Notes under the pieces: model-generated
Databases searched by the model: none
What the model was told of the DNA's origin: nothing
What the model saw: only the letters and a program-made list of their open reading frames with translations
Sequence record: MW812342.1
Length of the DNA: 64,000 nucleotides
Direction: 5' to 3' (one strand)
Program-made: the position numbers and the translations under genes
Part shown: positions 1-64,000 of the stretch, one piece after another
Numbering within the stretch: the stretch's first letter is position 1
How the letters are laid out: every line of letters begins with the position of its first letter

Positions 1-8
1 TGACAGAA

Positions 9-314
9 ATGAACGAGTATGAAATGAATGAATCGCTGGAGCGATACTTTCGTGAGATTACGGGGAAAGAAGAAGTGCCAGTCATGGTACTGCTGACGCG
101 GGAGAACGGTGACCCTCGCAATACGGCGTTGCGTGGTATCGCACTGTACGATGGGGTGAAGCATAACTTCCTTCGCCTGACGCCACAACAGGCGAGACAG
201 GCAATGGTGAAGGCTGACCTCACGAAAGGCCAATCGGTGATTCGTGAGTCCCACTACATGACAGTGGTTCGCAGTAAGACGCTGCGCAGTGGAACGGTTT
301 ACGAACCGTTCTAA
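9..314 (+). CDS. hypothetical phage protein
   Basis: 101-aa ORF followed by a UUCG terminator. Confidence 0.6.
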   Translation: MNEYEMNESLERYFREITGKEEVPVMVLLTRENGDPRNTALRGIALYDGVKHNFLRLTPQQARQAMVKADLTKGQSVIRESHYMTVVRSKTLRSGTVYEPF

Positions 315-320
315 AAAGTG

Positions 321-348
321 GGGAGCTTCGGCTCCCTGTTTTTTTTTT
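321..348 (+). terminator. Rho-independent terminator
   Basis: GGGAGC-TTCG-GCTCCC stem-loop followed by a long T run. Confidence 0.85.
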
Positions 349-416
349 GCGTTTGCGTTCAGTGATATGTATAAGCACAAGCAATGGCCACCATGTGGAC
401 GGCCTGAGGGGATGAA

Positions 417-1943
417 ATGCAACAGTATTTCGAAGTGCCGTCACTTGATGTGACCATCCGCAAGGCGGTTATTGACGGCATCGTCTATCGATTATTAAAT
501 GAATCGGGGATGGACAAAGCAGACGCAGTCTTCTTAGACGCATTCAATACTGCCCACCAACCCGGTTCGACACTCGGCGATGAAACGGACGTTGAGTATG
601 CTTCAACGGATCGCGTCTATGTCGAGGTGAATGAAGAACGTGACGAAATGGCCCGTATCAACCGTGGCGTGGGTCTGGGTATCGAACTGCCGTTCTTCCA
701 CGACGAAGTCAACCAGATTAAAGCGTGGCCGATTCGCACCAAGTATAAAGTCTCCATTACGTTCCGCCGTAACGCCAAGTCCGAGGACGAGTTGCTACGC
801 TGGACGAACCGGTTGAATTCGTTACTCGACATGGGCCGCTACTCGCTTGTGACCGAGTCCGAAGCGTACTTCGTGATTCCCAAGCCGCTGTTTAACCTGT
901 TGAATGCCTGTTGGGTCGCCTCCGAAACCCGCGTGCCCATGTACCCAACTTTTAAAGAGTATCTGGCTGCTAACTTCGAAGAGTCGGTCGGGGTGGTGGC
1001 CAACGACAGCGGGGGTCAACAGACGTTAATGGTGCGCTACTCACCAACCCGTGTGGAGATGGTGTATGACGTCAATCCGCCATCGTGGGACAAGGACGAG
1101 AACCATTACGAAGCGACGATGACCGCCAACTTCGAATACGACCGCCCAGAAGAAGTCGGATGCGTCTATCCGTACATCATCAACCAAACCCCGTTGCCGG
1201 ACGCGTACTTCCCTCAAATCGATCCGCCGTGGATGGAGAACGAGGACGGTGTGGCCCGCAGCGACATTCAGACGTCGTTCGATGGGACGTGGTGGCAGAA
1301 TGAACGACGGGAATTAATTCGCCTGCCGTACCTGCTCTGCCCGCCGGAGCAACTTCACCGTATTCACTCGCCACTGGAAGCCAAACTTCTGCGGATGTTT
1401 GGTACTGATGTCTGTTTCGGCGAAGAGAACATGTCTAATCCGGTGGTGATGTCAACGTCTGATTTGCCGTACGAGTGGAACCCGGTGCTGCTTCCGTATA
1501 TCGAGCACTGCCGACTTATTGACCCGACCGGGATGACGGGTGTGTTCCGTACCGAACTCTTTGAGAACGGCTTGCGTGTGGAGCCGCGCCTGTATCACTG
1601 GCAAGACGATGAATTCTCCCTGACCCGTGAGATGGATGTACACAAAGCGTACTTCCTGACGGAGTCCGTCATTTACGATTGGCGTGGGTTGGATTTATGG
1701 CCACTCCAGAAATACCCGAAGGCGGCTGAACTGCTCATCAAATGGTTGTTCCCCAATCTGGACTTCCCGGAATACTGGTGGGACTTACCGACCCTTCCGC
1801 CAAGTGCGTGGGAGGAGATTGAAGAGAAAACCACCAACGACGAAACCGGGAAAGGCACTAACCGCAAACATTTGCTGCTGACTGTCTTTAACACCACCAT
1901 CATTGCGATACGAGGTACTTCGAATGCTGCAAGCGAAGGGTAA
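417..1943 (+). CDS. phiKZ-like virion structural protein (probable tail/baseplate)
   Basis: 508-aa ORF heading a coupled run of large ORFs; size, composition and context resemble Chimalliviridae structural genes; exact orthologue not assigned. Confidence 0.5.
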   Translation: MQQYFEVPSLDVTIRKAVIDGIVYRLLNESGMDKADAVFLDAFNTAHQPGSTLGDETDVEYASTDRVYVEVNEERDEMARINRGVGLGIELPFFHDEVNQIKAWPIRTKYKVSITFRRNAKSEDELLRWTNRLNSLLDMGRYSLVTESEAYFVIPKPLFNLLNACWVASETRVPMYPTFKEYLAANFEESVGVVANDSGGQQTLMVRYSPTRVEMVYDVNPPSWDKDENHYEATMTANFEYDRPEEVGCVYPYIINQTPLPDAYFPQIDPPWMENEDGVARSDIQTSFDGTWWQNERRELIRLPYLLCPPEQLHRIHSPLEAKLLRMFGTDVCFGEENMSNPVVMSTSDLPYEWNPVLLPYIEHCRLIDPTGMTGVFRTELFENGLRVEPRLYHWQDDEFSLTREMDVHKAYFLTESVIYDWRGLDLWPLQKYPKAAELLIKWLFPNLDFPEYWWDLPTLPPSAWEEIEEKTTNDETGKGTNRKHLLLTVFNTTIIAIRGTSNAASEG

Positions 1944-3255
1944 GGGTAAAACCACATTCGAGCCGGTGAAGACGGAGCCCGAATACCTGAACCAAGCTCA
2001 GGACGGTGTCAAGGAAAAAACCAACATCGTCACAGAGCCCACCAGAACCACGGTGGTCGATTTAGACCGTACGCCTGCCGTTAACCTGCTTCCTGTTGTA
2101 GAAGGCTCCTCGTGGCCGCTGTTGGCGTATTATCGCCGGTTAATGGGCAAGAACGACCCGAAGATGTTGTTTGACCCGAAACAGGACACGCCGGTTCAGC
2201 AATACGACTGCATCCACTATCTGGAGTTGCGCGTTAACAGTCCGCTGTCCCGCGACCAAGACGGCGGCAACAAAACCTTCACGATGTCAGGCAGTGCCAC
2301 CATGGCCACGTCTGTGGTGCCCAACGAAAACGATATCTTCACGGCTTCTCTCGGGGACAACCGTGTCGGTATCTTTAACGTGACCAGCACCCTGCGTAAC
2401 TCGAACAATAAGGTGGCCACGTACACCATCGAGTACACCCTGCTCTTTGAAATGACGCCTACGCACAAAGCCATTCTGGACAAGTGTACCGCGCATGAGT
2501 ATTACTACGTCAAAGAGCGGGCGTTCACCGGCGGTGACACACTACTGACCCCGAACGAGTATAACATGTTCCTCGCACTGGGCGAGCATGTTAAGGCCAT
2601 TGAAGAGACTTACCTGCGCCGCTTCTTCAATGAAGATGCCCAGACCATTCTCTTCCCGGATGACCGGTACGGGTATGCCTACGATGTCTTCCTCGCCCAA
2701 TTCGTTCGTGACATTGGTCTACGGATGGTAGGTAAAGATGTGCGCATCTACCCACACCCCACTAAACCGATTCGGGACATCGAAACGTTGTTCACGGTCA
2801 TCATCGCCCAACAGCCGCTGTTCCTGCAAGACGTCAATCGCAAGAACAAAGGTTTGTCGGTGCGCTCGTTCCGTACCATGCAGACGTACAACAACGTGGG
2901 CTGGTCAAAGATTGCCGTTACCCGGTATTTCTCAGACGATGCCCCACTGCGACAGATGCCCGCGGATTGGCCGAAGTTCGTTGACTTCACGAGCGACGAA
3001 GTGGTGTTGGAAGGGACGAACGAAACGCTGCCGGGTTTCCTGCCGTTAACGTACACCCCGTATCTGTTGACCGACGTGTTCTATAACGGGGGTTACAGCT
3101 CCGGGCTGGAGTATGCGTTGCAGCAATACCTGAACAAGCAACCGCTTTCTACAAAGCTGGCGCTGGATTTGGCAAAGCAGGTCCACAAACTGCCGAAGAC
3201 TGCGCAACTCTATTACGTACCGCTGATGTACGTATTGTTGAAATACGCGAGGTAA
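1924..3255 (+). CDS. phiKZ-like virion structural protein
   Basis: ORF track starts at 1903; ATG at 1924 follows a GAGGT RBS; overlaps upstream stop; beta-rich N-terminal half. Confidence 0.5.
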   Translation: MLQAKGKGKTTFEPVKTEPEYLNQAQDGVKEKTNIVTEPTRTTVVDLDRTPAVNLLPVVEGSSWPLLAYYRRLMGKNDPKMLFDPKQDTPVQQYDCIHYLELRVNSPLSRDQDGGNKTFTMSGSATMATSVVPNENDIFTASLGDNRVGIFNVTSTLRNSNNKVATYTIEYTLLFEMTPTHKAILDKCTAHEYYYVKERAFTGGDTLLTPNEYNMFLALGEHVKAIEETYLRRFFNEDAQTILFPDDRYGYAYDVFLAQFVRDIGLRMVGKDVRIYPHPTKPIRDIETLFTVIIAQQPLFLQDVNRKNKGLSVRSFRTMQTYNNVGWSKIAVTRYFSDDAPLRQMPADWPKFVDFTSDEVVLEGTNETLPGFLPLTYTPYLLTDVFYNGGYSSGLEYALQQYLNKQPLSTKLALDLAKQVHKLPKTAQLYYVPLMYVLLKYAR

Positions 3256-3258
3256 GGC

Positions 3259-3801
3259 ATGAGCACGCAGAACAAGACTGCGGCATTCCACCTGTTCCAT
3301 TCGTGGGTCGGGTGGCGTATCCCGGAGTATTCTACCCTGACCGCGTATGCGACGCAGGAGTATGGTTTGTTTCTTCCTGAGGACAAACAGAAAGCCCGCG
3401 CTATCCTGTTGAACAAAAAGTTCGTGATGTACCGCCCCTTCGAGATTGCCCAGTATCTGGCAACCGGGGGTGCGTTGGACATTAACGATCCGCAAGATGG
3501 GATTAAAGTGTATGGCTGGATAATGGAGCACTTGGCGAACTGGATTAAACATATCGAGACGCCACAGCTGATTCCAAAACCTATCCCCATTGTGGGACTG
3601 CGTGAATTCAACGTGCTCGCCAACAAACTCTTCCCCGTGGCAAACCGTTATGGTTACTTCAAAAAACCCGAAGCGACGATGGCGGATGCTGTGGCCTCGT
3701 TGTTCGGGGAAGTGAAGTTAACGCAGCAACAACACCGGTTTAATGATACGCTGATTAAGCGCATCGAAGCCGGGTACCGTAAACGCGGAGGTAAACGGTA
3801 A
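3259..3801 (+). CDS. conserved hypothetical jumbo-phage protein
   Basis: 180-aa ORF coupled to neighbours (3-bp gap upstream, TAATG overlap downstream). Confidence 0.55.
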   Translation: MSTQNKTAAFHLFHSWVGWRIPEYSTLTAYATQEYGLFLPEDKQKARAILLNKKFVMYRPFEIAQYLATGGALDINDPQDGIKVYGWIMEHLANWIKHIETPQLIPKPIPIVGLREFNVLANKLFPVANRYGYFKKPEATMADAVASLFGEVKLTQQQHRFNDTLIKRIEAGYRKRGGKR

Positions 3802-5105
3802 TGGCCTATGGTCGCTTTCAACAGATTGTAAACTATCACATCGCGCAAGCGGCCGGATTGCCTCCCGTCGAGTACAACGCGGTGGTCACCGTGAAAGGGA
3901 TTCCCCTGACGGTGATTCGTGTTCACTCCCTGATACACTCCGGGAACTTCTTCGAAGACATCACGACCCTCACCCATCTAACTTTGGTGGTACCGTTCTC
4001 GCAGATGCGTATTGCGACCGCCAACGCTGACGGGGATTTGAAGGTGCAGATTACGTTGCGTAGCGCTAACCGCTTGCTCGGTACCTATGCCTATCGCGGC
4101 ATCGTGGTCAGCAACCGTGACCCGGACATGGAATCCCAAACCATGTTCTCCGGGCAGTCGGATGAGAAATCGATCGCGTTTGTTACGTTTGAGCTGATGG
4201 ATGAGTCCATTTGGTTCTTGCGTTTGCGCAACGTGAAAGTGCGTCATCAGGAAACGGATGCCCTCACCGTCGCCCGTGCGATTCTGGCCGATACACTCCC
4301 GGCATCTTCTAACGAAGGTGAAGTTTTGTCGCTTTCCTACGAGAAAGAAGACCAGCAGCTTTACCGTAACATCATTCTGCCGGACAGCACGACGTTTCTG
4401 GAAGTGTTTGATAAGTTGCAGGAACGTTACGGTATTTACAGCAAAGGCTTGGGTGTCTACCAACACCTTCGTCGCTGGTACCTTTACCAGTTGTGGGACG
4501 AGGAGAAATTCAACACGGCAACCGAGAAGGTGGTCATCTATAACCTGCCGCGTGAAAAGGCAGCCCAGATAGACAAGACCATCCATATCACGCCGGGTGT
4601 CCTGTACCTGATTACGGGCGGTGATACCACAACCGTCGTGAAGACCGACGAGAATGCCCTTAACCACGGGACAGGTTATCGCGTCGGTTCAATCCGTGCG
4701 CTGGATAACCGTGCGTCGTCGTTTACGCCAGGTGGCGTCAGTATGACCACGCCAGACAAGTTCGTTTCACAAGCCAACCCTGTGGACTACGCCGGGAAGG
4801 TGACGAACGCCCCGGTCGCCAAACAAGGTTTTACCGACAACGACAAACCGCTGCGGGCGAAACTTGCCCGTTCAACCGGTACCTTTGTCAAGGTGACATG
4901 GAACCGTGCGGCCCACGGCCTTATTAAACCGGGGATGGCGGTGAAGTATGTCTATGCCAACGAGTACGGCATTTATAGCCGCTACGGCACCGTTGTGGGG
5001 GAAGTCTTCCAAGCGGGTCTGGATGGGGGGTCGATTGCGACCGCGAACCACAATACCCAATCAGAACTTACTCTCTGGTTAGGGAAACAAAAAAATACAG
5101 CATAA
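3801..5105 (+). CDS. phiKZ-like virion structural protein (baseplate hub-like)
   Basis: 434 aa, beta-rich, in structural operon; function inferred from context. Confidence 0.45.
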   Translation: MAYGRFQQIVNYHIAQAAGLPPVEYNAVVTVKGIPLTVIRVHSLIHSGNFFEDITTLTHLTLVVPFSQMRIATANADGDLKVQITLRSANRLLGTYAYRGIVVSNRDPDMESQTMFSGQSDEKSIAFVTFELMDESIWFLRLRNVKVRHQETDALTVARAILADTLPASSNEGEVLSLSYEKEDQQLYRNIILPDSTTFLEVFDKLQERYGIYSKGLGVYQHLRRWYLYQLWDEEKFNTATEKVVIYNLPREKAAQIDKTIHITPGVLYLITGGDTTTVVKTDENALNHGTGYRVGSIRALDNRASSFTPGGVSMTTPDKFVSQANPVDYAGKVTNAPVAKQGFTDNDKPLRAKLARSTGTFVKVTWNRAAHGLIKPGMAVKYVYANEYGIYSRYGTVVGEVFQAGLDGGSIATANHNTQSELTLWLGKQKNTA

Positions 5106-5142
5106 AGCCGTTCTATGCTAACGTAACCATAAGGACTTTGTA

Positions 5143-5940
5143 ATGAACTCAGTTTACGCCCTCCGCCTACCTGGTCAACTTATCCAGGAGATTGAAGCCC
5201 ACGAACAGAAAAACTTTAGCCGTCCGTCGAACCTTTGGGATCGTATCGTTAAAGTTTTACCGCGTGACGGCGAAATCGCACTGTTGTACGTCATGGCGTC
5301 CAGCCTTGATGCCAACGTGGCTATCATTTATACCCAAAATGGTGTGGAGCAATGTCGTCAGCTGCCGATTAGTGAAAAGGGCTCACTGGGCCAACTGCTG
5401 TTCCTGCACTGCATGACCACCCTCCCGGTCTGGTCTGCGCTGCGCGGTCAGTACGATTTCGAGTACATCTACTTCTACGGCCAGAAGCTGTCCAACGACA
5501 TCATCGTTGGCGACCAGTCGACCTACCCGCGTTATGTTGAACGTATCACCCCGCAGGACACCGTCGATGCCGGTGACTACGAATTCAACATGTTCCGCTT
5601 CCAGATGGTCGGCGAATCCCGTGACCCACAGAACACCGTGGCGATTCGCGCTGCGATTCGTTGCGTGGCTCGCTCGACTACCCGTGAGCTGTCTACCAAC
5701 ATCAACGAAATCTTCCCGGTGCTGCAATACGGCCCACTGATCACCTTCAACTCCTACGTGCCGTTCCCGTGCCAGATTCTGACGCCGTACGACAACGAGT
5801 GTACGCTCGGTGCGGCGAAAGAGTACGGCCTGCATGCGCAGGATGCGGTGATTGCTATCAGCGATGAGCGCATTGTTATCCACGCCCTGCAAGGTGTTCA
5901 GGTCATGGATGTGCCGCCGATGACCGTGATGGGGCAATAA
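5143..5940 (+). CDS. hypothetical protein
   Basis: 265-aa ORF with AAGGA RBS and strong codon bias; terminator follows. Confidence 0.7.
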   Translation: MNSVYALRLPGQLIQEIEAHEQKNFSRPSNLWDRIVKVLPRDGEIALLYVMASSLDANVAIIYTQNGVEQCRQLPISEKGSLGQLLFLHCMTTLPVWSALRGQYDFEYIYFYGQKLSNDIIVGDQSTYPRYVERITPQDTVDAGDYEFNMFRFQMVGESRDPQNTVAIRAAIRCVARSTTRELSTNINEIFPVLQYGPLITFNSYVPFPCQILTPYDNECTLGAAKEYGLHAQDAVIAISDERIVIHALQGVQVMDVPPMTVMGQ

Positions 5941-5949
5941 AGGATAAGT

Positions 5950-5990
5950 AGCTGACCTCCTTGTGGGGTCAGCTCTTTCTATTTCTTTCT
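5950..5990 (+). terminator. Rho-independent terminator
   Basis: AGCTGACC...GGTCAGCT stem followed by T-rich tail. Confidence 0.7.
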
Positions 5991-6088
5991 CTAAACGCAG
6001 AAACGCCACGGTAACACCATTTATCGTTTATTGTAATAAAACCGTTCTCCGTGCGTTACAGAGCGTTTAAACGCCATTTCTAGCCAAG

Positions 6089-6149
6089 TCGTAGTAAAAA
6101 TAATCTCAGATATATATTACCTAGGTGAGAGTTGTACAATAATCCTTAA
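6089..6149 (+). promoter_or_regulatory. putative early (virion RNAP) promoter, copy 1
   Basis: A-tract, then CTCAGATATATATTACCTAGGTGAGAG containing TATATTAC (phiKZ early consensus); near-identical to 53577-53641. Confidence 0.75.
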
Positions 6150-6173
6150 CTAATTACATATCTGGAGATACCT

Positions 6174-6353
6174 ATGAATACTTTAGAACGTATGGCCGCT
6201 GCACGCAAAGCTCGTATGACTGAAAACAATCCAAACGGGTATCAGTCAGAACAACTTCGTCGCTCTGATGAAGCGTTGACCCGCAGCATTAACGAAGGCA
6301 AGAAAGCTGATGCAACACTTGCTGACGCCATGGCTCGCCTGAACAAATTCTAA
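6174..6353 (+). CDS. small early protein, 59 aa (not in ORF track)
   Basis: Manual translation MNTLERMAAARKARMTENNP...MARLNKF; GGAG RBS; directly downstream of early promoter motif. Confidence 0.75.
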   Translation: MNTLERMAAARKARMTENNPNGYQSEQLRRSDEALTRSINEGKKADATLADAMARLNKF

Positions 6354-6389
6354 TTCTACCTTTTCCAATCGACTATCGAGGACTACACC

Positions 6390-6527
6390 ATGTTCAAACA
6401 CAAACGCGCTATCCTGACCATTGCTGCCATCGTGACTTTCGGTTCACTGTACTTATCGGTTTCTACTGATTACGACACTTGCCGCGCTAATGGAAACTCC
6501 ATTAGTCAATGCACTGGTCGTGGTTAA
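6390..6527 (+). CDS. small membrane/secreted peptide, 45 aa (not in ORF track)
   Basis: MFKHKRAILTIAAIVTFGSLYLSVSTDYDTCRANGNSISQCTGRG; GAGGA RBS; basic N-terminus, hydrophobic stretch and a Cys pair. Confidence 0.7.
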   Translation: MFKHKRAILTIAAIVTFGSLYLSVSTDYDTCRANGNSISQCTGRG

Positions 6528-6533
6528 TCTAAC

Positions 6534-6562
6534 AGGTAGCCTTCGGGCTACCTTAATTTTTT
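6534..6562 (+). terminator. Rho-independent terminator
   Basis: AGGTAGCC-TTCG-GGCTACCT followed by T-rich tail. Confidence 0.85.
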
Positions 6563-6583
6563 GTTTACACAAGGACTATCAAG

Positions 6584-7300
6584 ATGACCCTGTTACTCAA
6601 TCGCTTCGACCTGTCACCCCGCTACCCAACGTTACGCCACGACCCTAAGCTGATTGCCGAAGTGGAAGACATTCGCTTGGCAGTATCTGAAGACCCGAAC
6701 GGCGAAGACAAAGTGTTCGTGGTCATTTATAAAGGTCAGGTTATCTCGGGCGTCTCGTTCAGCAAACCCGGCTACCCCCGCGACGAAGACAACCACCGCG
6801 AACAGCGTAACGCGGCATACACCGCCCTGAGCTACGCATCATCCTACCTGATGGCTGCCACGCCTATCTTCGCAGAGCGTGCCGTGCTGGTCGGCCACAT
6901 GGTCGCCTTGTACACCCTGACCAACATGGACGATTTCTACAACGACGATCGCATCACGCAACGCCTGCAAGAAGACCCACGCAAGGCCCATAACGCCTCT
7001 GACTGTAAACTCGATGCACTGGCGCTGCTGTCTGAGCTGTACCATGTTTGTCCGACCTTTGACAACAACGGCATTGTTGCCCAGTACGAAAATGTCAAAC
7101 TCAACGTGCTGACGTTGTGGGGTATCGAAAAGATTCGCTACAAGCTGACTGCCAAAGGCGGTACGTACGAACTGTCGGCTTATGTCGATGTCGGTTTCGA
7201 AGAAGACAGCCGTGACACGGTTGACAATTTTATGTCGCAGTTTGAGTTCCCGCTGCAATCCATTCCTGTTGATAAGAAAGAAGAAGGAGAAGACGAATAA
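6584..7300 (+). CDS. hypothetical protein
   Basis: 238-aa ORF with AAGGA RBS and acidic C-terminus. Confidence 0.7.
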   Translation: MTLLLNRFDLSPRYPTLRHDPKLIAEVEDIRLAVSEDPNGEDKVFVVIYKGQVISGVSFSKPGYPRDEDNHREQRNAAYTALSYASSYLMAATPIFAERAVLVGHMVALYTLTNMDDFYNDDRITQRLQEDPRKAHNASDCKLDALALLSELYHVCPTFDNNGIVAQYENVKLNVLTLWGIEKIRYKLTAKGGTYELSAYVDVGFEEDSRDTVDNFMSQFEFPLQSIPVDKKEEGEDE

Positions 7301-7692
7301 TGCGAAAGAGTCGTCTGTTACTGGCGTTAAAGTTTTTGTTTAAAGGTAACATTTTTAAGTGTCGTCACCGTATGGGTCGCGTGAAAGATTTCCTGTACGG
7401 CCAAAAGAAATACCACCTCACAGAGCCGCGTTGCCTGTGGGATGAGACACTCGACCACAAGTTCCGTGTGGTACGCTACCGCAGGGTATACTGCTGGTAC
7501 GGAAGACTCTACTCACCGTTTCGTCGGACTCACCACAAAGGTCTGGAGCTGGAAAACGGGGTCATCGTCCCCCATGAAACTATCGGCGATTATCTGACCG
7601 CCCTGAAAAAGGCTGATGAAGTGTTTCCCCAATTAGTCGCGAACCTGAGAAAAGCGACCGACGAGTTGTGTGATTCACGCATGGAAGCCTAG
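7300..7692 (+). CDS. hypothetical protein
   Basis: 130-aa basic ORF with TAATG coupling. Confidence 0.65.
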   Translation: MRKSRLLLALKFLFKGNIFKCRHRMGRVKDFLYGQKKYHLTEPRCLWDETLDHKFRVVRYRRVYCWYGRLYSPFRRTHHKGLELENGVIVPHETIGDYLTALKKADEVFPQLVANLRKATDELCDSRMEA

Positions 7693-7696
7693 CCGT

Positions 7697-7736
7697 ACCC
7701 CCAACTTCTTCGGAGGTTGGGGTCTTTATTTATTTT
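7697..7736 (+). terminator. Rho-independent terminator
   Basis: CCCCAACTTC-TTCG-GAGGTTGGGG stem-loop plus T-rich tail. Confidence 0.8.
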
Positions 7737-7806
7737 CGCAAAGAAAATAAAAGTCGGTTACTCCCCACGCACGGGGAGTAACCTTAATCACATTGGAGTA
7801 AGCAAC

Positions 7807-7950
7807 ATGAAGAACTTTCTTAACCAGCTCAAGGCACAACAGAAAAGCTCTGAGCAATTAAAGCAACGTATTGCAGAGATACAACGTGCCCCTGCGCCAC
7901 GCACACGCCTTAACGGGTTAGGGGGTGACATACTGTTTGTTAAACGATAA
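7807..7950 (+). CDS. small hypothetical protein, 47 aa
   Basis: ATG at 7807 after a GGAG RBS (ORF track extends it to 7717 through the terminator, which is unlikely). Confidence 0.6.
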   Translation: MKNFLNQLKAQQKSSEQLKQRIAEIQRAPAPRTRLNGLGGDILFVKR

Positions 7951-7967
7951 TTGATAGGATAACCAAC

Positions 7968-8074
7968 CTAGCCGGTGTTACAGCACCGGCTAGTTTTCCC
8001 ACCATAGTAAGACGCTTATTTTTTTTGTCTCGGCAGGACACATAACTGTCCCTGCTGGAGACCGAAGTCTCCAG
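7968..8074. terminator. multi-hairpin region between convergent genes
   Basis: Perfect CTAGCCGGTG/CACCGGCTAG stem (7968-7993) and CTGGAGAC-cgaa-GTCTCCAG (8055-8074; TTCG loop on minus strand). Confidence 0.6.
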
Positions 8075-8085
8075 CTGAGGTAGGC

Positions 8086-9651
8086 TCAGAATAAATCGTC
8101 GCCCATACCACCGGTAAAGTGGTTGATAGAGGATGCCGTCACGGTCATCTCTTTGTCGCAATCCCAAGGCAGGATGCCAACGTCTGCAAACGGTATAACA
8201 GTGTAATGATGTTTCTCATTGGTGTCGATAATGGTACGGTGTTTACCACGTTGTACTTCTAAGAAGCTGTGACCGTTGACCACACGCTTGTTGAAGTACA
8301 CCTCACCATCGGCTTCGTTATCCAGACTCGTACAGTTGTCGTACAGGCCACGACCGGGCAAGTTCTTACAGAAGCCAACCGGGTCTACCGCTTTCAGACG
8401 TTTCCCTTCTGGAGAAATCTGGTGCGGTGCTAACAGGAAACCGTGGTTACGCACGACCTGAATGTTTCGGGCCATGCGGTAAATCTCTTTGATGTCACTG
8501 CCTGCAATCCCGTTACCGTGACCCGCTTTGTTGATGGTGCCCAAGTAATCGGCACGAATCCCAACAACGTGGAAGCCATCGTTTTTGTAACCGGAGATAA
8601 GGTCATTCAGGTAATGCACTTTAAAGTCGGTGTTCGTGTGTTTCTCAAACGAGTATTCCCACCCGTTTGCACGAATCTTGCCAATCAGGTAATCCGCCAT
8701 GGATTGAACATGGGCGGCACGTTCTTCATCGGTGGCCGTTTCAGGCAGAGTCATTGTCGGCGCAACACCTTCAAAGTGACCGTAGATAGCCTGATAAGCG
8801 TAAGCGATGTTCACGTCCAGTTCGTTCTCAAGGCTCAAGTCCAGAATAAGTGGAGCCAGATTCCCCTTCACGTTCGCCATCACTTTTTCCGGTGTGTTAA
8901 ACAGCGGAACAGAGATAGCGGTCAACAGACTAAACAGAGACTTACAGTTAAACGGCAGCGCTGGCATGAGCCACAATTCTTCGGTAATCCCTTTGTTACA
9001 CCCCATCATTTGATTGATGGCTTTCCAACCGGTCTTCAAACCGTTACCGGCAACCTTACGGTTAATGTCACTGAACGTCTTCACAAACGGTGCACGATCG
9101 GTGGTGATCAGCTTGTTCACCTGTGAAGGAATCTTATTATGAGAACGTTCGCCGAACGTGGCCATTGATCCCGTCAGATCTTTCAGCGCAGTCTGGAGGT
9201 CAACGCGGGTTTCTGTTCCGTTCAACACGCCGAGTGTACGACCAAGGTATTGCTTTAACTGCACGCCTTGGATTGCCTGACGCAATTGGAAATAATATTG
9301 GGAGAGGGTTTTGTTCAGATAGTCGATACGTTCTTCTTCGACTTCCGGCAATTCCTCAGCATCCATGAATTTCACAATCACATCGTATAGAGGGCGTGTT
9401 TGCGTGGTTGCCAGTTTCAAGCGCTTCATGACATTGGTGTGGTTGTAATCCATACCACCGTCGATGACTGATGTTATAATGTCTTTGATTTCAGCTAATG
9501 CCGAGCGCTCGTCACCTTCTTCGACGTAATCGGGGAGCTTGACCTCGTGGAGCACTTTTCTTATGACGTCATGATCTTTATCGGGCTCAGACAGAAGGCT
9601 CTCTGCGTATAAGGCGGCTAAGGCTGTTATCAACATCATTTTACTATTCAT
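8086..9651 (-). CDS. dnaB: DnaB-like replicative helicase (phiKZ gp118-like)
   Basis: GLKTGWKAINQMMG, variant Walker A ALPFNCKS, LSLENE, Walker B-like IRADY, LAPHQIS and RGKHR motifs; divergent from the MCP cluster as in phiKZ-like phages. Confidence 0.85.
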   Translation of the reverse strand: MNSKMMLITALAALYAESLLSEPDKDHDVIRKVLHEVKLPDYVEEGDERSALAEIKDIITSVIDGGMDYNHTNVMKRLKLATTQTRPLYDVIVKFMDAEELPEVEEERIDYLNKTLSQYYFQLRQAIQGVQLKQYLGRTLGVLNGTETRVDLQTALKDLTGSMATFGERSHNKIPSQVNKLITTDRAPFVKTFSDINRKVAGNGLKTGWKAINQMMGCNKGITEELWLMPALPFNCKSLFSLLTAISVPLFNTPEKVMANVKGNLAPLILDLSLENELDVNIAYAYQAIYGHFEGVAPTMTLPETATDEERAAHVQSMADYLIGKIRANGWEYSFEKHTNTDFKVHYLNDLISGYKNDGFHVVGIRADYLGTINKAGHGNGIAGSDIKEIYRMARNIQVVRNHGFLLAPHQISPEGKRLKAVDPVGFCKNLPGRGLYDNCTSLDNEADGEVYFNKRVVNGHSFLEVQRGKHRTIIDTNEKHHYTVIPFADVGILPWDCDKEMTVTASSINHFTGGMGDDLF

Positions 9652-10204
9652 GGAGCATCCTTCAATGCGAATTCGTTTTAGCCCTGCATGGGAAGTTCAA
9701 CCTAACATAGATAAAGTAGCCAGCGTTAAAAAGTTGGAATTACTCCAACCGCTGTTCTTTAACTGGTTATATGACTGTGCTCCCGTTGCATTCAGTTCAA
9801 AGCTGTTGCCGGATTGCTCGCGTGAAACCATCTACAAATCGTTGATGGCTCCCCCGTTGCTTCCTGTTAAATATTATGACCAAGTGTTTGACTTGGTTAG
9901 ACAAGGTTCGAAAGAGTCCCTTTCCGATTTATATGGGGAACCTTTCACCGAACAGTTGCGCTGGGCTTTTGTCCAACGTAACGATGTTATAGTGGCGTCT
10001 CTAGTTGAAGCGAAGGCCGGACATCCGGGTTTCAGCCTCAGCGACGAACGCGCCGCGAAAAAGACGTTCTGCGCAGAACTTTTTAAATATGTGCGTACCA
10101 AGACTCGCGTCGTGGATGATTCATTCAGCACGTCTACGCAGTTTGCTGCTCATGAAGTGCTGACGCAACTCTACGCATGTCATTTATCACACAAGGTAAC
10201 TTGA
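9650..10204 (+). CDS. conserved protein between dnaB and MCP (phiKZ gp119-like; possible virion protein)
   Basis: Synteny; the start may be the ATG at 9665. Confidence 0.55.
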   Translation: MEHPSMRIRFSPAWEVQPNIDKVASVKKLELLQPLFFNWLYDCAPVAFSSKLLPDCSRETIYKSLMAPPLLPVKYYDQVFDLVRQGSKESLSDLYGEPFTEQLRWAFVQRNDVIVASLVEAKAGHPGFSLSDERAAKKTFCAELFKYVRTKTRVVDDSFSTSTQFAAHEVLTQLYACHLSHKVT

Positions 10205-10205
10205 A

Positions 10206-12527
10206 ATGAAAGAAACTCGAATCTCCAATCTGGAGCGACTGATTGAGCAAGGCAACACTCTGGTTGCTAACTCAGCAGTTGGCACCACCACTGCGGATCT
10301 GTGGAAAACTGTTGCAGTTGGCGAATCTGTTCGTAGTAACGCACATGCATTCTCTACCGCTGTAAACAACGCTGGCCAGGCATACGCTGCCGTGTACGGC
10401 GGTAAGCAGATGTCTCACGCGGCGCAGGTTGCGTCTGCCATGATTCTTTCTGCCATGGGCAACGAAGAAGAGTTCATGTCCAAGCCTGCTCGCGAATCTT
10501 CCGACAAGCGCTGGGCGAACCACATGGAAGTTGCCATCCCTGGCCAAGCTTCCCTGAACGCTGACTACGGCAAAACGCCGCTGGTTGCGACTGAGTATTA
10601 CACCAGCAAAGATCTGGACAAAAACCTGGGTCTGACCTGGACGCTGAACGTGCGCGCGCTGGAAACCCAGTCTGCGTTCGCTGAGAAACTGTTCCCAACC
10701 ATCACTGTTGACACCAACGACGTTGGTATCACCGTGCGCACCAAAATCACCACCGTAACCCGTGGTATTCTGAACGCACTGCTGGCGAAAGACAGCGTTG
10801 TCGACGATCGTAAACCGCTGCACAACGCGCTGACCGACCACACTGTGCTGCAAGACGATGCTATCCGCATCGTGCCGTACGTGATGGAAGATGGCGACAA
10901 CGCCGAATTCTTCGTGAGCGATGACATCATCGAAAACGAAACTGTGCGTCTGGGCCGCGTGCCGCCGTACCCGACTAACTATCTGGACATCAGCAAGCTG
11001 AAAGGCAACCTGTTCCGTCTGGCAGCGCATCCGGGTATCGTAGCTGAAGGTTACGACGAAACTGACGAAATCGCACCGGGTGCCGCACTGGGCTCGCTGC
11101 TGGTTTCTGTCCGTAAGCCGGGCGACGATGTGAAGGCTGGTAAGAAAATCATCCTGAACACTCGCGACATGCAGTTCGCAAGCTTCCAGCGTCCTCCTGA
11201 AGGTGACGGTCGTGAGCTGGTCCTCCAGTTCCGTCGTACTCAGTTCGCGCTGAACGGCGACTCTCTGGATTACAAAGGCGACGACATCCCTGCGCTGTCT
11301 GCCCTGAAACAGAGCAAGTACACCCTGCGCTACGTGATCAACATCACCATGAGCCTGTTCACCAACGGCCAGCGCTCCGGCCAGTACGAAATCAGCGGTG
11401 CCAACCTGTCTGTTGAAGATCTGGTTGATGCAACTGGTGCAGAAGTGTCGATGGATTCCGGTATCGGTAAAACCATCATGGACAACCTGAAAATCGAACT
11501 GCTGGGCTGGCGCTTCGACGGTACTCGTACCAACGAGAACCGGAGAACTCAGGGCCTGCTGCTGGACCCGGTCTGGGAGCAAGAGAACTACAAGCTGCAA
11601 TACGGTTCTCCTATCATGACCAAACAGCCGGTTGGCGTTGAATATGACGACGCTGAACGTCTGGATGACCTGGTATCTGCGGTTAACATCCGTAACGAAA
11701 TGCTGGCCATCACGCAGACCCTGTCTTACACCGATGCGGTTAAGCAGGCGAAAGCAACTATGGTTACGCAGTGGGATAAAACTGCTATCCGTGGTCTGGG
11801 CCGTCACTGGGTTGCTCCGTGGTTCGAAGAAGTTGACTTCAACGTCGACAAAATCGTTCAGTCTCTGGAGACCAAAGACGCGCTGATCAACGCCCGTCAG
11901 GCGCTGCTGCAACGTATCGCTGACCAGGTAACTCGCGCTATCCAGGATAGCCGTTACATGCCTGCTCTGCGTCTGTTGACTGCAAACCCGCAAGCTGTAC
12001 CGAAAGTTGTGATTGCAACTGACGAACCTACCGCTGCAATGCTGCTGCTGCAAGTTGGTGAAACTCGCCTGCTGGGCGACCGTTACGACTACGAAGTTGT
12101 GACCACCAACGATGACCGCTGGCGCATCAAGAACGAGGCCGATGGTTCTTGGACTCGTCGCCTGCAATGGGTTCTGAAAGTCGATGGTGTTGAAGACGGT
12201 TCTTACTGTGTTCTGAACTGGGGTAACCACTTCTGGTCTCCGATCATGGTAACCAACATCAACATCCAGCGTAACGGTTCTACCAGCAAAGAACTTGCTG
12301 TGCAGCCTCGTAACGCGCACATCTGCCACTGCCCGATCACTGGTCTGATCTGGGTTAAAGGTATCACCAAACTGGTTGAGCAGAAACTGGCTTACAACGT
12401 TGTTACCACTGAAAGTGGCGACGGCGCGACCGCAGGCGGCAACGCTGGCGCGGTAGCTGGTGACGCGAACACCGCTGGTACTACCACTCAGAGCGCTGGT
12501 ACTTCTACCACTGCTCCGAAAAGCTAA
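10206..12527 (+). CDS. major capsid protein precursor (phiKZ gp120 / SPN3US gp75-like)
   Basis: 773 aa, strongest codon bias in the window, AxE maturation motif ATE ending at residue 130, dnaB-MCP-RNAP synteny. Confidence 0.9.
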   Translation: MKETRISNLERLIEQGNTLVANSAVGTTTADLWKTVAVGESVRSNAHAFSTAVNNAGQAYAAVYGGKQMSHAAQVASAMILSAMGNEEEFMSKPARESSDKRWANHMEVAIPGQASLNADYGKTPLVATEYYTSKDLDKNLGLTWTLNVRALETQSAFAEKLFPTITVDTNDVGITVRTKITTVTRGILNALLAKDSVVDDRKPLHNALTDHTVLQDDAIRIVPYVMEDGDNAEFFVSDDIIENETVRLGRVPPYPTNYLDISKLKGNLFRLAAHPGIVAEGYDETDEIAPGAALGSLLVSVRKPGDDVKAGKKIILNTRDMQFASFQRPPEGDGRELVLQFRRTQFALNGDSLDYKGDDIPALSALKQSKYTLRYVINITMSLFTNGQRSGQYEISGANLSVEDLVDATGAEVSMDSGIGKTIMDNLKIELLGWRFDGTRTNENRRTQGLLLDPVWEQENYKLQYGSPIMTKQPVGVEYDDAERLDDLVSAVNIRNEMLAITQTLSYTDAVKQAKATMVTQWDKTAIRGLGRHWVAPWFEEVDFNVDKIVQSLETKDALINARQALLQRIADQVTRAIQDSRYMPALRLLTANPQAVPKVVIATDEPTAAMLLLQVGETRLLGDRYDYEVVTTNDDRWRIKNEADGSWTRRLQWVLKVDGVEDGSYCVLNWGNHFWSPIMVTNINIQRNGSTSKELAVQPRNAHICHCPITGLIWVKGITKLVEQKLAYNVVTTESGDGATAGGNAGAVAGDANTAGTTTQSAGTSTTAPKS

Positions 12528-12547
12528 GCCTTAGGCTGACGCGGAAT

Positions 12548-12582
12548 ACCCTACTCCTTCGGGAGTAGGGTTTTTCTTTTTT
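12548..12582 (+). terminator. Rho-independent terminator of MCP
   Basis: ACCCTACTCC-TTCG-GGAGTAGGGT plus T run; core identical to 53534-53558. Confidence 0.9.
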
Positions 12583-12595
12583 GTCTAAATTTTTT

Positions 12596-12616
12596 GAGAT
12601 AGATATTATCTAAGGG
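12596..12616 (+). promoter_or_regulatory. putative early promoter/operator motif, copy 2
   Basis: GAGATAGATATTATCTAAGGG. Confidence 0.65.
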
Positions 12617-12651
12617 AAGCATCATTCTTTTCATTTATAAGGAGTATTATC

Positions 12652-13404
12652 GTGGATATTGATTCATTACCGGTTATCGAGTTTACCAGCATCAAAAGCG
12701 TAGTGCCTGTATTCAACGGTCGGGGTTATCTGGTCGAGTTCACCAATAAACTTACCACCCGTCACTGGCTGGCCAGAAAGATGATACACACCCCAGTTTA
12801 CATGAGCAAAGATGCCCATGCCGCGCTTCTGGCGTATATCGCCCAGCAAAAGCAGGTGATCGAGAAGAAGGATGGTTGGGGGTACAGTACCGAATATCTG
12901 GTGCTCGGTGGCGTTTGTTTTAGCTCCCCGTATTTTGAACGCCATTCTTACCGTGCCGAAGAAGCCGTAGAACAACTCGGCGAAATGTATGTTGAGTTGG
13001 CCGCCGGAACGTCGCTGAATGCCCGATACAGTTGGCAGCCCGTTCCATGGGATCACAATCACGCTGTGATGTCAGTCACTCCTGATCCGGACATTTATCT
13101 GGTTCTGAGTGCCGATAAAGGTATGGTTACTTATCTGCGGAAAGAGTTCACGGAGTCGCAATACGGTCATGAGCATCTAAGTCGACAGTTCTTGCAGCGC
13201 GACTATGCTAGTATGGACAGCCCCGTTGTCGAAACGGACATTGAGTTAATCAACATGGCCGACCGTTTGTACAGCGTGGCGACCACCGGCACCTTCCCAA
13301 CTGATGGTTATACACTGACCTTAGAACTGGGATTGGGTAAGTTGGACGTGGCGAAGATGAACAAAGCCCGGCTCCTCAAACTCGCGGAAACCCTGATACC
13401 GTAA
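12652..13404 (+). CDS. hypothetical protein
   Basis: 250 aa, GTG start with AAGGAG RBS, downstream of promoter motif. Confidence 0.7.
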   Translation: MDIDSLPVIEFTSIKSVVPVFNGRGYLVEFTNKLTTRHWLARKMIHTPVYMSKDAHAALLAYIAQQKQVIEKKDGWGYSTEYLVLGGVCFSSPYFERHSYRAEEAVEQLGEMYVELAAGTSLNARYSWQPVPWDHNHAVMSVTPDPDIYLVLSADKGMVTYLRKEFTESQYGHEHLSRQFLQRDYASMDSPVVETDIELINMADRLYSVATTGTFPTDGYTLTLELGLGKLDVAKMNKARLLKLAETLIP

Positions 13405-13454
13405 CATTTTTACACCAGAGGCATAGCCTATGTGCCTCTTTGAATCCAACCATT

Positions 13455-13477
13455 CTGAGATAGATATTATCTCTGTG
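13455..13477 (+). promoter_or_regulatory. putative early promoter/operator motif, copy 3
   Basis: CTGAGATAGATATTATCTCTGTG upstream of the 363-aa gene and nvRNAP subunit gene. Confidence 0.65.
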
Positions 13478-13511
13478 AATTGACGATTGGTTTTGAAGCT
13501 GGATGTAATTA

Positions 13512-14603
13512 ATGAAACGACATAATCTGGATATCGCACCGGTGATCTCGAAGAAGCCTATCCGGCATAACGCCCTTAGGAAAACCTTCACTTACGAGAA
13601 TAACACCGGCACGCCAGTCTACGTTACGGATTCAACAGGGTCGTACATTATCATTGAACCCAAGAGAAATGTTATTTCGCCGAATGCGATTGTGGTGTAC
13701 GTCACCTACAGCATCCCGGCGGGAATGGCTAACCTCATTGGCATCGCAGACACCTTACCTGCGGCTGTCTATCAGAATCTGTGTCGTGAACTGGATAGGT
13801 TTGGTGAATCCACGCTGATGTACATCGTGGAAGATCCCGTACCCATTTTACGTGGAGAAGCTATTGTATTGGAGAACCTAGGGTTATCCTTCTCGGTTCG
13901 TCCATTAGAACTGGATAAGACACCTGTTCGTCGCAATGGCCAAGCGACAGAATTGACGTTAGGTATTGTTGTAGTGCAGAGCCACGAAGACACACGGGTA
14001 ATAAAGTGGGTTCGGTATTACAACACGATGGTTCAGGTGGTTCCAATTAAGGCGAAGTTTTACGAGCCGGGAATGTATCTGGTGATGATGAGTGGGGATA
14101 TTGTAGAAGGAAGCCGATTGCTACATTTCGACTTTGATGATCCAATGTCACCGATGCGGGGATTTGATACAGAAGAAGCAGCTCGCCAGTTCAGGTGGGT
14201 TACGGATGCTGTCCCGGCATTATCTGATCTCAGAAATAAACTCGAAGCGCAAATCGCTGCCAACGACTTGTCTTACGCTCAGCACAAGCAACAGTTAGAT
14301 GTTGAGCATAGACGCAAGCTTAACGAAATGACAATCGAACGGGAGCAACAGGCCGCCCTCTTCAGGGAACTGGAGATGAAGGTTAAACAGCGAGCAGAAG
14401 AACGAAAAGACAGCTTTGATGAACGGTCTACAATACGTAAAGACCATTACGACGAACGGTCAACCGTCAGGAAAGACCAATCGGACGAACGTAAGGAACA
14501 TTACGAAAACCGTTCGCAGACACGTAAAGACGCGTCTGAAACATTGAAAGCTATCCCAGCCATTTTAGCAGCGGGGGTGGCTATCGTAGCGATGCTTATG
14601 TGA
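13512..14603 (+). CDS. conserved Chimalliviridae protein (phiKZ gp122-like by position) with coiled coil and hydrophobic C-terminus
   Basis: 11-aa repeats ERSTxRKDxxD; C-terminal IPAILAAGVAIVAMLM; lies immediately before RNAP subunit. Confidence 0.55.
   Translation: MKRHNLDIAPVISKKPIRHNALRKTFTYENNTGTPVYVTDSTGSYIIIEPKRNVISPNAIVVYVTYSIPAGMANLIGIADTLPAAVYQNLCRELDRFGESTLMYIVEDPVPILRGEAIVLENLGLSFSVRPLELDKTPVRRNGQATELTLGIVVVQSHEDTRVIKWVRYYNTMVQVVPIKAKFYEPGMYLVMMSGDIVEGSRLLHFDFDDPMSPMRGFDTEEAARQFRWVTDAVPALSDLRNKLEAQIAANDLSYAQHKQQLDVEHRRKLNEMTIEREQQAALFRELEMKVKQRAEERKDSFDERSTIRKDHYDERSTVRKDQSDERKEHYENRSQTRKDASETLKAIPAILAAGVAIVAMLM
14421..14507 (+). repeat. 33-bp imperfect tandem repeat (11-aa hendecad)
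   Basis: Units start GAACG at 14421, 14454 and 14487. Confidence 0.8.
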
Positions 14604-14616
14604 GAGGAGAGAATGT

Positions 14617-16386
14617 GTGTTTGCAGATGCGATAAAACAGTTAAAGGAGTCCGGTAAGATTGTTCCCTTTAACCGCGCGGTAGCAGAAGGCGTCGGCTAT
14701 GCACAAGCAAAAGATGGTATTCATGAACGGGTGTACGGGATTCTGAAACGCGAACTCACGTACGATGCAGAAACCAACCCACGATTGCCCATCGGGTTAG
14801 CGGTGCAACAATATCGTTTCATGTCACCATTCGAAGCCTTTATCTTCAAGGTGGCAAAGGCAGACAATCGACAAGCACGGGGTCGTGCACCTGTCTCCAT
14901 TGCCAGAACCGATCAGTATATGATCATGGCCAACATCCGTATACCGGGAGAGAACAGACTCACAGCGCGTCCGATGTATCTGCCGTTTATACGTCGCGGT
15001 GGATTAATGTATTCGTGGGGTACCTTGTACCACGTTGCACCAGTGATTCACCAACCGGGGATCTGTCGCGAGCATGGCGGTATTTTCATTAACTTCGACT
15101 TCACCCGTAAGGTCTCACTGAAATTCTGTAAGCATTCCGTGAAGATTCTGGTTAACGGGAAAAAGGAGGAAATCTTCCTGCCGGGTACATCGAACCTCTA
15201 CGTTCCTAAAACGACGCAGGGGCAAGATTCCGATGAGAAGCCTCTGTTGTATTGGTTGTTCGGTAAGTACGGCTTCAAAGAGGCTGTAGAGCGTTATACG
15301 GGCGCACGCGTTGCTATCTGGCCATCGTACAATCTCAGGTCTATCGATTTGAATAAATACGTGGTCGTGCAATCGGGTGAACCGCAACTGGGTAAAAATA
15401 TCCAGTATGCGATTGTCGTGCGGCGCGAAGATTTACCGAGCACAGAGAAGTCACGCTGGGATCAGAACGAGCACATGTTGCTGGCGATGTGTGCAGCTTT
15501 CTACAAAGCCGCGCATTTCTACGCAGGTCGCCGTACTGGTCGGAGTCAGCAACGTAACGCATTGGCACCGCTGTTCACCTCCATCAACGAATTCGATGTG
15601 GACGGTGACATCGCCAACCTGAACTCTAAGGATATCTGGAAGGAAATTCTGGGACGCAGTATTCAGGGTACGAAACCTTCTGATGTGGATTTGCTGCGAA
15701 GCATGAACAGCCACTTCATGGAGTGTGAGCGTTATGTGAACAACACGTTCCGTGCCGAACTCATGGCGGTGGACCCGGACATTGATCCAGAGATGGACAT
15801 GTTCGACTTCCTGTACTACACCACCAAGATGATGGTTCGCACACGTTTGACCAAGCAGGATGACTATTCGTCCATGTACGGCAAACGCCTAACCGTTACC
15901 GATTACCTGTTGCTTGCGCCAAAAGGGTTCACCAGTACGATCTCCAACATCCGTTGGCGGTTGAGTCAGCTGGAGAATCGGACAGCCGAAAGTTGCCACG
16001 AAACTATTCGTGATGAATTGAATAAGAAGATTGTACCTAACCTGGTTTGCCGTGGTATCACGTCAAACGGGGGCATCAACTTCTTCAATGCGTCTACTGA
16101 ATCGATGGTACTCGCGGTCTCAACGCACGCAATCGGTCAGACGGAAACAGACAGTAAACGCGGTAAGAAAGGTAAGACCGTTAACCTTAACGACCGTACC
16201 AAACACGCTTCGGCGTCGCACCTTGAATGTGGTAACGTACACTTCATTCCGAAGTCTGCCCCGTTCAAGTCCAACATCCTCAATGCGTATATGGTGACCA
16301 GCCGCCAGCTTGTGATGATGCGTAACCCGAAACTGAAGAAAGAAATCGAAGCCGCCGAAATTGACATCGCGCAAATCGGCCGATAA
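14617..16386 (+). CDS. non-virion RNA polymerase beta-like subunit, N-terminal part (phiKZ gp123-like)
   Basis: 589 aa, GTG start with GGAG RBS; RPMYLPFI...GTLYHVAPV resembles the RpoB N-terminal region; canonical position downstream of MCP. Confidence 0.75.
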   Translation: MFADAIKQLKESGKIVPFNRAVAEGVGYAQAKDGIHERVYGILKRELTYDAETNPRLPIGLAVQQYRFMSPFEAFIFKVAKADNRQARGRAPVSIARTDQYMIMANIRIPGENRLTARPMYLPFIRRGGLMYSWGTLYHVAPVIHQPGICREHGGIFINFDFTRKVSLKFCKHSVKILVNGKKEEIFLPGTSNLYVPKTTQGQDSDEKPLLYWLFGKYGFKEAVERYTGARVAIWPSYNLRSIDLNKYVVVQSGEPQLGKNIQYAIVVRREDLPSTEKSRWDQNEHMLLAMCAAFYKAAHFYAGRRTGRSQQRNALAPLFTSINEFDVDGDIANLNSKDIWKEILGRSIQGTKPSDVDLLRSMNSHFMECERYVNNTFRAELMAVDPDIDPEMDMFDFLYYTTKMMVRTRLTKQDDYSSMYGKRLTVTDYLLLAPKGFTSTISNIRWRLSQLENRTAESCHETIRDELNKKIVPNLVCRGITSNGGINFFNASTESMVLAVSTHAIGQTETDSKRGKKGKTVNLNDRTKHASASHLECGNVHFIPKSAPFKSNILNAYMVTSRQLVMMRNPKLKKEIEAAEIDIAQIGR

Positions 16387-16410
16387 GTATACTTTAAGGA
16401 GAATCATTTA

Positions 16411-17979
16411 ATGGCAATTTCATCCAGTGCAGTCGTGAAAATCATCGAAAGTCGTTTAGCGGCTGGCAATGACACGACGCTTACTGCCATCAATCAGGCC
16501 ATCAGCGAACGTGGTATCAGTGCGCAGGATGCACTGGACATCGCTATCCAGATTGGTGACATACTCTTGGGTAAGGGTGTTGCTCAAGACAAGATTGTAG
16601 AGAACATCATTTCTGCGTACAAAGCCGCTGCGTATCAGCTGTTGCAGAAAGCCGGTATCGCGTTCCAGAGCGATCCGGGTCTACATGAACGTCTGAACAA
16701 GTTCTTCCAAGAGGTGCGGGCCATGATCAAAGCCGCCGCTCAGACTTCCAGTGGAACGTTGGGTGGATTGGTCGGTACCGCAATTCCGGGTGCAAGTTTG
16801 TCTGTTGCTCCAAGTGCGCCAGCAACGTCTTCCCCAATCGGTGATTTGGGTGGGATTCAAGTTGGTGATGGTATTCCCGTAACTCCGGCTGTCACCAGTC
16901 CGGGTCTTAGTGCAGTTAGTGCCGCGCCGCTTGAGGCGTTTGCAGAAACTCCCGCAGCCGCCAAAGCCGCTGCACCACAACAACCCGCACCAAAGGTGAA
17001 TCCCGTGTTAAACGCTCCGGTTAAACAGATTATCGAGGTAGAAGATTTGGAAACGTACGCAGAACATGAACTGTCAACGCCGCGTACTCGCGTGTCGATC
17101 AGTGCGAAAGATGCCAATGAAAAAGTCAACGAGTTCCTGACCACCGGTAACTGGGTTGAACCATTGGCTGATCTCCTGGCCGGGAAAACCAACGCGGTGT
17201 ATTACGCAGGCGCAGATATTCTGGTGCGTGCTAACCGTGTCACCCGTCGTTATCTGGTTAACCCGACGAAAGACGCCGAGTTCGAAACCCGTATTGCGGA
17301 GTTCACCTCGCAACACGAATCTCAGCTGGCCCGTCTGGATGATCTCTACGGGATGGATGACCCTGAGAAAATCATCAATGCGGTAACGTCAGTTGTGCAG
17401 AAGATGAAAGAGAACATCGTCTCCTTCTACACCGATATGCTGCGCGAAGGAGCAGCCTCTGAAATCGTGGCTTCCGAAGTAGCTCGCTTCACCAACGTTG
17501 CATTGGGCACCATGTCCATTGCGGTACACAACGCGCTGAGCCTCGGTACTAACCGCTGCCAGAACATCCCAACCAATCCGAAGATTGAGCTGGAGCGTAA
17601 CATGGATGACCTGGAGTTCTTCTCCGACATCCTGTACCAGAAAACCGTTGGCGATAACGGCTACACCACGGAGCCAGATTTCTTCCGTGAGCTGTTCATG
17701 ATGGTGGCCTCTTCCCTGCGTAAAGTTAACGTGCGCTACAGTTCTGGTGAGCTGATCGTACGTCATGAAGTCGCAGAGATTGTGATTCCGGGTAACTACC
17801 CAACCCTGAAACGCAATAACGTGGTGGGCAAACATTCTCTGGGTGCAACACACGACCCGGTGACCACCATCTTCGAAGAGTTCGTCCGTAACAAGCCAGA
17901 AGTGAGCGTCATGCTGAAAGCCGATGAAACTTATCTGCTGCTGAGCACTGGCGAAAACACTGCGCCGATTTACTACTAA
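16411..17979 (+). CDS. conserved hypothetical jumbo-phage protein with Ala/Pro-rich linker
   Basis: 522 aa, AAGGAG RBS, good codon bias, terminator follows. Confidence 0.7.
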   Translation: MAISSSAVVKIIESRLAAGNDTTLTAINQAISERGISAQDALDIAIQIGDILLGKGVAQDKIVENIISAYKAAAYQLLQKAGIAFQSDPGLHERLNKFFQEVRAMIKAAAQTSSGTLGGLVGTAIPGASLSVAPSAPATSSPIGDLGGIQVGDGIPVTPAVTSPGLSAVSAAPLEAFAETPAAAKAAAPQQPAPKVNPVLNAPVKQIIEVEDLETYAEHELSTPRTRVSISAKDANEKVNEFLTTGNWVEPLADLLAGKTNAVYYAGADILVRANRVTRRYLVNPTKDAEFETRIAEFTSQHESQLARLDDLYGMDDPEKIINAVTSVVQKMKENIVSFYTDMLREGAASEIVASEVARFTNVALGTMSIAVHNALSLGTNRCQNIPTNPKIELERNMDDLEFFSDILYQKTVGDNGYTTEPDFFRELFMMVASSLRKVNVRYSSGELIVRHEVAEIVIPGNYPTLKRNNVVGKHSLGATHDPVTTIFEEFVRNKPEVSVMLKADETYLLLSTGENTAPIYY

Positions 17980-17987
17980 GCACAAAC

Positions 17988-18021
17988 AGGTGACCTTCGG
18001 GTCACCTTGTTTATTTTTTAT
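17988..18021 (+). terminator. Rho-independent terminator
   Basis: AGGTGACC-TTCG-GGTCACCT plus T-rich tail. Confidence 0.85.
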
Positions 18022-18039
18022 TTGCAGGGGTGAGAAATA

Positions 18040-18306
18040 ATGTTAACGGTTGACATTTTAGATTCTACTGGCAAGAAGTTGTTCGATTTCGATCTGTCGG
18101 TCACGGGGGGTAAAGTTATGGAGTTCGCGAAAGCCTGCGATCGCCACGCTACGCAGGTTATTAAGAACAAACGCAGCGTCCGCTATTCCATGGTCAAGAA
18201 AGAGTTGGATGCGTGTCTGCGCGGTACATTAATCGCCCACCACCTCGCACGCCTCAATACCCTCGACCCACATTTTACCTTCATTACTCACGATTATTAT
18301 AGATAA
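18040..18306 (+). CDS. hypothetical protein
   Basis: 88-aa ORF. Confidence 0.6.
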   Translation: MLTVDILDSTGKKLFDFDLSVTGGKVMEFAKACDRHATQVIKNKRSVRYSMVKKELDACLRGTLIAHHLARLNTLDPHFTFITHDYYR

Positions 18307-18329
18307 CGTGATACACGCTGAGGTGTAAG

Positions 18330-18635
18330 ATGGTCAAGTTGCTTGTAATCGAGTTAAATCAGTACCGGGATGTGTTGCATCGGTTCGAGCTACCTGACAA
18401 CGTAGCGACCACCGCGTTCATGGAACGTTTCCGGGGAACCAAGACAGCCATCTATGGTGGTCGTCGCTGGACAGTCTATTATAACGTGCGTGGGGCACTC
18501 ACAGACGCGTTAACCGCAGGAAAGGTAAAGGAGACTACGGCATTTTTAAAAGCCTACGAGAAAGACCCGCTGGCGATTGGTATCATGTTGGCCGAGAAAG
18601 AACAAATCGGTCGGCCTGCACAATCGGACGAATAA
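18330..18635 (+). CDS. hypothetical protein
   Basis: 101-aa ORF with GAGGT RBS; N-terminus resembles preceding ORF (LxV/I-D/E-I/L...F-D/E-L), possible paralog. Confidence 0.6.
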   Translation: MVKLLVIELNQYRDVLHRFELPDNVATTAFMERFRGTKTAIYGGRRWTVYYNVRGALTDALTAGKVKETTAFLKAYEKDPLAIGIMLAEKEQIGRPAQSDE

Positions 18636-18690
18636 AAAAAGAGCAAACTCCTACCCATGAAGGTAGGAGTTGTGCTGCTTATTTTTTTTT
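18634..18690. terminator. bidirectional terminator
   Basis: A7 run, AACTCCTACC/GGTAGGAGTT stem, then T9 run between convergent genes. Confidence 0.8.
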
Positions 18691-18695
18691 GCTAT

Positions 18696-21431
18696 TTAGA
18701 TGGTTTCATCTTCCGGATTAATATCCAGAGCATCGCCACCATTATTAGCATCGCCATTATCCCCAGTGTCGTTTCCAGCGTCAGGGTCAATAACGTCATC
18801 TGGATTATCGTCTGGATTGTCATCAGGGTTGTCGTCCGGGTTATCGTCAGGATTATCGTCTGGTATGATGTCGTCTGGGTTATCATCCATCGGATTGTCA
18901 TCCATTGGATTATCCCCACCACCACCAAAGTTATTATCCCCACCACCTTCACCGCCCATATCGCGCTGCTTCGCCAACGTCTCAATCTTACCAGACGTGG
19001 TTTTGCCGAGCTGCATGACGGTGTTGGTAGCTTCACGGATTTCATCACTGATCATCTTCACGGTCTCAGCACGTTTCTCTTTGTCGTAAATCAGGTCGAA
19101 GAATTCATTCTCGATGCCCTGTTTGCGCAGCCACGTACGGACATAGAAGTTCTTCACCATCGTCTTGATGGTATTGGCATCCAGAGAGATACCCGCATCC
19201 TGCATCATTGTGGTGATGTCTTCCGTCACCACCAAGTCCGCCAGCTTCTCAATGAACTCTGTACGTTTGTCGAACAGTTCCATTTGTGAAGAGGCCGCAG
19301 ACGTATCCGGCGGTGGCAGCGTGACTTTGATACCGTTGATAAACTGACGCATGTACATGGAGGCTTTCGCCACGTACTGTTCTTCAGAGGTATCCGGCTC
19401 TTTGTCTTTGATGTACTCCACACAAGCTTTCAGCAGTTCTGCTTGCAGGCTAGGCGAGGACAGCGTGGACGTCACGACATAACGCGTCAGCGGCTTTTGC
19501 AGAATCTCTTGCTTCTTCATGATCTTCTGGGTAACCAGCAGGGACTTGGAGAAGATCTGAGACGCAAACTCGATGTTGTCGGGCGTCAGCACCAAATCCG
19601 GATCAACGTCTGCGATGTGACAGGTACGACGCAGTAACTGCTCGTCGAGTTCCTTATCAGGCGCTTTGTAGTCCGGCGTGGTATCCGACACAGACACCTT
19701 GCTGCTCGGGTAGTAATCGTTCCCTTCAACGTTGAACGCAATCCCCGAGTTGGTGGCCATTGACCAGATATCATCCATATTCCCCCACATCGGTTGGCGA
19801 CGGTTAAAGGAGTTCAGGATATCGGACTTCATACGGGCAACGGTTTCTTCCCCGTTCATGGCATCCGGCGACAACTGGATGTCGTACTGCATGTGACGTG
19901 CCGAGTTCAGGATAGAGGTGTTCATGGTAGCGAACAGCAGCGCCATACGCACAGACGAGATAATGAAAGAACGCTCGGTGATAGACACACCAAAACCGTC
20001 TTCATCAAAATCGGTGGCGAAGTAGCACAGGTTCTCAGCCGGGATATACACCACCTGCGTGTGACGTTTTGCCAAGTGACGTGTCAGCATGATACGACCG
20101 AAGGTTTCGGAGACGTTCATGTCCAGCTCCGCCCCACCCAATGCATCGCCCAGCGCTACGGCCAATTGGTTTTCGGCAATCTCACCGAAACGGCTAATCA
20201 GACGGTTAGCAATCTCTGGCGTGACCTTCGCATTACCTTCACCCATCCCGATAGCAGAACGGTTAATGATCGAATCGACCATCCCGTCATTATTCAGGTA
20301 GTTCATGAAGTTCGCATCGCCGTACAGAGACGAACGGGCATTAATGAAGTTACCCAACTCATCGACAATGGCCAGATAGCCAATCGGGTTCATCACGTCG
20401 TCACCCAATACCAGTGGCATGGTGGACTCGGCAGGCAGAACGCGCTCGGTGTATTCGACGTGGTTTACGTCGTCCATCATCGGTTTCTGCAACTCACCGT
20501 ACATCATGGTTTGTGGTGTGGTGCGATAGGTTTCGTTCAGGTCAGCGATATTGATGCCGTCGTACTTACGGTCTTGGCTCTCTTTGAAGCTGTCCGGTTC
20601 AAATGTTCCAGCACCAGTAGGCGTTTGAGGCTTTTCATATGCAGTCTGTTCCAACTGCCCGTAAAAGGACGCTGAGGCGTTCTCGCGAGCAACACGACGG
20701 ACGGTTTCCGGCATCAAGAAAACGTTGGGGTTGTCAGTCAGCGTCAGTTTGATAGAAGCCAAGTCACCGACTTTCTTCGAATCAAACAATGCGTCCAGTT
20801 TAATCTCGATGGTCTGCGGACCGTCAGGACGCGTACGCCCATTCAGTATGCTTTCAATCCCGACTTTACGCTCATCCGGCTTAGAAATCTTACCAAGGAT
20901 ACCACGCTGCTGATTGAAGAAATCAATGCGCTGGTTCTTGACGGATTCCTGTGCGACCTTTGTGTCCAACCCAAACAGTTTATCAAACCCTGAGTCGGAG
21001 AGCAGAAGTACCGGCGTTGCACCTTTGAATTTAAGGGCATCGTAAATCCACTTGTACAGCTTAGTCGGCAGCTGACGTTTGTTGTCGTGGAACTCACGTT
21101 CGATGCGTACCATCTCCTGACGCAGGTCAAGAGGCATATCGGCTACGCAATCGTAAATAAGACTGGTGTTCACCAAGTCTTTCGACGACAACAGAGAAGA
21201 GGTGGCGATAGTGACAATCGTTTCGAGTTCAGGCAATGCCTGATAGATACGCTGTGCGTTCTTCGCTGTACGAATACGCGAACTGGCGATACCTGTCAGT
21301 TCTGAGCGAGTTGGTGTGGTGCCTCCCTCCTCGCGCTTACCGCGCTCTTGCGAACCGCTTGGGCCGGTTGCCTTGCGCAGGATGGCGCTAACTGCTGGGT
21401 CGCGCGCCTGTAACTTACTAATATCGTCCAT
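18696..21431 (-). CDS. portal protein (phiKZ gp129 / SPN3US gp81-like)
   Basis: 911 aa; AxE motifs AQE-162 and AYE-266; acidic low-complexity C-tail; divergent from the 727-aa gene as in phiKZ-like phages. Confidence 0.75.
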   Translation of the reverse strand: MDDISKLQARDPAVSAILRKATGPSGSQERGKREEGGTTPTRSELTGIASSRIRTAKNAQRIYQALPELETIVTIATSSLLSSKDLVNTSLIYDCVADMPLDLRQEMVRIEREFHDNKRQLPTKLYKWIYDALKFKGATPVLLLSDSGFDKLFGLDTKVAQESVKNQRIDFFNQQRGILGKISKPDERKVGIESILNGRTRPDGPQTIEIKLDALFDSKKVGDLASIKLTLTDNPNVFLMPETVRRVARENASASFYGQLEQTAYEKPQTPTGAGTFEPDSFKESQDRKYDGINIADLNETYRTTPQTMMYGELQKPMMDDVNHVEYTERVLPAESTMPLVLGDDVMNPIGYLAIVDELGNFINARSSLYGDANFMNYLNNDGMVDSIINRSAIGMGEGNAKVTPEIANRLISRFGEIAENQLAVALGDALGGAELDMNVSETFGRIMLTRHLAKRHTQVVYIPAENLCYFATDFDEDGFGVSITERSFIISSVRMALLFATMNTSILNSARHMQYDIQLSPDAMNGEETVARMKSDILNSFNRRQPMWGNMDDIWSMATNSGIAFNVEGNDYYPSSKVSVSDTTPDYKAPDKELDEQLLRRTCHIADVDPDLVLTPDNIEFASQIFSKSLLVTQKIMKKQEILQKPLTRYVVTSTLSSPSLQAELLKACVEYIKDKEPDTSEEQYVAKASMYMRQFINGIKVTLPPPDTSAASSQMELFDKRTEFIEKLADLVVTEDITTMMQDAGISLDANTIKTMVKNFYVRTWLRKQGIENEFFDLIYDKEKRAETVKMISDEIREATNTVMQLGKTTSGKIETLAKQRDMGGEGGGDNNFGGGGDNPMDDNPMDDNPDDIIPDDNPDDNPDDNPDDNPDDNPDDVIDPDAGNDTGDNGDANNGGDALDINPEDETI
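18795..18914 (-). repeat. 12-bp tandem repeat encoding (P)DDN units in the portal C-terminus
   Basis: Six 12-bp units from 18795 plus two DDNPM units; synonymous variation between units. Confidence 0.85.
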
Positions 21432-21446
21432 TGGGGTCTCCGGAAA

Positions 21447-23630
21447 ATGCAGAGGTTCAATATCTTTAGAGACCAGTCCATCCAGTTGGCGATGTCTTTG
21501 ATTTTTAAATCAGAAGCCATTGCTGAGCAGATGAATCTGGCTATAACCGAGAATGGCGGTTATGTGTCGAATGACCGCACAACGTGGCGGTACTACCTGC
21601 ACTTGGCAGGTCGTCGACATGAAATCGACAAACCGATTTTGTTTAAATCGGTCGAAAGCGGCGAGGAAATAGAGCTTACGGTGGCCAATCTGGCTATTCA
21701 TAAGAAAACCTCGAACGTCTATCGTTCCAACACCGAGTATATCGAAAACCTCATCGAGGCGTATCCCGACTACGCGGTCTATATAAAAGGTGTCTTTTGG
21801 CCTGTGAGTTTGGAACGGGCCATCTCCCTAAATGATTGCAGCATCATGTACTACGACTCCAAATACGTCGAAGCACAAGAGCAGTCATTGATTCACGATT
21901 TAGAAGCAAAGATCCGGGCCACACACGTCCGATATTTTGCTCAGGGATGGCGCGTACACAACGATGCGTTTGTGCTGGCGTTCTACAACATGCTTTACCC
22001 TATGTTGCCTGCCTTTATCTTGCAGTTGCGACAGGAAAAGCAGTTCACTGTTGAAACGCACAGCTACTACGTCACCGAGTTCTTGGCATCACACCAAGAG
22101 CTGCATGAGTTTATCCCTTACTTAACTCAGAAGCAGATGTTCACGCTGTACCGTAACATCCGTTATTGGGAGCGCAACTCCGGCAAGAAAGAAATCTTCG
22201 ACTGGATGGTGGATACCCTCCTCACCGGTTGGAGTATGCCTGCCGTGGCGTACAATGTTGGCCAGCTAATTCATGACCCGACCACTGGGTCGGATGAAGA
22301 CTTAACGCCGAAGCCGACAGGGTACCAGCAAGCTCTGAACTATACAGAGCGTACGTCTGGCCGAGATTTGGATTTGGTCGCAACCGCTGACCTTATTCAG
22401 AAAGAGTTGTCGTTGGCCTCCGAGAATGGGCAACACCAAGTTGAGTACCAGACGGACTTAGACACCCGACTGGGTCTGACGCAATATCCTAACCTGTCCA
22501 CGAAGCTTGTCGAAGTGACCGCCATTGACCCCGAAGCGATTGAGCGTTGGGAGTATATGCACGGCCTCTTTAATGAGTGGTTACACTTAACGGCCAGTGG
22601 AAAGTATAACATTTATCACGACATCCTTAACCCAACAAACGGGGACACGTTAAAACTCTCGTCTAAAGAGTTGTTCGCGTTGTACCTGTATGCCGGGTTC
22701 AAAGGTTTCTCCAATATTGAGTTGACCACCATCCCTGCGTTCCATGCGATGGGCGTCCAGATTAAACGCTGGATTACCCCGGATGAAATGCACAACGCAA
22801 TCTACCCAGAGAGCTGGGCTGGCCGTTACGATGGCATGGTTAACTATTTCGCTGACACACAGTACGAGGTCATTGGGTCGCTGACCAGCAACGATGAGTT
22901 GTTTGATGCAATCTCCACGATGTTAGATAATAAACGTAAGCGCTACAGTTATGTTTATAACCGTCGTAAGATTCCTGACCGTGCAGCGGGCTTGCAACTG
23001 TTTGCTTACATGTATCGCAGCTACCGTTGCGATTTGAACCTGCCGTATACGGACTATGAAGAGTTCTTCAGAACGTACGGAATCGACCATACGTTGATTT
23101 CAAACGAGACGTGGCAGGATATTGCAACCGATGCGTTCAATATTGCAACAAACATGGAGAACCGGGCGGTTCTGTCGCAGGGTGAGATTCAGCGTGCAAT
23201 GGTAAGGTTGATGAGTAAGCTCTCATCGTACACCATCCACTTTGCCGCGCGTATGGCCTCTGACTCGTACGACATTACCGATCCTATCACACCGATACTT
23301 GGGGACATACCAGCATCTGCACACGCGTCGATGTCGGTTGACCATCCCCATACCGGGGTGCAGGATGTGGCTGTGAAGTCGAAGATGTCCACCTCAACAC
23401 CGCTCGCGGTGATGCCCGATATCGTCGCCTTAAAAGCACCCCGACGTTTGCGATACCAAATGGATATCGCTATGGGTATTCAGGTAACGATGCATCAGCA
23501 TCAGGTGGTTAACATTTCTGAGCCGTTAGTGGGCGTGGACGTTACTGAAAACGTAAAAGACAAAGCCTACTTGAGCGATAAGATTGGGAAGCGTGCCCTC
23601 GATGGCTTTATTAAGGGCGAGTATTTCTAA
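21447..23630 (+). CDS. virion structural protein (phiKZ gp128-like, probable baseplate)
   Basis: 727 aa, WRYYLHLAG motif, divergent from portal. Confidence 0.65.
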   Translation: MQRFNIFRDQSIQLAMSLIFKSEAIAEQMNLAITENGGYVSNDRTTWRYYLHLAGRRHEIDKPILFKSVESGEEIELTVANLAIHKKTSNVYRSNTEYIENLIEAYPDYAVYIKGVFWPVSLERAISLNDCSIMYYDSKYVEAQEQSLIHDLEAKIRATHVRYFAQGWRVHNDAFVLAFYNMLYPMLPAFILQLRQEKQFTVETHSYYVTEFLASHQELHEFIPYLTQKQMFTLYRNIRYWERNSGKKEIFDWMVDTLLTGWSMPAVAYNVGQLIHDPTTGSDEDLTPKPTGYQQALNYTERTSGRDLDLVATADLIQKELSLASENGQHQVEYQTDLDTRLGLTQYPNLSTKLVEVTAIDPEAIERWEYMHGLFNEWLHLTASGKYNIYHDILNPTNGDTLKLSSKELFALYLYAGFKGFSNIELTTIPAFHAMGVQIKRWITPDEMHNAIYPESWAGRYDGMVNYFADTQYEVIGSLTSNDELFDAISTMLDNKRKRYSYVYNRRKIPDRAAGLQLFAYMYRSYRCDLNLPYTDYEEFFRTYGIDHTLISNETWQDIATDAFNIATNMENRAVLSQGEIQRAMVRLMSKLSSYTIHFAARMASDSYDITDPITPILGDIPASAHASMSVDHPHTGVQDVAVKSKMSTSTPLAVMPDIVALKAPRRLRYQMDIAMGIQVTMHQHQVVNISEPLVGVDVTENVKDKAYLSDKIGKRALDGFIKGEYF

Positions 23631-23655
23631 TCTATTGACATAAGCGAGAAATTGT

Positions 23656-24180
23656 ATGCCGTATCGTATCGACCTATCGAAACCACCCCACGAAATACTG
23701 GTGAATCGCATCAACTACGTCTGGGGTACTTCTTATAGACCAGACCAAATTGAATTCAACAGTCGTGGCGCATGGCCGCTGACGAAAGAAGAACGACGCG
23801 CGCGTGGCGTCGAATCTAAAATCGCGGCACGATTTAAAAACGGGGTAATGGGCTTTCAGGAGTTCCACCTTACCCGTGCCGACCTGACCGAACTGCTGGA
23901 AGGGGTTGTGGTAGAAGTTCCGATGGGTATTACGTGGAGCCACTACCTCGTTCCTTACATCATCGACGAGTTAGGTCTACAGCTGGGGCCGTACGATTTG
24001 GTGATTGAACCGTTAGAGGGGAATTTCACCACGTACGTTGCACACATCGAACCCCATCATCCTGCCTTCAAAGGGACGATTGATATTAAGTTCGTTGACC
24101 CGACCCCACGTAAGTTAACCGACCTCGTCACGAAATACAAACTTGACGGATTCCGCGTAGGAGAATTTTTCGATGGCTAA
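23656..24180 (+). CDS. virion protein, short member of the tail paralog family also found at 56.5-64 kb
   Basis: Shares pattern L.NRIN...TR.DL..L...LGL.L...D...AFKG...L..L.....LDG with the array. Confidence 0.55.
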   Translation: MPYRIDLSKPPHEILVNRINYVWGTSYRPDQIEFNSRGAWPLTKEERRARGVESKIAARFKNGVMGFQEFHLTRADLTELLEGVVVEVPMGITWSHYLVPYIIDELGLQLGPYDLVIEPLEGNFTTYVAHIEPHHPAFKGTIDIKFVDPTPRKLTDLVTKYKLDGFRVGEFFDG

Positions 24181-25057
24181 TACCAAAGTGTATGACGGTA
24201 AGTTGTCCACAGCGACGCTTAGCGCCATGCGTTTAGCAAGTGCGTTGATTTGTGGTGCTGATGTAAAGTACCCACAGAACTCAACGCTCAATGAGTTTTT
24301 CAAACTGATGACTGGCAAGTTGCCTGATCCTACGGTTCGCCCCAGTCTGAAGTATATGTCCATCGGCTTCGCAGGTCACAAATCCATCAAGGTGAAAACC
24401 ATTGACAGTTTTGTGCCGATTGCGAAAAGTCCTACCGCGTCCGGGATGTTCAGTCACGTACCGTTTGTACTGCGCACCCTTGATAATGACCTGAGTGACG
24501 AACAGCGTAAAGATTACGCCTTCCGCACCCAAGTCAACGTCGAAGGTCGTAACTACTGGGCGTATTACCTGAAACGTCTGGACATGCGTTCGGTGCAGAC
24601 GACCGACCTCGAAACCATCCGTGAAAACGGTGTGCCGAAGACGGAAGACTTTGTCTACAAAGACAGCGACCTGAACCCGATTCCGAAAGACCTGCCAGAC
24701 TACGACTATGACGACGACAGCACCGTTGAGATTCCTGACGGCCGTTATGTCCAGTCAGGGTGTGACATCGTCATCAACTGGACGGAGTTCGACATTCAGG
24801 AATACCTGAACGTGGCGGCTATCATGTTGGGCGATGCCGGGTCTGCTATCGTCTCTGAAATCGCGCTCTGTTCTGGTGTCGATTACACGACCGGTGGTCA
24901 GTCTGCTACCGGGTCGCCGTTCTCGTACGAAGAAGCGATTGGGGTACAGGTTCTGTATCACATCAGCCTCTTTACCAACCTTGCACAAACCAATGACCAG
25001 CTGGGTCTGACGATTCGTGTGGGTCAGCCTGCGCCGTTCTATCTGGGACAAGCGTAA
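24173..25057 (+). CDS. virion structural protein (baseplate-associated)
   Basis: 294 aa; NYWAYYLKRL and EIALCSGVD motifs typical of phiKZ-like structural proteins. Confidence 0.55.
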   Translation: MANTKVYDGKLSTATLSAMRLASALICGADVKYPQNSTLNEFFKLMTGKLPDPTVRPSLKYMSIGFAGHKSIKVKTIDSFVPIAKSPTASGMFSHVPFVLRTLDNDLSDEQRKDYAFRTQVNVEGRNYWAYYLKRLDMRSVQTTDLETIRENGVPKTEDFVYKDSDLNPIPKDLPDYDYDDDSTVEIPDGRYVQSGCDIVINWTEFDIQEYLNVAAIMLGDAGSAIVSEIALCSGVDYTTGGQSATGSPFSYEEAIGVQVLYHISLFTNLAQTNDQLGLTIRVGQPAPFYLGQA

Positions 25058-25707
25058 TGTTGATACCTGAACCGCGTCTCCCGGACAATATGGTACGGAT
25101 TGTGGGTGTCGACCCCGGCACCTCGCATCTTGGGTTAGCGGTTCTGGATTGGGAATACGGCACAGAGCAAGCCGAAGTGGTGTGGGCAGAAACCTTGCAC
25201 GTCAAAGACCCGACACACGACTCCTCTTTTGGAGAAACGGTGGGGCGGCGTGATGCCCGCATGATACAACTCGAAGCGCTATTCGAGGAGTTCCTTCGGT
25301 TGGCACGACCGACGTTCCTTGCAACAGAAACCCCGTTCATGAAGCGGGGTAAGCTTTCCGCCTATGAGTCTGGTGTTGAATTGCAATTGATGTTGCGCCG
25401 TTCCTTGTGGCGCGTCTTTCCGACGAAAGTCATCCACGGTTATCACCCCATTATTGTGAAATCTTATGTTGGCGTTGATGCGAGAGGCACTGATAAGGAA
25501 GATATGAAGCGGGCAGTCCAAAAGCTGTACGCGAACCACACCCATGTCGACCTCAGTACCTTGGACGAACACAGTAACGATGCCGTCGCTGTGTGCAACA
25601 TCTTCGTGAGGCTTTCACTGCTCAACTTAAACAGTCTCCTGCCGCCCAAAGAGAAGAAACCGAAAGGCTCCTTTTCCAAACGTCGGCGTAAACGGAAAAG
25701 GGGTTAA
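25057..25707 (+). CDS. ruvC: RuvC-like Holliday junction resolvase
   Basis: IVGVDPGTSHLGLAV (catalytic Asp), ETPF (Glu), DEHSNDAVAV (C-terminal Asp); basic tail. Confidence 0.85.
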   Translation: MLIPEPRLPDNMVRIVGVDPGTSHLGLAVLDWEYGTEQAEVVWAETLHVKDPTHDSSFGETVGRRDARMIQLEALFEEFLRLARPTFLATETPFMKRGKLSAYESGVELQLMLRRSLWRVFPTKVIHGYHPIIVKSYVGVDARGTDKEDMKRAVQKLYANHTHVDLSTLDEHSNDAVAVCNIFVRLSLLNLNSLLPPKEKKPKGSFSKRRRKRKRG

Positions 25708-25709
25708 CC

Positions 25710-26264
25710 ATGTCACTGTCTCAACAGGATGCTACCGCACAAGCGTTAGATGTCCTTATTCAAGCGGGCACGAACAAGCTCAGCCTTGAAGAGGCCAGTA
25801 AAGTGAAAGACGCAGCTGCTGCTCTCGGGCACGCGGACATCATCGATGTCACCAAGCCTGCCAGCGTCATTCTGTCTGCTCTGCGCCCGATGTTAATCGC
25901 GCAGATTGGCCAGTTGGCTGACAACCTCGAACAGCGTGCAGTCGGTGCTGTAGAGGGGCTGGATGCGAAATACGGCAAAGAAACCATGATGACCCTCTGG
26001 CCGAACTTTGGTCGCGGGGTGAAGTTCATCGTGGCGCTGTTAGCGTTGGCGACCGTTGCCATTGCTGGGTACCTTGCGTACTACACCGCGCGAACGCCAG
26101 ACATGGACTCGCTCGATGTGGCTATCGTAGGGCTCACCCCATTGTTTGGTCTGGCGGTGTTCTGCACTTGGCCAATCAAAACGCTGGCGTACAGTTCGAT
26201 GACGATTGCAGCCAAAGTCGTTGAGGCGAAACTCCAGAAAAGAGCGACCACTGATAAGTCGTAA
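25710..26264 (+). CDS. membrane protein with two predicted TM segments
   Basis: FIVALLALATVAIAGYLAY and VAIVGLTPLFGLAVFCTW hydrophobic segments. Confidence 0.6.
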   Translation: MSLSQQDATAQALDVLIQAGTNKLSLEEASKVKDAAAALGHADIIDVTKPASVILSALRPMLIAQIGQLADNLEQRAVGAVEGLDAKYGKETMMTLWPNFGRGVKFIVALLALATVAIAGYLAYYTARTPDMDSLDVAIVGLTPLFGLAVFCTWPIKTLAYSSMTIAAKVVEAKLQKRATTDKS

Positions 26265-26267
26265 GTC

Positions 26268-26302
26268 CCTCGCCCTTCGGGGCGAGGTCTTTTTCTTTTT
26301 TT
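26268..26302 (+). terminator. Rho-independent terminator ending the core structural block
   Basis: CCTCGCCC-TTCG-GGGCGAGG plus T run. Confidence 0.85.
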
Positions 26303-26315
26303 GCCTAAATACGCG

Positions 26316-26331
26316 AGTTGTAATTTATGTG
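26316..26331 (+). promoter_or_regulatory. candidate nvRNAP (middle/late) promoter
   Basis: AGTTGTAATTTATGTG; 14/16 identical to 33481-33496; contains TATG; lies just after a terminator. Confidence 0.4.
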
Positions 26332-26352
26332 AAAACAATTAAGGGGAATGCC

Positions 26353-26976
26353 ATGAAGCTATTACAGACGCGTGTCCGCACCGTGTTACTCCCGGCCTCC
26401 GGTTTGTTAAATGCAATACCTAAGCTGCCGAACATGGTGTTGAATGAAGAGAACCGTAAACTTCTCATCAACAGCATGCTCGAAGAACGGACGTGGATAA
26501 ACTACCGAACGATGCCTGCGGGGTACTCACAACGTCACCCGCCATATGCTGGGCAAACCATGCACCTGCTTAAATCGTTGTACCGCCACGTAAACCAATC
26601 CGATGCCGAGTACGTCCACCACAAACTCGCCCCAGCCGTTATCAAGCTTCTGGGAGAGTCTTACGGACGTGTGCCGGAAGGGTGTTCTGAGACAGGCTAC
26701 GACGGTGGTTTCCCAAGCAACGCACAAATATTCGACCACGGTGTGTCTTTCCATTGGTACAAAGGGTTCCTCCATGTGAAGTGGTACCGACCCGTTGTCA
26801 ATATGCAAGAAATGTCTGTGGCCACCTACATGGACTATATCCGTACAACCGTCGGTGATAAAGAAGTGAAGGGATACCCGATTAAAAATCTGATGGACAG
26901 TATAGAAATAAACGACTTTCTCGATGATGCCAATCGGGATTTTTTGGAGAAGTGCTTATGCTCTACATTGAAGTGA
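26353..26976 (+). CDS. hypothetical protein
   Basis: ATG at 26353 after an AGGGG RBS (ORF track 26206 crosses the terminator). Confidence 0.65.
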   Translation: MKLLQTRVRTVLLPASGLLNAIPKLPNMVLNEENRKLLINSMLEERTWINYRTMPAGYSQRHPPYAGQTMHLLKSLYRHVNQSDAEYVHHKLAPAVIKLLGESYGRVPEGCSETGYDGGFPSNAQIFDHGVSFHWYKGFLHVKWYRPVVNMQEMSVATYMDYIRTTVGDKEVKGYPIKNLMDSIEINDFLDDANRDFLEKCLCSTLK

Positions 26977-27434
26977 GTCCAGATAAAATTTCAGCCGACC
27001 TGTTCCCCGGTCTGCGAAAGTGGATAGACGACCAAAACGAACACCGTAGTCAGCCACTACGAATCGTTATGGCGGTAGAAGACGATAACCCGATGGGTAT
27101 TATGGTTTATGCCGACGGCCAGATACTTTACATTTACGTCCCGACAGAGTCACGCCGGGGTGGTGTTGGTAGCGCGCTCTTACGGCGTGCCGTGCTGGAA
27201 AGTAAAGGTTCGCTGGTTACTGCAAAAGTCCATCCGTCGAACGTGGATGGATTATGTTTCATGCTCAAGTGTGGCTTCGCTATTGATGGTGGTATCATCG
27301 GGTTGGACAATGTACGTTATCATCGTATGACGAATAACATCGTCGTTGTACATACGCCGCCGGAGGAGAAGCACTTAGAAACGTTCGTGTCGAATGTGCC
27401 GATATTTTTATCGATGGCGGAAGGTAATTTCTAG
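26958..27434 (+). CDS. GNAT-family acetyltransferase
   Basis: YVPTESRRGGVGSALL (motif A) and VHPSN...FMLKCGF (motif B). Confidence 0.85.
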   Translation: MLYIEVSPDKISADLFPGLRKWIDDQNEHRSQPLRIVMAVEDDNPMGIMVYADGQILYIYVPTESRRGGVGSALLRRAVLESKGSLVTAKVHPSNVDGLCFMLKCGFAIDGGIIGLDNVRYHRMTNNIVVVHTPPEEKHLETFVSNVPIFLSMAEGNF

Positions 27435-27450
27435 CCGCGAGATTATAACA

Positions 27451-27936
27451 ATGTTACGTGTTGTGTACGAAACACGACGCTTGGACGATGTCCAATCGAA
27501 GCCTGTTAGTCGTGCTGAAATCGTGCCTGCCTCGGCGGTGGACAGAGTAGCGTCCACACTTCGGGGTGTGCCGGTGAAGTTTACGCAGTGCGAAGAACAT
27601 CGCGAGAACAAACCTTATAAGACTATACCGGCAATGCGGCCCAGTAAGCGTAGAAGTTATGCCGAACTAAAGCAGAGACTTTATCGGCATTACCGTCGAA
27701 GTGCTTGGAAACAGTTAGTGATGTTAGTCATTGACGATTTCATCAAGAACCTCGAGTGGGAAGAAGTTCTTAAAGAGGCGGGATACCGTACTCATTCTTT
27801 CACGTACCACTGGCATCAATTCAAAAAACAGTACGACCACGAACTTCGTTGGTCACCTGCAACCCAAAAGATGTTTGCGCGTCTTGAGGGGCAGGACTGG
27901 CTCCTACCGTATATGGAAGAGGACAAAAAAATATGA
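27451..27936 (+). CDS. hypothetical basic protein
   Basis: Likely ATG at 27451; ATGA overlap with next gene. Confidence 0.6.
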   Translation: MLRVVYETRRLDDVQSKPVSRAEIVPASAVDRVASTLRGVPVKFTQCEEHRENKPYKTIPAMRPSKRRSYAELKQRLYRHYRRSAWKQLVMLVIDDFIKNLEWEEVLKEAGYRTHSFTYHWHQFKKQYDHELRWSPATQKMFARLEGQDWLLPYMEEDKKI

Positions 27937-28325
27937 TGCGCATTGTAGCAGCTTTTATTTTAACGGTTATTTCGTTTACAGTTTCTGCAAACTTTAATCC
28001 CTACGTAATGGAAGGGTTCAAACCTTCCAATCCGGGGGATGTCCGTGTGAAGTTTACCGAGTTGGATAACCCCACCACGGTAGCCGAGCACGGCGGGTTT
28101 GCGGTCGTGAATACAGGTCGGTCGGAGAAATGTCCCGCAGGGGGCTTCTATCTGGTTAACCTGACCCGTAAGACATATCAGTTTGTTGATGCGGGTTCCT
28201 GTCAAAAGGATATTCGTGTGTCACTGTCTGGCCCATACCCGGACAAACTTTCAGTCGTGACGGAGATTTTGACATTTACTTACAAAGACATTATCACCGC
28301 ACGATACCCACTCTACAGTTACTGA
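27933..28325 (+). CDS. secreted/periplasmic protein
   Basis: Signal peptide MMRIVAAFILTVISFTVSA; two Cys in the mature part. Confidence 0.65.
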   Translation: MMRIVAAFILTVISFTVSANFNPYVMEGFKPSNPGDVRVKFTELDNPTTVAEHGGFAVVNTGRSEKCPAGGFYLVNLTRKTYQFVDAGSCQKDIRVSLSGPYPDKLSVVTEILTFTYKDIITARYPLYSY

Positions 28326-28333
28326 GTGGTTTT

Positions 28334-28367
28334 TCTCTCCCTTCGGGGAGAGATCATTTTATTTTTT
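28334..28367 (+). terminator. Rho-independent terminator
   Basis: TCTCTCCC-TTCG-GGGAGAGA plus T-rich tail. Confidence 0.8.
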
Positions 28368-28401
28368 AAGTCACCGGTGAATGCTATAGGAGGTGTCAAT
28401 C

Positions 28402-29004
28402 ATGACCAAAATCTATCGCATTGCTGTTATTGGTTCACGGGAAACCGAAGAAGCCACCATGGCCGAGATGTACATGGCGTTACTCCGTGGATTCAATATG
28501 CTACACCACCGAGGTTACAAGATTCTTTACAGCAGTGGCGGGTGCTGGAAAGGCCCTGACCAGTTACAATTCAGGTTTGCTAAGCAGTGGGCGAACACCA
28601 TCGACCAAGACACCGGCAAGAAGGTGGTGTGGGATGATGAGTTTATCTGTTATCTGGCAGACGATAAAAAGATGGGGTGGTTGCCGGGCTTGCATCCTAA
28701 CGTTGACTTCCGTGTAATCGCACAGGACGAACGCTACCGCGATATCGTACGAAAGCTACACCCTTACCCTGATAAGTTAAAAGAATTCGCCTGGGGGCTT
28801 CATGGGCGCAATTTGAACATCATTATGGGGGATAATCTGGATACACCAGTCGATGCCGTCTATTATTCGGCTCCACTCGATAAACACGGCAATCCAACGG
28901 GTGGCACGGCGATGGGTGTGAAGTACGCCAAGGAGTGTGGCATCCCCTGTTATAACCACGGCTACGATGCCCGTACGTGGCTGGAGACCGTGCGTTTATT
29001 ATGA
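28402..29004 (+). CDS. stand-alone SLOG (DprA/Smf/LOG-like Rossmann fold) protein
   Basis: IAVIGSRE, SGGCWKGPDQ and GGTAMGVKYAKECGIPCYN match SLOG motifs; GGAGG RBS. Confidence 0.75.
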   Translation: MTKIYRIAVIGSRETEEATMAEMYMALLRGFNMLHHRGYKILYSSGGCWKGPDQLQFRFAKQWANTIDQDTGKKVVWDDEFICYLADDKKMGWLPGLHPNVDFRVIAQDERYRDIVRKLHPYPDKLKEFAWGLHGRNLNIIMGDNLDTPVDAVYYSAPLDKHGNPTGGTAMGVKYAKECGIPCYNHGYDARTWLETVRLL

Positions 29005-29031
29005 CCCGGCCGCATACCTGAGGAAGCCACT

Positions 29032-29304
29032 ATGAAACCCTATCCATTCTGGAAACGTCTGTTCTATGCTTTCTTCCCTGAGAAGGAAGTACAACCCAAG
29101 AAAATCATCTTCACGTACGATCGCACAGAAGAAGAATTCTGGGCAATGCTGAATAAGGATTATCCGGGGTGGACTGCCATCTTTCCGTTCATGGAACGGA
29201 ACGAGCCGCGTGTGATTCACTACCATGCGGTGAATGGGGATCTTGTGGCTATCTGCGTACGCTGGCCAAACCGTAACTATTACTACACCGTGAAGGTGTC
29301 TTAA
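29032..29304 (+). CDS. hypothetical protein
   Basis: 90 aa, GAGGA RBS. Confidence 0.6.
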   Translation: MKPYPFWKRLFYAFFPEKEVQPKKIIFTYDRTEEEFWAMLNKDYPGWTAIFPFMERNEPRVIHYHAVNGDLVAICVRWPNRNYYYTVKVS

Positions 29305-29313
29305 CGAAGGGGT

Positions 29314-30486
29314 GTGGCCATGTCGTCACCAGATTTAGATTTTATCACACTGTGTGAGGACTTCGACACAGTGGTGGCATTGGAGTCCATTGGGGTGGGA
29401 ATGAACAACCCAATGATGCGGTCGATTGCCATGCGTTGGAATGTGTTGGACGAGGCCGAAGCAGAGTGGGAAGAAGCTGTCGCGCGTGAATCTAATGCGA
29501 TGATGGAACGTGCGCAAGCGGTAGCTGACGGGGCGGCACAAGGCAGTATCGCGAAGAAGGTCGCCAAGGACGCGGGTAAAGCCGCGGTGGGTGTGGGAAT
29601 GGGTGCTGCGCGACTGGCCGGTAAAGGCGCGGCAAAGGGTGCAAAAGCCGCCGGTAAAGGTGCTGCACACCTCTCCACCAAACTGCTGGATAAATTCAAA
29701 GAGTGGGCAGAGCACTACGGCCCTATCTTTAAAGAGAAAATGGCTGACATGACGTCGAAGTCCACTATGATGGAAAAACGCCGTCAGAAGCTGGAATCCA
29801 AACTGCACACGGCCGAGATTCACCCGCAGGATGTCCGTGTCCTGACGTGGGCGAGTTGTGTCTGTTTCGAAGACAAGCCCAACCTTGATAAATGCATCGA
29901 GCTGTCGAACCACAGTGAAGCGATGGCAGCCGCGGTGAAAGAATACACCGTGAAAGTCGACCAGACCAAACTGATCGTTGACCGCCGGAAGAAGAACGAT
30001 GACGGTACTCTGGATAAAATCGGTTACCCGTCGAATGCGGCGATTCACCGCGCATCGGGCCTTCTCGGTCGCTTTACAGAGAACGACGTCAAAGCCCGTC
30101 CGTTAGCCGGTAACGTTATCATTGTTACCCGTGGATTCGGTGCAAAAGAGAAAGTCGAGTTTGCGGTTGCGCGCGAAGCCCAGATTGGCGGTAAGTTCGA
30201 AACGCTGTCTAAGGCCGAGTGTGAAAAGGCGTTAGATGCTGTTAAGCGCATCGCCCAAGCGCTCGAAGACCGCAGTGTTAAGCGGGGTGTCTTCAGCTAC
30301 ACCGGCATCTATGAAAACATGGAAAAGCTGCGTGAGCACATGAAGGACTTGGACGGGAACGAGCTGCGTGCGGTTACCCTCCAGTTCAAGAACGCCATGG
30401 CCGTCGAAGATGCGTTTACAACAGCACTCGTTCGTGTGGGTGATGGCCTGCTCAATTGGGTGCAGGCGTCCATTAAGGCGGGTTAA
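29314..30486 (+). CDS. internal head / ejection protein paralog (phiKZ inner-body-like family)
   Basis: Acidic propeptide ending VALES (AxE prohead-protease motif), further ARES site, Ala/Gly/Lys-rich helical segment. Confidence 0.6.
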   Translation: MAMSSPDLDFITLCEDFDTVVALESIGVGMNNPMMRSIAMRWNVLDEAEAEWEEAVARESNAMMERAQAVADGAAQGSIAKKVAKDAGKAAVGVGMGAARLAGKGAAKGAKAAGKGAAHLSTKLLDKFKEWAEHYGPIFKEKMADMTSKSTMMEKRRQKLESKLHTAEIHPQDVRVLTWASCVCFEDKPNLDKCIELSNHSEAMAAAVKEYTVKVDQTKLIVDRRKKNDDGTLDKIGYPSNAAIHRASGLLGRFTENDVKARPLAGNVIIVTRGFGAKEKVEFAVAREAQIGGKFETLSKAECEKALDAVKRIAQALEDRSVKRGVFSYTGIYENMEKLREHMKDLDGNELRAVTLQFKNAMAVEDAFTTALVRVGDGLLNWVQASIKAG

Positions 30487-30488
30487 GC

Positions 30489-30965
30489 ATGAAAGTCGTT
30501 TTAGTTTCTAAGTTAACATCCCGGCTTGGTCAGAAGTTCCACGCCGAGTTAACCGATTTGCACAACAGTCTCTATAACGACCAGCAGGCCCGTCTTAAAG
30601 ACCTGAATGGCCGTAGCGGCTTTAATGAAATCGATGATGTCTCCGAAGTCTGGAGCGAGGGGCAACAGGCCGCTATCGCAGTGGACGACGAAGGTCGGGC
30701 TGTGGGTTTCCTGTCGTTCTCCATCCAGACTGGCCGGTCGAATATGGGCAGCAAGTGGTTGTGGATTTACAACTTCTATGTCAATAACGACCAACGGGGT
30801 AAAGGTGTCGGGCTCCTGTTGATGAACGCGGTACGTGACCATGGGAAAGCCAAAGGCTGTGGTTTCATGCAGCTCTACGTGCTGGACAACAACCAGCAAG
30901 CGATTGCGATGTACCAGAAGTTTGGTTTTCGCACCGAATATCGGGATATGGTGAAGGAGATTTAA
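30489..30965 (+). CDS. GNAT-family acetyltransferase
   Basis: FYVNNDQRGKGVGLLLM (motif A) and VLDNNQQAIAMYQKFGF (motif B). Confidence 0.9.
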   Translation: MKVVLVSKLTSRLGQKFHAELTDLHNSLYNDQQARLKDLNGRSGFNEIDDVSEVWSEGQQAAIAVDDEGRAVGFLSFSIQTGRSNMGSKWLWIYNFYVNNDQRGKGVGLLLMNAVRDHGKAKGCGFMQLYVLDNNQQAIAMYQKFGFRTEYRDMVKEI

Positions 30966-31571
30966 ATGGCAACTGTTCGCAATGTGCCCCATCAGGAGGG
31001 CCGTCATTATACGTTTGGTGTGAAGCGGCACTTCCTAGGTTTCCGTCCGGGATGGAAAGTGGTTCGCATCGCGGGCAGTTTCTGGCATCTCCCACCCAAC
31101 GTGTTGAAACATTACTCGGTAGAACAGATACAGCATTTTCTGGCACTGGCGGATTGGCAGCAAAAGGAGTCGTTCAACGCCATCAGGTGCAACGAAATTG
31201 GTAAGTCTCGGAATGCAACCGAGCCGGGTGTGTACTGGACGGGGCAAAACGCGTTCCGTGCGGGCGGCTTTGTGGGCCCAACGGAAGTGCGAGAAGTTGA
31301 AGGGATGTTGGATGGCAAGAAGTACATCGGTCTGCACATCCACTGTCCTGATTCCCCTCAGTATGACTACCTGCTCGTTACCGACAGAGATGTGACCTTC
31401 TCGACGTTTTACAAATACCTCTTGTTCTACAGTCGAAACATCTACTTCCACCCGTTCAATCGTGACCGGCCGTGGGACATCGGTTTTCCTTACTTACGCC
31501 TACGGAGTAAAGAGGCATGTTCTATCGAGAACTTCAACAGTATACCGACGCTTTGCAAAGAAGCGAGCTAA
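30966..31571 (+). CDS. hypothetical protein
   Basis: 201 aa, abutting GNAT stop, AAGGAG RBS. Confidence 0.65.
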   Translation: MATVRNVPHQEGRHYTFGVKRHFLGFRPGWKVVRIAGSFWHLPPNVLKHYSVEQIQHFLALADWQQKESFNAIRCNEIGKSRNATEPGVYWTGQNAFRAGGFVGPTEVREVEGMLDGKKYIGLHIHCPDSPQYDYLLVTDRDVTFSTFYKYLLFYSRNIYFHPFNRDRPWDIGFPYLRLRSKEACSIENFNSIPTLCKEAS

Positions 31572-31885
31572 AGCACGACAGTAACTTTGATGATGTCACG
31601 GATGTCCTTTCTCAATTTGAAGATCTCGTTGTTGTCGTCAAAACCGACCCTATCGGGGACCAATCACGCAGCTTAGAATTGATACTGCGTAACCCCCATG
31701 GGCGGTTCCATTTACGTTTCCGATACAGTAAGGACTTTTTGCTCACCTTATTGTGTCACGTTGAAACGAATGGCCAGCGCCACAAAGTGCGTTGGTGGGA
31801 CGATTATTCCAAGTTCGAGTACGCAGAAGCGGAACACCGCCAAACCGTATACGACTTTATGCGAGCCGTAATTAACGGATTTTGA
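31517..31885 (+). CDS. hypothetical protein
   Basis: 122 aa, GAGG RBS, overlaps the upstream gene. Confidence 0.55.
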   Translation: MFYRELQQYTDALQRSELKHDSNFDDVTDVLSQFEDLVVVVKTDPIGDQSRSLELILRNPHGRFHLRFRYSKDFLLTLLCHVETNGQRHKVRWWDDYSKFEYAEAEHRQTVYDFMRAVINGF

Positions 31886-31895
31886 GAGAGCGAAA

Positions 31896-32495
31896 ATGCC
31901 TGAGATGATCTTAGACTCGCTTTTCCTGATCACCAATGCGTACATTGATAAGAATGGTAAACTGCCGGTGCGTATCTGCGTCCGGCGCAGCGGCGTAAGC
32001 CGACTGTATCACATTACCAAGGTCTTAGACATCGCGTGTAAAGTGACCGGGATGAAGCGACCGAAAACTCTGAACAACTTCAAACACGTTCAGGGTATTT
32101 TACACAAAGCCATGTGTGACATGCACCGTAAGCGTCGTCACTCGCCGTATCACCCATTAACACGAGCATCAGGAGGTAACGTGGAGTATCGTGAGAACAT
32201 CGTTAACCTGCGTCCGGGTTATTGCAATGTCGCCGGGTTGGGCGCGCAGCGTTTGCGCAACATCATTCAGGGCAAGAATGCTGAGCCGACGCCGCAGGAA
32301 GCGGAGCACGCGATGTCGCTTCTTCGCGCCGCTGAACTGGTGGTGGTTGACACCGAAGTCGAAGCGTACCGCATGCAGTTCTTCTTGACGGATCGCGGAC
32401 TCACTGCATTAGTGGTGTACGGTGAAACGGCAGATAAGCTGAACCTGCCAAGTACAGATGGCGTCTGGTCAAAACCGACCGTCGAGCATCTGTAA
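31896..32495 (+). CDS. hypothetical basic protein
   Basis: 199 aa; terminator follows. Confidence 0.65.
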   Translation: MPEMILDSLFLITNAYIDKNGKLPVRICVRRSGVSRLYHITKVLDIACKVTGMKRPKTLNNFKHVQGILHKAMCDMHRKRRHSPYHPLTRASGGNVEYRENIVNLRPGYCNVAGLGAQRLRNIIQGKNAEPTPQEAEHAMSLLRAAELVVVDTEVEAYRMQFFLTDRGLTALVVYGETADKLNLPSTDGVWSKPTVEHL

Positions 32496-32500
32496 CGTTT

Positions 32501-32537
32501 ACCCACCCCTCGGGGTGGGTTCACTCTATTATTTTTT
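32501..32537 (+). terminator. Rho-independent terminator
   Basis: ACCCACCC-CTCG-GGGTGGGT plus T-rich tail. Confidence 0.75.
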
Positions 32538-32560
32538 GAATAGATATTATTCAAGGGAGA
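32537..32560 (+). promoter_or_regulatory. putative early promoter/operator motif, copy 4 (variant)
   Basis: GAATAGATATTATTCAAGGGAGA; the inner palindrome becomes GAATA-N5-TATTC. Confidence 0.55.
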
Positions 32561-32650
32561 TAACAATAGTTATCTTTTTTACAAGAGTTACGTTAAGTAT
32601 GCCGTAGTGCGTCGGTTAAAACGCATCAACTAACCTAAGAGAGAAATACC

Positions 32651-33427
32651 ATGACTTTATTAAAAGATCCAACTGTCAAAGAAATCTATTCACTGCCAAC
32701 CGTGGATGGGAAATATCGCTATGTGTTCCAGTACAATCTCGGCGATTTAACCCAGAACAATATTCCGCGTGGTATCACCCACAAACTCGTGAATAGCGAG
32801 ACGGGTGCGACTCTGGTGAGTGGACGGTTGTTCTTCTGTGCACCCAGTTGGAAGCATGAAGATATGGTGAAGAAAATGCTCGAAGAGATGAAGCTGGTCT
32901 CCGCGAGAATGTTCTTCAAGACGGTTGCACGTAAACCTGATTTGTTGGAGACGTGGAAACATCACGACCTTCCGGCCCTGAAGGGTGCTTGCGAACGTTA
33001 CGTCTATGTTGAAGAAGCCATCAATCGTTTCTTCGCTGACGTAATGAAAACAGAACGTCTACAGAGAAAACCTGAGGATGGACAGAACTACTTCGTCCGA
33101 CAGAAGTCGGAAGAACGTATACGTGGTAAGTTCGGTGATTATGAATTGTCGGTAGTGCGTCGTTTAGAACTGTTCGGTCCGGTTACTACACTCAACGACG
33201 TCCGCGTAACGTATGAATTATCACCGTCGGCACGCGTTACCACTTCGGAAAGCGTCTCGCCCGGTACCCTCTCGTTTACGCTCCGATATCCACTGCACGA
33301 GTGGCCGATGTTGAAAGCGTTCTTCCTTGACCATCGTGTTAATCCCGTCGTCACCGCATGGATTGAAAACAGTTGGACTGAGGAACTCCGTAAACTGGCT
33401 ATGAACAAAGACAATATCGACTTCTAA
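32651..33427 (+). CDS. hypothetical (probably early) protein
   Basis: 258 aa, downstream of promoter motif, own terminator. Confidence 0.7.
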   Translation: MTLLKDPTVKEIYSLPTVDGKYRYVFQYNLGDLTQNNIPRGITHKLVNSETGATLVSGRLFFCAPSWKHEDMVKKMLEEMKLVSARMFFKTVARKPDLLETWKHHDLPALKGACERYVYVEEAINRFFADVMKTERLQRKPEDGQNYFVRQKSEERIRGKFGDYELSVVRRLELFGPVTTLNDVRVTYELSPSARVTTSESVSPGTLSFTLRYPLHEWPMLKAFFLDHRVNPVVTAWIENSWTEELRKLAMNKDNIDF

Positions 33428-33432
33428 TAACT

Positions 33433-33467
33433 CAGGCATCCTTCGGGGTGCCTGCTTTATTTTTTTT
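33433..33467 (+). terminator. Rho-independent terminator
   Basis: CAGGCATCC-TTCG-GGGTGCCTG plus T run. Confidence 0.85.
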
Positions 33468-33480
33468 GTTCAATTACAGC

Positions 33481-33496
33481 AGTTGTACATTATGTG
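33481..33496 (+). promoter_or_regulatory. candidate nvRNAP promoter upstream of tmk
   Basis: AGTTGTACATTATGTG, matches 26316-26331. Confidence 0.4.
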
Positions 33497-33531
33497 TACA
33501 GAACACTTAAAGCTTTAATGGGGAAAACGTA

Positions 33532-34173
33532 ATGACAGCCATTACCGCGGCCTTCGATGGCCACGATTATGCTGGGAAGTCTACGATGGTGCAGAAAGTT
33601 CGCGCCGTCTTAGAAGGTCTGGGTCTGCGAGTGAAGGTGGTTAACCACCCGTGTGCAGATACTGAGACAGGACAGTTTGCTCGCCGTCAGTTAGTGACCG
33701 GTGTGGCAGATGGCCTGGTTGCACGGGCAATGTGTCAGGATTTCGAATACACACTGCAATACGTCGTACCCCAATACGACGTGGTTTTGCTTGACCGTTG
33801 GGCACCCGTGACAATCGCGAACCAAGGTGATGAAGGTCGTCAGGAAGTCTTCCGCTCTGGTGTGTGTAACCAACCGGGTTCTCCCCAGATTTATGTTTCG
33901 ATGGAAGTCGGTTTTGAAACCGCCAAACTCCGTCGCAACAAACGTCTGGCTGAGAAAGGGCTGGACTGGGATGATGCGGTCAGTGGTAAGATGTTCGAGT
34001 CGGAAGAAGCGTGGGATGCGTATCGCGATCGTTATCGTTATGCGTTCCAGATTCTGACCGAGGGCGGGGATAAGTTCCAGTGGCTGAAGTTTGACGAACA
34101 GTCTGACCAAGTTACGGCACCGCTCACTATTGCGACCGCAATCGCAGTGGCGTATGTGAACAAACTAAAATAA
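33532..34173 (+). CDS. tmk: thymidylate (dTMP) kinase
   Basis: P-loop FDGHDYAGKST, NHP, and LLDRW motif. Confidence 0.85.
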   Translation: MTAITAAFDGHDYAGKSTMVQKVRAVLEGLGLRVKVVNHPCADTETGQFARRQLVTGVADGLVARAMCQDFEYTLQYVVPQYDVVLLDRWAPVTIANQGDEGRQEVFRSGVCNQPGSPQIYVSMEVGFETAKLRRNKRLAEKGLDWDDAVSGKMFESEEAWDAYRDRYRYAFQILTEGGDKFQWLKFDEQSDQVTAPLTIATAIAVAYVNKLK

Positions 34174-34180
34174 GAAATAC

Positions 34181-34215
34181 CCCTCTTACCCTCGGGTAAG
34201 AGGGTTTTATTTTTT
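34181..34215 (+). terminator. Rho-independent terminator
   Basis: CCCTCTTACC-CTCG-GGTAAGAGGG plus T run. Confidence 0.85.
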
Positions 34216-34252
34216 ACACCACCGGGTAGTCCTATGCTTTATTCCACAAAAT

Positions 34253-34275
34253 CTCAGATAGATATCATCTAGGTG
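34253..34275 (+). promoter_or_regulatory. putative early promoter/operator motif, copy 5
   Basis: CTCAGATAGATATCATCTAGGTG directly upstream of the HTH gene. Confidence 0.7.
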
Positions 34276-34321
34276 GACATTGAAATCAATGTCTTATTGT
34301 ACCCACAAGGAGAATCAAATA

Positions 34322-34672
34322 ATGCGTTATATCCACGATGCTACCCGCAATGCCAAAAACAAGTTCGTCAACCAGATGAGCTTCATCATTGAAAAGATTG
34401 TTGAAGACGGTGTGACCCAGCGTGAACTTGCTGACGTCGCAAAAGTCTCACCGGGCGTCATTAGCAACATCAAATTCGGTCGCGTTGACCGTGTTTCATT
34501 TGACGTCGTTAAGCGTGTCGCCGATGCCCTGCGTCTGGAATATACTATCACCGTAACGTCTCGCTTTGGTAAGGCTACCGAAGTTGTGACCGTACAAACC
34601 GGTTATGAATATATGAGACTCAATGCCGCATGGCAGGGTCACCAGGCTAAGTCCGTCCGTATCGCACACTAA
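34322..34672 (+). CDS. XRE/Cro-family helix-turn-helix protein
   Basis: GVTQRELADVAKVSPGVISNIKFG...VSFDVVKRVADAL; ATG at 34322 after an AAGGAG RBS. Confidence 0.85.
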   Translation: MRYIHDATRNAKNKFVNQMSFIIEKIVEDGVTQRELADVAKVSPGVISNIKFGRVDRVSFDVVKRVADALRLEYTITVTSRFGKATEVVTVQTGYEYMRLNAAWQGHQAKSVRIAH

Positions 34673-34683
34673 TCGAGGTTACC

Positions 34684-35148
34684 ATGAAAGCAATTTATGC
34701 CGCTGGTAAGACCCAGCACATTATTTCTCCACACGACGAATGTTGCCCACACCTCCATCAGTGGCAAATCGCACCGTATTACACCGCGCAAATTGTCGGC
34801 CCTATCCGTACGGTGTTCTACACCTGTAAGTCGTGCCACGAAGCGCTACAGAACGAAATCGCGCAGAACTTCATCCTCTGCAACGATTGCCGTAAACCGA
34901 TGGCCCCGGAAGAAGTGATTTGCTGGTCACCGTACGACAGCAACCCTGCTGAACCGACCATTTATCTGTGCAAAGACTGTGAGTGTGGCACAAAGCATTT
35001 CGACCGTGTTGAATACGACCGTGCGAATTTCGTGCAAAGCTACCCGGTCAAACAACGTAATCTCCGCCTACTCGCGACAAGCGATGCCGGAATGAACATG
35101 CGTTATATCCCGGAGCCGATTCGTCGTCCGTATGACACACACATCTAA
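34684..35148 (+). CDS. Cys-rich zinc-finger protein
   Basis: CCPH, CKSC, CNDC and CKDC pairs. Confidence 0.65.
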   Translation: MKAIYAAGKTQHIISPHDECCPHLHQWQIAPYYTAQIVGPIRTVFYTCKSCHEALQNEIAQNFILCNDCRKPMAPEEVICWSPYDSNPAEPTIYLCKDCECGTKHFDRVEYDRANFVQSYPVKQRNLRLLATSDAGMNMRYIPEPIRRPYDTHI

Positions 35149-35158
35149 AAATAAAGTA

Positions 35159-35187
35159 AAGGGGGTCTTTCCCCCTTCTTATTTTTT
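35159..35187 (+). terminator. probable terminator
   Basis: AAGGGG-gtcttt-CCCCTT plus T-rich tail. Confidence 0.55.
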
Positions 35188-35246
35188 GCCTTTTTACGCA
35201 ACTTCCCTTTCCTGTGAATAACAAGAATTTGTTGCGGGGGAAATCG

Positions 35247-36254
35247 ATGCAATCGATAGCGCAATCAACCATCATTAAACCGTCGGTCGAACCGACAGAA
35301 CAGCAAATCAACATCACCATTGAACGGCTTACTTGGGGGAGCGAGAAAGCGCGCGAGTATTATCACGCCTTTGGGTCGCGTACCATTCCGATTAAGCGAT
35401 TGAACGTCATTCTCAAGAATCCGCAGTATCAAGTCTTTGGTCTGCGTAACGACAGGCACATCCCGCTCGGATATGTCTCGGTCATTACCACCATGGGCGA
35501 TGAAACGCTCATCATTCACCATGCAGAAGAGATTATTACCAACTCTCTCAACAAAGTGGCGATGATGATGTTGTTGGATCATGTCGGGTGTCGCTATGCA
35601 ATGGCGGTTGACGGGACATCTGATAACTTCGACTTCCGCAAACGCATGGGCTTTAAGCTGATTGAAAACAACTGGATGGTGAACTGTAAGCCGTATGAGA
35701 AACTCCCTATCGATAAGCGGATTGTGGATGTCTCAGGTTTAGAGTCCCTCAGCGAACATCAGCTTGAGCAACTTACCGACTTAGTTCGCCACACCATCTG
35801 GCGCGAAGGACAGACCGATCCGTTTGGTCGGGAAATCTTCCGTGAAGTGCTACCTGAGTCGGTGATTGAACGTGGCCGTACTAGCCAGTATAAAACGCTG
35901 GTCTGGATGGATGCGGGTGACATCCTTGGTGTCGCACAACTACAATATGCCCAATGGGGTGAAGTTATCCTGAGTGGGGTTGGGGTTGATGGTTCACACA
36001 CCGGCAAACGCATCGGCCGTAATCTGGTTGCGGCTGCGACCCAGAAGGCGGGTATGTCCCACGAGCACCTGATGGCGACCACCTTTGCAGACAACGGGCC
36101 AATGAACCATTTGTTTGGCAATCTGTTAGGTTGGGAAGTGTTGCCGGGGTCAATTGGCGTCGAGCTGGTTGAAAACGCGGTAAGTTGGAAGAAGTCGAAG
36201 AAGTATCTGGGTGTGACTGCCGGTCACGGTGCCCCAGTGTACAAAGGGGATTGA
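35247..36254 (+). CDS. tandem GNAT protein (degenerate N-domain, canonical C-domain)
   Basis: C-domain VGVDGSHTGKRIGRNLV and ADNGPMNHLF...LLGW; N-domain ends FRKRMGF. Confidence 0.8.
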   Translation: MQSIAQSTIIKPSVEPTEQQINITIERLTWGSEKAREYYHAFGSRTIPIKRLNVILKNPQYQVFGLRNDRHIPLGYVSVITTMGDETLIIHHAEEIITNSLNKVAMMMLLDHVGCRYAMAVDGTSDNFDFRKRMGFKLIENNWMVNCKPYEKLPIDKRIVDVSGLESLSEHQLEQLTDLVRHTIWREGQTDPFGREIFREVLPESVIERGRTSQYKTLVWMDAGDILGVAQLQYAQWGEVILSGVGVDGSHTGKRIGRNLVAAATQKAGMSHEHLMATTFADNGPMNHLFGNLLGWEVLPGSIGVELVENAVSWKKSKKYLGVTAGHGAPVYKGD

Positions 36255-36255
36255 G

Positions 36256-37077
36256 ATGCGTTCTATTTTAAAATGGGTCGGTGGAAAGAAGCGAATCATC
36301 CAACCCCTGCGTAAGGTGTTCGGTGATGTCGAGTGTTTCGTCGAGCCGTTCGTGGGCGCAGGGTCGGTGTTCCTTAACACCAACTTCCCAAAGTACATTC
36401 TGTCTGATTACAACCCCGATCTGGTTGCGGTGCTCCGCTCCGCCATGGAAGCCCCCGATGATCTGGTCGAGGCTTGTGAGCAACTCTGGGTGAATGGGTG
36501 CGACCCTGAGGTCTATGACGCACGCCGGACAATACTCAACAACCGTGAGAATGTTACCGTCGAAGACACCATTGACCGGGCTGCCATTTTCATTTACCTG
36601 AACCGCCATGGGTACAACGGGTTGTGTCGTTACAACAAGTCGGGCGGGTATAACGTCCCGTACGGTGACCACCCAACCAAACCGTATCTACCTAAAGAAG
36701 AAATCCACGCTTTCTGGAAACGCTGCACGGAATCGGAAGTAGAGTTACGCTGCTGTGGTTTTGAGGAGACAATTATCAATGCACCGAAAGGCTCACTGAT
36801 ATACGCAGACCCTCCGTACATACCCAGCTCGAAAACGTCTTCGTTTGCGCAGTACCATAAATCCTCCTTTAACCAACAACATCAACGCCAATTGGCTAAG
36901 CTCCTGAAAGAAGCGCACCTCCGTGGTTGTCGTGTAGTCTTGTCGAACTCTGATACGCTGCTCACCAAAGACATCTACTACGGCTTCCAATGGCAGACTG
37001 TAGAGGTGGGGCGGTATTTGGGATCGAAAGCCGAGACCCGTGGACGTGTAAACGAGCTGATTGGTGTTCTGGAGTAA
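36256..37077 (+). CDS. dam: DNA adenine methyltransferase (Dam family)
   Basis: LKWVGGK, EPFVGAGSVF, YLNRHGYNGLCRYN, IYADPPY (DPPY) and LSNSDT. Confidence 0.95.
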   Translation: MRSILKWVGGKKRIIQPLRKVFGDVECFVEPFVGAGSVFLNTNFPKYILSDYNPDLVAVLRSAMEAPDDLVEACEQLWVNGCDPEVYDARRTILNNRENVTVEDTIDRAAIFIYLNRHGYNGLCRYNKSGGYNVPYGDHPTKPYLPKEEIHAFWKRCTESEVELRCCGFEETIINAPKGSLIYADPPYIPSSKTSSFAQYHKSSFNQQHQRQLAKLLKEAHLRGCRVVLSNSDTLLTKDIYYGFQWQTVEVGRYLGSKAETRGRVNELIGVLE

Positions 37078-37079
37078 CC

Positions 37080-37874
37080 ATGCACCTGTTATCGTATCCG
37101 CCCGTGTACGAGCGCCCTGTTCTCCTCAATGGTAGGCAGGTTGAAGTTGAACGTATTTGGCAAGGCATTAAACAAACCCATCCGTTAGCGATGGACGAGG
37201 AGCACTATCTGGTGGTGTCTAACACTCGCCAGACACTCCTTGTATTAAGTGGCGAACGTCACGGTGACGTGTTCCATATTCTCAATATGGTGCCGATGAC
37301 AGATAAGCCCTTTTACCAGTGGAAAAACCTCATGCGTCAACTCGAAGTGGTTCACTTCGATGTGGTATTAGACCCCAGTGCTCATGTCGAGCATGGGATA
37401 TGCCAGGCCATGGGTCTTGAGTTCGTGACAAAACGTGTGAAGTTTACCCCGTTTGATGTTTCCCGTTTCAACACACGAGCACCCATGATTCATCGTCAAG
37501 AGAACTGCTCTCTTGATGACATGGAGCGCGTGTGTGAGATAACGAAGAAATCATTACCGGGCTACAAGCACGTCCTAAAGGAAGTGGCGTTTGGCTTTAT
37601 GGAAGTGCTGGTACGCAAACAGAACGACCGGATAACATCGGTGTTGTTTGTTAGCCAGACACCCACTGCCCTGACCGTTGCTAACTATGTTTCTGTGTTC
37701 CATCCGCAGGACAGGCAGTACGCGCAGGACTTCTCGGAGTTCTTCCGCTACATGCTGAAACTGTGCGGGACGGAGAAGAAGTCGCTGTATATCTCGCTGG
37801 ATGCCAAAGCAGAGATACCGACTTACGATGGCATCACACATGAGGTGGTGACCCATCACTACACGATTGCTTAG
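37080..37874 (+). CDS. degenerate tandem GNAT-like protein
   Basis: Two-domain layout parallel to the 35247 gene (first domain ends AMGLEF); no canonical motif A; fold inferred. Confidence 0.4.
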   Translation: MHLLSYPPVYERPVLLNGRQVEVERIWQGIKQTHPLAMDEEHYLVVSNTRQTLLVLSGERHGDVFHILNMVPMTDKPFYQWKNLMRQLEVVHFDVVLDPSAHVEHGICQAMGLEFVTKRVKFTPFDVSRFNTRAPMIHRQENCSLDDMERVCEITKKSLPGYKHVLKEVAFGFMEVLVRKQNDRITSVLFVSQTPTALTVANYVSVFHPQDRQYAQDFSEFFRYMLKLCGTEKKSLYISLDAKAEIPTYDGITHEVVTHHYTIA

Positions 37875-37881
37875 GAGGGTT

Positions 37882-38643
37882 ATGAGAGAGATAACGAAAG
37901 AGGTGCTAGACGGCACGTATGACCAACCGCTTGGTCGTGGCGTATTAGACTGGCGTATCTTAGAGCTGGCCCCTATGGAAACAAAACACATTGTGGAAGT
38001 GGGACGCTGGCGCGTGTACCTGAAACGTCATCGCATTGAAGAAAGTGCGCTGCTGATTTCAGTTGACCGTTTTGGTGATGTGGAAGAATCGCTGGTTCTG
38101 TTGCCTGACGTGATGGATGTTCGTGCCGTCTTTGCGTACTCAGCAACCACCGCAGATGAAGCCCTTAAACGATTAGGGTTTGACTTGCATGCAGTGAAGT
38201 ACATCATCCCGCGCCGTGACGGTATCAGGCCACCGCCGAAGATGATTGAAAATTGCCTGCTGACGGACGAGGAAGCCAAGTCCTTTAAACAGGCCGCTGA
38301 GCAAGAAGAAAGCATCCGTAAAGCTGCGGAAGCGTACGGTATGGGCACAGCTGCATTCCACCGTGTAGACTTTGGTCACGGACGAACGGCAGTTGCGCTT
38401 ATCAATATCGTCGATGAACAAGCCGTGTTGTTAACACACTGGGCGAGTGACTTCCAATCGCAGATGACGGTTGCTGACATCTTTAACTACATCGCCTCCG
38501 GCCAGAAGAACGGCGGGGAATATGTGGTTAACCGCCAAACGTTCGATAACCCAACCCCTCTGGTGGAAACACTGGAAACCCTGAACACCGAGACACGCGG
38601 TGTTTATATTATCCTAAAAGGAGTATCTGCCCATGCAAACTAG
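37882..38643 (+). CDS. degenerate tandem GNAT-like protein
   Basis: First domain ends ALKRLGF; second has GNAT-like strand order; fold inferred. Confidence 0.35.
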   Translation: MREITKEVLDGTYDQPLGRGVLDWRILELAPMETKHIVEVGRWRVYLKRHRIEESALLISVDRFGDVEESLVLLPDVMDVRAVFAYSATTADEALKRLGFDLHAVKYIIPRRDGIRPPPKMIENCLLTDEEAKSFKQAAEQEESIRKAAEAYGMGTAAFHRVDFGHGRTAVALINIVDEQAVLLTHWASDFQSQMTVADIFNYIASGQKNGGEYVVNRQTFDNPTPLVETLETLNTETRGVYIILKGVSAHAN

Positions 38644-38929
38644 CATCAATCGTTCTGTCGCCCGTTCTAAAGAAGTGGTTTATGATGTGGTCGCCGGTGA
38701 GAAGACCCTGTTCCGTGCGGTGATTATCGAGAACAACGAACTGCTCGTGGTCTATCCGGGCACCGAGTTCTCCAAAGCGGAAAAGGTGGCACTGGATAAA
38801 CTTATCACCAAAGCAAAACACCGCGACGGCATTGCCATTCATCGTGTGGTTAACGAGCGTGAGTTAGTGGAGAACGGCAAAGACTTAGAAGTGCGGCTGG
38901 TTAGCCCGCAAGTCAACGCCTTTGTATGA
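38633..38929 (+). CDS. hypothetical protein
   Basis: 98 aa, AAGGAG RBS. Confidence 0.65.
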   Translation: MQTSINRSVARSKEVVYDVVAGEKTLFRAVIIENNELLVVYPGTEFSKAEKVALDKLITKAKHRDGIAIHRVVNERELVENGKDLEVRLVSPQVNAFV

Positions 38930-38956
38930 CACCACTAATGTTATAGAGGAATCGCA

Positions 38957-39457
38957 ATGGATGTTATCGATTTCGAACAGCTTCCACAGCACGACTTCGA
39001 CCTCGGCGTCCGTGACATGGATTGCGGCTTCGAAGAAAAAGCGCGTGCGCTGTTCCAGAAATATGGCGAACTGATTATGGGTACCGACCATCCAGATATC
39101 ACACTGGATGAGTTCGAGAAACTGATCGTCGGCCTTATCACGTCCCGTGCGCAGGACAGAGCGTTGCTGAACGAGTTGAACTTTACCACTGTGTCCCCCG
39201 CGGATGCTGCCGGTATCCTGTCGCAGTCTATCGTCCCAAGCGAAGAGATTCTCGACAAGCTGGCTGAGATGCGTGGGCCGTTCGACACGGCGGTAGAAGA
39301 CTATGCACAACAGTTAGCAGAATCAGAATACGCAATGGTCGCCCCCGAGGGCGAACAACTGCCATCCGATGAGCAAACTGAAACTGCACGTCTGCGTCTT
39401 GCGCGATACGTCATTACCAGCGTATTGGTTGATGACCGTGAAGACTGCCAGCTCTAA
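38957..39457 (+). CDS. highly acidic hypothetical protein
   Basis: About 36 D/E versus 13 K/R in 166 aa (hand count). Confidence 0.7.
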   Translation: MDVIDFEQLPQHDFDLGVRDMDCGFEEKARALFQKYGELIMGTDHPDITLDEFEKLIVGLITSRAQDRALLNELNFTTVSPADAAGILSQSIVPSEEILDKLAEMRGPFDTAVEDYAQQLAESEYAMVAPEGEQLPSDEQTETARLRLARYVITSVLVDDREDCQL

Positions 39458-39464
39458 TGAAATG

Positions 39465-39496
39465 ACCTCACCTTCGGGTGAGGTTTATTTTTTTTG
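39465..39496 (+). terminator. Rho-independent terminator
   Basis: ACCTCACC-TTCG-GGTGAGGT plus T run. Confidence 0.85.
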
Positions 39497-39555
39497 TCTT
39501 TTTACAGAATACCACCTATCTATGTCAAACCAAATAACCCTGAGGATTAAAAGCA

Positions 39556-39891
39556 ATGTGGCTTAGCGCAATTCACCGTGATTTACCAAAAATCGTTGAC
39601 TTCGGTACCAGTGCCACTGGTGACCCGCAGGTCGAGCCGGTACAAATCAATGTGGGTCTGGCGAAATTCGACCGTATGGAAGAAGGCCAGTTCGTGGTTC
39701 TCGATGCCGAAGAGAACGAATACATGCTGTTCCACCCGGAAGTGGATACCTCGGGTATCGTGGACGGTGTGTGGTTAGCATCGTGGCACGACAAATCCAC
39801 GGACAAGTGGATGTGGGCGCTGGCGAAGCAGGTCGGTGAGAATTCCTTCGTACTGGATACCAATCACCATGTCGAGCCCATCCCTCATTGA
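39556..39891 (+). CDS. acidic hypothetical protein
   Basis: 111 aa, GAGGA RBS. Confidence 0.65.
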   Translation: MWLSAIHRDLPKIVDFGTSATGDPQVEPVQINVGLAKFDRMEEGQFVVLDAEENEYMLFHPEVDTSGIVDGVWLASWHDKSTDKWMWALAKQVGENSFVLDTNHHVEPIPH

Positions 39892-40195
39892 TGTCCGCGA
39901 TGAGCTGTCGACGAATGATTACCTCATTCGGATGCAGTCCGCATTTCAAAAGCCGTTAGGTGGCCCACCAGAAGCGCGTCAGGTGTACGCACAGGTCATC
40001 GGGGTGGATAACAAAGAGGTTCACTTCACGAACCTTGAAACCAAACTCGACTTCACCATGCCCCTGAACGTGTTCTTGTTTGTCCCTGCTATCGGCCTGT
40101 CGGTTGAAATCAGTCGGGTGCACCACCGTATCTTCTGCTGGCCAGAAGCCCACAGAGGAAACACCGATCCGATTCAACTACAAATCCGCCCGTAA
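39869..40195 (+). CDS. hypothetical protein
   Basis: Probable ATG at 39869; overlaps upstream stop. Confidence 0.55.
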   Translation: MSSPSLIDVRDELSTNDYLIRMQSAFQKPLGGPPEARQVYAQVIGVDNKEVHFTNLETKLDFTMPLNVFLFVPAIGLSVEISRVHHRIFCWPEAHRGNTDPIQLQIRP

Positions 40196-40205
40196 CGTAT
40201 TACAT

Positions 40206-40230
40206 TTCAGATAGATATCATCTAGGGGAG
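40206..40230 (+). promoter_or_regulatory. putative early promoter/operator motif, copy 6
   Basis: TTCAGATAGATATCATCTAGGGGAG. Confidence 0.7.
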
Positions 40231-40274
40231 AAGATTCTTTTCTCCCCCACATTTTAATCTATAAGGAGTATCTG

Positions 40275-40814
40275 ATGTACAATTACGTTGTATTGAATCG
40301 TAAAGGCAGCGTCATCACTTTCGTCTTTAAATCTGACCCACCTGCAAAAGCGCGGGCGTTGGATTTGGCTGGGTTCGATTATAAAGGTATCCGCAAAGGT
40401 GTGCAGTTGTCGTTCGATGGCGAAGTGCAGCCAGAGAATCTTCTGTACTCCGGTGATGTGGAACCGCGCAAACTCACCAAGATGGAAAGCAAGTCTGCTT
40501 CCAAGGCCATGCCAATCTTTGAAGTGCTGAAACGTGTTGGTACCAGCATTCAGTATCGGATCGTAGGCAGCGAGCACGGTATTGAGCTGAAGCTCGACCT
40601 TGCAGGCTATGACTACAAAAAGCTGAAGAAGGGCGTGAACTTCCAGTTCGATGGCGGGATTGTCTCTGCGGATAATCTGCGTATTGTCAACCGTGGAAAC
40701 TCAGACAAGATACCGCTGGCGAAGGTTGCCGCGCCGGTGACTAAGCAGCGCACCGCTGTGAAGTCCAAACGTGGTGCCACACCGAATGTGTCTATCCTGC
40801 GTAAGCACTTCTAA
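40275..40814 (+). CDS. protein with internal domain duplication and basic tail
   Basis: LDLAGFDYKGIRKGVQLSFDG...ENL repeated as LDLAGYDYKKLKKGVNFQFDG...DNL. Confidence 0.75.
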   Translation: MYNYVVLNRKGSVITFVFKSDPPAKARALDLAGFDYKGIRKGVQLSFDGEVQPENLLYSGDVEPRKLTKMESKSASKAMPIFEVLKRVGTSIQYRIVGSEHGIELKLDLAGYDYKKLKKGVNFQFDGGIVSADNLRIVNRGNSDKIPLAKVAAPVTKQRTAVKSKRGATPNVSILRKHF

Positions 40815-40820
40815 TCTGTA

Positions 40821-40858
40821 CGTCCTACTCCTTCGGGGGTAGGACGGTTTTATTTTTT
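40821..40858 (+). terminator. Rho-independent terminator
   Basis: CGTCCTACTCC-TTCG-GGGGTAGGACG plus T run. Confidence 0.85.
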
Positions 40859-40869
40859 AAGGACTGTCG

Positions 40870-41397
40870 ATGACTACTTTTATTGCGGGCAAGAATTTCC
40901 TCGCCGCAGACCGTGCGGTATTGAAAAACCGAATGGTGTTTGCAGACGCAAAGATTCGCGTTATCCGTGGGCGTATCGCGTACTTCTTTGGTTCGGAACA
41001 CCCCACGCCAGACGAACGCAAGTTGTTGGAGAAGCATATCTACGATTACGTCTTTGGCAAAGAAAAAGCCAAAGCCGTCGCGGAGGTGTGGTTGCTGAAC
41101 TTCATCGAAAGCAATACGCTGGTCGTAATGACACGCAAGAAGACGATGGCGTTCAGTGGTATCTCACGGCTCGCCGCTTGGTCACCTGAAATAGGTGGGC
41201 CGGTAAACCACACAGGACTGACGGTTAGTGAAGACTTGCTGGAGACGCCCGTGGTGTTCGGTTCCGGTGCGGAGTTGGCGCGTGCAGGATGGGCATGTGG
41301 GCTAACGCCTGAAAACATCATTCTCATGGTGCAGAAAATCGACCCGATGTCAGGGCATGGTTACGACGTGGTTTACAGAGAGGACTTGCGCAAATGA
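40870..41397 (+). CDS. HslV/proteasome-beta-like Ntn threonine protease
   Basis: N-terminal (M)TT nucleophile, AAD, Lys in DAKIR, VFGSGAELARA and IDPMSG motifs. Confidence 0.7.
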   Translation: MTTFIAGKNFLAADRAVLKNRMVFADAKIRVIRGRIAYFFGSEHPTPDERKLLEKHIYDYVFGKEKAKAVAEVWLLNFIESNTLVVMTRKKTMAFSGISRLAAWSPEIGGPVNHTGLTVSEDLLETPVVFGSGAELARAGWACGLTPENIILMVQKIDPMSGHGYDVVYREDLRK

Positions 41398-41960
41398 GTA
41401 CCGTTTCTATTGCTGGTTTCGTTCTGAATGGCATGGTGTACGTGAACACTACTGTACAATCCATGCACTTGTTGGCACCGTATAACCCCGAAGCTGGATT
41501 CGATAAACTCGGATGGTGGTTCCCAAACGACGGGCAGGAAAAGATTACCGAAGTTTTGGTGAGTGGTAATGACGCAGAACGCCATGAAGATGTTACCTAT
41601 TCAGGCAGTGTGTTGCGACACGATGGTCAGTTCTACGACGTCAAGTTAGCCGGGCCGAATTACCGTCTAATGTTTGTCCACCAACCTGCACCGGTGATGG
41701 TCTTTCCAGCCGACAGGGAATCGACGTTTGTGGCGACCTTTATCGAACACCTGTCAATGCACCCCGACTTGGACACCGAAGGGCCTGTATGGAGTGTTGA
41801 CCGCATCGTGAAGATACTGTCGTGCTTCGCAGGCAGCCACAATTTCAAACCGTTTATGCCGTTGGATGAACTCAAAGCCAAAGTGCATGCGATGCCTGAG
41901 TGTAAATTGGCCCCATTCCCCCGACAGAGAAAGTCGGATTACGAACGCGCAGATTTATAA
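41394..41960 (+). CDS. hypothetical protein
   Basis: 188 aa, ATGA overlap with the protease gene. Confidence 0.65.
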   Translation: MSTVSIAGFVLNGMVYVNTTVQSMHLLAPYNPEAGFDKLGWWFPNDGQEKITEVLVSGNDAERHEDVTYSGSVLRHDGQFYDVKLAGPNYRLMFVHQPAPVMVFPADRESTFVATFIEHLSMHPDLDTEGPVWSVDRIVKILSCFAGSHNFKPFMPLDELKAKVHAMPECKLAPFPRQRKSDYERADL

Positions 41961-42003
41961 CAGCACCGCCCCTTTTAATGACAATCACAAAGAGAATCAG
42001 AAC

Positions 42004-42666
42004 ATGGCAAAGCAAAAGAAAGCCCGTAACAAAAAGTATAACCCGCAACAAGCCCATGCAGAAACTGCTCGCATGGTAGTACAAAACTCACTCGCCCGCA
42101 TTTCCTTCATTGGTGCCTCTAACCGCCGCATTCAACCGTACGGTGGTCGTGGGTTCCAGTACACCGTCAGTCGGCCTGTGCGTGTTACGGTATCCGCAGC
42201 CTTAGCAGAAACGCTGTTCGAAGACCCACGTACGTGGACGGTGTGGATGGCGCACTATGCAGTGAACCCCGAGGGTAACCTCGAGGTGGAGTCCGGCGTC
42301 CTGTCGCTTGATGAGTACACCCTGACCGACTTCACAGAAAACGTGGACAAGTTGGTGGAACACATGAAGCCTGAGTCGATGGTCGGGAACTCGGATTACG
42401 TAGGTTACGCTTTCTTTGCTTCGCCAAATGAGCGTTACGATTTCACGCACGATACTACTGATGAACGTTTGATTGAAAACTTCATCGCCTCTGGCGTTCT
42501 GGAAAAGGAAAACCATCTCCCGCAGCACGTCCTGAACGTCACCAAAGAAGAACTTATCATCATGCTCATGGCAGACCATGTTAAGTTCGACACCAACATC
42601 AGTTATCACCAGCGCGGCGAAGGTGAAGATTACCGCATCGCTGACAAGCAAGTTATCGGAGAGTAA
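42004..42666 (+). CDS. hypothetical protein with basic N-terminus
   Basis: MAKQKKARNKKYNP start at 42004 (in frame with ORF track 41866). Confidence 0.7.
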   Translation: MAKQKKARNKKYNPQQAHAETARMVVQNSLARISFIGASNRRIQPYGGRGFQYTVSRPVRVTVSAALAETLFEDPRTWTVWMAHYAVNPEGNLEVESGVLSLDEYTLTDFTENVDKLVEHMKPESMVGNSDYVGYAFFASPNERYDFTHDTTDERLIENFIASGVLEKENHLPQHVLNVTKEELIIMLMADHVKFDTNISYHQRGEGEDYRIADKQVIGE

Positions 42667-42669
42667 GAA

Positions 42670-43236
42670 ATGAAGTTCTGGGAGCGTTTTTGTCGCTTGT
42701 TTAAACATGTCCCTGAGGTACAGACCGACGGTGACCGTTATACCCAAATCGTGCGTGACTACTTCAATGCAGGTAATCACAACGTCGTGGAACTCTGTGA
42801 TGCCATCGGCATGACGCCACGCTCATTGTACTTTGCGGTTAACGACGACAACGTGCGTGCAAACATTCTGCCCCGCCTCCCTGAAAAGATGCGGATGGAA
42901 TTGCGTGATGAACTGACCGCGCGTGCGTTCAGTCGTCAAGCTGTCTCGTTAATCCGTCCGAGCACCGCGAAGTACGATTTCGATAACCTTAATGAACTGA
43001 TGGCGCACGTACACGAATTGTTCGAAACGTACCGTCTCGAGCGTGGCGAGAAAGTGGACCCCTCTATCAAGGCGTACATCCACTCACTCACTCCGCGTAC
43101 GGTACGTATCGCTTTCGTCGGCAGTGGTCACGAATTCAACGTCGGTATCATTGAAGGCATCAACGTCGTTCAGCAAAACCTGCTTATGGTGAATTATGGA
43201 AAACTTAACGCCCGTGGAAATCGTCAATGTTTTTAA
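42670..43236 (+). CDS. hypothetical protein with TetR-like HTH
   Basis: VVELCDAIGMTPRSLYFAV resembles the TetR HTH signature. Confidence 0.45.
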   Translation: MKFWERFCRLFKHVPEVQTDGDRYTQIVRDYFNAGNHNVVELCDAIGMTPRSLYFAVNDDNVRANILPRLPEKMRMELRDELTARAFSRQAVSLIRPSTAKYDFDNLNELMAHVHELFETYRLERGEKVDPSIKAYIHSLTPRTVRIAFVGSGHEFNVGIIEGINVVQQNLLMVNYGKLNARGNRQCF

Positions 43237-44932
43237 CCGTTATGTCCACGGTCAAGAAATGGCGAAAAAGATGTTGGCGATTGCTCTGCGTAACCGCGTA
43301 CGGGTAGCGTTGCTGCCCCTCGGTGAACGTAATAGCGTTCGCAAACAGAATCTGTTGCTACTGGGGCCAACTGGCTGCGGTAAAACGGCGCTGATGCGCG
43401 TACTGAAAACGCAATTTGGGTTACCTGTCTTAGAGCAGGACATGACCGGCTTTTCCGAGACGGGCTATGTGGGCCGTAATCTCATCACGTTGGGTTCGGA
43501 CTTGCAGACTCTTACGCGCACGATCGCTTTGCCGGACTGGTACGTTGAGATGCGTACCGGTATGCAGCTTGAGAAAGACGAGCAGCGTTATACCCGTGAA
43601 GAACTCAAGCAGATCGAAGCAAAAGAGTACGAAGCGGAAAGTTCTGCGCGGCAAGCCGAATGGCAAGCTAAGCGTGATGCTAAAAAGCAACACGAGCAAA
43701 CCCTGAAAGATTTAGGCGTGTTCCCGGACGATGATACCTACAATCACTATCGCATGGTCTACTACATGCGTGCGTTTTTGGTGGGCTATCACGCCATGAA
43801 GAACCTGCCTTACGACGTCATTGATTTCGCTGACATTGAAATGATTCAGGGGCAGAAACTCATTGATGTCGCGAACAAAGTTGTTGGGCTTATCGAGAAG
43901 GTGGCGGGTAGACCCATCAACAGTATTGATGACCTCAATGAAGATTTGAGCGAAAACACCGAAGAGATGATGGAGAACAATCCCGCGCTGATGGGTGAGT
44001 TCATGAGTCTGGTAGGCTACAACGAAGTGTTGGAAGTTATCATGACCCTCGGTGTTCAAATGCTCAATAGCAATCCGGTGGGAGCCTGTGTCTCGTCGGC
44101 TGATTGGTACGACATTGCCCATTCCTTCGAGCAAACCGAATCAGAAGACGTGCCGCCGGGCATCGCTTGGCGTCCGATGGAACCGACGGAGTTTGCGCTC
44201 TACATCTGTGTGATGTTGGCGCGTGACCCGGAAGGTCTGAATGAGGTCTTTGAAGACTGCGAGGACTTCACCCGCTTTGCGGACGAGAAGTTGTGGAGTT
44301 ATAAAGTGCCCGAGCCCGAAATTGTGCAACCCAAAGGGAAGCGCAATGTGTTGTCGAAGAAGGATCTCGATAAGGTGGCGAACTGTAATGGTCGCGACTT
44401 CGTTGAGAACTTCGGTGTGGTGTTCTTAGATGAGTTTGACAAGCTCATTGAAACGGATACCACGGGCCGGACACACGTCTCCCGCAGCGGTGTTCAGCGA
44501 AGCTTGCTCAAGATGGTAGAAGGTGGTCTCTACGCCGGGATTGACACTACGAACATTCTGTTTGTGGCGGCCGGTTCTTTCGCAGAAGCCCCTGTGACCA
44601 AACTGATGCCGGAACTGCAAGGCCGCTTTACGTTGCGTGCGGAACTGGAGCCACTTGACAAAGAAGCGATGATTGCGATTTGTCGAATGGACAGCAGCGA
44701 GTTCCATGCGATGGTTCGTCTCCTGCGAATCGAAGGGGTGGTGGTCAATTACGACCTTGACACCTTTGAGTACATTGCAGAGAAAACTGTTGAGGCGAAC
44801 TCGGTCGATGACCTCGGTGCACGTCGCTTAGCTGCGATCGTCGAGGCGTTGTTCCAAGACGCGTTGTACGAACCCAACAAGTACACGGAGAACGGTTACG
44901 ACCTGACAGGTAAAGCCCTGAGGAAGAACTGA
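43196..44932 (+). CDS. hslU: HslU (ClpY)-like AAA+ ATPase
   Basis: LTPVEIV...GQEMAKKMLAIALRNR, Walker A GPTGCGKT, pore loop GYVG, Walker B VFLDEFDK, GVQRSLLKMVEG, LMPELQGRF, LGARRL. Confidence 0.9.
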   Translation: MENLTPVEIVNVFNRYVHGQEMAKKMLAIALRNRVRVALLPLGERNSVRKQNLLLLGPTGCGKTALMRVLKTQFGLPVLEQDMTGFSETGYVGRNLITLGSDLQTLTRTIALPDWYVEMRTGMQLEKDEQRYTREELKQIEAKEYEAESSARQAEWQAKRDAKKQHEQTLKDLGVFPDDDTYNHYRMVYYMRAFLVGYHAMKNLPYDVIDFADIEMIQGQKLIDVANKVVGLIEKVAGRPINSIDDLNEDLSENTEEMMENNPALMGEFMSLVGYNEVLEVIMTLGVQMLNSNPVGACVSSADWYDIAHSFEQTESEDVPPGIAWRPMEPTEFALYICVMLARDPEGLNEVFEDCEDFTRFADEKLWSYKVPEPEIVQPKGKRNVLSKKDLDKVANCNGRDFVENFGVVFLDEFDKLIETDTTGRTHVSRSGVQRSLLKMVEGGLYAGIDTTNILFVAAGSFAEAPVTKLMPELQGRFTLRAELEPLDKEAMIAICRMDSSEFHAMVRLLRIEGVVVNYDLDTFEYIAEKTVEANSVDDLGARRLAAIVEALFQDALYEPNKYTENGYDLTGKALRKN

Positions 44933-45129
44933 TGTTCATGCTCGTCGTGTCAATCATTGCCATCTTTCTGATTCTCAACATATTGGGTGTCTGGATTGGC
45001 AAGTTGTCTGTTCGGTATAAGTGGCCATTCTGGATGATGCTCACTGTGGCATTGTTGTTCGGCGGATTAGTCGGCAACCTCTACTACAGTAACATCATTG
45101 CCCCCCTCTATTATAATCTCGGGAGTTAA
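44932..45129 (+). CDS. small 2-TM membrane protein
   Basis: 65 aa with two hydrophobic segments; TGATG coupling to hslU. Confidence 0.7.
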   Translation: MFMLVVSIIAIFLILNILGVWIGKLSVRYKWPFWMMLTVALLFGGLVGNLYYSNIIAPLYYNLGS

Positions 45130-45132
45130 CTC

Positions 45133-45861
45133 GTGGAAGATAATCAGTACCCGCTTCGGGTAGAACGTGTACAGAAGTCTTACTCGCAAGCCGGTAAAAC
45201 AGTAAGTGAGGGAAGTATCCACGCATCAGGCCAAGTGTTGTGTCTGCCAAAGTCTGCGTTTGTGGATGGCGCAGACTGGCAACAGATTTTCCGCCGCTGG
45301 CTCAACTGTTCTGCCCGTTGTGAAACGTCACCGGTACGTCACGCCAATCACCAACACCCGGAGTCGATTTTCCGTACCTCGAAGATTCATGAGGAGAACG
45401 TCTGTGCCACGTTGTTAGGCGGTGGCATGGATGTGAATGGTGACTACGTGACACTTAACACCAACGTGGTGCCTTATGGCCCATACGGTGATAAGTTGGC
45501 GACGTATATGCGCGAGCAGAAAGAAGTGATTATCGTTCCCCGTTTCATTAAGGATAAAGACGGTAAAATCACTGGCGTGCCTGCATGGGACTTATTGCTT
45601 CCATCAGGATGGGACGTTGTCCCGTACGTGTACAATGACGTGCAGGATGAAGTCTTTGTGGGCGAGCTGGCGTACTTCATGGACAAGTGTAAGGCCAACG
45701 GGATCAGTTGGTCAATGCACTACAGCGATACGGATGACCTCTGGCATTTCGTGCTGGAGTCGTACCATTCCGTCGTCTGCTTTGAAGGCGAAAAGAAAAA
45801 GCTGTGTGATGCGTTGGAAGACGCCACAGCGTATGTTGATAGTTTAGACAACAATGGATAA
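45133..45861 (+). CDS. degenerate prohead-protease (phiKZ gp175/T4 gp21-fold) paralog with extra C-terminal domain
   Basis: RTSKIHEENVCA and VVPYGPYGDKL match the family; the catalytic FSIRS-type motif is replaced by IVPRF. Confidence 0.45.
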   Translation: MEDNQYPLRVERVQKSYSQAGKTVSEGSIHASGQVLCLPKSAFVDGADWQQIFRRWLNCSARCETSPVRHANHQHPESIFRTSKIHEENVCATLLGGGMDVNGDYVTLNTNVVPYGPYGDKLATYMREQKEVIIVPRFIKDKDGKITGVPAWDLLLPSGWDVVPYVYNDVQDEVFVGELAYFMDKCKANGISWSMHYSDTDDLWHFVLESYHSVVCFEGEKKKLCDALEDATAYVDSLDNNG

Positions 45862-46339
45862 GAACATGGAAAAGAAAACTGAACGTAATCTGATTGAAAT
45901 CACAGGCACCGGCGAAGACAACAACGGCAAGTTCTACACCGTCGTGTTGTTAGACCAGTCCAAGATGAATGCTCACGGCCGCCAGTATAACGGCGACCTC
46001 GCACATCTGGTGCGCGGTATTAAACGTATGCCGCGTTTGTTCTGTGAAGTTGATCCGTACCATGATTACCGTTTTCAGTTCCCGGCAACCGATGACCGTT
46101 CTGTGTCCGGACCGTGCACCATCGATAACCGTAACGTCTGTGCCTCAATCGAGAACATCCGTCACGATAAGATGAACCAGCGGGTATCGGCCGAGCTGCG
46201 CCCGTGGGGCCCACAGGCCGCGATGGTACGCAATCTGTTGGACGGTGCGAACCAGAACGTAACCTTCGGGATGCGTGCCTTGGCAACACCGGATGGTAAA
46301 ATCGATAAAGTCATCACATGGGATATGTTACCTGAATGA
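45854..46339 (+). CDS. degenerate prohead-protease paralog
   Basis: NAHGRQY, IDNRNVCASIENI, LRPWGPQAAMVRNLL...NVTFGMRAL; Ser position is Gly and the GExxHP His motif reads CEVDP. Confidence 0.6.
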   Translation: MDKNMEKKTERNLIEITGTGEDNNGKFYTVVLLDQSKMNAHGRQYNGDLAHLVRGIKRMPRLFCEVDPYHDYRFQFPATDDRSVSGPCTIDNRNVCASIENIRHDKMNQRVSAELRPWGPQAAMVRNLLDGANQNVTFGMRALATPDGKIDKVITWDMLPE

Positions 46340-46536
46340 ATGTACCTGAATTGTTTTACTGGTGTGTCATGGTGTTAAGTGGTTACTTCCTTATTCAGTG
46401 TGTTATCGGCACGATTAAGGATTTAATAAAAGGCGAATTAGTAGGTGCGTTCGTCGAGTTAGTGTTTGCGGTCGTCGCATGGAACATCCACCGTTGGGCG
46501 TTTGTTCATTTAGTGCCATTGCAAACATTGTTCTAA
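46336..46536 (+). CDS. small 2-TM membrane protein
   Basis: 66 aa, two hydrophobic segments, ATGA overlap. Confidence 0.7.
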   Translation: MNVPELFYWCVMVLSGYFLIQCVIGTIKDLIKGELVGAFVELVFAVVAWNIHRWAFVHLVPLQTLF

Positions 46537-46546
46537 TGAAAAAAAG

Positions 46547-46570
46547 CTCAGATAGATATTATCTTGATGA
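46547..46570 (+). promoter_or_regulatory. putative early promoter/operator motif, copy 7
   Basis: A-tract, then CTCAGATAGATATTATCTTGATG. Confidence 0.7.
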
Positions 46571-46642
46571 GCTTTCCATTATTAGTTCCAAGGAAGGTGT
46601 GTTTTACAATTACAATAAATTAAAATAAATAAGGAGTCCGTC

Positions 46643-46819
46643 ATGGATAAAATTTATATCGTTACAGCAATCCTCTTCACAATCGCATGCTTACTGAGCT
46701 GGCGCGTATCGTCCAACATGAAACGCCGTAAGTGCCCACCGGGTGCATTCGCGTTTGGTGTTCAAGCCTGTGTCTATGGTTTCGTGGCCATTTACACCGG
46801 TGCGCAGTATTTCATCTAG
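46643..46819 (+). CDS. small 2-TM membrane protein, 58 aa (not in ORF track)
   Basis: MDKIYIVTAILFTIACLLSWRVSSNMKRRKCPPGAFAFGVQACVYGFVAIYTGAQYFI; AAGGAG RBS; own promoter and terminator. Confidence 0.75.
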   Translation: MDKIYIVTAILFTIACLLSWRVSSNMKRRKCPPGAFAFGVQACVYGFVAIYTGAQYFI

Positions 46820-46823
46820 CGGT

Positions 46824-46858
46824 AAAAAGGGGCACGAAAGTGTCCTTTTTTCTTTTTT
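46824..46858 (+). terminator. Rho-independent terminator
   Basis: AAAAAGGGGCAC-GAAA-GTGTCCTTTTTT. Confidence 0.75.
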
Positions 46859-46878
46859 CGTAAAATAAGGAGTATCAA

Positions 46879-47946
46879 ATGGCACGTTTATTAGCATTTA
46901 CCGGTGGGTTGGATTCGACGTGGATCTTACAGAAGCTTATTCAGCAACCAACCTCAGATGGCGGTGAGGTCATCCATCCGGTCTATATGGATTTTTATCA
47001 GGGTTCCCCAGCGGCGTTGGTCGAATTTATTCTTGGCAGTGAAATCGCCCTACGTTTGCTCAAGCACAACAAAGACAATTACAAAGAACCACTGGCGTGG
47101 TTATCACCACCACACGGCCTGTTCACCTCTGCAATTATTGCGCGGTCGGGTAACGGTGAGTCACGTTTGATTCAACAGGGAAACACCGTTCTGGGTCTGG
47201 CCCACATGATGAATGCGATTCAAGCCCGTCATCCCGGCTCAACCGCACTGACCGGATGGAACAAAGCGGACTTCATCGAAAATAGCGCACTTCAAGGCGA
47301 GTGGTCGATGGAGGATTACCTCCGACTGAAAAAGTTGTACAGCGAACTGATGTTTTTCCAAGACCATCATTATCGTTGTTCTCCATTACTCACCCCAGCG
47401 TGGGACATGGAGAAGAAAGACATGTGGGATATGCTCCCGGAAGACGTGCGGGAACTCATCACCGTCTGCTCGACGTACATGTTCAAAATCTACCATGTCA
47501 AATCGGAGAATGCGATATACATCAGCTGTAACCCAGAGCATTTCGGCAAGTCACTGCGTTACCTCAAGCGGGGTATCAATCTTTCCGCAGGCTGGCGGAT
47601 TGCGGTTGATGAAGAATTTAAGCGGCGTGTCTTCACCGAGAACCTGCCCGGTAACTACTTCGCGGGAAGCTTCCCGGCGGCGGTGCTCCCAACGTCTGAA
47701 GAAAGTAAAAATCTCCCGACCCTCCGCATTCGTTCAGAAGACACCAACCTGCAAATTGAAGCGTACAGCATCGAGGAGTGGAAGGTTAAATTGGAACATG
47801 TGGAAACTATGTTAAAGGTGGATCGTGAACGAGAACAAGCCGAATACCGCGCCCAGCGAGAAAAAGAAGCAGCTGATAATCCGGACAGTGCAGATCGCGA
47901 AGTGGCGAAAGGCGAAGTCGCTGCATCCAGCGATATCGTTGATTGA
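46879..47946 (+). CDS. QueC-like PP-loop ATPase
   Basis: LLAFTGGLDSTW (SGGLDS-type PP-loop), VYMDFYQG, PAWDMEKKDMW; the QueC C-terminal CxxC zinc site is not seen. Confidence 0.65.
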   Translation: MARLLAFTGGLDSTWILQKLIQQPTSDGGEVIHPVYMDFYQGSPAALVEFILGSEIALRLLKHNKDNYKEPLAWLSPPHGLFTSAIIARSGNGESRLIQQGNTVLGLAHMMNAIQARHPGSTALTGWNKADFIENSALQGEWSMEDYLRLKKLYSELMFFQDHHYRCSPLLTPAWDMEKKDMWDMLPEDVRELITVCSTYMFKIYHVKSENAIYISCNPEHFGKSLRYLKRGINLSAGWRIAVDEEFKRRVFTENLPGNYFAGSFPAAVLPTSEESKNLPTLRIRSEDTNLQIEAYSIEEWKVKLEHVETMLKVDREREQAEYRAQREKEAADNPDSADREVAKGEVAASSDIVD

Positions 47947-48250
47947 TGTTACGGTTAAATCGGGCATCAAAGCCTTAGCCCCGACGTGGGACTTTCTGAT
48001 GGAGTACAAGAACTCCGATAAAGGCCCTGAGGCTGAGGACGTCTACACCAAAAAATATAAAAGCAGAATCCAACGGCTCAATCAGGAAAATCCCGATGTG
48101 ATGTTGGAACTGCTGTATCAGGACGAAATCATCCTGATGTGTTATTGTCCGGCCGGGAAGTTCTGTCACCGGCTGTTATTAGTTGATGAGTTCAAAGCCT
48201 TGGGCGATGAACATAATGTCGAAGTAATCTACGAAGGAGAAATAGAATGA
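47825..48250 (+). CDS. DUF488-like protein
   Basis: DVTVKSG...LAPTWD and IILMCYCPAGKFCHRLLL motifs; GTG start with AAGGTGG RBS. Confidence 0.7.
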   Translation: MNENKPNTAPSEKKKQLIIRTVQIAKWRKAKSLHPAISLIDVTVKSGIKALAPTWDFLMEYKNSDKGPEAEDVYTKKYKSRIQRLNQENPDVMLELLYQDEIILMCYCPAGKFCHRLLLVDEFKALGDEHNVEVIYEGEIE

Positions 48251-48642
48251 GTTTTGATATCAAGAACGACACCCTGCGCATCATTGTTCCCGTTGGTACC
48301 ATTCATGGTACTGATGTTCCGCTGTTTGATAATGCCACGGCGTTAGCCAAAGAAGCCTTTGAAGTGGCAGGATTTGAGAAGGTGGAGCTGGTCGAGAAAC
48401 CTGCCGTGTTCTTCATGCGTGCATACAGTGATATCATGCAGCGTCAGTCAGCGATGTATAACTACGGCCTGGTGTTGCGTTCGTCGTTCACGCCGTATGT
48501 CACTAATGAAGAACTACAAAAACATGCAGCCATCATCAATGTCTGGCATGACATCTTCAGTCACAAAATCCCAACCGACACACTGATCAAGTTCTCTCCG
48601 ACCTTGACCATGGCTGCGGTCGATAACTTAGCCAATAAATAA
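48247..48642 (+). CDS. hypothetical protein
   Basis: 131 aa, ATGA coupling. Confidence 0.65.
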   Translation: MSFDIKNDTLRIIVPVGTIHGTDVPLFDNATALAKEAFEVAGFEKVELVEKPAVFFMRAYSDIMQRQSAMYNYGLVLRSSFTPYVTNEELQKHAAIINVWHDIFSHKIPTDTLIKFSPTLTMAAVDNLANK

Positions 48643-48669
48643 ATTACCACCCCTACAAGGAGTATCAGC

Positions 48670-49572
48670 ATGCAAGCCCAATTTATCCGTGTCCCGTTGT
48701 TTTCGAAAAATACCATCTCTGATAACATTGTCCTTCAGAATCTAATCGATACCACCCACAGACTTTACGCATTGGCGAAAGATAAGTTTCCACACATCGA
48801 GGGCTATAGTGTCCCCGAAGAAACTCGCACTTACGTACTGATGGAGAAATACGCTCGTCCGGCATACCGCGCATTATCGACGCTGGCACCCGATTCGGAA
48901 GAAGCAGCGAAAATCATTGCGTTATTGCACGAAGTCTATTGTGGTATCGCGGCGGACGATTGTGTAAACGTCGAACCGACGCCAGCGATGCTGTTGGCTA
49001 TCAACAATCAGCACCTCCAGTCTGACATGTACATGCGGGCGGTACTCGAAAGCAAACCGGGTATGTACCGCAGAAGGATTGGTGGTGAACCTACGCCGGA
49101 TATTGATCCAATCAATCGTACCGTTGCACTCTTCAGCGCATCACCGCTGCCAGAAGAGATGCAGCGGGCGATTGTTAAGGTGATGGGTGAGTATAACTTA
49201 GGGAGAAACACTATTCTCTCGGGTAACGATCGCAACCTCATCACCGGGTCAGCAAGCTTCAATCTCAATTACATGGGCGATGCGAAATGGGAAGCGGAAA
49301 TCCACATTGTGGGGCAACCGGTTTCTGCGATGGTTTGGGAATTGATTATTGAGCGCCTGAAAGCCGGTAGCGATTCAACGGAAGATATCTACACCGTTGA
49401 TGGTGATAAGATGGTTATCGAGTTGGCGCAAATGGTGCCGCGACAGAACCTGAGCGATACGGTCATCCGACTCGTTACCAACGGCATGAAAAATACCATT
49501 GCGCATACTCTGCTGGACATCAGTAAGCGTCGTTACGAAAACGAAATCGTTCTTCGTCCCCTGAACAAATAA
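48670..49572 (+). CDS. hypothetical protein
   Basis: 300 aa, AAGGAG RBS. Confidence 0.7.
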   Translation: MQAQFIRVPLFSKNTISDNIVLQNLIDTTHRLYALAKDKFPHIEGYSVPEETRTYVLMEKYARPAYRALSTLAPDSEEAAKIIALLHEVYCGIAADDCVNVEPTPAMLLAINNQHLQSDMYMRAVLESKPGMYRRRIGGEPTPDIDPINRTVALFSASPLPEEMQRAIVKVMGEYNLGRNTILSGNDRNLITGSASFNLNYMGDAKWEAEIHIVGQPVSAMVWELIIERLKAGSDSTEDIYTVDGDKMVIELAQMVPRQNLSDTVIRLVTNGMKNTIAHTLLDISKRRYENEIVLRPLNK

Positions 49573-49595
49573 GCAGTTCCCACAAGGAGTATAAA

Positions 49596-50114
49596 ATGGA
49601 AATGAACTTTTACACCAAGCGTGAGATGACCCATCTCGCCATGTTAAAACGACCGGGCATGGCAGTTGACCCGGAAATCAAGATTGACCCGCTCAAAGAA
49701 GAAATCGCACTGAGCTACCCGGAAGCCGAGTGGAACGACTGGTACTGCAAGGTGAAAATGGTGTCCTACGCGTTGTTGGAGCTGGCGCGTTACAACACCT
49801 GCAAGCGCCTGCAAGGTTGGGTCTGGTATGTGCCCCGTACGCCGTCTCAGTTAGCCTTTGAGTCGAATCCCGAAGAGAAGGTGGCCATCCGGCCGGTGAT
49901 TCACCCAGAACGCTTAGACGTGCATCTGGAAGCGATCTGGAACCGTCCCCGTACTGAACTGGCGGAAATCATTCGCATCATCCAGCGGGTTGAGATGCCG
50001 GGTCTGACGTGGGTAACGTGGGATTCGGTTGATATCAACAAAAACTTCTGGGTACTGAGCTGGGTCGGTGGGCCGTTCCATAACCACAACCACATCTACC
50101 TGAACCGGAGATAA
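49596..50114 (+). CDS. hypothetical protein
   Basis: 172 aa, AAGGAG RBS, Trp-rich. Confidence 0.7.
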   Translation: MEMNFYTKREMTHLAMLKRPGMAVDPEIKIDPLKEEIALSYPEAEWNDWYCKVKMVSYALLELARYNTCKRLQGWVWYVPRTPSQLAFESNPEEKVAIRPVIHPERLDVHLEAIWNRPRTELAEIIRIIQRVEMPGLTWVTWDSVDINKNFWVLSWVGGPFHNHNHIYLNRR

Positions 50115-50118
50115 TGCG

Positions 50119-50394
50119 ATGTTAGACCGCCTACTCTCATTGATTAATAAACGCCAGCGTGAACTCTTTCAACGCAATCTTCGGTTGGAAGAACAAAAGC
50201 TGGGAGCGGAACAGCGGGTCCGTACGCTGGAAAAGATGGCACTGGAAATCTCCCACGCGGTGGAGTCACACTGCGTGGTGATTAAGGGTGCGGTTGAACG
50301 CAGCGACGGCGCAGCCATTCGCTTGACGACCGACACATTGCAACAGCGTGTAGTCGATTACCGTACCAAGGTCAAAGAACTGGATTATTTCTGA
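50119..50394 (+). CDS. hypothetical coiled-coil protein
   Basis: 91 aa, coupled to next gene. Confidence 0.6.
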   Translation: MLDRLLSLINKRQRELFQRNLRLEEQKLGAEQRVRTLEKMALEISHAVESHCVVIKGAVERSDGAAIRLTTDTLQQRVVDYRTKVKELDYF

Positions 50395-50720
50395 TGAAAG
50401 ATGTGACCCCCCTTGACGCCAAGTCACTCGGTGGGATGTCGCCAGAACAATCGCTTTCCTACCTCGCAAGGGGTGGGAAGATTCTGGATGACACCGACAC
50501 GGCTGACCGGCTACTTACCATGATGGTGCCCCTGCGTGATAACTACTACGAGATTGTGCCGTTGGCAACCGAGTATGTGGTGCGCACGCCGGGGCGTGAA
50601 TATGAAGCATTGAGAGCGCCTCGCACTGTCGGCGGGGTGATTCTATTGATGCGTAACTTTAACGACGCTGTAGAGCGCTGTGGGCTATATATCGCCACAG
50701 GTGGAACGGGGCACTTCTGA
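50394..50720 (+). CDS. hypothetical protein
   Basis: 108 aa, TGATG coupling on both sides. Confidence 0.6.
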   Translation: MKDVTPLDAKSLGGMSPEQSLSYLARGGKILDDTDTADRLLTMMVPLRDNYYEIVPLATEYVVRTPGREYEALRAPRTVGGVILLMRNFNDAVERCGLYIATGGTGHF

Positions 50721-51190
50721 TGTTTAAAGCAGTTCTGAAATACTTTGGTCGTTTGAAAGAAGCAGACCGGCGCATCGAGCTTGGTAAGCAACGCTTAAAG
50801 GCGGCGCGGACTCAAATCGCGATGTTGGAAGAACTCATTGATACGCTCCGTACCTCTGATGAAACAACGTGTAAGATGATGGCCGCAACACTTACGTCGT
50901 TGAACCATCACATGCAGCGTGGGGATGAATGGGCACCGACGTATCAGTGGCATTTGAGTAAGCTGACTAACGACGTCGCGACGTTCATTCCTGAATTCGC
51001 CGAGAAGTATAAAACCGTCGCGGAAGAAGATGGGCAGCATGTCAACTTCGACGCTAACCCGGTCTTTGACTTCCCAATCAAACCCGGCGAAGTGTACGTA
51101 CGTCCCCGTGATAAACATCGCGTTCACATTCACGGTGTACTTCGCGTGAAAGACCTTCAACATGTATTGCCAACGGAAAAAGCAAAATGA
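50720..51190 (+). CDS. hypothetical protein with N-terminal coiled coil
   Basis: 156 aa, coupled to neighbours. Confidence 0.6.
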   Translation: MFKAVLKYFGRLKEADRRIELGKQRLKAARTQIAMLEELIDTLRTSDETTCKMMAATLTSLNHHMQRGDEWAPTYQWHLSKLTNDVATFIPEFAEKYKTVAEEDGQHVNFDANPVFDFPIKPGEVYVRPRDKHRVHIHGVLRVKDLQHVLPTEKAK

Positions 51191-51609
51191 TGCAGCAATT
51201 GACATTATCAAATGGACTGACGATAAGCCTGCGTCAACCAACCGTGGAAGATGTGCGTAAGTTTACCCACAACCAACGTGATGCCCGCACGTCACAAACC
51301 ATGTGGATTCTCAGCGAGAACGGTGAGTTCATCTTACCGAAGTTCGTTAAGTCTGTGTGCGGTGAACACCTTGTCATTAACCGTTTCCTCGACCGGATGC
51401 AGAAGGTGGGTACGGAATACGGTTTGGCGGTCTGTACTGCGGAACTGCCTGATGATTTGGTGTTGATGTCAGATGACCTGATGCACTTATCGGTTGAGTA
51501 TCTGGCGCTCATCGATACGTATTGTAAGAATCCGAATGCGCGAACGTTTATCCAGATGTCGAACATGGCGTCGCACTTCTGGAATGTTCACTACAGCAAG
51601 AAACACTAA
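51187..51609 (+). CDS. hypothetical protein
   Basis: 140 aa, ATGA overlap. Confidence 0.6.
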   Translation: MMQQLTLSNGLTISLRQPTVEDVRKFTHNQRDARTSQTMWILSENGEFILPKFVKSVCGEHLVINRFLDRMQKVGTEYGLAVCTAELPDDLVLMSDDLMHLSVEYLALIDTYCKNPNARTFIQMSNMASHFWNVHYSKKH

Positions 51610-51633
51610 GAGTAACCTAAAAGGAGTATTAAA

Positions 51634-52959
51634 ATGTTAAAACCTCGTAAAGCAAAAACCAGTCTGGCAATCGTTACCCGTTATTCAAGCGGACTGAAAG
51701 GATTCCCAGAAGGGTTTGCGGTGTATCTGGGCAAGAAACGTGTTCGATATATCGACGGTGTGGAAGTGGGTGAGATCGTTGGGCCATTAGGTGCCCCGGC
51801 CTTACCCGTTTTCAACTTACCGAAAATAACCCGTGTGATGTACCGCCAGTTGCAGGACATGTTCTGTCGGGCAACCATTGGCATGGGTAGTAAGTATTAC
51901 GGCCTGCGCAAGTTAAAGCCGGTACCAAAAACAAAAAACACGTACATGGAAGAGTTGCAGGAGTCACTGTTTGGCAAACCGGATTACAGTCACATTGGGA
52001 TTAATGCCAACCGCGATGCCGGTATGCAGACCTCGATGGATGTGCTGTTTAAGGGCGGCATCCACAACGGCGGCGACAGACTGTCGCGGAAGATTGCGAA
52101 TAACCCTGGGGTGTCTGGCGCATTCGACAACACCGTCAACGAACTGTATACCCACCCTGCTATGTCCCTGACGAGTGAAGTGCGTATCCGTGATGTCGCG
52201 CTGTCGATGGCGGATTACAACGTTAACGTTGCGCTGCGTAAGCTGAACTTCTCCAAAGTGAAAGTGATGTACACGTCAGATGTGCTGAAAGATGTCGAGA
52301 ATGAACTGCGCACTTGTCAAGACGACCGTAAGCACATCAATCGCATGCTGGAACTGCGCAAAACCTTACCGCAATCCTCAGGTACGTTTACGATTGTCGA
52401 TGACTTGGTTAAGCTGCCGTTAATGTCGCAACTGACTGACGCCATCTGTGCAGCAGGTAAGCGGGCAATGGCGGAACTCCCGCCAGAAGACTTCTGTAAA
52501 CTTGACGACCCAACACCAGAATCGTTGGTAGATTGGCTGATACTGTTTGGCTCACTCAATCAACCGAAGACGCTGGACTATCTGGGGTCATTGTCACCGA
52601 CTGCTACCGACTCTGCAACCAAAGCGTTATACGACCGTGTTCGCAGTATTGCGGGAATCAACGAGGGCGATGAAGCCGTAGCGAGAACGGTTGCGTTGGC
52701 ACGTACAATTTCTCCACACCTTCACGACCCGTACGCATTCTCGCGGGCACTACGTAATGGTGAACCGGTGCTGTACATGGACACAGAGATGCCGATGGAT
52801 ATGTCTGGGTTGAAAGAACTCTGCGCGTCTACACCTGACGGTAAAGATGTCTTTGCTGATTATGTAAAATGTCGCCAAGAAGGAAAAGGTAAGGTGTTTA
52901 ACATCGATTCCCTTCCGCATGAAAACAGCTTACTGAAGGACGAAGACAACAATGCTTAA
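51634..52959 (+). CDS. hypothetical protein with RecA/DnaB-like motif remnants at the C-terminus
   Basis: 441 aa, AAGGAG RBS; VLYMDTEMP and VFNIDSL near the end. Confidence 0.65.
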   Translation: MLKPRKAKTSLAIVTRYSSGLKGFPEGFAVYLGKKRVRYIDGVEVGEIVGPLGAPALPVFNLPKITRVMYRQLQDMFCRATIGMGSKYYGLRKLKPVPKTKNTYMEELQESLFGKPDYSHIGINANRDAGMQTSMDVLFKGGIHNGGDRLSRKIANNPGVSGAFDNTVNELYTHPAMSLTSEVRIRDVALSMADYNVNVALRKLNFSKVKVMYTSDVLKDVENELRTCQDDRKHINRMLELRKTLPQSSGTFTIVDDLVKLPLMSQLTDAICAAGKRAMAELPPEDFCKLDDPTPESLVDWLILFGSLNQPKTLDYLGSLSPTATDSATKALYDRVRSIAGINEGDEAVARTVALARTISPHLHDPYAFSRALRNGEPVLYMDTEMPMDMSGLKELCASTPDGKDVFADYVKCRQEGKGKVFNIDSLPHENSLLKDEDNNA

Positions 52960-53524
52960 ACCGAAGAAACGCAAAGACCGTGTGTATTTGATGCGCGCTG
53001 TTAATGGCGGTTATGTGGTGCGTAACGAGACAAAACGTCGTGCGTTAACTCAAGGTGCCATCGATGGAATTCTGCTGGTTTATGACCCGGAGTACAATTA
53101 TCCGTGTGCAAGCCGTGTAGTGCGCTTAGTTCTCGATATGGTTTATCGGAACAATCGTAAGAAGTCGATGCTGAAAGAGTTCTCGTGGGAAACCTTCACG
53201 CCAAGCCCAGAGAAGTTCCGAGTCCCGACCGACGGCGTGATGGGTCGTGAGTTGAATTGGAGTCGACTTTTGACGAAGCCGGTTATCTCTGAGAACGCGA
53301 AAGCAACGATTGGGGGTTTGGAAATCAAAGGCGTTCAGTTAAAGCAGTCGAAGCTTAAAACTGACGACATCCAAGAACTGGTGAAAGAGTTCGGGGTTGT
53401 CGCGGAGCAGCAACTGATTGATCGCTTCATGCGAAATGAACAACCTACCCAAGAAGAGTACGAGCAGGCGCAGGCTATTGGTCGTTTGATGCTCCACCGC
53501 TGGTTAGAAAAGAAGAACTGTTAA
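52952..53524 (+). CDS. hypothetical basic protein
   Basis: 190 aa; N-terminus MLKPKKRK like the upstream gene. Confidence 0.65.
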   Translation: MLKPKKRKDRVYLMRAVNGGYVVRNETKRRALTQGAIDGILLVYDPEYNYPCASRVVRLVLDMVYRNNRKKSMLKEFSWETFTPSPEKFRVPTDGVMGRELNWSRLLTKPVISENAKATIGGLEIKGVQLKQSKLKTDDIQELVKEFGVVAEQQLIDRFMRNEQPTQEEYEQAQAIGRLMLHRWLEKKNC

Positions 53525-53533
53525 AACGCAGTG

Positions 53534-53569
53534 CCCTACTCCTTCGGGAGTAGGGTTTCTTCTTTTTTT
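53534..53569 (+). terminator. Rho-independent terminator
   Basis: CCCTACTCC-TTCG-GGAGTAGGG plus T run; identical core to the MCP terminator. Confidence 0.9.
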
Positions 53570-53576
53570 GTTTACT

Positions 53577-53641
53577 CGTAGTAAAAAATATTTCAGATAT
53601 ATATTACCTAGGTGAGAGTTGAGTAATAATCTTCTCTTAAC
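53577..53641 (+). promoter_or_regulatory. putative early promoter, copy 8
   Basis: TCGTAGTAAAAA...TCAGATATATATTACCTAGGTGAGAGTTG, near-identical to 6089-6149. Confidence 0.75.
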
Positions 53642-53673
53642 CATCCTATTAATAGACTATCGAGGAATAAACC

Positions 53674-54099
53674 ATGACTACAGTTATCACTCTGAACGAC
53701 ACCATCCGTGAAGCCGCTCGCCGTAACCCAGCTTCCCTGTTAACCGTTATCGGCATGTATGCTTCAACTGGCCGCGTCAACGATATCTCGATTGAGCAGT
53801 TGGACGAAGCGGTTAATCATGCACTTGACGGTGGCCGTAACAAACCTATGCCTGTTCGTGAACAATTCGAGAACGACCAATCGTTTAACGACCAGCACAA
53901 TCAACAAACCATCATTCGTGCATTATCAACCACTCTCTGCTACGGCTTCACTGCGGATAACATCCCAAGCATGATTGATGAAATGTACGACCGTATGGAA
54001 AGCCATGAAGAACTGTGGGGTGCCTACACTGCAATCAGCGAATCCACCCGTCGGATGGAAGAAGCTTTCATGGACAAAGCAAAAACTGAACTGTTCTAA
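53674..54099 (+). CDS. hypothetical early protein
   Basis: 141 aa, GAGGA RBS, directly downstream of the promoter. Confidence 0.75.
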   Translation: MTTVITLNDTIREAARRNPASLLTVIGMYASTGRVNDISIEQLDEAVNHALDGGRNKPMPVREQFENDQSFNDQHNQQTIIRALSTTLCYGFTADNIPSMIDEMYDRMESHEELWGAYTAISESTRRMEEAFMDKAKTELF

Positions 54100-54170
54100 C
54101 TAACATACCCCTACCCAGTCGGGTAGGGGTTAACTAATCTATCTTAAAATATAAATACTGGAGAATCACC

Positions 54171-54392
54171 ATGCGCAACTTATTCACTACTAACAAAGCT
54201 ATCGTTGAAACTGCTAAGCCTGCTGGCAAGAAAGAAGACATGCTGGACCTGCTGCTGAAACTGAACAGCGATGAGCTGACCGCAGTGATGGCTGAGATGA
54301 AAAAGGGTGACCCTATGGTCAACAAAATCGACGCTGTCTACGACCGCAAGTCTGATGGCAAAATGAAAAGCACCATGCTGTTCATGTGCTAA
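54171..54392 (+). CDS. small hypothetical protein, likely highly expressed
   Basis: 73 aa, GGAG RBS, strongly biased codons (CTG, GCT, AAA). Confidence 0.7.
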   Translation: MRNLFTTNKAIVETAKPAGKKEDMLDLLLKLNSDELTAVMAEMKKGDPMVNKIDAVYDRKSDGKMKSTMLFMC

Positions 54393-54396
54393 GGGT

Positions 54397-54475
54397 AAAT
54401 GATGCGACAACCAATATGCTGACTCTCGGGTAACCGGGGGTCGGCTGAGGCGCGTGTGTCATTTATTTTTTTTTT
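54397..54475 (+). terminator. nested RNA structure with U-tract
   Basis: 12-bp stem with three G-U pairs and GUAA loop (54418-54445) inside an outer AAATGA/TCATTT stem, then a long T run. Confidence 0.6.
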
Positions 54476-54574
54476 GATTTTTTCCCGTGGTTGACACACT
54501 CTTCTTTTTTCTTGTTGGGTAAGCGGCAAAATGCTATGGACGTCACCCCTTCACTTACATGAGGAACATGCACC

Positions 54575-56380
54575 ATGGTTATCACCGCTACTGCATCTGA
54601 CCGTTGTGCATCAATTGGCGCATTGCGCGCGAGCGAACCGGTTTTTCCCGGACAACGTATTGATTTGAAAGAATACCGTCAAGGCTCCGGCTTTGGTGGT
54701 GGTTTCTTTATTCACGACGACACCGACACATCTACTCCAGATGATGGCGGCTATTGTGTTGTCACCCCTAAAGGTGCCCGTTGGAAACGCGCACTGAATT
54801 CCCTGCATGAGCTGAACATTTGTCACTTCGGCGCAGAAGGGAACGGAGCGGATACCGCAGACGCGTTCGCGCGGATGATGGCCTTCTCCCAAAAGAACAT
54901 TCCTGGTATGGGCGTACAGTACCCGACCGGTAGCTTTAAACTGTCAAGCTTTGTCAACACAAAAGAGCTGGGTCGCTTCCGCGTTGCGGGTGCCCCGATT
55001 GATGCTGACTATGGTTACTTCACTGGCACCACGCTTTACGGCAACAATGACCAAGAAGGGTTCATCTTCGATATCGTTGCCCGCCGTACTGCCATTTCGA
55101 ATATCAACTTCGAAGGTGCGGTAGACATCAATGCTGCGAGCAATAAGAAGGTCGCCGGTAAGATGGGCTTCCTGCGCAACACCTGTCCGGGTGGCCAGTA
55201 TATCCGTGTGAGTAACTGGACCAGTTCGTACGTGGGTGGTGTGACCTTTAGCATTCTCGATGCGCTGGACACCAAGTTCGACCAGTTCTACGTGTCTAAA
55301 CACACCAACAGCTTCATTCGTGGACGTTGGTCTGGCCAGACGTGGGGTGTGTGGGATCACGAAACCGCTATCGAGCTGAGCAACTTTAACATCCAAAGTT
55401 GTACCGGCCCGCATGCACTTGACCTGCCTCGCGCCACCCAGTCACAAATCACGAACGGTTGGATTGAGCACACCGAGAACCCTGGTGACCTGTCAGATGG
55501 CCATTGGTTGATTGACAACTTCTCCATTGAAGACTCGGGCAAGATGCTGATTCAAAACGCCCGCCTGACGCGTCACCACATCAACCTGCAAGGGACGAGT
55601 GGTTTCGACAAAGGCACGGGCGCATCGAATTGGCCGGGTCTGTCTGGCTACGAGAAGGGCGACCTGCAACTCGAGTATCACGGTATTGAAGTTGCGGGTT
55701 CTATCGCAGCAAAATACTTCTCACCTATCGGGCGTATGGACAACAACAGAGGTTCCTCGCAGTGGTTCTATCTGGGCAGCATCCGCACCACCGGTGTCGG
55801 TGAGAATGTCAAGATTACCCTGCAAGGTACCCGTGGCTACAACGCGGTGAACGCCAGCGAAACCCGTTTGGGTGGCGGTGGCAGTGCACACGGTGCGGGC
55901 ATCATCAGCATCAAAACCGTGTCGTCTAACTACGCTGACGTGCAGTGGGACGGTGAAGGTTCTTGCCCGGTGAAGAACGTTAAGTTCACGAAGCCGTTTA
56001 AGAACACCTGTCACCTGTTCGTTGAACTGTATGACTGGACGCGTTATGTCTCACCGAAGGTTGAGGTTACGTCGAAGTCACGCTTCGAAGCCGGTGTGCC
56101 GTTTGACTTTACTTTCGCGGGAACAACAATCACGCTGGAAGAAATGCAGGCAATGGCGGATGCGCAGACCGTTGCGGCGGGAAGCACGGTGACGCTGAAT
56201 GATGCTGTCACTGGGATGTATCTGGGTGCCAAAAACGGTATCGGTTGGAACGGAAACGGCGAACTGCTGTTACGCTTCGCCCTGACCAACGGTTACCTGC
56301 CGGTGAGGATTACTGATCCAGTCACTGAGCGTGTAACCCAAGGCTACATCAAGGTGGAAACCAGTATTCCGAGCAATTGA
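54575..56380 (+). CDS. amsF: AmsF/WceF-like tailspike-fold (beta-helix) exopolysaccharide-modifying protein / depolymerase
   Basis: GGGFF...DDGGYCVVTPKGARWKR head, FGAEGNG-AD beta-helix start, WDHETAIELSNFNIQ and LDLPRATQS...GWIEH recalled from the AmsF/WceF family. Confidence 0.65.
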   Translation: MVITATASDRCASIGALRASEPVFPGQRIDLKEYRQGSGFGGGFFIHDDTDTSTPDDGGYCVVTPKGARWKRALNSLHELNICHFGAEGNGADTADAFARMMAFSQKNIPGMGVQYPTGSFKLSSFVNTKELGRFRVAGAPIDADYGYFTGTTLYGNNDQEGFIFDIVARRTAISNINFEGAVDINAASNKKVAGKMGFLRNTCPGGQYIRVSNWTSSYVGGVTFSILDALDTKFDQFYVSKHTNSFIRGRWSGQTWGVWDHETAIELSNFNIQSCTGPHALDLPRATQSQITNGWIEHTENPGDLSDGHWLIDNFSIEDSGKMLIQNARLTRHHINLQGTSGFDKGTGASNWPGLSGYEKGDLQLEYHGIEVAGSIAAKYFSPIGRMDNNRGSSQWFYLGSIRTTGVGENVKITLQGTRGYNAVNASETRLGGGGSAHGAGIISIKTVSSNYADVQWDGEGSCPVKNVKFTKPFKNTCHLFVELYDWTRYVSPKVEVTSKSRFEAGVPFDFTFAGTTITLEEMQAMADAQTVAAGSTVTLNDAVTGMYLGAKNGIGWNGNGELLLRFALTNGYLPVRITDPVTERVTQGYIKVETSIPSN

Positions 56381-56385
56381 TTTGT

Positions 56386-56422
56386 GTAGGGCACTTCGGT
56401 GCCCTACCTTTCTTTCTTTTTT
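56386..56422 (+). terminator. Rho-independent terminator
   Basis: GTAGGGCAC-TTCG-GTGCCCTAC plus T-rich tail. Confidence 0.85.
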
Positions 56423-56516
56423 TGTCATGACAAACGGCACCTTTATTATGCTGGCAGGGGGTCTACGTTATTGCGGTAACGCGGGCCTTTGTAAACCTTA
56501 CAACCGAGTTAACGCG

Positions 56517-57311
56517 ATGTCTTTTAAATCCAAACAGAATCTGCTAAAACTCATCAACAAAGAGAACAAAATCTCCCCGGAGCTGACGTTCGATGATGTT
56601 GATATCTCTCTGCCGGAGGTGGTTTCAGTCGATGGCCGTGACTCGAAGGTAGTTCTGACCTCGAAGTTATCGGGCGACGCGGGTGAGCAAATGGAGGTGT
56701 TTTATCACCGCCGTGACTTACCCGACTATATACTGGGCGATGTGACGTTCGATAGAGAAGATGTGTTTACGACACACGACTTTATTCCTGCGCTTAATCA
56801 ACGCTACGGCTTGAATCTGCTTCCGGACGACTTGGAAGACTTGCCCGTCTCAGGGAATGCGCACACTGTTATTGCAGAAGCGCTCTCCCATGAATGGCGT
56901 GGGCAGGTTACCCTTAATATCGTCGTTGGGGTGCCGTTAGCCGATGTGATACCAAATACGCAGTTGGATGGTTTGCTTTACCCTGACCACCAAGACGTGA
57001 GTGTGGGTCAAGCCTCACTCTACTCGTATGACGTTGATGCATCCTCGCTTAAATCGTGGATTCCTTCACTGCAAGCCGGTAACGCCGACATGGCCGCTTT
57101 TGCGAAAGCGTTCTCAACGGTCGTGCCGGAATTGTGGGTAGGGACAAACGATGCGGTGCCTTACAACCTTCAACAGGCGGGTTACTTGTATTACAAAGAA
57201 ACCGCCAAAGTGGTCGGTGCTAACCCGGCGTTTAAATACGTCTTAGGGTTGGAGCTGAGCCCGCTGTGTACCAACTTCCAAGGTACGCTGAACCTGTACT
57301 TTAACAACTAG
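56517..57311 (+). CDS. tail/baseplate-fibre paralog 1
   Basis: ATG at 56517 (MSFKSKQNLLKLINKEN); family motifs YHRRDL, LNQRYGLNL, LDGLLYP, GTLNLYFN. Confidence 0.7.
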   Translation: MSFKSKQNLLKLINKENKISPELTFDDVDISLPEVVSVDGRDSKVVLTSKLSGDAGEQMEVFYHRRDLPDYILGDVTFDREDVFTTHDFIPALNQRYGLNLLPDDLEDLPVSGNAHTVIAEALSHEWRGQVTLNIVVGVPLADVIPNTQLDGLLYPDHQDVSVGQASLYSYDVDASSLKSWIPSLQAGNADMAAFAKAFSTVVPELWVGTNDAVPYNLQQAGYLYYKETAKVVGANPAFKYVLGLELSPLCTNFQGTLNLYFNN

Positions 57312-57320
57312 GGGGTATAA

Positions 57321-58166
57321 GTGTCTATCTACGATAAGCCCTCACGGGAAATGTTGTTAGAGGCGATTAACCGGGATAATAACCTGACAGGGAGTAAAGC
57401 CCTGACATGGAATCAAATTGCGTCCGGTTTTCCCGAGGTCATCCAGTCAGAAGGCGCGCAACGGAATACCCGCGTTTTACTGTACGGCCTGAACGGACAG
57501 GGATATAAAGGCAATGTCACGATCGAATACGACCGTATCGATATGCCGACGTTGTTCCGCGGCGTAGTGCCGGTGGTGATTACCGACCCCGTTGGTAAAC
57601 TCTCCGAACTGCTGCCGTTTCTGAATGAAAAATATGGACTTTCATTAATCCCAGACGACATCGTCGACCAGTCTGTGAAAGACTTAGGTGAAAGTTGGGT
57701 ATTGGATGTCCAAGTCAAAAACGGCTGTCTGGCATGGCAGGGTGGGTTTACACTTCGTTTCGCGAAGTTCGTGCCTAACCTCAAGGATGTTGTGACCGAC
57801 GTTGACCTGAGTGTCATCGTTGCGCCGTATACGCTCGGCCCCAAACCGCAGGCGGAATACGTGACATACGGTTACGACTGGACAGAAATCAAAGACACCT
57901 TAACGAAAGACTGGCTCTACAACCGGACATTAACTGCCGCGGACGTTGACCTGTTGAACGAGGTGGTGCCGTTGAATTTTGTCTATGCACCGCCCGCCAG
58001 CGTCAAGCCGGGTCAAATCGGGCTGTTTGGTGCCGTGTATAAAGGGCTGGTTACACCAACCGGAAAAGACATGTACGACAATGCGTATACGCGGGTCGGC
58101 ATTATTCAGTTGGATAAAGACAGCAACTATACGGGCAATCTCATCCTTCACTTCCAACCAGTATAA
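57321..58166 (+). CDS. tail/baseplate-fibre paralog 2
   Basis: LLEAINRDN, RNTRV, GYKG, YDR, LNEKYGL, GNLILHF. Confidence 0.75.
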   Translation: MSIYDKPSREMLLEAINRDNNLTGSKALTWNQIASGFPEVIQSEGAQRNTRVLLYGLNGQGYKGNVTIEYDRIDMPTLFRGVVPVVITDPVGKLSELLPFLNEKYGLSLIPDDIVDQSVKDLGESWVLDVQVKNGCLAWQGGFTLRFAKFVPNLKDVVTDVDLSVIVAPYTLGPKPQAEYVTYGYDWTEIKDTLTKDWLYNRTLTAADVDLLNEVVPLNFVYAPPASVKPGQIGLFGAVYKGLVTPTGKDMYDNAYTRVGIIQLDKDSNYTGNLILHFQPV

Positions 58167-58175
58167 GGGTGCCGC

Positions 58176-59030
58176 ATGCCTATCTTAGCCACAGCGGAGC
58201 AGCTCATTCTGGCGGAGCTGAATGTCGAGAACAAGCTCGACCTGAAAGAAACTGACGTTGTCTTCGGGATACCCCAGATACCGACAGAGCCAGACGATGT
58301 CGCCCTTGCCAACGGGCATAATGCAATGGTGCGTGTCACGGCGACACCGCTTGCCAATGCAATGGGCCACACCGTGGTGTTTTACGACCGGCTTGCATTC
58401 GATGAGATGTTCACCGGACTGGACGGCATTCAACCCTTATCGGTACCTGCGCGTTTGGACACCGCGTTTACCTCACACGACATCGTGCCGTTGATTAACC
58501 AGTATTACGGGTTAAAGCTTCGGACGTCGGACGTTGAGCGGACGGATATCGATCGTAGTGCGTGGGTCGTTCGGTTGGTTGCCCATCCAGATTCCTTGGG
58601 ATGGATTGGTGAGTTGGATGTGAAGCTAACGCCGGGCGATGCATTAATCCCGAGTAACTTCGACCCTGACACACTGAAACCGTATTCTTACCCGTATTTC
58701 AACACCAGAGTCGGGCAAGGGGCGGTGTACAGCTACCCGTGGCGATTTGACGATTACGCGATTGAGTTACGCAACTTTGGCATTAATGCCACCGAGGCGT
58801 TCCGCACCCGTATGGCGCAAATCATGAAGACGGTAACCGGTGATGGTTGGATTGTTTACCGTAACCCGATTGAGTATAACTTGAAGGAAGCGGAGATTGT
58901 CTATAACGGCAAGAACAGTGCCGCTTATCCGACGAACCCGTCGTACGACAACGTGCTGGTCATCGAACTCTCGTTGTATTGCATCAATCTCGGTGGGCGT
59001 ATGTACATCCACTACAACGACCCTGAATAA
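58176..59030 (+). CDS. tail/baseplate-fibre paralog 3
   Basis: Same architecture; ends GRMYIHYN. Confidence 0.75.
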   Translation: MPILATAEQLILAELNVENKLDLKETDVVFGIPQIPTEPDDVALANGHNAMVRVTATPLANAMGHTVVFYDRLAFDEMFTGLDGIQPLSVPARLDTAFTSHDIVPLINQYYGLKLRTSDVERTDIDRSAWVVRLVAHPDSLGWIGELDVKLTPGDALIPSNFDPDTLKPYSYPYFNTRVGQGAVYSYPWRFDDYAIELRNFGINATEAFRTRMAQIMKTVTGDGWIVYRNPIEYNLKEAEIVYNGKNSAAYPTNPSYDNVLVIELSLYCINLGGRMYIHYNDPE

Positions 59031-59050
59031 GCCTCCTAAAGGACGTTAGA

Positions 59051-59965
59051 ATGAAACCTTTAAACAAAACCTCCGACCTTCTGGTTCTGGATCTCATCAA
59101 CGAGAAAAACCCGCAGGCGAACCTGCCGCTGACGAAAGTCATCCTGAACGCCCCGGCGGTGAACGAGGGTGATGACAAAGCGGACCGCAACACCCGTATG
59201 ACCGTAAAGGCGCGTAAGAACTCCGGCTACATCGGTACACAGGACGTGACGTACGACCGTCTGGTCGGCGAAAACCTGTTCCTGAACGTGACCGCGTATC
59301 TGGACGTGAAAGAACCGAAAACCACGACCGACCTGCTGACCAAACTGAACGAGCAGTACGGCCTGAAAATCACCGAAGATGACATCATCCCGGCGAGCAT
59401 CCCAGACGGTACCAACCCACCGCTGACCAACCCGGACGATCCCGATCCTATCCCGGTTGACCACATCGTGCAGTTCAAAGACGACTGCTACGCGTACCTC
59501 GGTAACATCCCGGTGAAAATCGGTGCCAAGCCGCAGGTGGGTGAGCGTCTGAGCCTCGTCATTACTCAGACCCAGCTGGACGGTCTGAAATACCCGGATG
59601 CGCCGCAGGACGGCAAAGGTCAGGCGTACATCTACTCCTACGGCGTAGACTGCTCACCGATCTCCAAGTTCCTGAACGCACAAGCACCGGGTGTGCTGGC
59701 GAACGATACCGCCTTTGCGGTTGAGCTGAACAAAGTCGTGCCTGAGCTGTGGATTTCCGAAGACGCCCTGAAGGACTACAACCTGAAAGGTGCGGACGTG
59801 AAATACGTGGGTCTGACTGACGATGACGGTACAGCGACCGGTACTGATCCGAAGGTGCCTGTCCCTGGTGCGAACCAGAACTACAGCCACGTTATGTTGC
59901 TGGAGCTGGATGACACCAAATGCTCTAACTTCACCGGTACCATGTTCTTGCACTTCAACGCTTAA
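59051..59965 (+). CDS. tail/baseplate-fibre paralog 4 (strong codon bias, likely highest copy number)
   Basis: Same architecture; Pro/Asp-rich insertions; ends GTMFLHFN. Confidence 0.75.
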   Translation: MKPLNKTSDLLVLDLINEKNPQANLPLTKVILNAPAVNEGDDKADRNTRMTVKARKNSGYIGTQDVTYDRLVGENLFLNVTAYLDVKEPKTTTDLLTKLNEQYGLKITEDDIIPASIPDGTNPPLTNPDDPDPIPVDHIVQFKDDCYAYLGNIPVKIGAKPQVGERLSLVITQTQLDGLKYPDAPQDGKGQAYIYSYGVDCSPISKFLNAQAPGVLANDTAFAVELNKVVPELWISEDALKDYNLKGADVKYVGLTDDDGTATGTDPKVPVPGANQNYSHVMLLELDDTKCSNFTGTMFLHFNA

Positions 59966-59975
59966 CGGCGCGCTG

Positions 59976-60015
59976 GGAGGAGGCCAATCCTCCTCCTGGC
60001 TCCGTTTTCTTTTTT
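59976..60015 (+). terminator. probable terminator
   Basis: GGAGGAGG-ccaat-CCTCCTCC followed by T-rich tract. Confidence 0.6.
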
Positions 60016-60034
60016 ATCTGCCGAGGAGTCTGCT

Positions 60035-60874
60035 ATGGCGATTTATAGTCAGTCTCAGCGACAATATCTGTACGATGCGATTAACGCGGAGAACCCCGGT
60101 GCGATTACACCCGCTGGGTTTGCTAATGCCCTGATTGGGGAGCCGCGGGCGATTACACCGACAGTGAATGGTGGTGCCAATACCGAGATTACCCTGCGGG
60201 GACGTCAAGGTCGTGGCTATGTTGGCGGACAAACTTACCGCTACACTCGCCTGTCGTTGAATGACTTGTTCAAGAACATCGTGCCACAGGTAACATCCCC
60301 TAACGCTTACGGGTACCTTTATACTCAGGCGAGCAAGTTAGCGTTTACACAAAACGTGAATGCGCGCTATGGGTTAAACCTCGAGCCGGAAGATATTCCT
60401 GATGTGTACGTGTACCTGAACCAAAAGAACACCGTGAATGTGTTGAAGACCTGTGTGCAGTATACCGGGGGGATTACCTTTGAGTCTGTGCGCGGCAAAA
60501 ACAGTTTGGAAGAAGCCATTCTAGATGACATCTTAAAAGAGATGAACCATCCTATTCCGACCACCGATAAGAAGCTGTGCGCGACGTTGCTCTCGTACGG
60601 GTTTGATTTCACCGATGAGCCGCAGGTCATGCAGGCGTTCGTTAACGGCCGTATGGATGTCGGGGCAAACTTCACCAGTGGTGCGTCTGACAACCTGATT
60701 ACGCTGTTAACCAGTCGAGGTCTTCCGGCGTTCGACTACACGAAAGCCACGATTACACGTCTAAAAACAACGGCCGAAAGCCGTGCGAACACTGCCTACG
60801 ATAACGTGCTTGTTATCACCGGGTATACCGACGGTTCTGTGGGTGGCGATTGGCTGCTGCACTACAACAACTAG
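60035..60874 (+). CDS. tail/baseplate-fibre paralog 5
   Basis: Same architecture; ends GDWLLHYN. Confidence 0.75.
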   Translation: MAIYSQSQRQYLYDAINAENPGAITPAGFANALIGEPRAITPTVNGGANTEITLRGRQGRGYVGGQTYRYTRLSLNDLFKNIVPQVTSPNAYGYLYTQASKLAFTQNVNARYGLNLEPEDIPDVYVYLNQKNTVNVLKTCVQYTGGITFESVRGKNSLEEAILDDILKEMNHPIPTTDKKLCATLLSYGFDFTDEPQVMQAFVNGRMDVGANFTSGASDNLITLLTSRGLPAFDYTKATITRLKTTAESRANTAYDNVLVITGYTDGSVGGDWLLHYNN

Positions 60875-60883
60875 GAATAAATC

Positions 60884-61771
60884 ATGGCAATTTATCAACC
60901 CTCTAAGGACGTTCTGCTGGCGGCGATTAACGCCCAGAACTCCATTAAGGTGAAAGCCACTGACATTGTGTACAGTGCGCCCAAAGACATCAGTGGGACC
61001 GACAAAGGCATCACCACTAACCGCAACACCCAAATCAAGGTAACGGCGGACGGCGTGGTAGGTTCGACTTGGTCGGGTAAAAAGAACGTTTACTACAACC
61101 GTCGCAATTTAGCTGACCTGCTCGTCCTGTTGGGTGACAGCATCTATATCGGTCCGTCGAACAAAACGTTGTTTGCGGCAATTCCGGCGATGAACCTGCG
61201 TTACGGGTTTGTGTTTGAAGAAGCGGACTTCGTCGATGCGCCGATCGAGTGGAACGGTGACTTGACGGCGGGTACCGTACGTCTGCGTGCTAACGCAGCA
61301 TCACTCGGCTGGTACGGTCAGGCTGACTTCAAAGTCCTGAAAGGCGACGAATCCCTGCCGTCGAAAGTGACTGCCAACGTTCTGTCAGGTTTGAAATACC
61401 CGAACGGTCAAATGGGTTCCGAAAACGTGACTGCAACCATGGCGGAAGTTTACTCGTATCCGTTCGACTTCACACAGTCGCATGATAAACTGGTCGCGCT
61501 GCCGATCGGTGTTGCAACCGGCGATACCCTGTCTACGCTGGTCAATGTAATGAACGCGGTGACGGGCGGTGCGTGGGATACCACCAACGGCGCAACATGG
61601 GGTCTGTCAGGTGCCGAGATTCTGTCTATCGGTGCGAACGACGCGACCACTATGCCGACCAACGGCAAGTACCAGAAAGTGTTGAGGCTGAAACTGCCTG
61701 CTACCAACACTGCGGTCGTAGGTACGATGTATCTGCAATTCAATAAACCTGATGACCCGAACGAGGTGTAA
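60884..61771 (+). CDS. tail/baseplate-fibre paralog 6
   Basis: Same architecture; ends GTMYLQFN. Confidence 0.75.
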   Translation: MAIYQPSKDVLLAAINAQNSIKVKATDIVYSAPKDISGTDKGITTNRNTQIKVTADGVVGSTWSGKKNVYYNRRNLADLLVLLGDSIYIGPSNKTLFAAIPAMNLRYGFVFEEADFVDAPIEWNGDLTAGTVRLRANAASLGWYGQADFKVLKGDESLPSKVTANVLSGLKYPNGQMGSENVTATMAEVYSYPFDFTQSHDKLVALPIGVATGDTLSTLVNVMNAVTGGAWDTTNGATWGLSGAEILSIGANDATTMPTNGKYQKVLRLKLPATNTAVVGTMYLQFNKPDDPNEV

Positions 61772-61774
61772 TCC

Positions 61775-62617
61775 ATGTCACTGAACTATGGTAAAATCTC
61801 CGACCTTCTGGTCTTTGATTTAATTAACCGCGACAACCCCGACCTGCCGTATCCTGTCGATGCGAATAACGTCATCATCGAGAAGATTACGCAGGTGACG
61901 CCGAACGCGGCAAACAACAACCGTAACACGTCGGCCCGTTTACGCGGGCAGCAGCAGGCGGGTTTCCGTGACACCATCACAGTGTATTACGATCGTATCA
62001 ACATCGACCGTATTCTGCCGTGGTGGAAGCTCGGTAGCTCTACCCGTACGGCTACCTCGATTGTGAACTTTACTGCCGCGTCAATTCACGAGCTGCTGCC
62101 ATCGTTCCTCGATAAGTACGGAATTAACCTGCAACCGAAGGATATCCAGAACGGGTCGCTGCCGTATGCCAGCAACCCGAACCAAGCGTACAACTACAAT
62201 ATCATCATACTCGCCACATCTCCGGCCTATGTTGGTTCATCTGTTGGGCGACTGGATCGCGGTTTGCCGGTACTGGATACATCGATTACGGTTGATGTGT
62301 TAACGGAACTGAATCACCCGATTCCGTTGACGAACCAGAAGTGTGTGGATTTGCACACCTTCGGCATCGACTTTACGGCATACAAGAATATGCTGACGGT
62401 CAACGCGGCAGGATTGCCGAACTGGGCAGGGCTGCGGGCGCTGTTGGATTCGTTAGGTGTTCCGGCGTACTCTGCGCCACTGAACAGTAACTACGTGTCT
62501 GACGTCGCAACCAGCACTGCGCAATACGCCAATAAGGATTTTGACCGTGTGGTGATTCAAACCGGCATCGATGAAACTGGAGCGAAGGGCGTCGCTTACT
62601 ACCACTACAACAACTAA
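61775..62617 (+). CDS. tail/baseplate-fibre paralog 7
   Basis: Same architecture; ends GVAYYHYN. Confidence 0.75.
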   Translation: MSLNYGKISDLLVFDLINRDNPDLPYPVDANNVIIEKITQVTPNAANNNRNTSARLRGQQQAGFRDTITVYYDRINIDRILPWWKLGSSTRTATSIVNFTAASIHELLPSFLDKYGINLQPKDIQNGSLPYASNPNQAYNYNIIILATSPAYVGSSVGRLDRGLPVLDTSITVDVLTELNHPIPLTNQKCVDLHTFGIDFTAYKNMLTVNAAGLPNWAGLRALLDSLGVPAYSAPLNSNYVSDVATSTAQYANKDFDRVVIQTGIDETGAKGVAYYHYNN

Positions 62618-62620
62618 AAC

Positions 62621-62648
62621 GGAAGGGCCAACCGGCCCTTCTTTTTTT
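62621..62648 (+). terminator. Rho-independent terminator
   Basis: GGAAGGGCC-AACC-GGCCCTTCC plus T run. Confidence 0.85.
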
Positions 62649-62674
62649 GTTCGCGGTGGTTATTAGGAGCCATT

Positions 62675-64000
62675 ATGCAATTCTATTCCGAAGCGGCGCT
62701 ACAACTTATATACCGTCAGGTGAACCGCGATAACCCTAATCTTCCTGTACCCATTAGCGACGACACCGTCGCCGTTAAAGACACGGTCAAGTCAGCGGGT
62801 AGCGGTGCGGTACGTAACAGCACCATTACCGTGGTCGGGAAACCGGGTCGGGGGTACTACGGTAAGACTTTGTTATACTTTGACCGCGTGCAGTTGCCAT
62901 ACCTGTTCTTCTCAACGCTCCGGCCGATGATTTACTTGCCCAAAACGGTCACCACGTTACAGGCGGCGTTGCCGTACATTAACAGTACCCTCGGGATTAC
63001 ATTAACGATCGATGATTTAGCGACACCGACAACTGTTCTGTCGCCGACCAGCACACCGACGAATATTTCAGTTGGTATCTCGGGCAACTCCCCTGCGTTT
63101 ATCGGGCCATTGCATTTCAGCTACCAGCTGGAACGAGGTAAGTATTACGCCGCATCAGGGCCCGGCCCGAAATACCTGCTCTTGGGTGATGAGAACTTTG
63201 GGTACTTTGGCAAAGTCACCACCGCGGAGATGTTCACGAACTTAGAACTCTGGAACGTTACGCTTGCGGGCAAAGGTACAACCGCGCAACGTCAATTCTT
63301 CGTGGAAGGGTGGTTCAAGTTCTTCTATAAAGGCAACGTGATTTTCATGCCTCAAGGCCCAACGGCCAGCAACCTCAGTTGGAATGACTTGTATAATCTG
63401 GGTTACATGTACGGTATCGATGGGGTAGGGAAATACCCGACGACCACACCGGTAAGTCAGTTAAGACAAATCAGTCTGAACAAAGCAGGGGTGACGTCTT
63501 ATTTCCGCTTGCGTACGCCGAGGGCTTCATTAAACGAACCGGATGCGTACTTCGTCGGACGTCCGGGTACCGGTAACTACGCAGGTTCAGAATTGGAGCT
63601 GTTAACCCGCTTGTTCTCCGGCGGCGAATGGGGGAATGAAAACGGGTCGCAGTGGGGTCAATGGTGTATGATGCAGGACACCATCAGCTCTAACCCATCA
63701 ACGAGTTTCCGTACTTCTACAATGACGGGCACCAACTGGTCGGTGGGCACAAAATCCGGCGCAGGGTCTTCGCAGTATTGGTGGCCGGTACTGGAGTTGA
63801 TTGACCTTAACAGTGCACTGGTGCCAACCGAGTCGGTGATCGGTCGTCTTGAGAATACACTGGCTCCTGTAGTTGGCACTGCCAACTTAACCGAAGGATT
63901 GTCCCCAGTCAGTATGGGTGTACCGAAGACGGTTGAGTTCTCGCCGGTAAGCGCGCAAGCATCGACGATTTCAGAACTCCACCCGCTCGTGTTGGGACTG
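62675..64000 (+). CDS. tail paralog 8, longer variant, truncated by the window end (not in ORF track)
   Basis: Manual translation MQFYSEAALQLIYRQVNRDNPNLP...RNSTITVVGKPGRGYYG...FDRV; AGGAG RBS; continues into a different domain (GPGPKYLLLGDENFGYFG). Confidence 0.75.
   Translation, partial: MQFYSEAALQLIYRQVNRDNPNLPVPISDDTVAVKDTVKSAGSGAVRNSTITVVGKPGRGYYGKTLLYFDRVQLPYLFFSTLRPMIYLPKTVTTLQAALPYINSTLGITLTIDDLATPTTVLSPTSTPTNISVGISGNSPAFIGPLHFSYQLERGKYYAASGPGPKYLLLGDENFGYFGKVTTAEMFTNLELWNVTLAGKGTTAQRQFFVEGWFKFFYKGNVIFMPQGPTASNLSWNDLYNLGYMYGIDGVGKYPTTTPVSQLRQISLNKAGVTSYFRLRTPRASLNEPDAYFVGRPGTGNYAGSELELLTRLFSGGEWGNENGSQWGQWCMMQDTISSNPSTSFRTSTMTGTNWSVGTKSGAGSSQYWWPVLELIDLNSALVPTESVIGRLENTLAPVVGTANLTEGLSPVSMGVPKTVEFSPVSAQASTISELHPLVLGL

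Follow-up and report, generated by a model that had tools for sequence, protein, structure and literature searches.

A Dam-family DNA methyltransferase gene of the nucleus-forming jumbo phage pEa_SNUABM_10 (Machinavirus, Chimalliviridae), which infects Erwinia, is located among three genes encoding proteins of the GNAT fold, designated here A, C and D. The explanation that we prefer, and to which we give about an even chance of being correct, is that A is an acyltransferase accompanied by its pseudo-GNAT paralogues C and D, and that all three are co-expressed with a Dam that works independently of them. A new Dam-linked hypermodification is not supported. The conserved and apparently co-transcribed cassette offers a handle on phage acyltransferases and their pseudoenzyme copies in a well-studied group of nucleus-forming phages, SPN3US and the jumbo phages of Erwinia.

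Gene Boundaries and Predicted Transcription Unit

The window, i.e., the whole stretch of 64,000 nucleotides that was analysed, is 100% identical to GenBank record MW812342.1, and the CDS calls for A, dam, C and D are identical as well. The features of the region are listed below.

34322–34672, plus strand: HTH (Cro/C1-type) DNA-binding protein (Pfam HTH_3, E 2e-6; phrog_7126, E 5e-46; CDS as in GenBank)
34684–35148, plus strand: protein of 154 aa, a possible zinc ribbon by its three CxxC pairs (translation; phrog_8344)
35159–35177, plus strand: intrinsic-terminator-like hairpin followed by a T-run, ending the HTH/CxxC unit
35190–35216, plus strand: conserved intergenic element, candidate phage promoter (CTTTTTAC at 35190–35197 and T[G/A]TG at 35213–35216, with about 15 nt between them)
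35247–36254, plus strand: gene A, predicted 335-aa tandem-GNAT N-acyltransferase (Pfam PF00583; phrog_8663; dN/dS 0.04), stop TGA at 36252–36254
36256–37077, plus strand: dam, 273-aa orphan Dam-family N6-adenine DNA methyltransferase (PF02086, E 3.5e-52; TIGR00571), stop TAA at 37075–37077
37080–37874, plus strand: gene C, 264-aa tandem GNAT-fold protein, putative pseudo-GNAT (AlphaFold 2 pLDDT 92.3, pTM 0.83; phrog_9941), stop TAG at 37872–37874
37882–38643, plus strand: gene D, 253-aa GNAT-fold protein (AlphaFold 2 pLDDT 69.6; Foldseek; hhalign; phrog_15621)
38633–38929, plus strand: 98-aa ORF whose first 11 nt overlap D (phrog_7896)
38957–39457, plus strand: 166-aa ORF, last gene of the six-gene unit (43–60% identity in relatives)
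39464–39485, plus strand: intrinsic-terminator-like hairpin followed by a T-run, the first strong plus-strand terminator past 35177, ending the six-gene unit

The preliminary description had reported four genes separated by 1–7 bp; the coordinates match exactly, the gaps being 1, 2 and 7 nt, and Shine-Dalgarno-like runs (AAGGGGA, GGAG and GGAGGG) precede the starts of dam, C and D, respectively. All four are real genes under purifying selection, and they are regarded as functional because their dN/dS values, obtained in comparisons with Machina and pEa_SNUABM_6, are 0.04–0.12. The short gaps are not special, since 28 of the 58 adjacent plus-strand ORF pairs of the whole window are equally tight (spacing ≤10 bp). 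GNAT genes are also frequent in the window, which contains two further single-domain ones (26952–27434 and 30489–30965).

Because strong plus-strand terminators at 35159–35177 and 39464–39485 bracket A, dam, C, D, the 98-aa ORF and the 166-aa ORF, with none in between, these genes are placed in a single six-gene transcription unit. The stem of the first terminator varies in sequence and keeps its self-complementarity in ten related phages, as judged by eye from an alignment in which pairs were not formally counted. Downstream of it, CTTTTTAC (35190–35197) is invariant in all 10 SPN3US-like phages aligned, the rest of the spacer being divergent, and the arrangement of terminator, T-run and TTAC is repeated at 6557, 33460 and 39488. 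The element at 35190–35216 is a candidate promoter of the A-dam operon; the six-gene unit would start at this conserved promoter-like element and end at the distal terminator. The 98-aa ORF is kept in all relatives, with 38–50% identity in SPN3US, ChrisDB, Wellington and phiEaH2; family searches with the 166-aa ORF gave no match.

The HTH and CxxC genes, flanked by terminators at 34181–34204 and 35159–35177, form a transcription unit separate from A-dam-C-D. They had been noted earlier as HTH and Zn-finger genes; the former assignment is supported by the HTH_3 match, whereas the latter comes down to the three CxxC pairs, the Pfam zinc-ribbon match of the 154-aa protein not being significant (E 0.69). 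A thymidylate kinase gene and an HTH gene are found near A-dam-C-D.

Structure and Relatedness of the GNAT-Fold Proteins

Residues 206–295 of A match Pfam PF00583 (Acetyltransf_1) with 32.4 bits (E 1.2e-7), well past the threshold of 20.7, and the orthologues from SPN3US and Wellington match Pfam GNAT models with E-values of 2.1e-14 and 4.2e-10. The C-terminal GNAT domain recognised earlier by HTGKRIG is thus confirmed, but it can hardly be called canonical: motif A (Q/R-x-x-G-x-G/A in the β4-α3 loop, which binds the acyl-CoA pyrophosphate) is represented by H251-T-G-K-R-I-G257, which agrees with the consensus at one of three positions, compared to two of three in ChrisDB (Q-K-R-R-I-G) and three of three in SPN3US (R-K-R-G-I-G). 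G257, R258, N283 and H288 are invariant across the A orthologues. Judging from these motifs, the C-terminal domain of A is probably active and acyl-CoA-binding, the N-terminal domain is degenerate, and A looks to be the only one of the three GNAT-fold genes whose product can still bind acetyl-CoA. A would acylate its substrate through the C-terminal domain, in an arrangement like that of VipF or MshD, which also keep the acyl-CoA motif in the C-terminal domain only. The predicted substrate is most likely a small amine or a protein of either the host or the phage. The anti-CRISPR AcrVA5, a phage GNAT that acetylates a defence protein, is a precedent for such a role; AcrVA5 and the Rac protein of phiKMV-like phages are single-domain GNATs, unlike A. 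Rac, a second precedent, is a phage GNAT acetylating host protein(s) (PMC7824862).

The model of C consists of two halves, each with a β-α-α-β-β-β-α-β-α-β order of elements. The Foldseek search against the PDB yielded 181 matches with E ≤ 1e-3, where the top 50 were all tandem GNAT folds and the best was VipF (6wqb, E 3.8e-12); a tandem GNAT fold is assigned to C with high confidence. The Pfam search with C gave no match. The C family counts 8 cluster representatives among 1.84 billion proteins. For D, residues 110–230 (pLDDT 85–90) make up a second domain with this order of elements and a confident GNAT fold, and the first domain, poorly modelled (pLDDT 40–65), yet aligns with tandem GNATs; the best PDB match is VipF (6wqc, E 5e-4), Eis-like proteins, 3frm, FemX and 2wpw come next, and a tandem GNAT fold can be assigned to D with moderate confidence. 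The GNAT fold of both proteins, guessed previously from the letters, was therefore guessed rightly.

Glycine-rich motif A is absent, according to both the models and the family alignments, from the β4-α3 loops of the two C domains and of the second D domain; the loops (~73–80 and ~206–211 in C, ~189–190 in D) contain no conserved G or basic residue, and the Pfam GNAT models matched neither C nor D even at E ≤ 1. The earlier remark that the two downstream proteins lack this motif holds for both domains of C and for the second domain of D, which is modelled with confidence, and the [M/L]G[F/L] signature reported at the end of the first domain is shared by A (KRMGFKL), C (QAMGLEF) and D (KRLGFDL). 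The families of C and D have few invariant residues, mostly hydrophobic or glycine; the invariant positions of the C family are M1, W81, L84, L88 and L166, and the D family retains some that are polar or aromatic (K35, E131 and Y203). C and D are most likely inactive as acetyl-CoA-dependent GNATs, i.e., they would be pseudo-GNATs that bind other molecules or serve as adaptors or decoys, with no acetyl-CoA chemistry involved.

The loss of motif A is no proof of inactivity, as FemX and MprF are GNAT-fold enzymes that use other donors. C and D might be active transferases with a donor other than acetyl-CoA (e.g., aminoacyl-tRNA, as for FemX, MprF and L/F-transferase) and with a target in the host envelope or a host protein, which we consider unlikely. 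FemX and MprF/A-PGS, tandem GNAT-fold proteins without motif A, are among the Foldseek matches (for C, 4v34 and 9j8q with E-values near 4e-7; for D, FemX with E 0.06–0.2), and the strong purifying selection on C and D (dN/dS of C 0.05–0.07) is in line with an enzymatic role; however, tandem GNATs of the acetyl-CoA type rank higher than these matches, the matched FemX chains (335–337 aa) exceed both C (264 aa) and D (253 aa) in length, and the C family lacks conserved catalytic-looking polar residues.

The known proteins closest in architecture are Legionella VipF, the mycothiol synthase MshD, MAB_4324, 2wpw (a tandem GNAT of the clavulanate pathway), 5kgh (a GlcN N-acetyltransferase) and Eis, which have two GNAT domains in a chain of ~260–330 residues, as is the case here. 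C and D have their best structural matches among the tandem-GNAT acyltransferases of the VipF group, with TM-scores of only 0.4–0.5, and PDB sequence searches revealed no detectable similarity to tandem-GNAT acyltransferases; unlike the enzymes of the VipF group, C and D carry an acyl-CoA motif in neither domain.

BLASTP found no similarity between A, C and D. The hhalign comparisons, made with enriched family profiles for A, C and two D-type families, Dx1 (the SPN3US-type D family) and Dx2 (the family of the D described here), gave collinear alignments between Dx2 and Dx1 (E 1.9e-5, probability 78%), C and Dx2 (E 4.4e-4, 34%) and C and A (E 3.7e-3, 9%), the last being below conventional significance. 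Outside its own family, C is structurally closest to an apparent A orthologue from Kwan (E 3.5e-14, TM 0.59, 274 columns), which aligns with the C model over both domains. In BFVD, apparent orthologues of A, Dx1 and Dx2, assigned to these families by organism, name and length, match the C model better than other viral proteins outside the C family. The paralogy of the three proteins, proposed in the preliminary description, is plausible in view of the collinear chain of profiles from A through C to D, while the sequence support for it is weak to moderate. According to the explanation preferred here, C and D would be very divergent, paralogue-like copies of the two-domain fold of A that have lost the acyl-CoA loop motif. 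The families phrog_9941 and phrog_15621 (SPN3US gp106 and D-type genes), annotated formerly as "unknown function", can now be described as tandem GNAT-fold proteins without the acyl-CoA motif; these families, the annotated GNAT SPN3US gp104 and the SPN3US-type D family (gp107) would make up one small lineage-expanded family.

Dam and Comparison with the Mom System

The dam product scores 238 bits against TIGR00571 (cut-off 114.85), its residues 2–271 match the E. coli Dam structures 2g1p/4gol at E 3.1e-59, and its translation contains the DPPY catalytic motif and the SAM-binding FxGxG (FVGAG). The PADLOC label is an orphan MTase. By these features, the phage enzyme is an intact member of the Dam family (α-class N6-adenine MTase), sharing with E. 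coli Dam, P1 Dmt and T4 Dam the Dam-family fold, both motifs and the conserved DNA-recognition hairpin region; its specificity, considering its closeness to E. coli Dam and the DpnII methylase, is probably GATC. Unlike E. coli Dam, it falls below the E. coli Dam equivalog cut-off (240 bits vs. 441) and is encoded in the genome of a nucleus-forming phage that strongly avoids GATC (O/E 0.31). That such a phage keeps a Dam despite this avoidance is a testable puzzle. The gene itself, pointed out earlier as notable, is not new: Dam is already annotated in SPN3US-like phages, and all three groups of jumbo phages are known to include Dam-type methylases (PMC7824862). In the scheme that we favour, Dam would be an ordinary orphan GATC methylase, methylating phage DNA alone.

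The locus resembles the Mom system of phage Mu in combining a phage GNAT-superfamily protein with Dam and in having a small Cys-rich protein encoded upstream. Mom, however, is a single-domain protein, whereas A, C and D are two-domain, and Dam here, unlike in the Mu system, is phage-encoded, in the operon of the GNAT-fold genes. With hhalign, Mu Mom matched neither the A profile (E 0.66) nor the C profile (E 0.39), and, among the structural matches of the C model, a phage Mom comes only 33rd (E 3e-3, TM 0.24), a resemblance that is generic GNAT similarity; the membership of A or C in the Mom family was rejected. The CxxC protein (34684–35148) has no similarity to Mu Com, a terminator separates its gene from A, and, in contrast to the control of Mu mom, the upstream region is free of GATC, with no sites between 34027 and 35577, including 35149–35246 directly upstream of A. 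A Mom-type regulatory circuit was rejected on these grounds.

The hypermodification proposal of the preliminary description can be stated in full as a DNA modification system composed of A, C, D and Dam, where the GNAT would acylate adenine in a Mom-like manner at or near Dam sites, and the pseudo-GNATs and the upstream HTH and Zn-finger proteins would exert control. The apparent co-transcription of the genes, the constant embedding of dam among GNAT-fold genes, the nearby thymidylate kinase and HTH genes and the fact that Mom is a GNAT-superfamily enzyme (PMC7824862) are compatible with it. The profile, structural and regulatory comparisons given above, including the placement of HTH and CxxC in a unit behind a strong terminator, all go against it, as does the loss in Erskinevirus of A, the sole GNAT of the group with an acyl-CoA motif, while dam, C and D stay; moreover, among jumbo phages, Mom domains are found in group 2 and are typically part of fusions with endonuclease domains (PMC7824862). 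We regard such a system as very improbable. No more credit can be given to a single machine of A-dam-C-D products in the phage nucleus, in which C and D bind DNA or Dam, and A acylates adenine or a DNA-bound protein at the remaining GATC sites, and our estimate for it is lower still; were it true, it would constitute a DNA or chromatin mark new to Chimalliviridae and explain the presence of Dam in a GATC-depleted, nucleus-protected phage.

Gene Order and Evolution in Related Phages

The order A-dam-C-D-small ORF-~160-aa ORF was found in 13 of 13 phage genomes and in 3 metagenomic contigs, apart from the loss of A in the Erskinevirus phages phiEaH2 and Asesino, which retain dam-C-D. The gene dam is located between GNAT-fold genes and C directly 3' of dam in the genomes examined, with a gap at the dam-C junction of 2 nt here and 9–10 nt or an overlap in the relatives; the genomes compared are collinear over long stretches, and these cases of synteny are not independent. 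In Eowyn, dam is alone on its own strand and adjoins a gene for an HTH protein, and the genes downstream of dam in pVa-21 resemble none of A, C and D in sequence. The linkage of dam with its GNAT-fold neighbours, expected from the preliminary description, extends across the SPN3US-like clade for C and D, but Eowyn and pVa-21 have no recognisable neighbours of this kind. The six-gene unit is vertically inherited in the SPN3US-like branch of Chimalliviridae, and the association of Dam with the GNAT-fold genes would reflect a common time of expression and common descent, not shared chemistry.

The identity to the SPN3US counterparts is 29% for A, 28% for C, 54% for Dam and 43–54% for the flanking genes, and no match to D was found in SPN3US; A, C and D evolve fast compared with Dam and the flanking genes. 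Dx1 and Dx2 occur singly or both, varying between genomes. Such fast evolution and variable copy number of C and D would be expected of host-interaction genes.

Another possibility is that C and D, having no catalytic role, join Dam or A in a complex and guide the enzyme to its substrate, to a region of the DNA or to the phage nucleus. The adjacency of dam and C is invariant, translational coupling favours equimolar synthesis, and pseudoenzymes often act as partners of their active paralogues; nevertheless, Dam-family enzymes, such as E. coli Dam and T4 Dam, work as partnerless monomers, Dx1 and Dx2 are interchangeable or dispensable across genomes, and the slow evolution of Dam (54% to SPN3US) beside the fast evolution of C (28%) argues against a tightly co-evolving Dam–C interface. 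We find such a partnership improbable. As a separate observation, the order A-dam-C-D is constant, apart from the loss of A in Erskinevirus, and C always comes directly after dam, which would be compatible with a functional link, although the genomes are not independent cases.

Gene content and predicted transcription of the A-dam-C-D locus

Over 34200-39000 the sequence matches Erwinia phage pEa_SNUABM_10 (MW812342.1; record of 238,920 bp, window position being the record position minus 62,000) with 100% identity and the phages Machina, Huxley and Parshik with 91%; the assignment to Chimalliviridae made in the preliminary description is right, since the genus Machinavirus is placed in that family. 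Every gene of the region is labelled 'hypothetical protein' in the deposited pEa_SNUABM_10 record. In the records of Machina and SPN3US, gene A is annotated as a GCN5-related N-acetyltransferase, dam as a DNA adenine methylase, and C and D as hypothetical; the SPN3US counterparts of the four genes are gp104 to gp107. The ORFs are arranged as follows:

35247-36254, + strand, gene A
36256-37077, + strand, dam
37080-37874, + strand, gene C
37882-38643, + strand, gene D
38633-38929, + strand, fifth ORF (98 aa), overlapping the last 11 nt of D

The first four ORFs and their junctions, with gaps of 1, 2 and 7 nt, are as originally delineated, and a Shine-Dalgarno-like run precedes each start. Purifying selection on all four is strong (dN/dS 0.04-0.12 in two comparisons), and they are therefore real genes. 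Gaps this small do not set the locus apart; spacing of 10 bp or less occurs in 28 of the 58 neighbouring + strand ORF pairs of the whole window. Searches of C, D and the small ORFs against ncbifam and PADLOC gave no match.

Hairpins resembling intrinsic terminators are enriched in the region (21 versus 7.3 ± 2.7 in shuffles), and the strong ones relevant to the locus are:

33433, + strand, strong terminator after the 258-aa ORF
34181, + strand, strong terminator after the thymidylate kinase gene
35159, + strand, strong terminator after the CxxC gene
39464, + strand, strong terminator after the 166-aa ORF

No strong + strand terminator was found between 35180 and 39464, so A, dam, C, D, the 98-aa ORF and the 166-aa ORF form one unit; the terminator at 35159 assigns the HTH gene (34322-34672) and the CxxC gene (34684-35148) to a unit of their own. 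In the stretch preceding A, ten of the clade's phages have in common a self-complementary hairpin, whose stem sequence varies, followed by a T-run, and share the invariant sequence CTTTTTAC, followed about 15 nt further on by T[G/A]TG. The module consisting of terminator hairpin, T-run and (T/A)TTAC(A/G) spans 35159-35216 and also occurs at 6557-6569, 33433-33478 and 39464-39506. The element composed of CTTTTTAC and T[G/A]TG, extending to 35216, is a candidate promoter of a phage RNA polymerase. The virion RNA polymerases of phiKZ-like phages are reported to use extended AT-rich promoters, and the non-virion polymerase of phiKZ to start at TATG (PMC5312081). Sigma-70 promoters were discarded, their number being no higher than in shuffled sequence.

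Folds, acyl-CoA loops and possible common origin of A, C and D

PDB sequence and profile searches with A, C and D produced no significant match. The C-terminal half of A passes the Pfam gathering threshold for Acetyltransf_1, and its orthologues score higher (e.g., SPN3US, E = 2.1e-14). It had been called a canonical GNAT; the family assignment holds, but 'canonical' is overstated for the acyl-CoA loop of pEa_SNUABM_10, which reads T-G-K-R-I-G, compared with R-K-R-G-I-G in SPN3US and Q-K-R-R-I-G in ChrisDB. The last G of the loop and the next R are invariant in the family alignment, as are N283 and H288 in the α4 region. The N-terminal half of A found no match in the family search and is closed by a GF motif, as had been seen.

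The AlphaFold 2 model of C, built from an 11-sequence alignment (pLDDT 92.3, pTM 0.83), shows one GNAT-type half after another (residues 1-124 and 137-263). A Foldseek comparison with the PDB returned 181 chains at E ≤ 1e-3, and the first 50 are tandem GNAT folds without exception; the matches include VipF (3.8e-12), MAB_4324, 3tt2, the clavulanate-pathway tandem GNAT and the GlcN N-acetyltransferase, as well as MshD, Eis-like proteins, WecD and MprF. The model of D is weaker (pLDDT 69.6). Its first domain is modelled poorly; in the second (residues 110-230, pLDDT 85-90), strands and helices follow one another as in a GNAT. Tandem GNAT folds once more head the PDB matches (VipF, E = 5e-4, followed by Eis-like proteins, 3frm, FemX and 2wpw). 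The GNAT fold proposed for both downstream ORFs is thus borne out, confidently for C and less so for D. Neither a glycine nor a basic residue is conserved in the β4-α3 loop of either domain of C or in that of domain 2 of D, which confirms, at the structural positions, the earlier remark that the two genes downstream of dam lack motif A, the acyl-CoA loop motif of GNATs. In the C family, the handful of invariant positions (M1, W81, L84, L88 and L166, with G112, R119, G172 and F218 nearly invariant) look structural, and the D family has an invariant set of its own, including G153-x-G155 in another loop. The locus is predicted to encode one acyltransferase, probably active, and at least two GNAT-fold copies without an acyl-CoA site.

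A profile HMM search with C among 1.84 billion representatives found 8 clusters only, so the C family is confined to this phage clade; word-indexed protein searches with C and D returned only 3-10 close relatives. Among predicted viral structures (BFVD), the best match to the C model after its own family is a 317-aa protein of phage Kwan with the annotation GCN5-related N-acetyltransferase (E = 3.5e-14, TM 0.59), which, with 274 aligned columns, matches C over both domains. It is followed by a Derbicus GNAT, a 314-aa protein (E = 1e-11), a 256-aa phiEaH2 protein, and proteins of 265 and 252 aa. These entries were mapped to the A and D families by organism, name and length, not by accession: the Kwan protein would be the Wellington/Kwan-group orthologue of A, and the phiEaH2 protein a member of the SPN3US-type D family; by length alone, the 314-aa and 265-aa entries fit the Caitlin A orthologue and the Caitlin SPN3US-type D gene, and the 252-aa entry fits the D family of the window type. 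A, too, appears to have a tandem-GNAT layout, judging by the BFVD model of its apparent Kwan orthologue.

The preliminary description had named A, C and D three tandem-GNAT paralogues. Neither pairwise BLASTP among them nor hhalign with shallow family alignments gave a significant match; enriched family alignments improved the hhalign comparison. With these, collinear alignments were obtained for the two D-type families (E = 1.9e-5, probability 78%, 174 columns), for C and the window-type D family (E = 4.4e-4, 34%, 135 columns) and for C and A (E = 3.7e-3, 9%, 194 columns). Taken together with the structural ranking in BFVD, these comparisons make a common origin by duplication plausible; support is reasonable in the case of the D types and weak in that of A.

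BFVD also contains several proteins of about 213-215 aa, from Kwan and Huxley plus two further entries, that match the C model (E = 1e-7 to 2e-6, TM 0.31-0.34); their genes were not located in the window, and they may be further diverged members of the tandem-GNAT family. Many relatives have an ORF of about 215 aa upstream of A, which is missing from the window; considered as a further paralogue in SPN3US and ChrisDB, it gave no profile signal. Further GNAT genes of the window, and a separate group of paralogous ORFs, are:

26952-27434, single-domain GNAT, 160 aa (PF00583, E = 2.8e-5)
30489-30965, single-domain GNAT, 158 aa (PF00583, E = 1.4e-19)
56382-62617, tandem array of seven paralogous ORFs, 279-309 aa, all linked by BLASTP
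23656-24180, truncated eighth copy of the array ORF (E = 8.5e-12), 32 kb upstream of the array

The two single-domain GNATs, added to A, C and D, make five GNAT-fold genes within 12 kb. Three ORFs of the array were scanned, and all three are members of Pfam DUF7941 (E down to 3.5e-75).

Gene order and divergence among related phages

The order GNAT, dam, C, D, small ORF and ORF of about 160 aa is kept in Machina, pEa_SNUABM_6, SPN3US, pEa_SNUABM_29 and SPAsTU, and also in ChrisDB, Caitlin, pEa_SNUABM_4, Wellington, pEa_SNUABM_11 and three metagenomic contigs; the Erskinevirus phages phiEaH2 and Asesino lack A and retain dam, C and one D-type gene. All these genomes are collinear relatives, and the conserved order therefore cannot count as independent support for a functional link. 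Within the block, A, C and D evolve fastest: their identity to SPN3US is 28-29% or undetectable, while Dam reaches 54% and the flanking genes 43-54%. There are two D-type families, and genomes have one, the other or both, a distribution suggestive of an old duplication with reciprocal losses afterwards. Both families lie side by side in the loci of ChrisDB (L004, 5905-7463), Caitlin (L010, 5274-6835) and pEa_SNUABM_4 (L012, 5274-6832); SPN3US and Erskinevirus have one type only, and Machina and Wellington only the other.

The same type of Dam is encoded by two other jumbo phages. In Eowyn (Eowynvirus, Chimalliviridae), dam is alone on its strand and adjoins an HTH protein gene; in Vibrio phage pVa-21 (locus L014, 4489-6527), whose record assigns no family, it is followed by a 271-aa ORF, with which it shares a boundary base, and a 92-aa ORF. 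Sequence comparison revealed no similarity of the 271-aa and 92-aa proteins to C, D or the small ORF. The linkage of dam with the GNAT-fold genes, kept within the clade, was not seen at the sequence level in these two phages. The sizes of the two pVa-21 ORFs mirror those of C and the small ORF; the dam neighbours in pVa-21 and Eowyn were considered as hidden relatives of C and D and rejected, one being an HTH protein and sequence similarity being nil.

Upstream of the locus, ORF 32651-33427 has 95% identity to the pEa_SNUABM_6 gene, 44% to an SPN3US gene and about 20% to the Machina gene in the same place (gp112; L001, 4446-5234), and is a putative gene replacement within an otherwise 91%-identical region.

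Dam, the Mom analogy and GATC sites

The dam product is an intact Dam-family methylase (PF02086, E = 3.5e-52; TIGR00571, 238 bits versus a cut-off of 114.85), which matches E. coli Dam over the full length (E = 3.1e-59) and contains FxGxG and DPPY; its closeness to the E. coli enzyme suggests GATC specificity. An active GNAT, pseudo-GNATs and Dam had been proposed to form a Mom-like, Dam-coupled modification system. The profiles of the A and C families have no similarity to Mu Mom, and the CxxC protein, which has three CxxC pairs, is unrelated to Com. A phage Mom structure ranks only 33rd against the C model (TM 0.24), and the control region of A contains no GATC. A survey of jumbo phages placed Mom-family enzymes, typically fused to endonucleases, in group 2, and Dam-type methylases in all three groups (PMC7824862). 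Literature searches covering SPN3US gp104-107, phage tandem GNATs, Chimalliviridae Dam and the Erwinia Machina group yielded nothing on the cassette. Several tests that might have backed the proposal came out negative (similarity to Mom and Com, GATC in the promoter region, retention of the active GNAT and linkage outside the clade), and the improbable reading of a shared DNA-modification chemistry of Dam and the GNAT-fold genes has no specific support. What had been observed is real, and inferring the fold from raw sequence proved sound. The most fitting interpretation is an expansion of tandem GNAT-fold genes specific to this lineage, co-transcribed with an ordinary orphan Dam. Present evidence makes the cassette useful to annotate and a sensible object for experiments, but does not make it a new type of system.

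Of the 256 tetramers in the window, GATC is the most under-represented, with 98 sites against 246 ± 15 expected from dinucleotide shuffles and 316 from a trinucleotide Markov model (observed/expected 0.31), so this Dam-encoding phage strongly avoids Dam sites; CTAG is second (0.39). The part of the window richest in GATC is 8001-16000, with 27 sites; the remaining 8-kb bins have 7-15 each. An 85-bp stretch of this part (9096-9180) has four GATC sites as two pairs with 10-bp spacing, 9096/9106 and 9167/9177, inside the - strand gene 8086-9651, which encodes a divergent DnaB-like ATPase.

What the first reader, a model, noticed from the sequence alone, without database searches (positions are those of the whole stretch)
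40870..44932. Phage-encoded HslV-like protease plus an HslU with a rewired substrate domain and no C-terminal docking tail
Seen: an Ntn Thr-protease (MTT, AAD, GSG, DxxSG) and, three genes downstream in what appears to be one transcription unit, a clear HslU. Its I-domain region between the GYVG pore loop and Walker B is about 300 aa, acidic and unrecognisable. It ends ...DLTGKALRKN, about 35 aa after GARRL. Known: cellular HslU activates HslV through a C-terminal EDLSRFIL-type peptide, and the I-domain selects substrates. Inference: a private, co-evolved ATP-dependent protease or stand-alone unfoldase with new specificity, possibly degrading host defence proteins or remodelling the phage nucleus or prohead.
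Basis: partly seen in the sequence, partly recalled or inferred. Interest (0 to 1): 0.7.

Follow-up and report, generated by a model that had tools for sequence, protein, structure and literature searches.

The report
Tail-less phage HslU plus HslV-like peptidase
A jumbo phage of the fire-blight bacterium carries an intact, much-altered copy of the bacterial HslU unfolding motor and, three genes upstream, a very diverged HslV-type protease, but the motor has lost the tail that normally plugs it into the protease and is kept by related phages that have no such protease, so it probably works on its own.

Summary
The window is Erwinia phage pEa_SNUABM_10 (Machinavirus, 239 kb). Huxley, of the same genus, is listed as chimallin-encoding.

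- **40870-41397** encodes a 175-aa protein with the full proteasome/HslV catalytic set. It matches solved HslV only at profile level (E 1.7e-8).
- **43196-44932** encodes a 578-aa HslU-clade AAA+ ATPase. All motor motifs are intact. It has a 286-aa acidic, all-helical I-domain, twice the cellular size. It stops 34 residues after GARRL; most cellular HslUs run 49 and end in the docking tail.
- Both genes are under purifying selection and unbroken.

- The tail-less ATPase clade occurs in 27 sequenced phages; only 13 carry this HslV-like gene.
- One of those 27, Wellington, has no HslV-family gene anywhere in its genome.
- The peptidase's constant companion is the overlapping next gene (41394-41960), not the ATPase.
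- A second HslV paralogue lies outside the window.

Most likely the ATPase is an autonomous unfoldase and the peptidase cassette is optional. A sister phage is already annotated HslV-/HslU-like, so this is a new variant of a known kind. Substrates are unknown.

Slip: I recalled a cellular HslV sequence from memory in my reasoning; it was used nowhere.

The parts
40821..40846 (+). Terminator-like hairpin (11-bp stem, 7 G-C pairs, T-run) that closes the upstream gene and marks the start of the block
   Evidence: sequence read
40870..41397 (+). HslV-B: a 175-aa diverged HslV/proteasome-beta-type N-terminal-Thr peptidase. Thr2 (Thr1 after Met removal), Asp14, Lys28, Gly131-Ser132-Gly133 and Asp158-x-x-Ser161 are present. 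Intact.
   Evidence: phrog_1040 'peptidase HslV family' E 5e-11. Catalytic columns invariant in 21 relatives. Family profile vs solved T. brucei HslV E 1.7e-8. Foldseek top hits are HslV and 20S beta. dN/dS about 0.11.
41394..41960 (+). 188-aa protein of unknown fold. Its start overlaps the HslV-B stop by 4 nt. It is the constant companion of HslV-B (a two-gene cassette).
   Evidence: Found directly after every HslV-B homologue examined (window, pEa_SNUABM_43, Huxley, pSal-SNUABM-04, CR5, L009, L010/L011, L012). No similarity to the HslV profile or to PDB chains. dN/dS 0.08.
42004..42666 (+). 220-aa conserved protein of unknown function. It stays syntenic with the ATPase in phages that lack the peptidase cassette.
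   Evidence: phrog_6965; tblastn synteny; no PDB match
42670..43236 (+). 188-aa protein of unknown function. Its end overlaps the ATPase start by 41 nt. Homologues precede the ATPase in Caitlin and Wellington.
43196..44932 (+). HslU-clade AAA+ ATPase, 578 aa. The N-terminal AAA part is residues 1-106 (43196-43513). The I-domain is residues 107-392 (43514-44371). The C-terminal AAA part plus small domain is residues 393-578 (44372-44929). It has no C-terminal docking tail. Intact.
   Evidence: PDB HslU E 1.9e-46. Motor motifs invariant. Tail and I-domain lengths. AF2 pLDDT 86, with the top 50 PDB folds all HslU/ClpY. TIGR00390 196.7 bits against a cut-off of 362.45.
44932..45129 (+). 65-aa hydrophobic small ORF whose start shares one base with the ATPase stop codon. 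It lies in the same block.
   Evidence: homologue in pEa_SNUABM_43; no PHROG match
45133..45861 (+). 242-aa protein, first of a pair of short paralogues related to the phiKZ-type (S80) prohead protease. It lies directly after the ATPase.
   Evidence: phrog_7478 E 7.6e-18. BLASTP between the two paralogues E 1e-5.
45854..46339 (+). 161-aa protein, second paralogue of the pair. Overlaps the preceding gene by 8 nt.
   Evidence: Pfam Peptidase_S80 E 1.6e-7, profile positions 87-175 of 229. phrog_7478 E 1.3e-53.
46824..46851 (+). Next strong terminator-like hairpin (12-bp stem, T-run). Probable end of the block.

Best explanation
Both genes are real, intact and probably active, but they are not an obligate HslUV pair. 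The 43196 product is a hexameric AAA+ unfoldase descended from HslU. It keeps the ATP-binding, ATP-hydrolysis and pore-loop residues (shown). It carries a doubled, strongly acidic, all-helical I-domain in the position of the substrate-selecting I-domain of HslU (shown). That this domain gives it a different substrate set, perhaps basic proteins, is inferred. It has lost the last ~15 residues, which in cellular HslU insert between HslV protomers and switch the peptidase on (loss shown; consequence inferred from published HslUV work). The most likely mode of action is that of an autonomous unfoldase or remodeller: it pulls selected proteins through its pore and releases them, without needing a docked peptidase. 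The 40870 product is a diverged HslV-type Thr peptidase that travels as a two-gene cassette with 41394. It is an optional accessory of this phage group. It may receive substrates from the ATPase, but then by contacts other than the canonical tail. Otherwise it acts with its cassette partner on its own.
For: **Identity of the ATPase.**
- Solved HslU structures match at E 1.9e-46.
- The AF2 model has pLDDT 86 and all top 50 PDB hits are HslU/ClpY.
- Walker A, GYVG, Walker B, the Arg finger and GARR are invariant in 43 sequences.

**Tail loss is a clade feature.**
- Phage-clade sequences have 33-44 residues after GARRL, or unrelated extensions, in 20 of 20. Cellular HslUs have 49 in 21 of 23.
- The tail docks between HslV protomers and an aromatic tail residue is a key determinant of activation (PMC4106860, PMC6429459).

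**Independence from the peptidase.**
- The ATPase clade occurs in 37 records, which is 27 phages. HslV-B occurs in 19 records, which is 13 phages.
- The cassette is absent from the syntenic block in Caitlin, a Seoulvirus and Wellington.
- A whole-genome profile scan of Wellington finds no HslV-family ORF: best E 2.9, against 9e-11 for the positive control.
- Cassettes without a nearby ATPase exist in L009 and L012.
- Synonymous divergence from pEa_SNUABM_43 is 0.7-1.0 for HslV-B, 41394 and 42004. It is 0.12-0.15 for 42670 and the ATPase. The two ends of the block therefore have different recent histories.

**Both genes are in use.** dN/dS is 0.08-0.12 and neither has an internal stop.

**The peptidase looks competent.** T2, T3, D14, K28, G131, G133 and D158 are invariant in 21 relatives with 18-85 % identity to the window's protein. 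D14, K28 and the G-S-G loop align with the D, K and GSG of solved HslV.
Against: - Every one of the 13 sequenced phages with HslV-B also has the ATPase 1.8-2.9 kb downstream on the same strand. This holds across genera with only 27-50 % identity. In the window no strong terminator separates the two genes. A functional link is therefore not excluded.
- 18 of the 27 ATPase-bearing phages carry the other paralogue, HslV-A, which could be the true partner.
- The HslV-B model is poor (pLDDT 56.7).
- No expression, localisation or proteome data exist for this phage.
- The absence of HslU from the L009 and L012 genomes is known only for the ±10 kb read.
Confidence: 0.5

Rival explanations
1. A private phage HslUV-type protease. 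The ATPase hexamer docks on a ring of HslV-B (possibly with 41394 as an adaptor or cap) through contacts that replace the lost tail. It feeds unfolded substrates into the peptidase chamber.
For: 13 of 13 phages with HslV-B have the ATPase in conserved synteny. The two genes lie in one terminator-bounded block. The peptidase catalytic set is intact. The proline that precedes the HslV-contacting loop in E. coli HslU (Pro315, PMC4106860) has a counterpart in most phage-clade sequences (alignment printed). A sister phage is annotated this way.
Against: No docking tail in any clade member. The ATPase is retained without HslV-B in 14 of 27 phages, and without any HslV-family gene in Wellington. The whole neighbourhood is syntenic in these phages, so the conserved order is not specific evidence. 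The two genes have different recent histories.
Confidence: 0.25
2. The phage HslV-like peptidases (HslV-B here, HslV-A elsewhere in the genome) are switched on by the host's own HslU, which still has the tail. The phage ATPase does something unrelated.
For: HslV-A occurs in many phages that have no phage HslU at all: SPN3US, Asesino, phiEaH2 and ~49-kb Klebsiella phages. Phage HslV-family proteins therefore do work without a phage ATPase.
Against: HslV-B is so diverged that it misses the Pfam and NCBIfam models. Conservation of the tail-binding pocket was not examined. HslV-B itself is never seen in a sequenced phage without the phage ATPase.
Confidence: 0.15
3. HslV-B is an ATPase-independent, self-compartmentalised peptidase like the stand-alone HslV relatives Anbu and BPH. 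It works with its cassette partner 41394 and has no connection to any unfoldase.
For: HslV-B and 41394 overlap by 4 nt and occur together in every locus examined, including two with no ATPase nearby.
Against: The family profile hits HslV and 20S subunits in the PDB; no Anbu or BPH chain appears up to E 10. The function of 41394 is unknown.
Confidence: 0.1

Closest known systems
Bacterial HslUV (ClpYQ) protease, e.g. E. coli / H. influenzae (PDB 1g4a, 1g3i, 5ji3)
   Same: The ATPase has the same AAA+ fold, the same motif set and the same place of insertion of the I-domain. The peptidase has the same N-terminal Thr, Asp, Lys and GSG catalytic arrangement.
   Different: The I-domain is twice as long, acidic and unrelated in sequence. 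The last ~15 residues, including the docking tail, are missing. A 4-residue segment after the VEG motif is also missing. The genes are not adjacent. The peptidase misses the Pfam/NCBIfam models and the ATPase misses the hslU equivalog cut-off.
Erwinia phage RAY gp116 (Agricanvirus), the 'HslUV-like protease' shown by GFP fusion to sit in the phage nucleus (PMC10299810)
   Same: A phage HslU-like ATPase of similar length (569 aa). It is also without the cellular tail, and it is an accessory gene of a chimallin-encoding jumbo phage.
   Different: Only 31 % identical in the AAA core, less than either is to cellular HslU (~40 %). It joins the window's clade only as a long-branch sister (173 of 200 NJ bootstraps). 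No HslV-like ORF lies within ±5 kb. Its localisation cannot simply be transferred.
Eukaryotic-type HslV of Trypanosoma brucei (PDB 4hnz)
   Same: Best solved match of the HslV-B family profile (E 1.7e-8 over 146 of 164 profile positions) and best Foldseek hit.
   Different: 18 % identity in the Foldseek alignment. T. brucei HslV is activated by the tail of HslU2 (PMC4106860), which the phage ATPase lacks.
HslV-A, the second phage paralogue (pSal-SNUABM-04 ORF1; pEa_SNUABM_10 record 388-861, outside the window)
   Same: Same PHROG family (phrog_1040) and the same M-T-T start and GSG loop. hhalign probability against the HslV-B family is 96.7 %.
   Different: It is 157 aa and scores much higher on the family model: phrog_1040 E 2.5e-36, against 5.1e-11 for HslV-B. 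It is far more widespread (62 records) and is common in phages without the ATPase.
ClpX acting without ClpP as an autonomous unfoldase/remodeller (own knowledge of the family)
   Same: A working model for what a tail-less relative of a protease ATPase can do. ClpX is the second-best family match of the N-terminal AAA part.
   Different: No zinc-binding N-domain was matched. HslU scores higher than ClpX (196.7 against 125.7 bits).

Membership tests
HslU (NCBIfam TIGR00390, ATP-dependent protease ATPase subunit) | AAA+ module with Walker A, GYVG pore-1 loop, Walker B, arginine finger and sensor-2 GARR | tested here: met
   All are invariant columns in the 43-sequence alignment. They align with solved HslU.
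HslU (NCBIfam TIGR00390, ATP-dependent protease ATPase subunit) | HslU is the best-scoring family and fold | tested here: met
   TIGR00390 196.7 bits against ClpX 125.7. The Foldseek top 50 are all HslU/ClpY.
HslU (NCBIfam TIGR00390, ATP-dependent protease ATPase subunit) | Reaches the curated equivalog score | tested here: not met
   196.7 bits against a cut-off of 362.45. The cellular control P0044 scores 628.4.
HslU (NCBIfam TIGR00390, ATP-dependent protease ATPase subunit) | I-domain inserted between the pore loop and Walker B | tested here: met
   Same insertion point. The length is 311 residues against 146-197, and there is no sequence similarity.
HslU (NCBIfam TIGR00390, ATP-dependent protease ATPase subunit) | C-terminal tail that docks between HslV protomers and activates the peptidase | tested here: not met
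   The protein ends 34 residues after GARRL. Most cellular HslUs (21 of 23) run 49 and end in the conserved acidic-Ser-basic-aromatic-Ile-Leu motif. None of the 20 phage-clade sequences has it.
HslU (NCBIfam TIGR00390, ATP-dependent protease ATPase subunit) | Forms a hexamer that caps HslV and drives degradation | not testable with these tools
HslV / proteasome beta (Pfam PF00227; PHROG 1040) | Catalytic Thr directly after the initiator Met | tested here: met
   M-T-T start with an SD 6 nt upstream. T2 and T3 are invariant in 21 relatives.
HslV / proteasome beta (Pfam PF00227; PHROG 1040) | Asp17 / Lys33 / Gly-Ser-Gly / Asp-x-x-Ser equivalents | tested here: met
   D14, K28, G131, G133 and D158 are invariant. 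D, K and GSG align with those of 4hnz and 2z3a.
HslV / proteasome beta (Pfam PF00227; PHROG 1040) | Reaches curated family thresholds | tested here: not met
   No PF00227 hit and no NCBIfam hit. Only phrog_1040 at E 5e-11 and profile-level similarity to solved HslV at E 1.7e-8.
HslV / proteasome beta (Pfam PF00227; PHROG 1040) | Ntn alpha-beta-beta-alpha sandwich fold | tested here: inconclusive
   The AF2 model has pLDDT 56.7. Foldseek's best hits are HslV and 20S beta, but with TM of only 0.33.
HslV / proteasome beta (Pfam PF00227; PHROG 1040) | Encoded next to, and always together with, its hslU | tested here: inconclusive
   Three genes lie between the two. 13 of 13 HslV-B phages have the ATPase, but 14 of 27 ATPase phages lack HslV-B, and two contigs have the cassette alone.
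ClpX | Best family match over the whole protein | tested here: not met
   Only the N-terminal AAA part (residues 5-97) matches ClpX chains. The score is lower than for HslU.
Anbu / BPH (stand-alone HslV relatives) | Closer to these than to HslV by sequence | tested here: not met
   No Anbu or BPH chain is among the PDB matches of the family profile up to E 10; HslV chains lead. The comparison is by sequence only.

The most novel reading that the evidence does not exclude
The tail-less ATPase, HslV-B and the overlapping 41394 product form a three-part phage proteasome. In it the docking function of the lost HslU tail has passed to another surface or to 41394. It works in or at the phage nucleus on basic, DNA-associated proteins selected by the acidic I-domain.
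Probability: 0.12. Interest if true: 0.75.

Novelty: new variant of a known kind. Interest (0 to 1): 0.45.

Why it matters
HslUV is the textbook two-part bacterial proteasome, and its coupling through the HslU tail is well studied. This phage lineage has kept the motor for a long time, with purifying selection across genera. Over that time it discarded the coupling tail and doubled the substrate-selecting domain. If the motor works alone, that would mean an HslU descendant has been turned into something other than a protease activator. This would give a tractable natural example of how AAA+ protease motors are repurposed. It would also add a candidate player to the poorly known protein-handling biology of nucleus-forming jumbo phages. 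The practical gain now is modest. It corrects annotations: 'hypothetical' in this phage, and 'DnaA' with 'no HslU' for pSal-SNUABM-04. It also separates two HslV-like paralogues that current annotation lumps together.

Tried and rejected
- **Locus search from the wide HslV-B alignment** failed for lack of a conserved stretch. The narrow alignment found only Huxley.
- **AF2 of HslV-B with 7 sequences** gave a poor model (pLDDT 56.7). I rely on profile evidence instead.
- **Idea that 41394 is a second, inactive HslV-like subunit** was rejected: hhalign probability 0.1 % and no PDB match.
- **Idea that 41394 supplies an activating C-terminal peptide in trans.** Its C-termini are not conserved among six homologues.
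- **PDB searches for 42004 and 42670** found nothing.
- **Idea that RAY gp116 and the window's ATPase are independent acquisitions**, based on pairwise identity of 31 % against ~40 % to cellular HslU. It is not supported by the NJ tree, which joins them in 173 of 200 replicates. Long-branch attraction is possible, so I leave it open.
- **Diversifying selection on the I-domain.** omega is 0.13-0.14. That is higher than in the cores (0.03-0.08) but clearly purifying.
- **A first tree script timed out**.
- **Literature searches** found no functional study of either protein in this phage group.
- **The last wide protein search** was left unused, because the partner gene's PHROG, Pfam and PDB results made a named hit unlikely.

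Full report
**Source and setting.** The window is 100 % identical to Erwinia phage pEa_SNUABM_10 (MW812342.1, genus Machinavirus, 238,920 bp; window position = record position minus 62,000). All genes of the region are 'hypothetical protein' in that record. In the sister phage pEa_SNUABM_43 the two genes are already annotated 'putative HslV-like' and 'putative HslU-like ATP-dependent protease'. Huxley (same genus), Caitlin, CR5, SPN3US, Phobos and Wellington are listed among chimallin-encoding, nucleus-forming phages in PMC10299810.

- *Peptidase gene.* 40870-41397 is a 175-aa ORF beginning M-T-T, with AAGGA 6 nt upstream and a strong terminator-like hairpin (40821-40846) just before it.
- *ATPase gene.* 43196-44932 is a 578-aa ORF.
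- *Layout.* Three + strand genes lie between the two, with overlaps or gaps of at most 43 nt. No strong terminator-like site occurs until 46824-46851, which is compatible with a single transcription block. Sigma-70-like sites are at chance level (8 found, 7.8 expected) and say nothing for a phage with its own polymerases.

**The ATPase.**
- *Identity.* Residues 4-106 and 393-564 align with solved HslU at E 1.9e-46; ClpX is second and matches only the N-terminal part.
- *Motifs.* In an alignment of 20 phage-clade and 23 cellular sequences, the Walker A, GYVG, Walker B, arginine-finger and GARR columns are invariant.
- *Fold.* AF2 on that alignment gives pLDDT 86.0. The 50 best PDB folds are all HslU/ClpY.
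- *I-domain.* Residues 107-392 are modelled with good confidence as all-helical: two long helices (134-172 and 179-202) followed by a helical bundle. The region has pI 4.5 and net charge -26 and no Pfam match. It is the least conserved part, yet still under purifying selection (omega 0.13-0.14 against 0.03-0.08 for the cores).
- *Lengths.* Between GYVG and Walker B the phage clade has 259-426 residues (311 here). Cellular HslUs have 146-197.
- *Tail.* After GARRL, 21 of 23 cellular sequences have exactly 49 residues, and most end in the conserved docking motif. The phage clade has 33-44, or longer unrelated extensions, and never that ending. According to PMC4106860 and PMC6429459 this tail inserts between HslV protomers and activates the peptidase.
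- *Membership.* The protein scores 196.7 bits on the NCBIfam hslU equivalog, below the 362.45 cut-off; a cellular control scores 628. It is HslU-derived but not an HslU equivalog.

**The peptidase.**
- *Family models.* Single-sequence searches find no Pfam, NCBIfam or PDB match. PHROG 1040 'peptidase HslV family' matches at E 5e-11.
- *Rarity.* An exhaustive profile search of 1.8 billion representatives found only 23 proteins at E ≤ 0.001, so the family is rare.
- *Catalytic residues.* Across 21 of these (18-85 % identity to the window's protein), T2, T3, D14, K28, G131, G133 and D158 are invariant, and positions 132 and 161 are Ser or Thr in most of them. This is the Thr1/Asp17/Lys33/Gly-Ser-Gly/Asp-x-x-Ser pattern of proteasome-type peptidases (numbering from my own knowledge of the family).
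- *Solved relatives.* The family profile matches solved T. brucei HslV at E 1.7e-8, with D, K and GSG aligned. It matches bacterial HslVs at 0.002-0.1.
- *Fold.* The AF2 model is poor (pLDDT 56.7). Even so, its best Foldseek hits are HslV and 20S beta subunits. I count the fold as likely but not shown.
- *Selection.* dN/dS is about 0.11.
- *Breaks.* Neither gene has any: zero stops and zero frameshifts.

**Who travels with whom.**
- *In the phage collection.* Among 50,697 phage records, the ATPase clade (E ≤ 1e-30) is in 37 records, which is 27 distinct phages. HslV-B is in 19 records, which is 13 phages. These are the eight Machina-type phages plus Phobos, EarlPhillipIV, Derbicus, pEa_SNUABM_38 and CR5. 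Each of them has the ATPase 1.8-2.9 kb downstream.
- *Cassette absent, block retained.* In Caitlin, a Seoulvirus and Wellington the flanking genes (39556, 42004, ATPase, 46879) remain syntenic, but 40275, HslV-B and 41394 are missing.
- *Wellington genome-wide.* I fetched the whole Wellington genome and scanned all 1,643 ORFs of at least 60 aa with the family profile and with two HslV-A-type sequences. The best E was 2.9, against 9e-11 for the positive control. A tail-less ATPase of this clade is therefore kept by a phage with no HslV-family gene.
- *Cassette without the ATPase.* Metagenomic contigs L009 and L012 carry HslV-B plus the 41394 homologue with no ATPase in the DNA read. In L012 the 42004 and 46879 homologues are adjacent where the ATPase would be.
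- *The invariant link.* HslV-B and 41394 overlap by 4 nt and are together in all nine loci examined. 41394 resembles neither HslV nor any solved structure.
- *Different recent histories.* Against pEa_SNUABM_43, dS is 0.7-1.0 for HslV-B, 41394 and 42004, but 0.12-0.15 for 42670 and the ATPase. This indicates a recombination junction between the two ends of the block.

**A second paralogue.** The pSal-SNUABM-04 paper reports HslV at ORF1 and ORF116 and 'no HslU' (PMC7823757). Its HslU homologue is annotated DnaA. ORF116 is HslV-B. ORF1 (157 aa, here called HslV-A) matches the HslV-B family by hhalign at 96.7 % probability and phrog_1040 at 2.5e-36. It occurs in 62 phage records. These include pEa_SNUABM_10 at record 388-861 (outside the window), 18 of the 27 ATPase phages, and many phages without the ATPase: SPN3US, Asesino, phiEaH2 and ~49-kb Klebsiella phages. 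Phage HslV-family proteins therefore also work without a phage HslU.

**The RAY homologue.** RAY gp116 localises with phage DNA inside the nucleus (PMC10299810). It is only 31 % identical to the window's ATPase in the AAA core, and it also lacks the cellular tail. It joins the clade as a long-branch sister in 173 of 200 NJ replicates, while the seven clade members group in 200 of 200. Nuclear localisation of the window's protein is a lead, not a finding.

**Mechanism.**
- *Shown.* The ATPase is an intact HslU-derived motor with an enlarged acidic I-domain and no tail. The peptidase is an intact, rare, diverged HslV-type protein with a conserved catalytic set. The ATPase is retained without the peptidase.
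- *Inferred.* The ATPase acts as an autonomous unfoldase or remodeller with its own substrate set (confidence about 0.5). The peptidase cassette is an optional accessory.
- *Rivals.* A private protease with non-canonical docking (0.25). Activation of the phage peptidases by host HslU (0.15). An ATPase-independent peptidase with 41394 (0.1).
- *Substrates* remain unknown.

**Novelty and score.** The identification as HslV-/HslU-like is already in GenBank for a sister phage, and the RAY homologue has been localised. In the literature I searched I did not find four points: the clade-wide loss of the tail, the doubled I-domain, the HslV-B/41394 cassette, and the uncoupled distribution. I rate this a new variant of a known kind, with interest 0.45.

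Noticed in passing
Outside the window: pEa_SNUABM_10 record 388-861; L013:1-474 in pSal-SNUABM-04: A second HslV-family paralogue (HslV-A, 157 aa). It is closer to the family model than the window's gene. It is present in 62 phage records, including many that lack the HslU-like ATPase.
   Followed up: partly
window 45133-45861 and 45854-46339: Two short, mutually paralogous proteins of PHROG 7478 'head maturation protease', overlapping by 8 nt directly after the ATPase. The second hits only positions 87-175 of the 229-position Pfam Peptidase_S80 model. A homologue lies near the ATPase in Caitlin and Wellington too, and Wellington has a separate full-size head maturation protease elsewhere.
   Followed up: partly
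window 42666-42670 region (between 42004-42666 and 42670-43236): Synonymous divergence from pEa_SNUABM_43 falls from 0.7-1.0 (40870, 41394, 42004) to 0.12-0.15 (42670, 43196). This suggests a recent recombination junction inside the block.
   Followed up: no
window 40275-40814: The 179-aa product looks like an internal duplication. Both halves (residues 4-72 and 82-179) match the same ~100-aa ORF in L009 and L010, and phrog_12339 matches in two stretches. It is present only where the HslV-B cassette is present.
   Followed up: no
L014:5965-6525 (pSal-SNUABM-04 ORF121): The HslU homologue of pSal-SNUABM-04 is annotated 'putative DnaA protein', and the paper states that no HslU is encoded. Both are annotation errors.
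   Followed up: yes
window 44932-45129: A 65-aa strongly hydrophobic ORF whose start shares one base with the ATPase stop codon. It is conserved in pEa_SNUABM_43 (77 % identity) and has no PHROG match.
   Followed up: no
window 44510-44560 (ATPase residues ~440-455): The phage clade lacks four residues that cellular HslUs have directly after the conserved VEG motif (alignment printed). The structural meaning was not examined.
   Followed up: no
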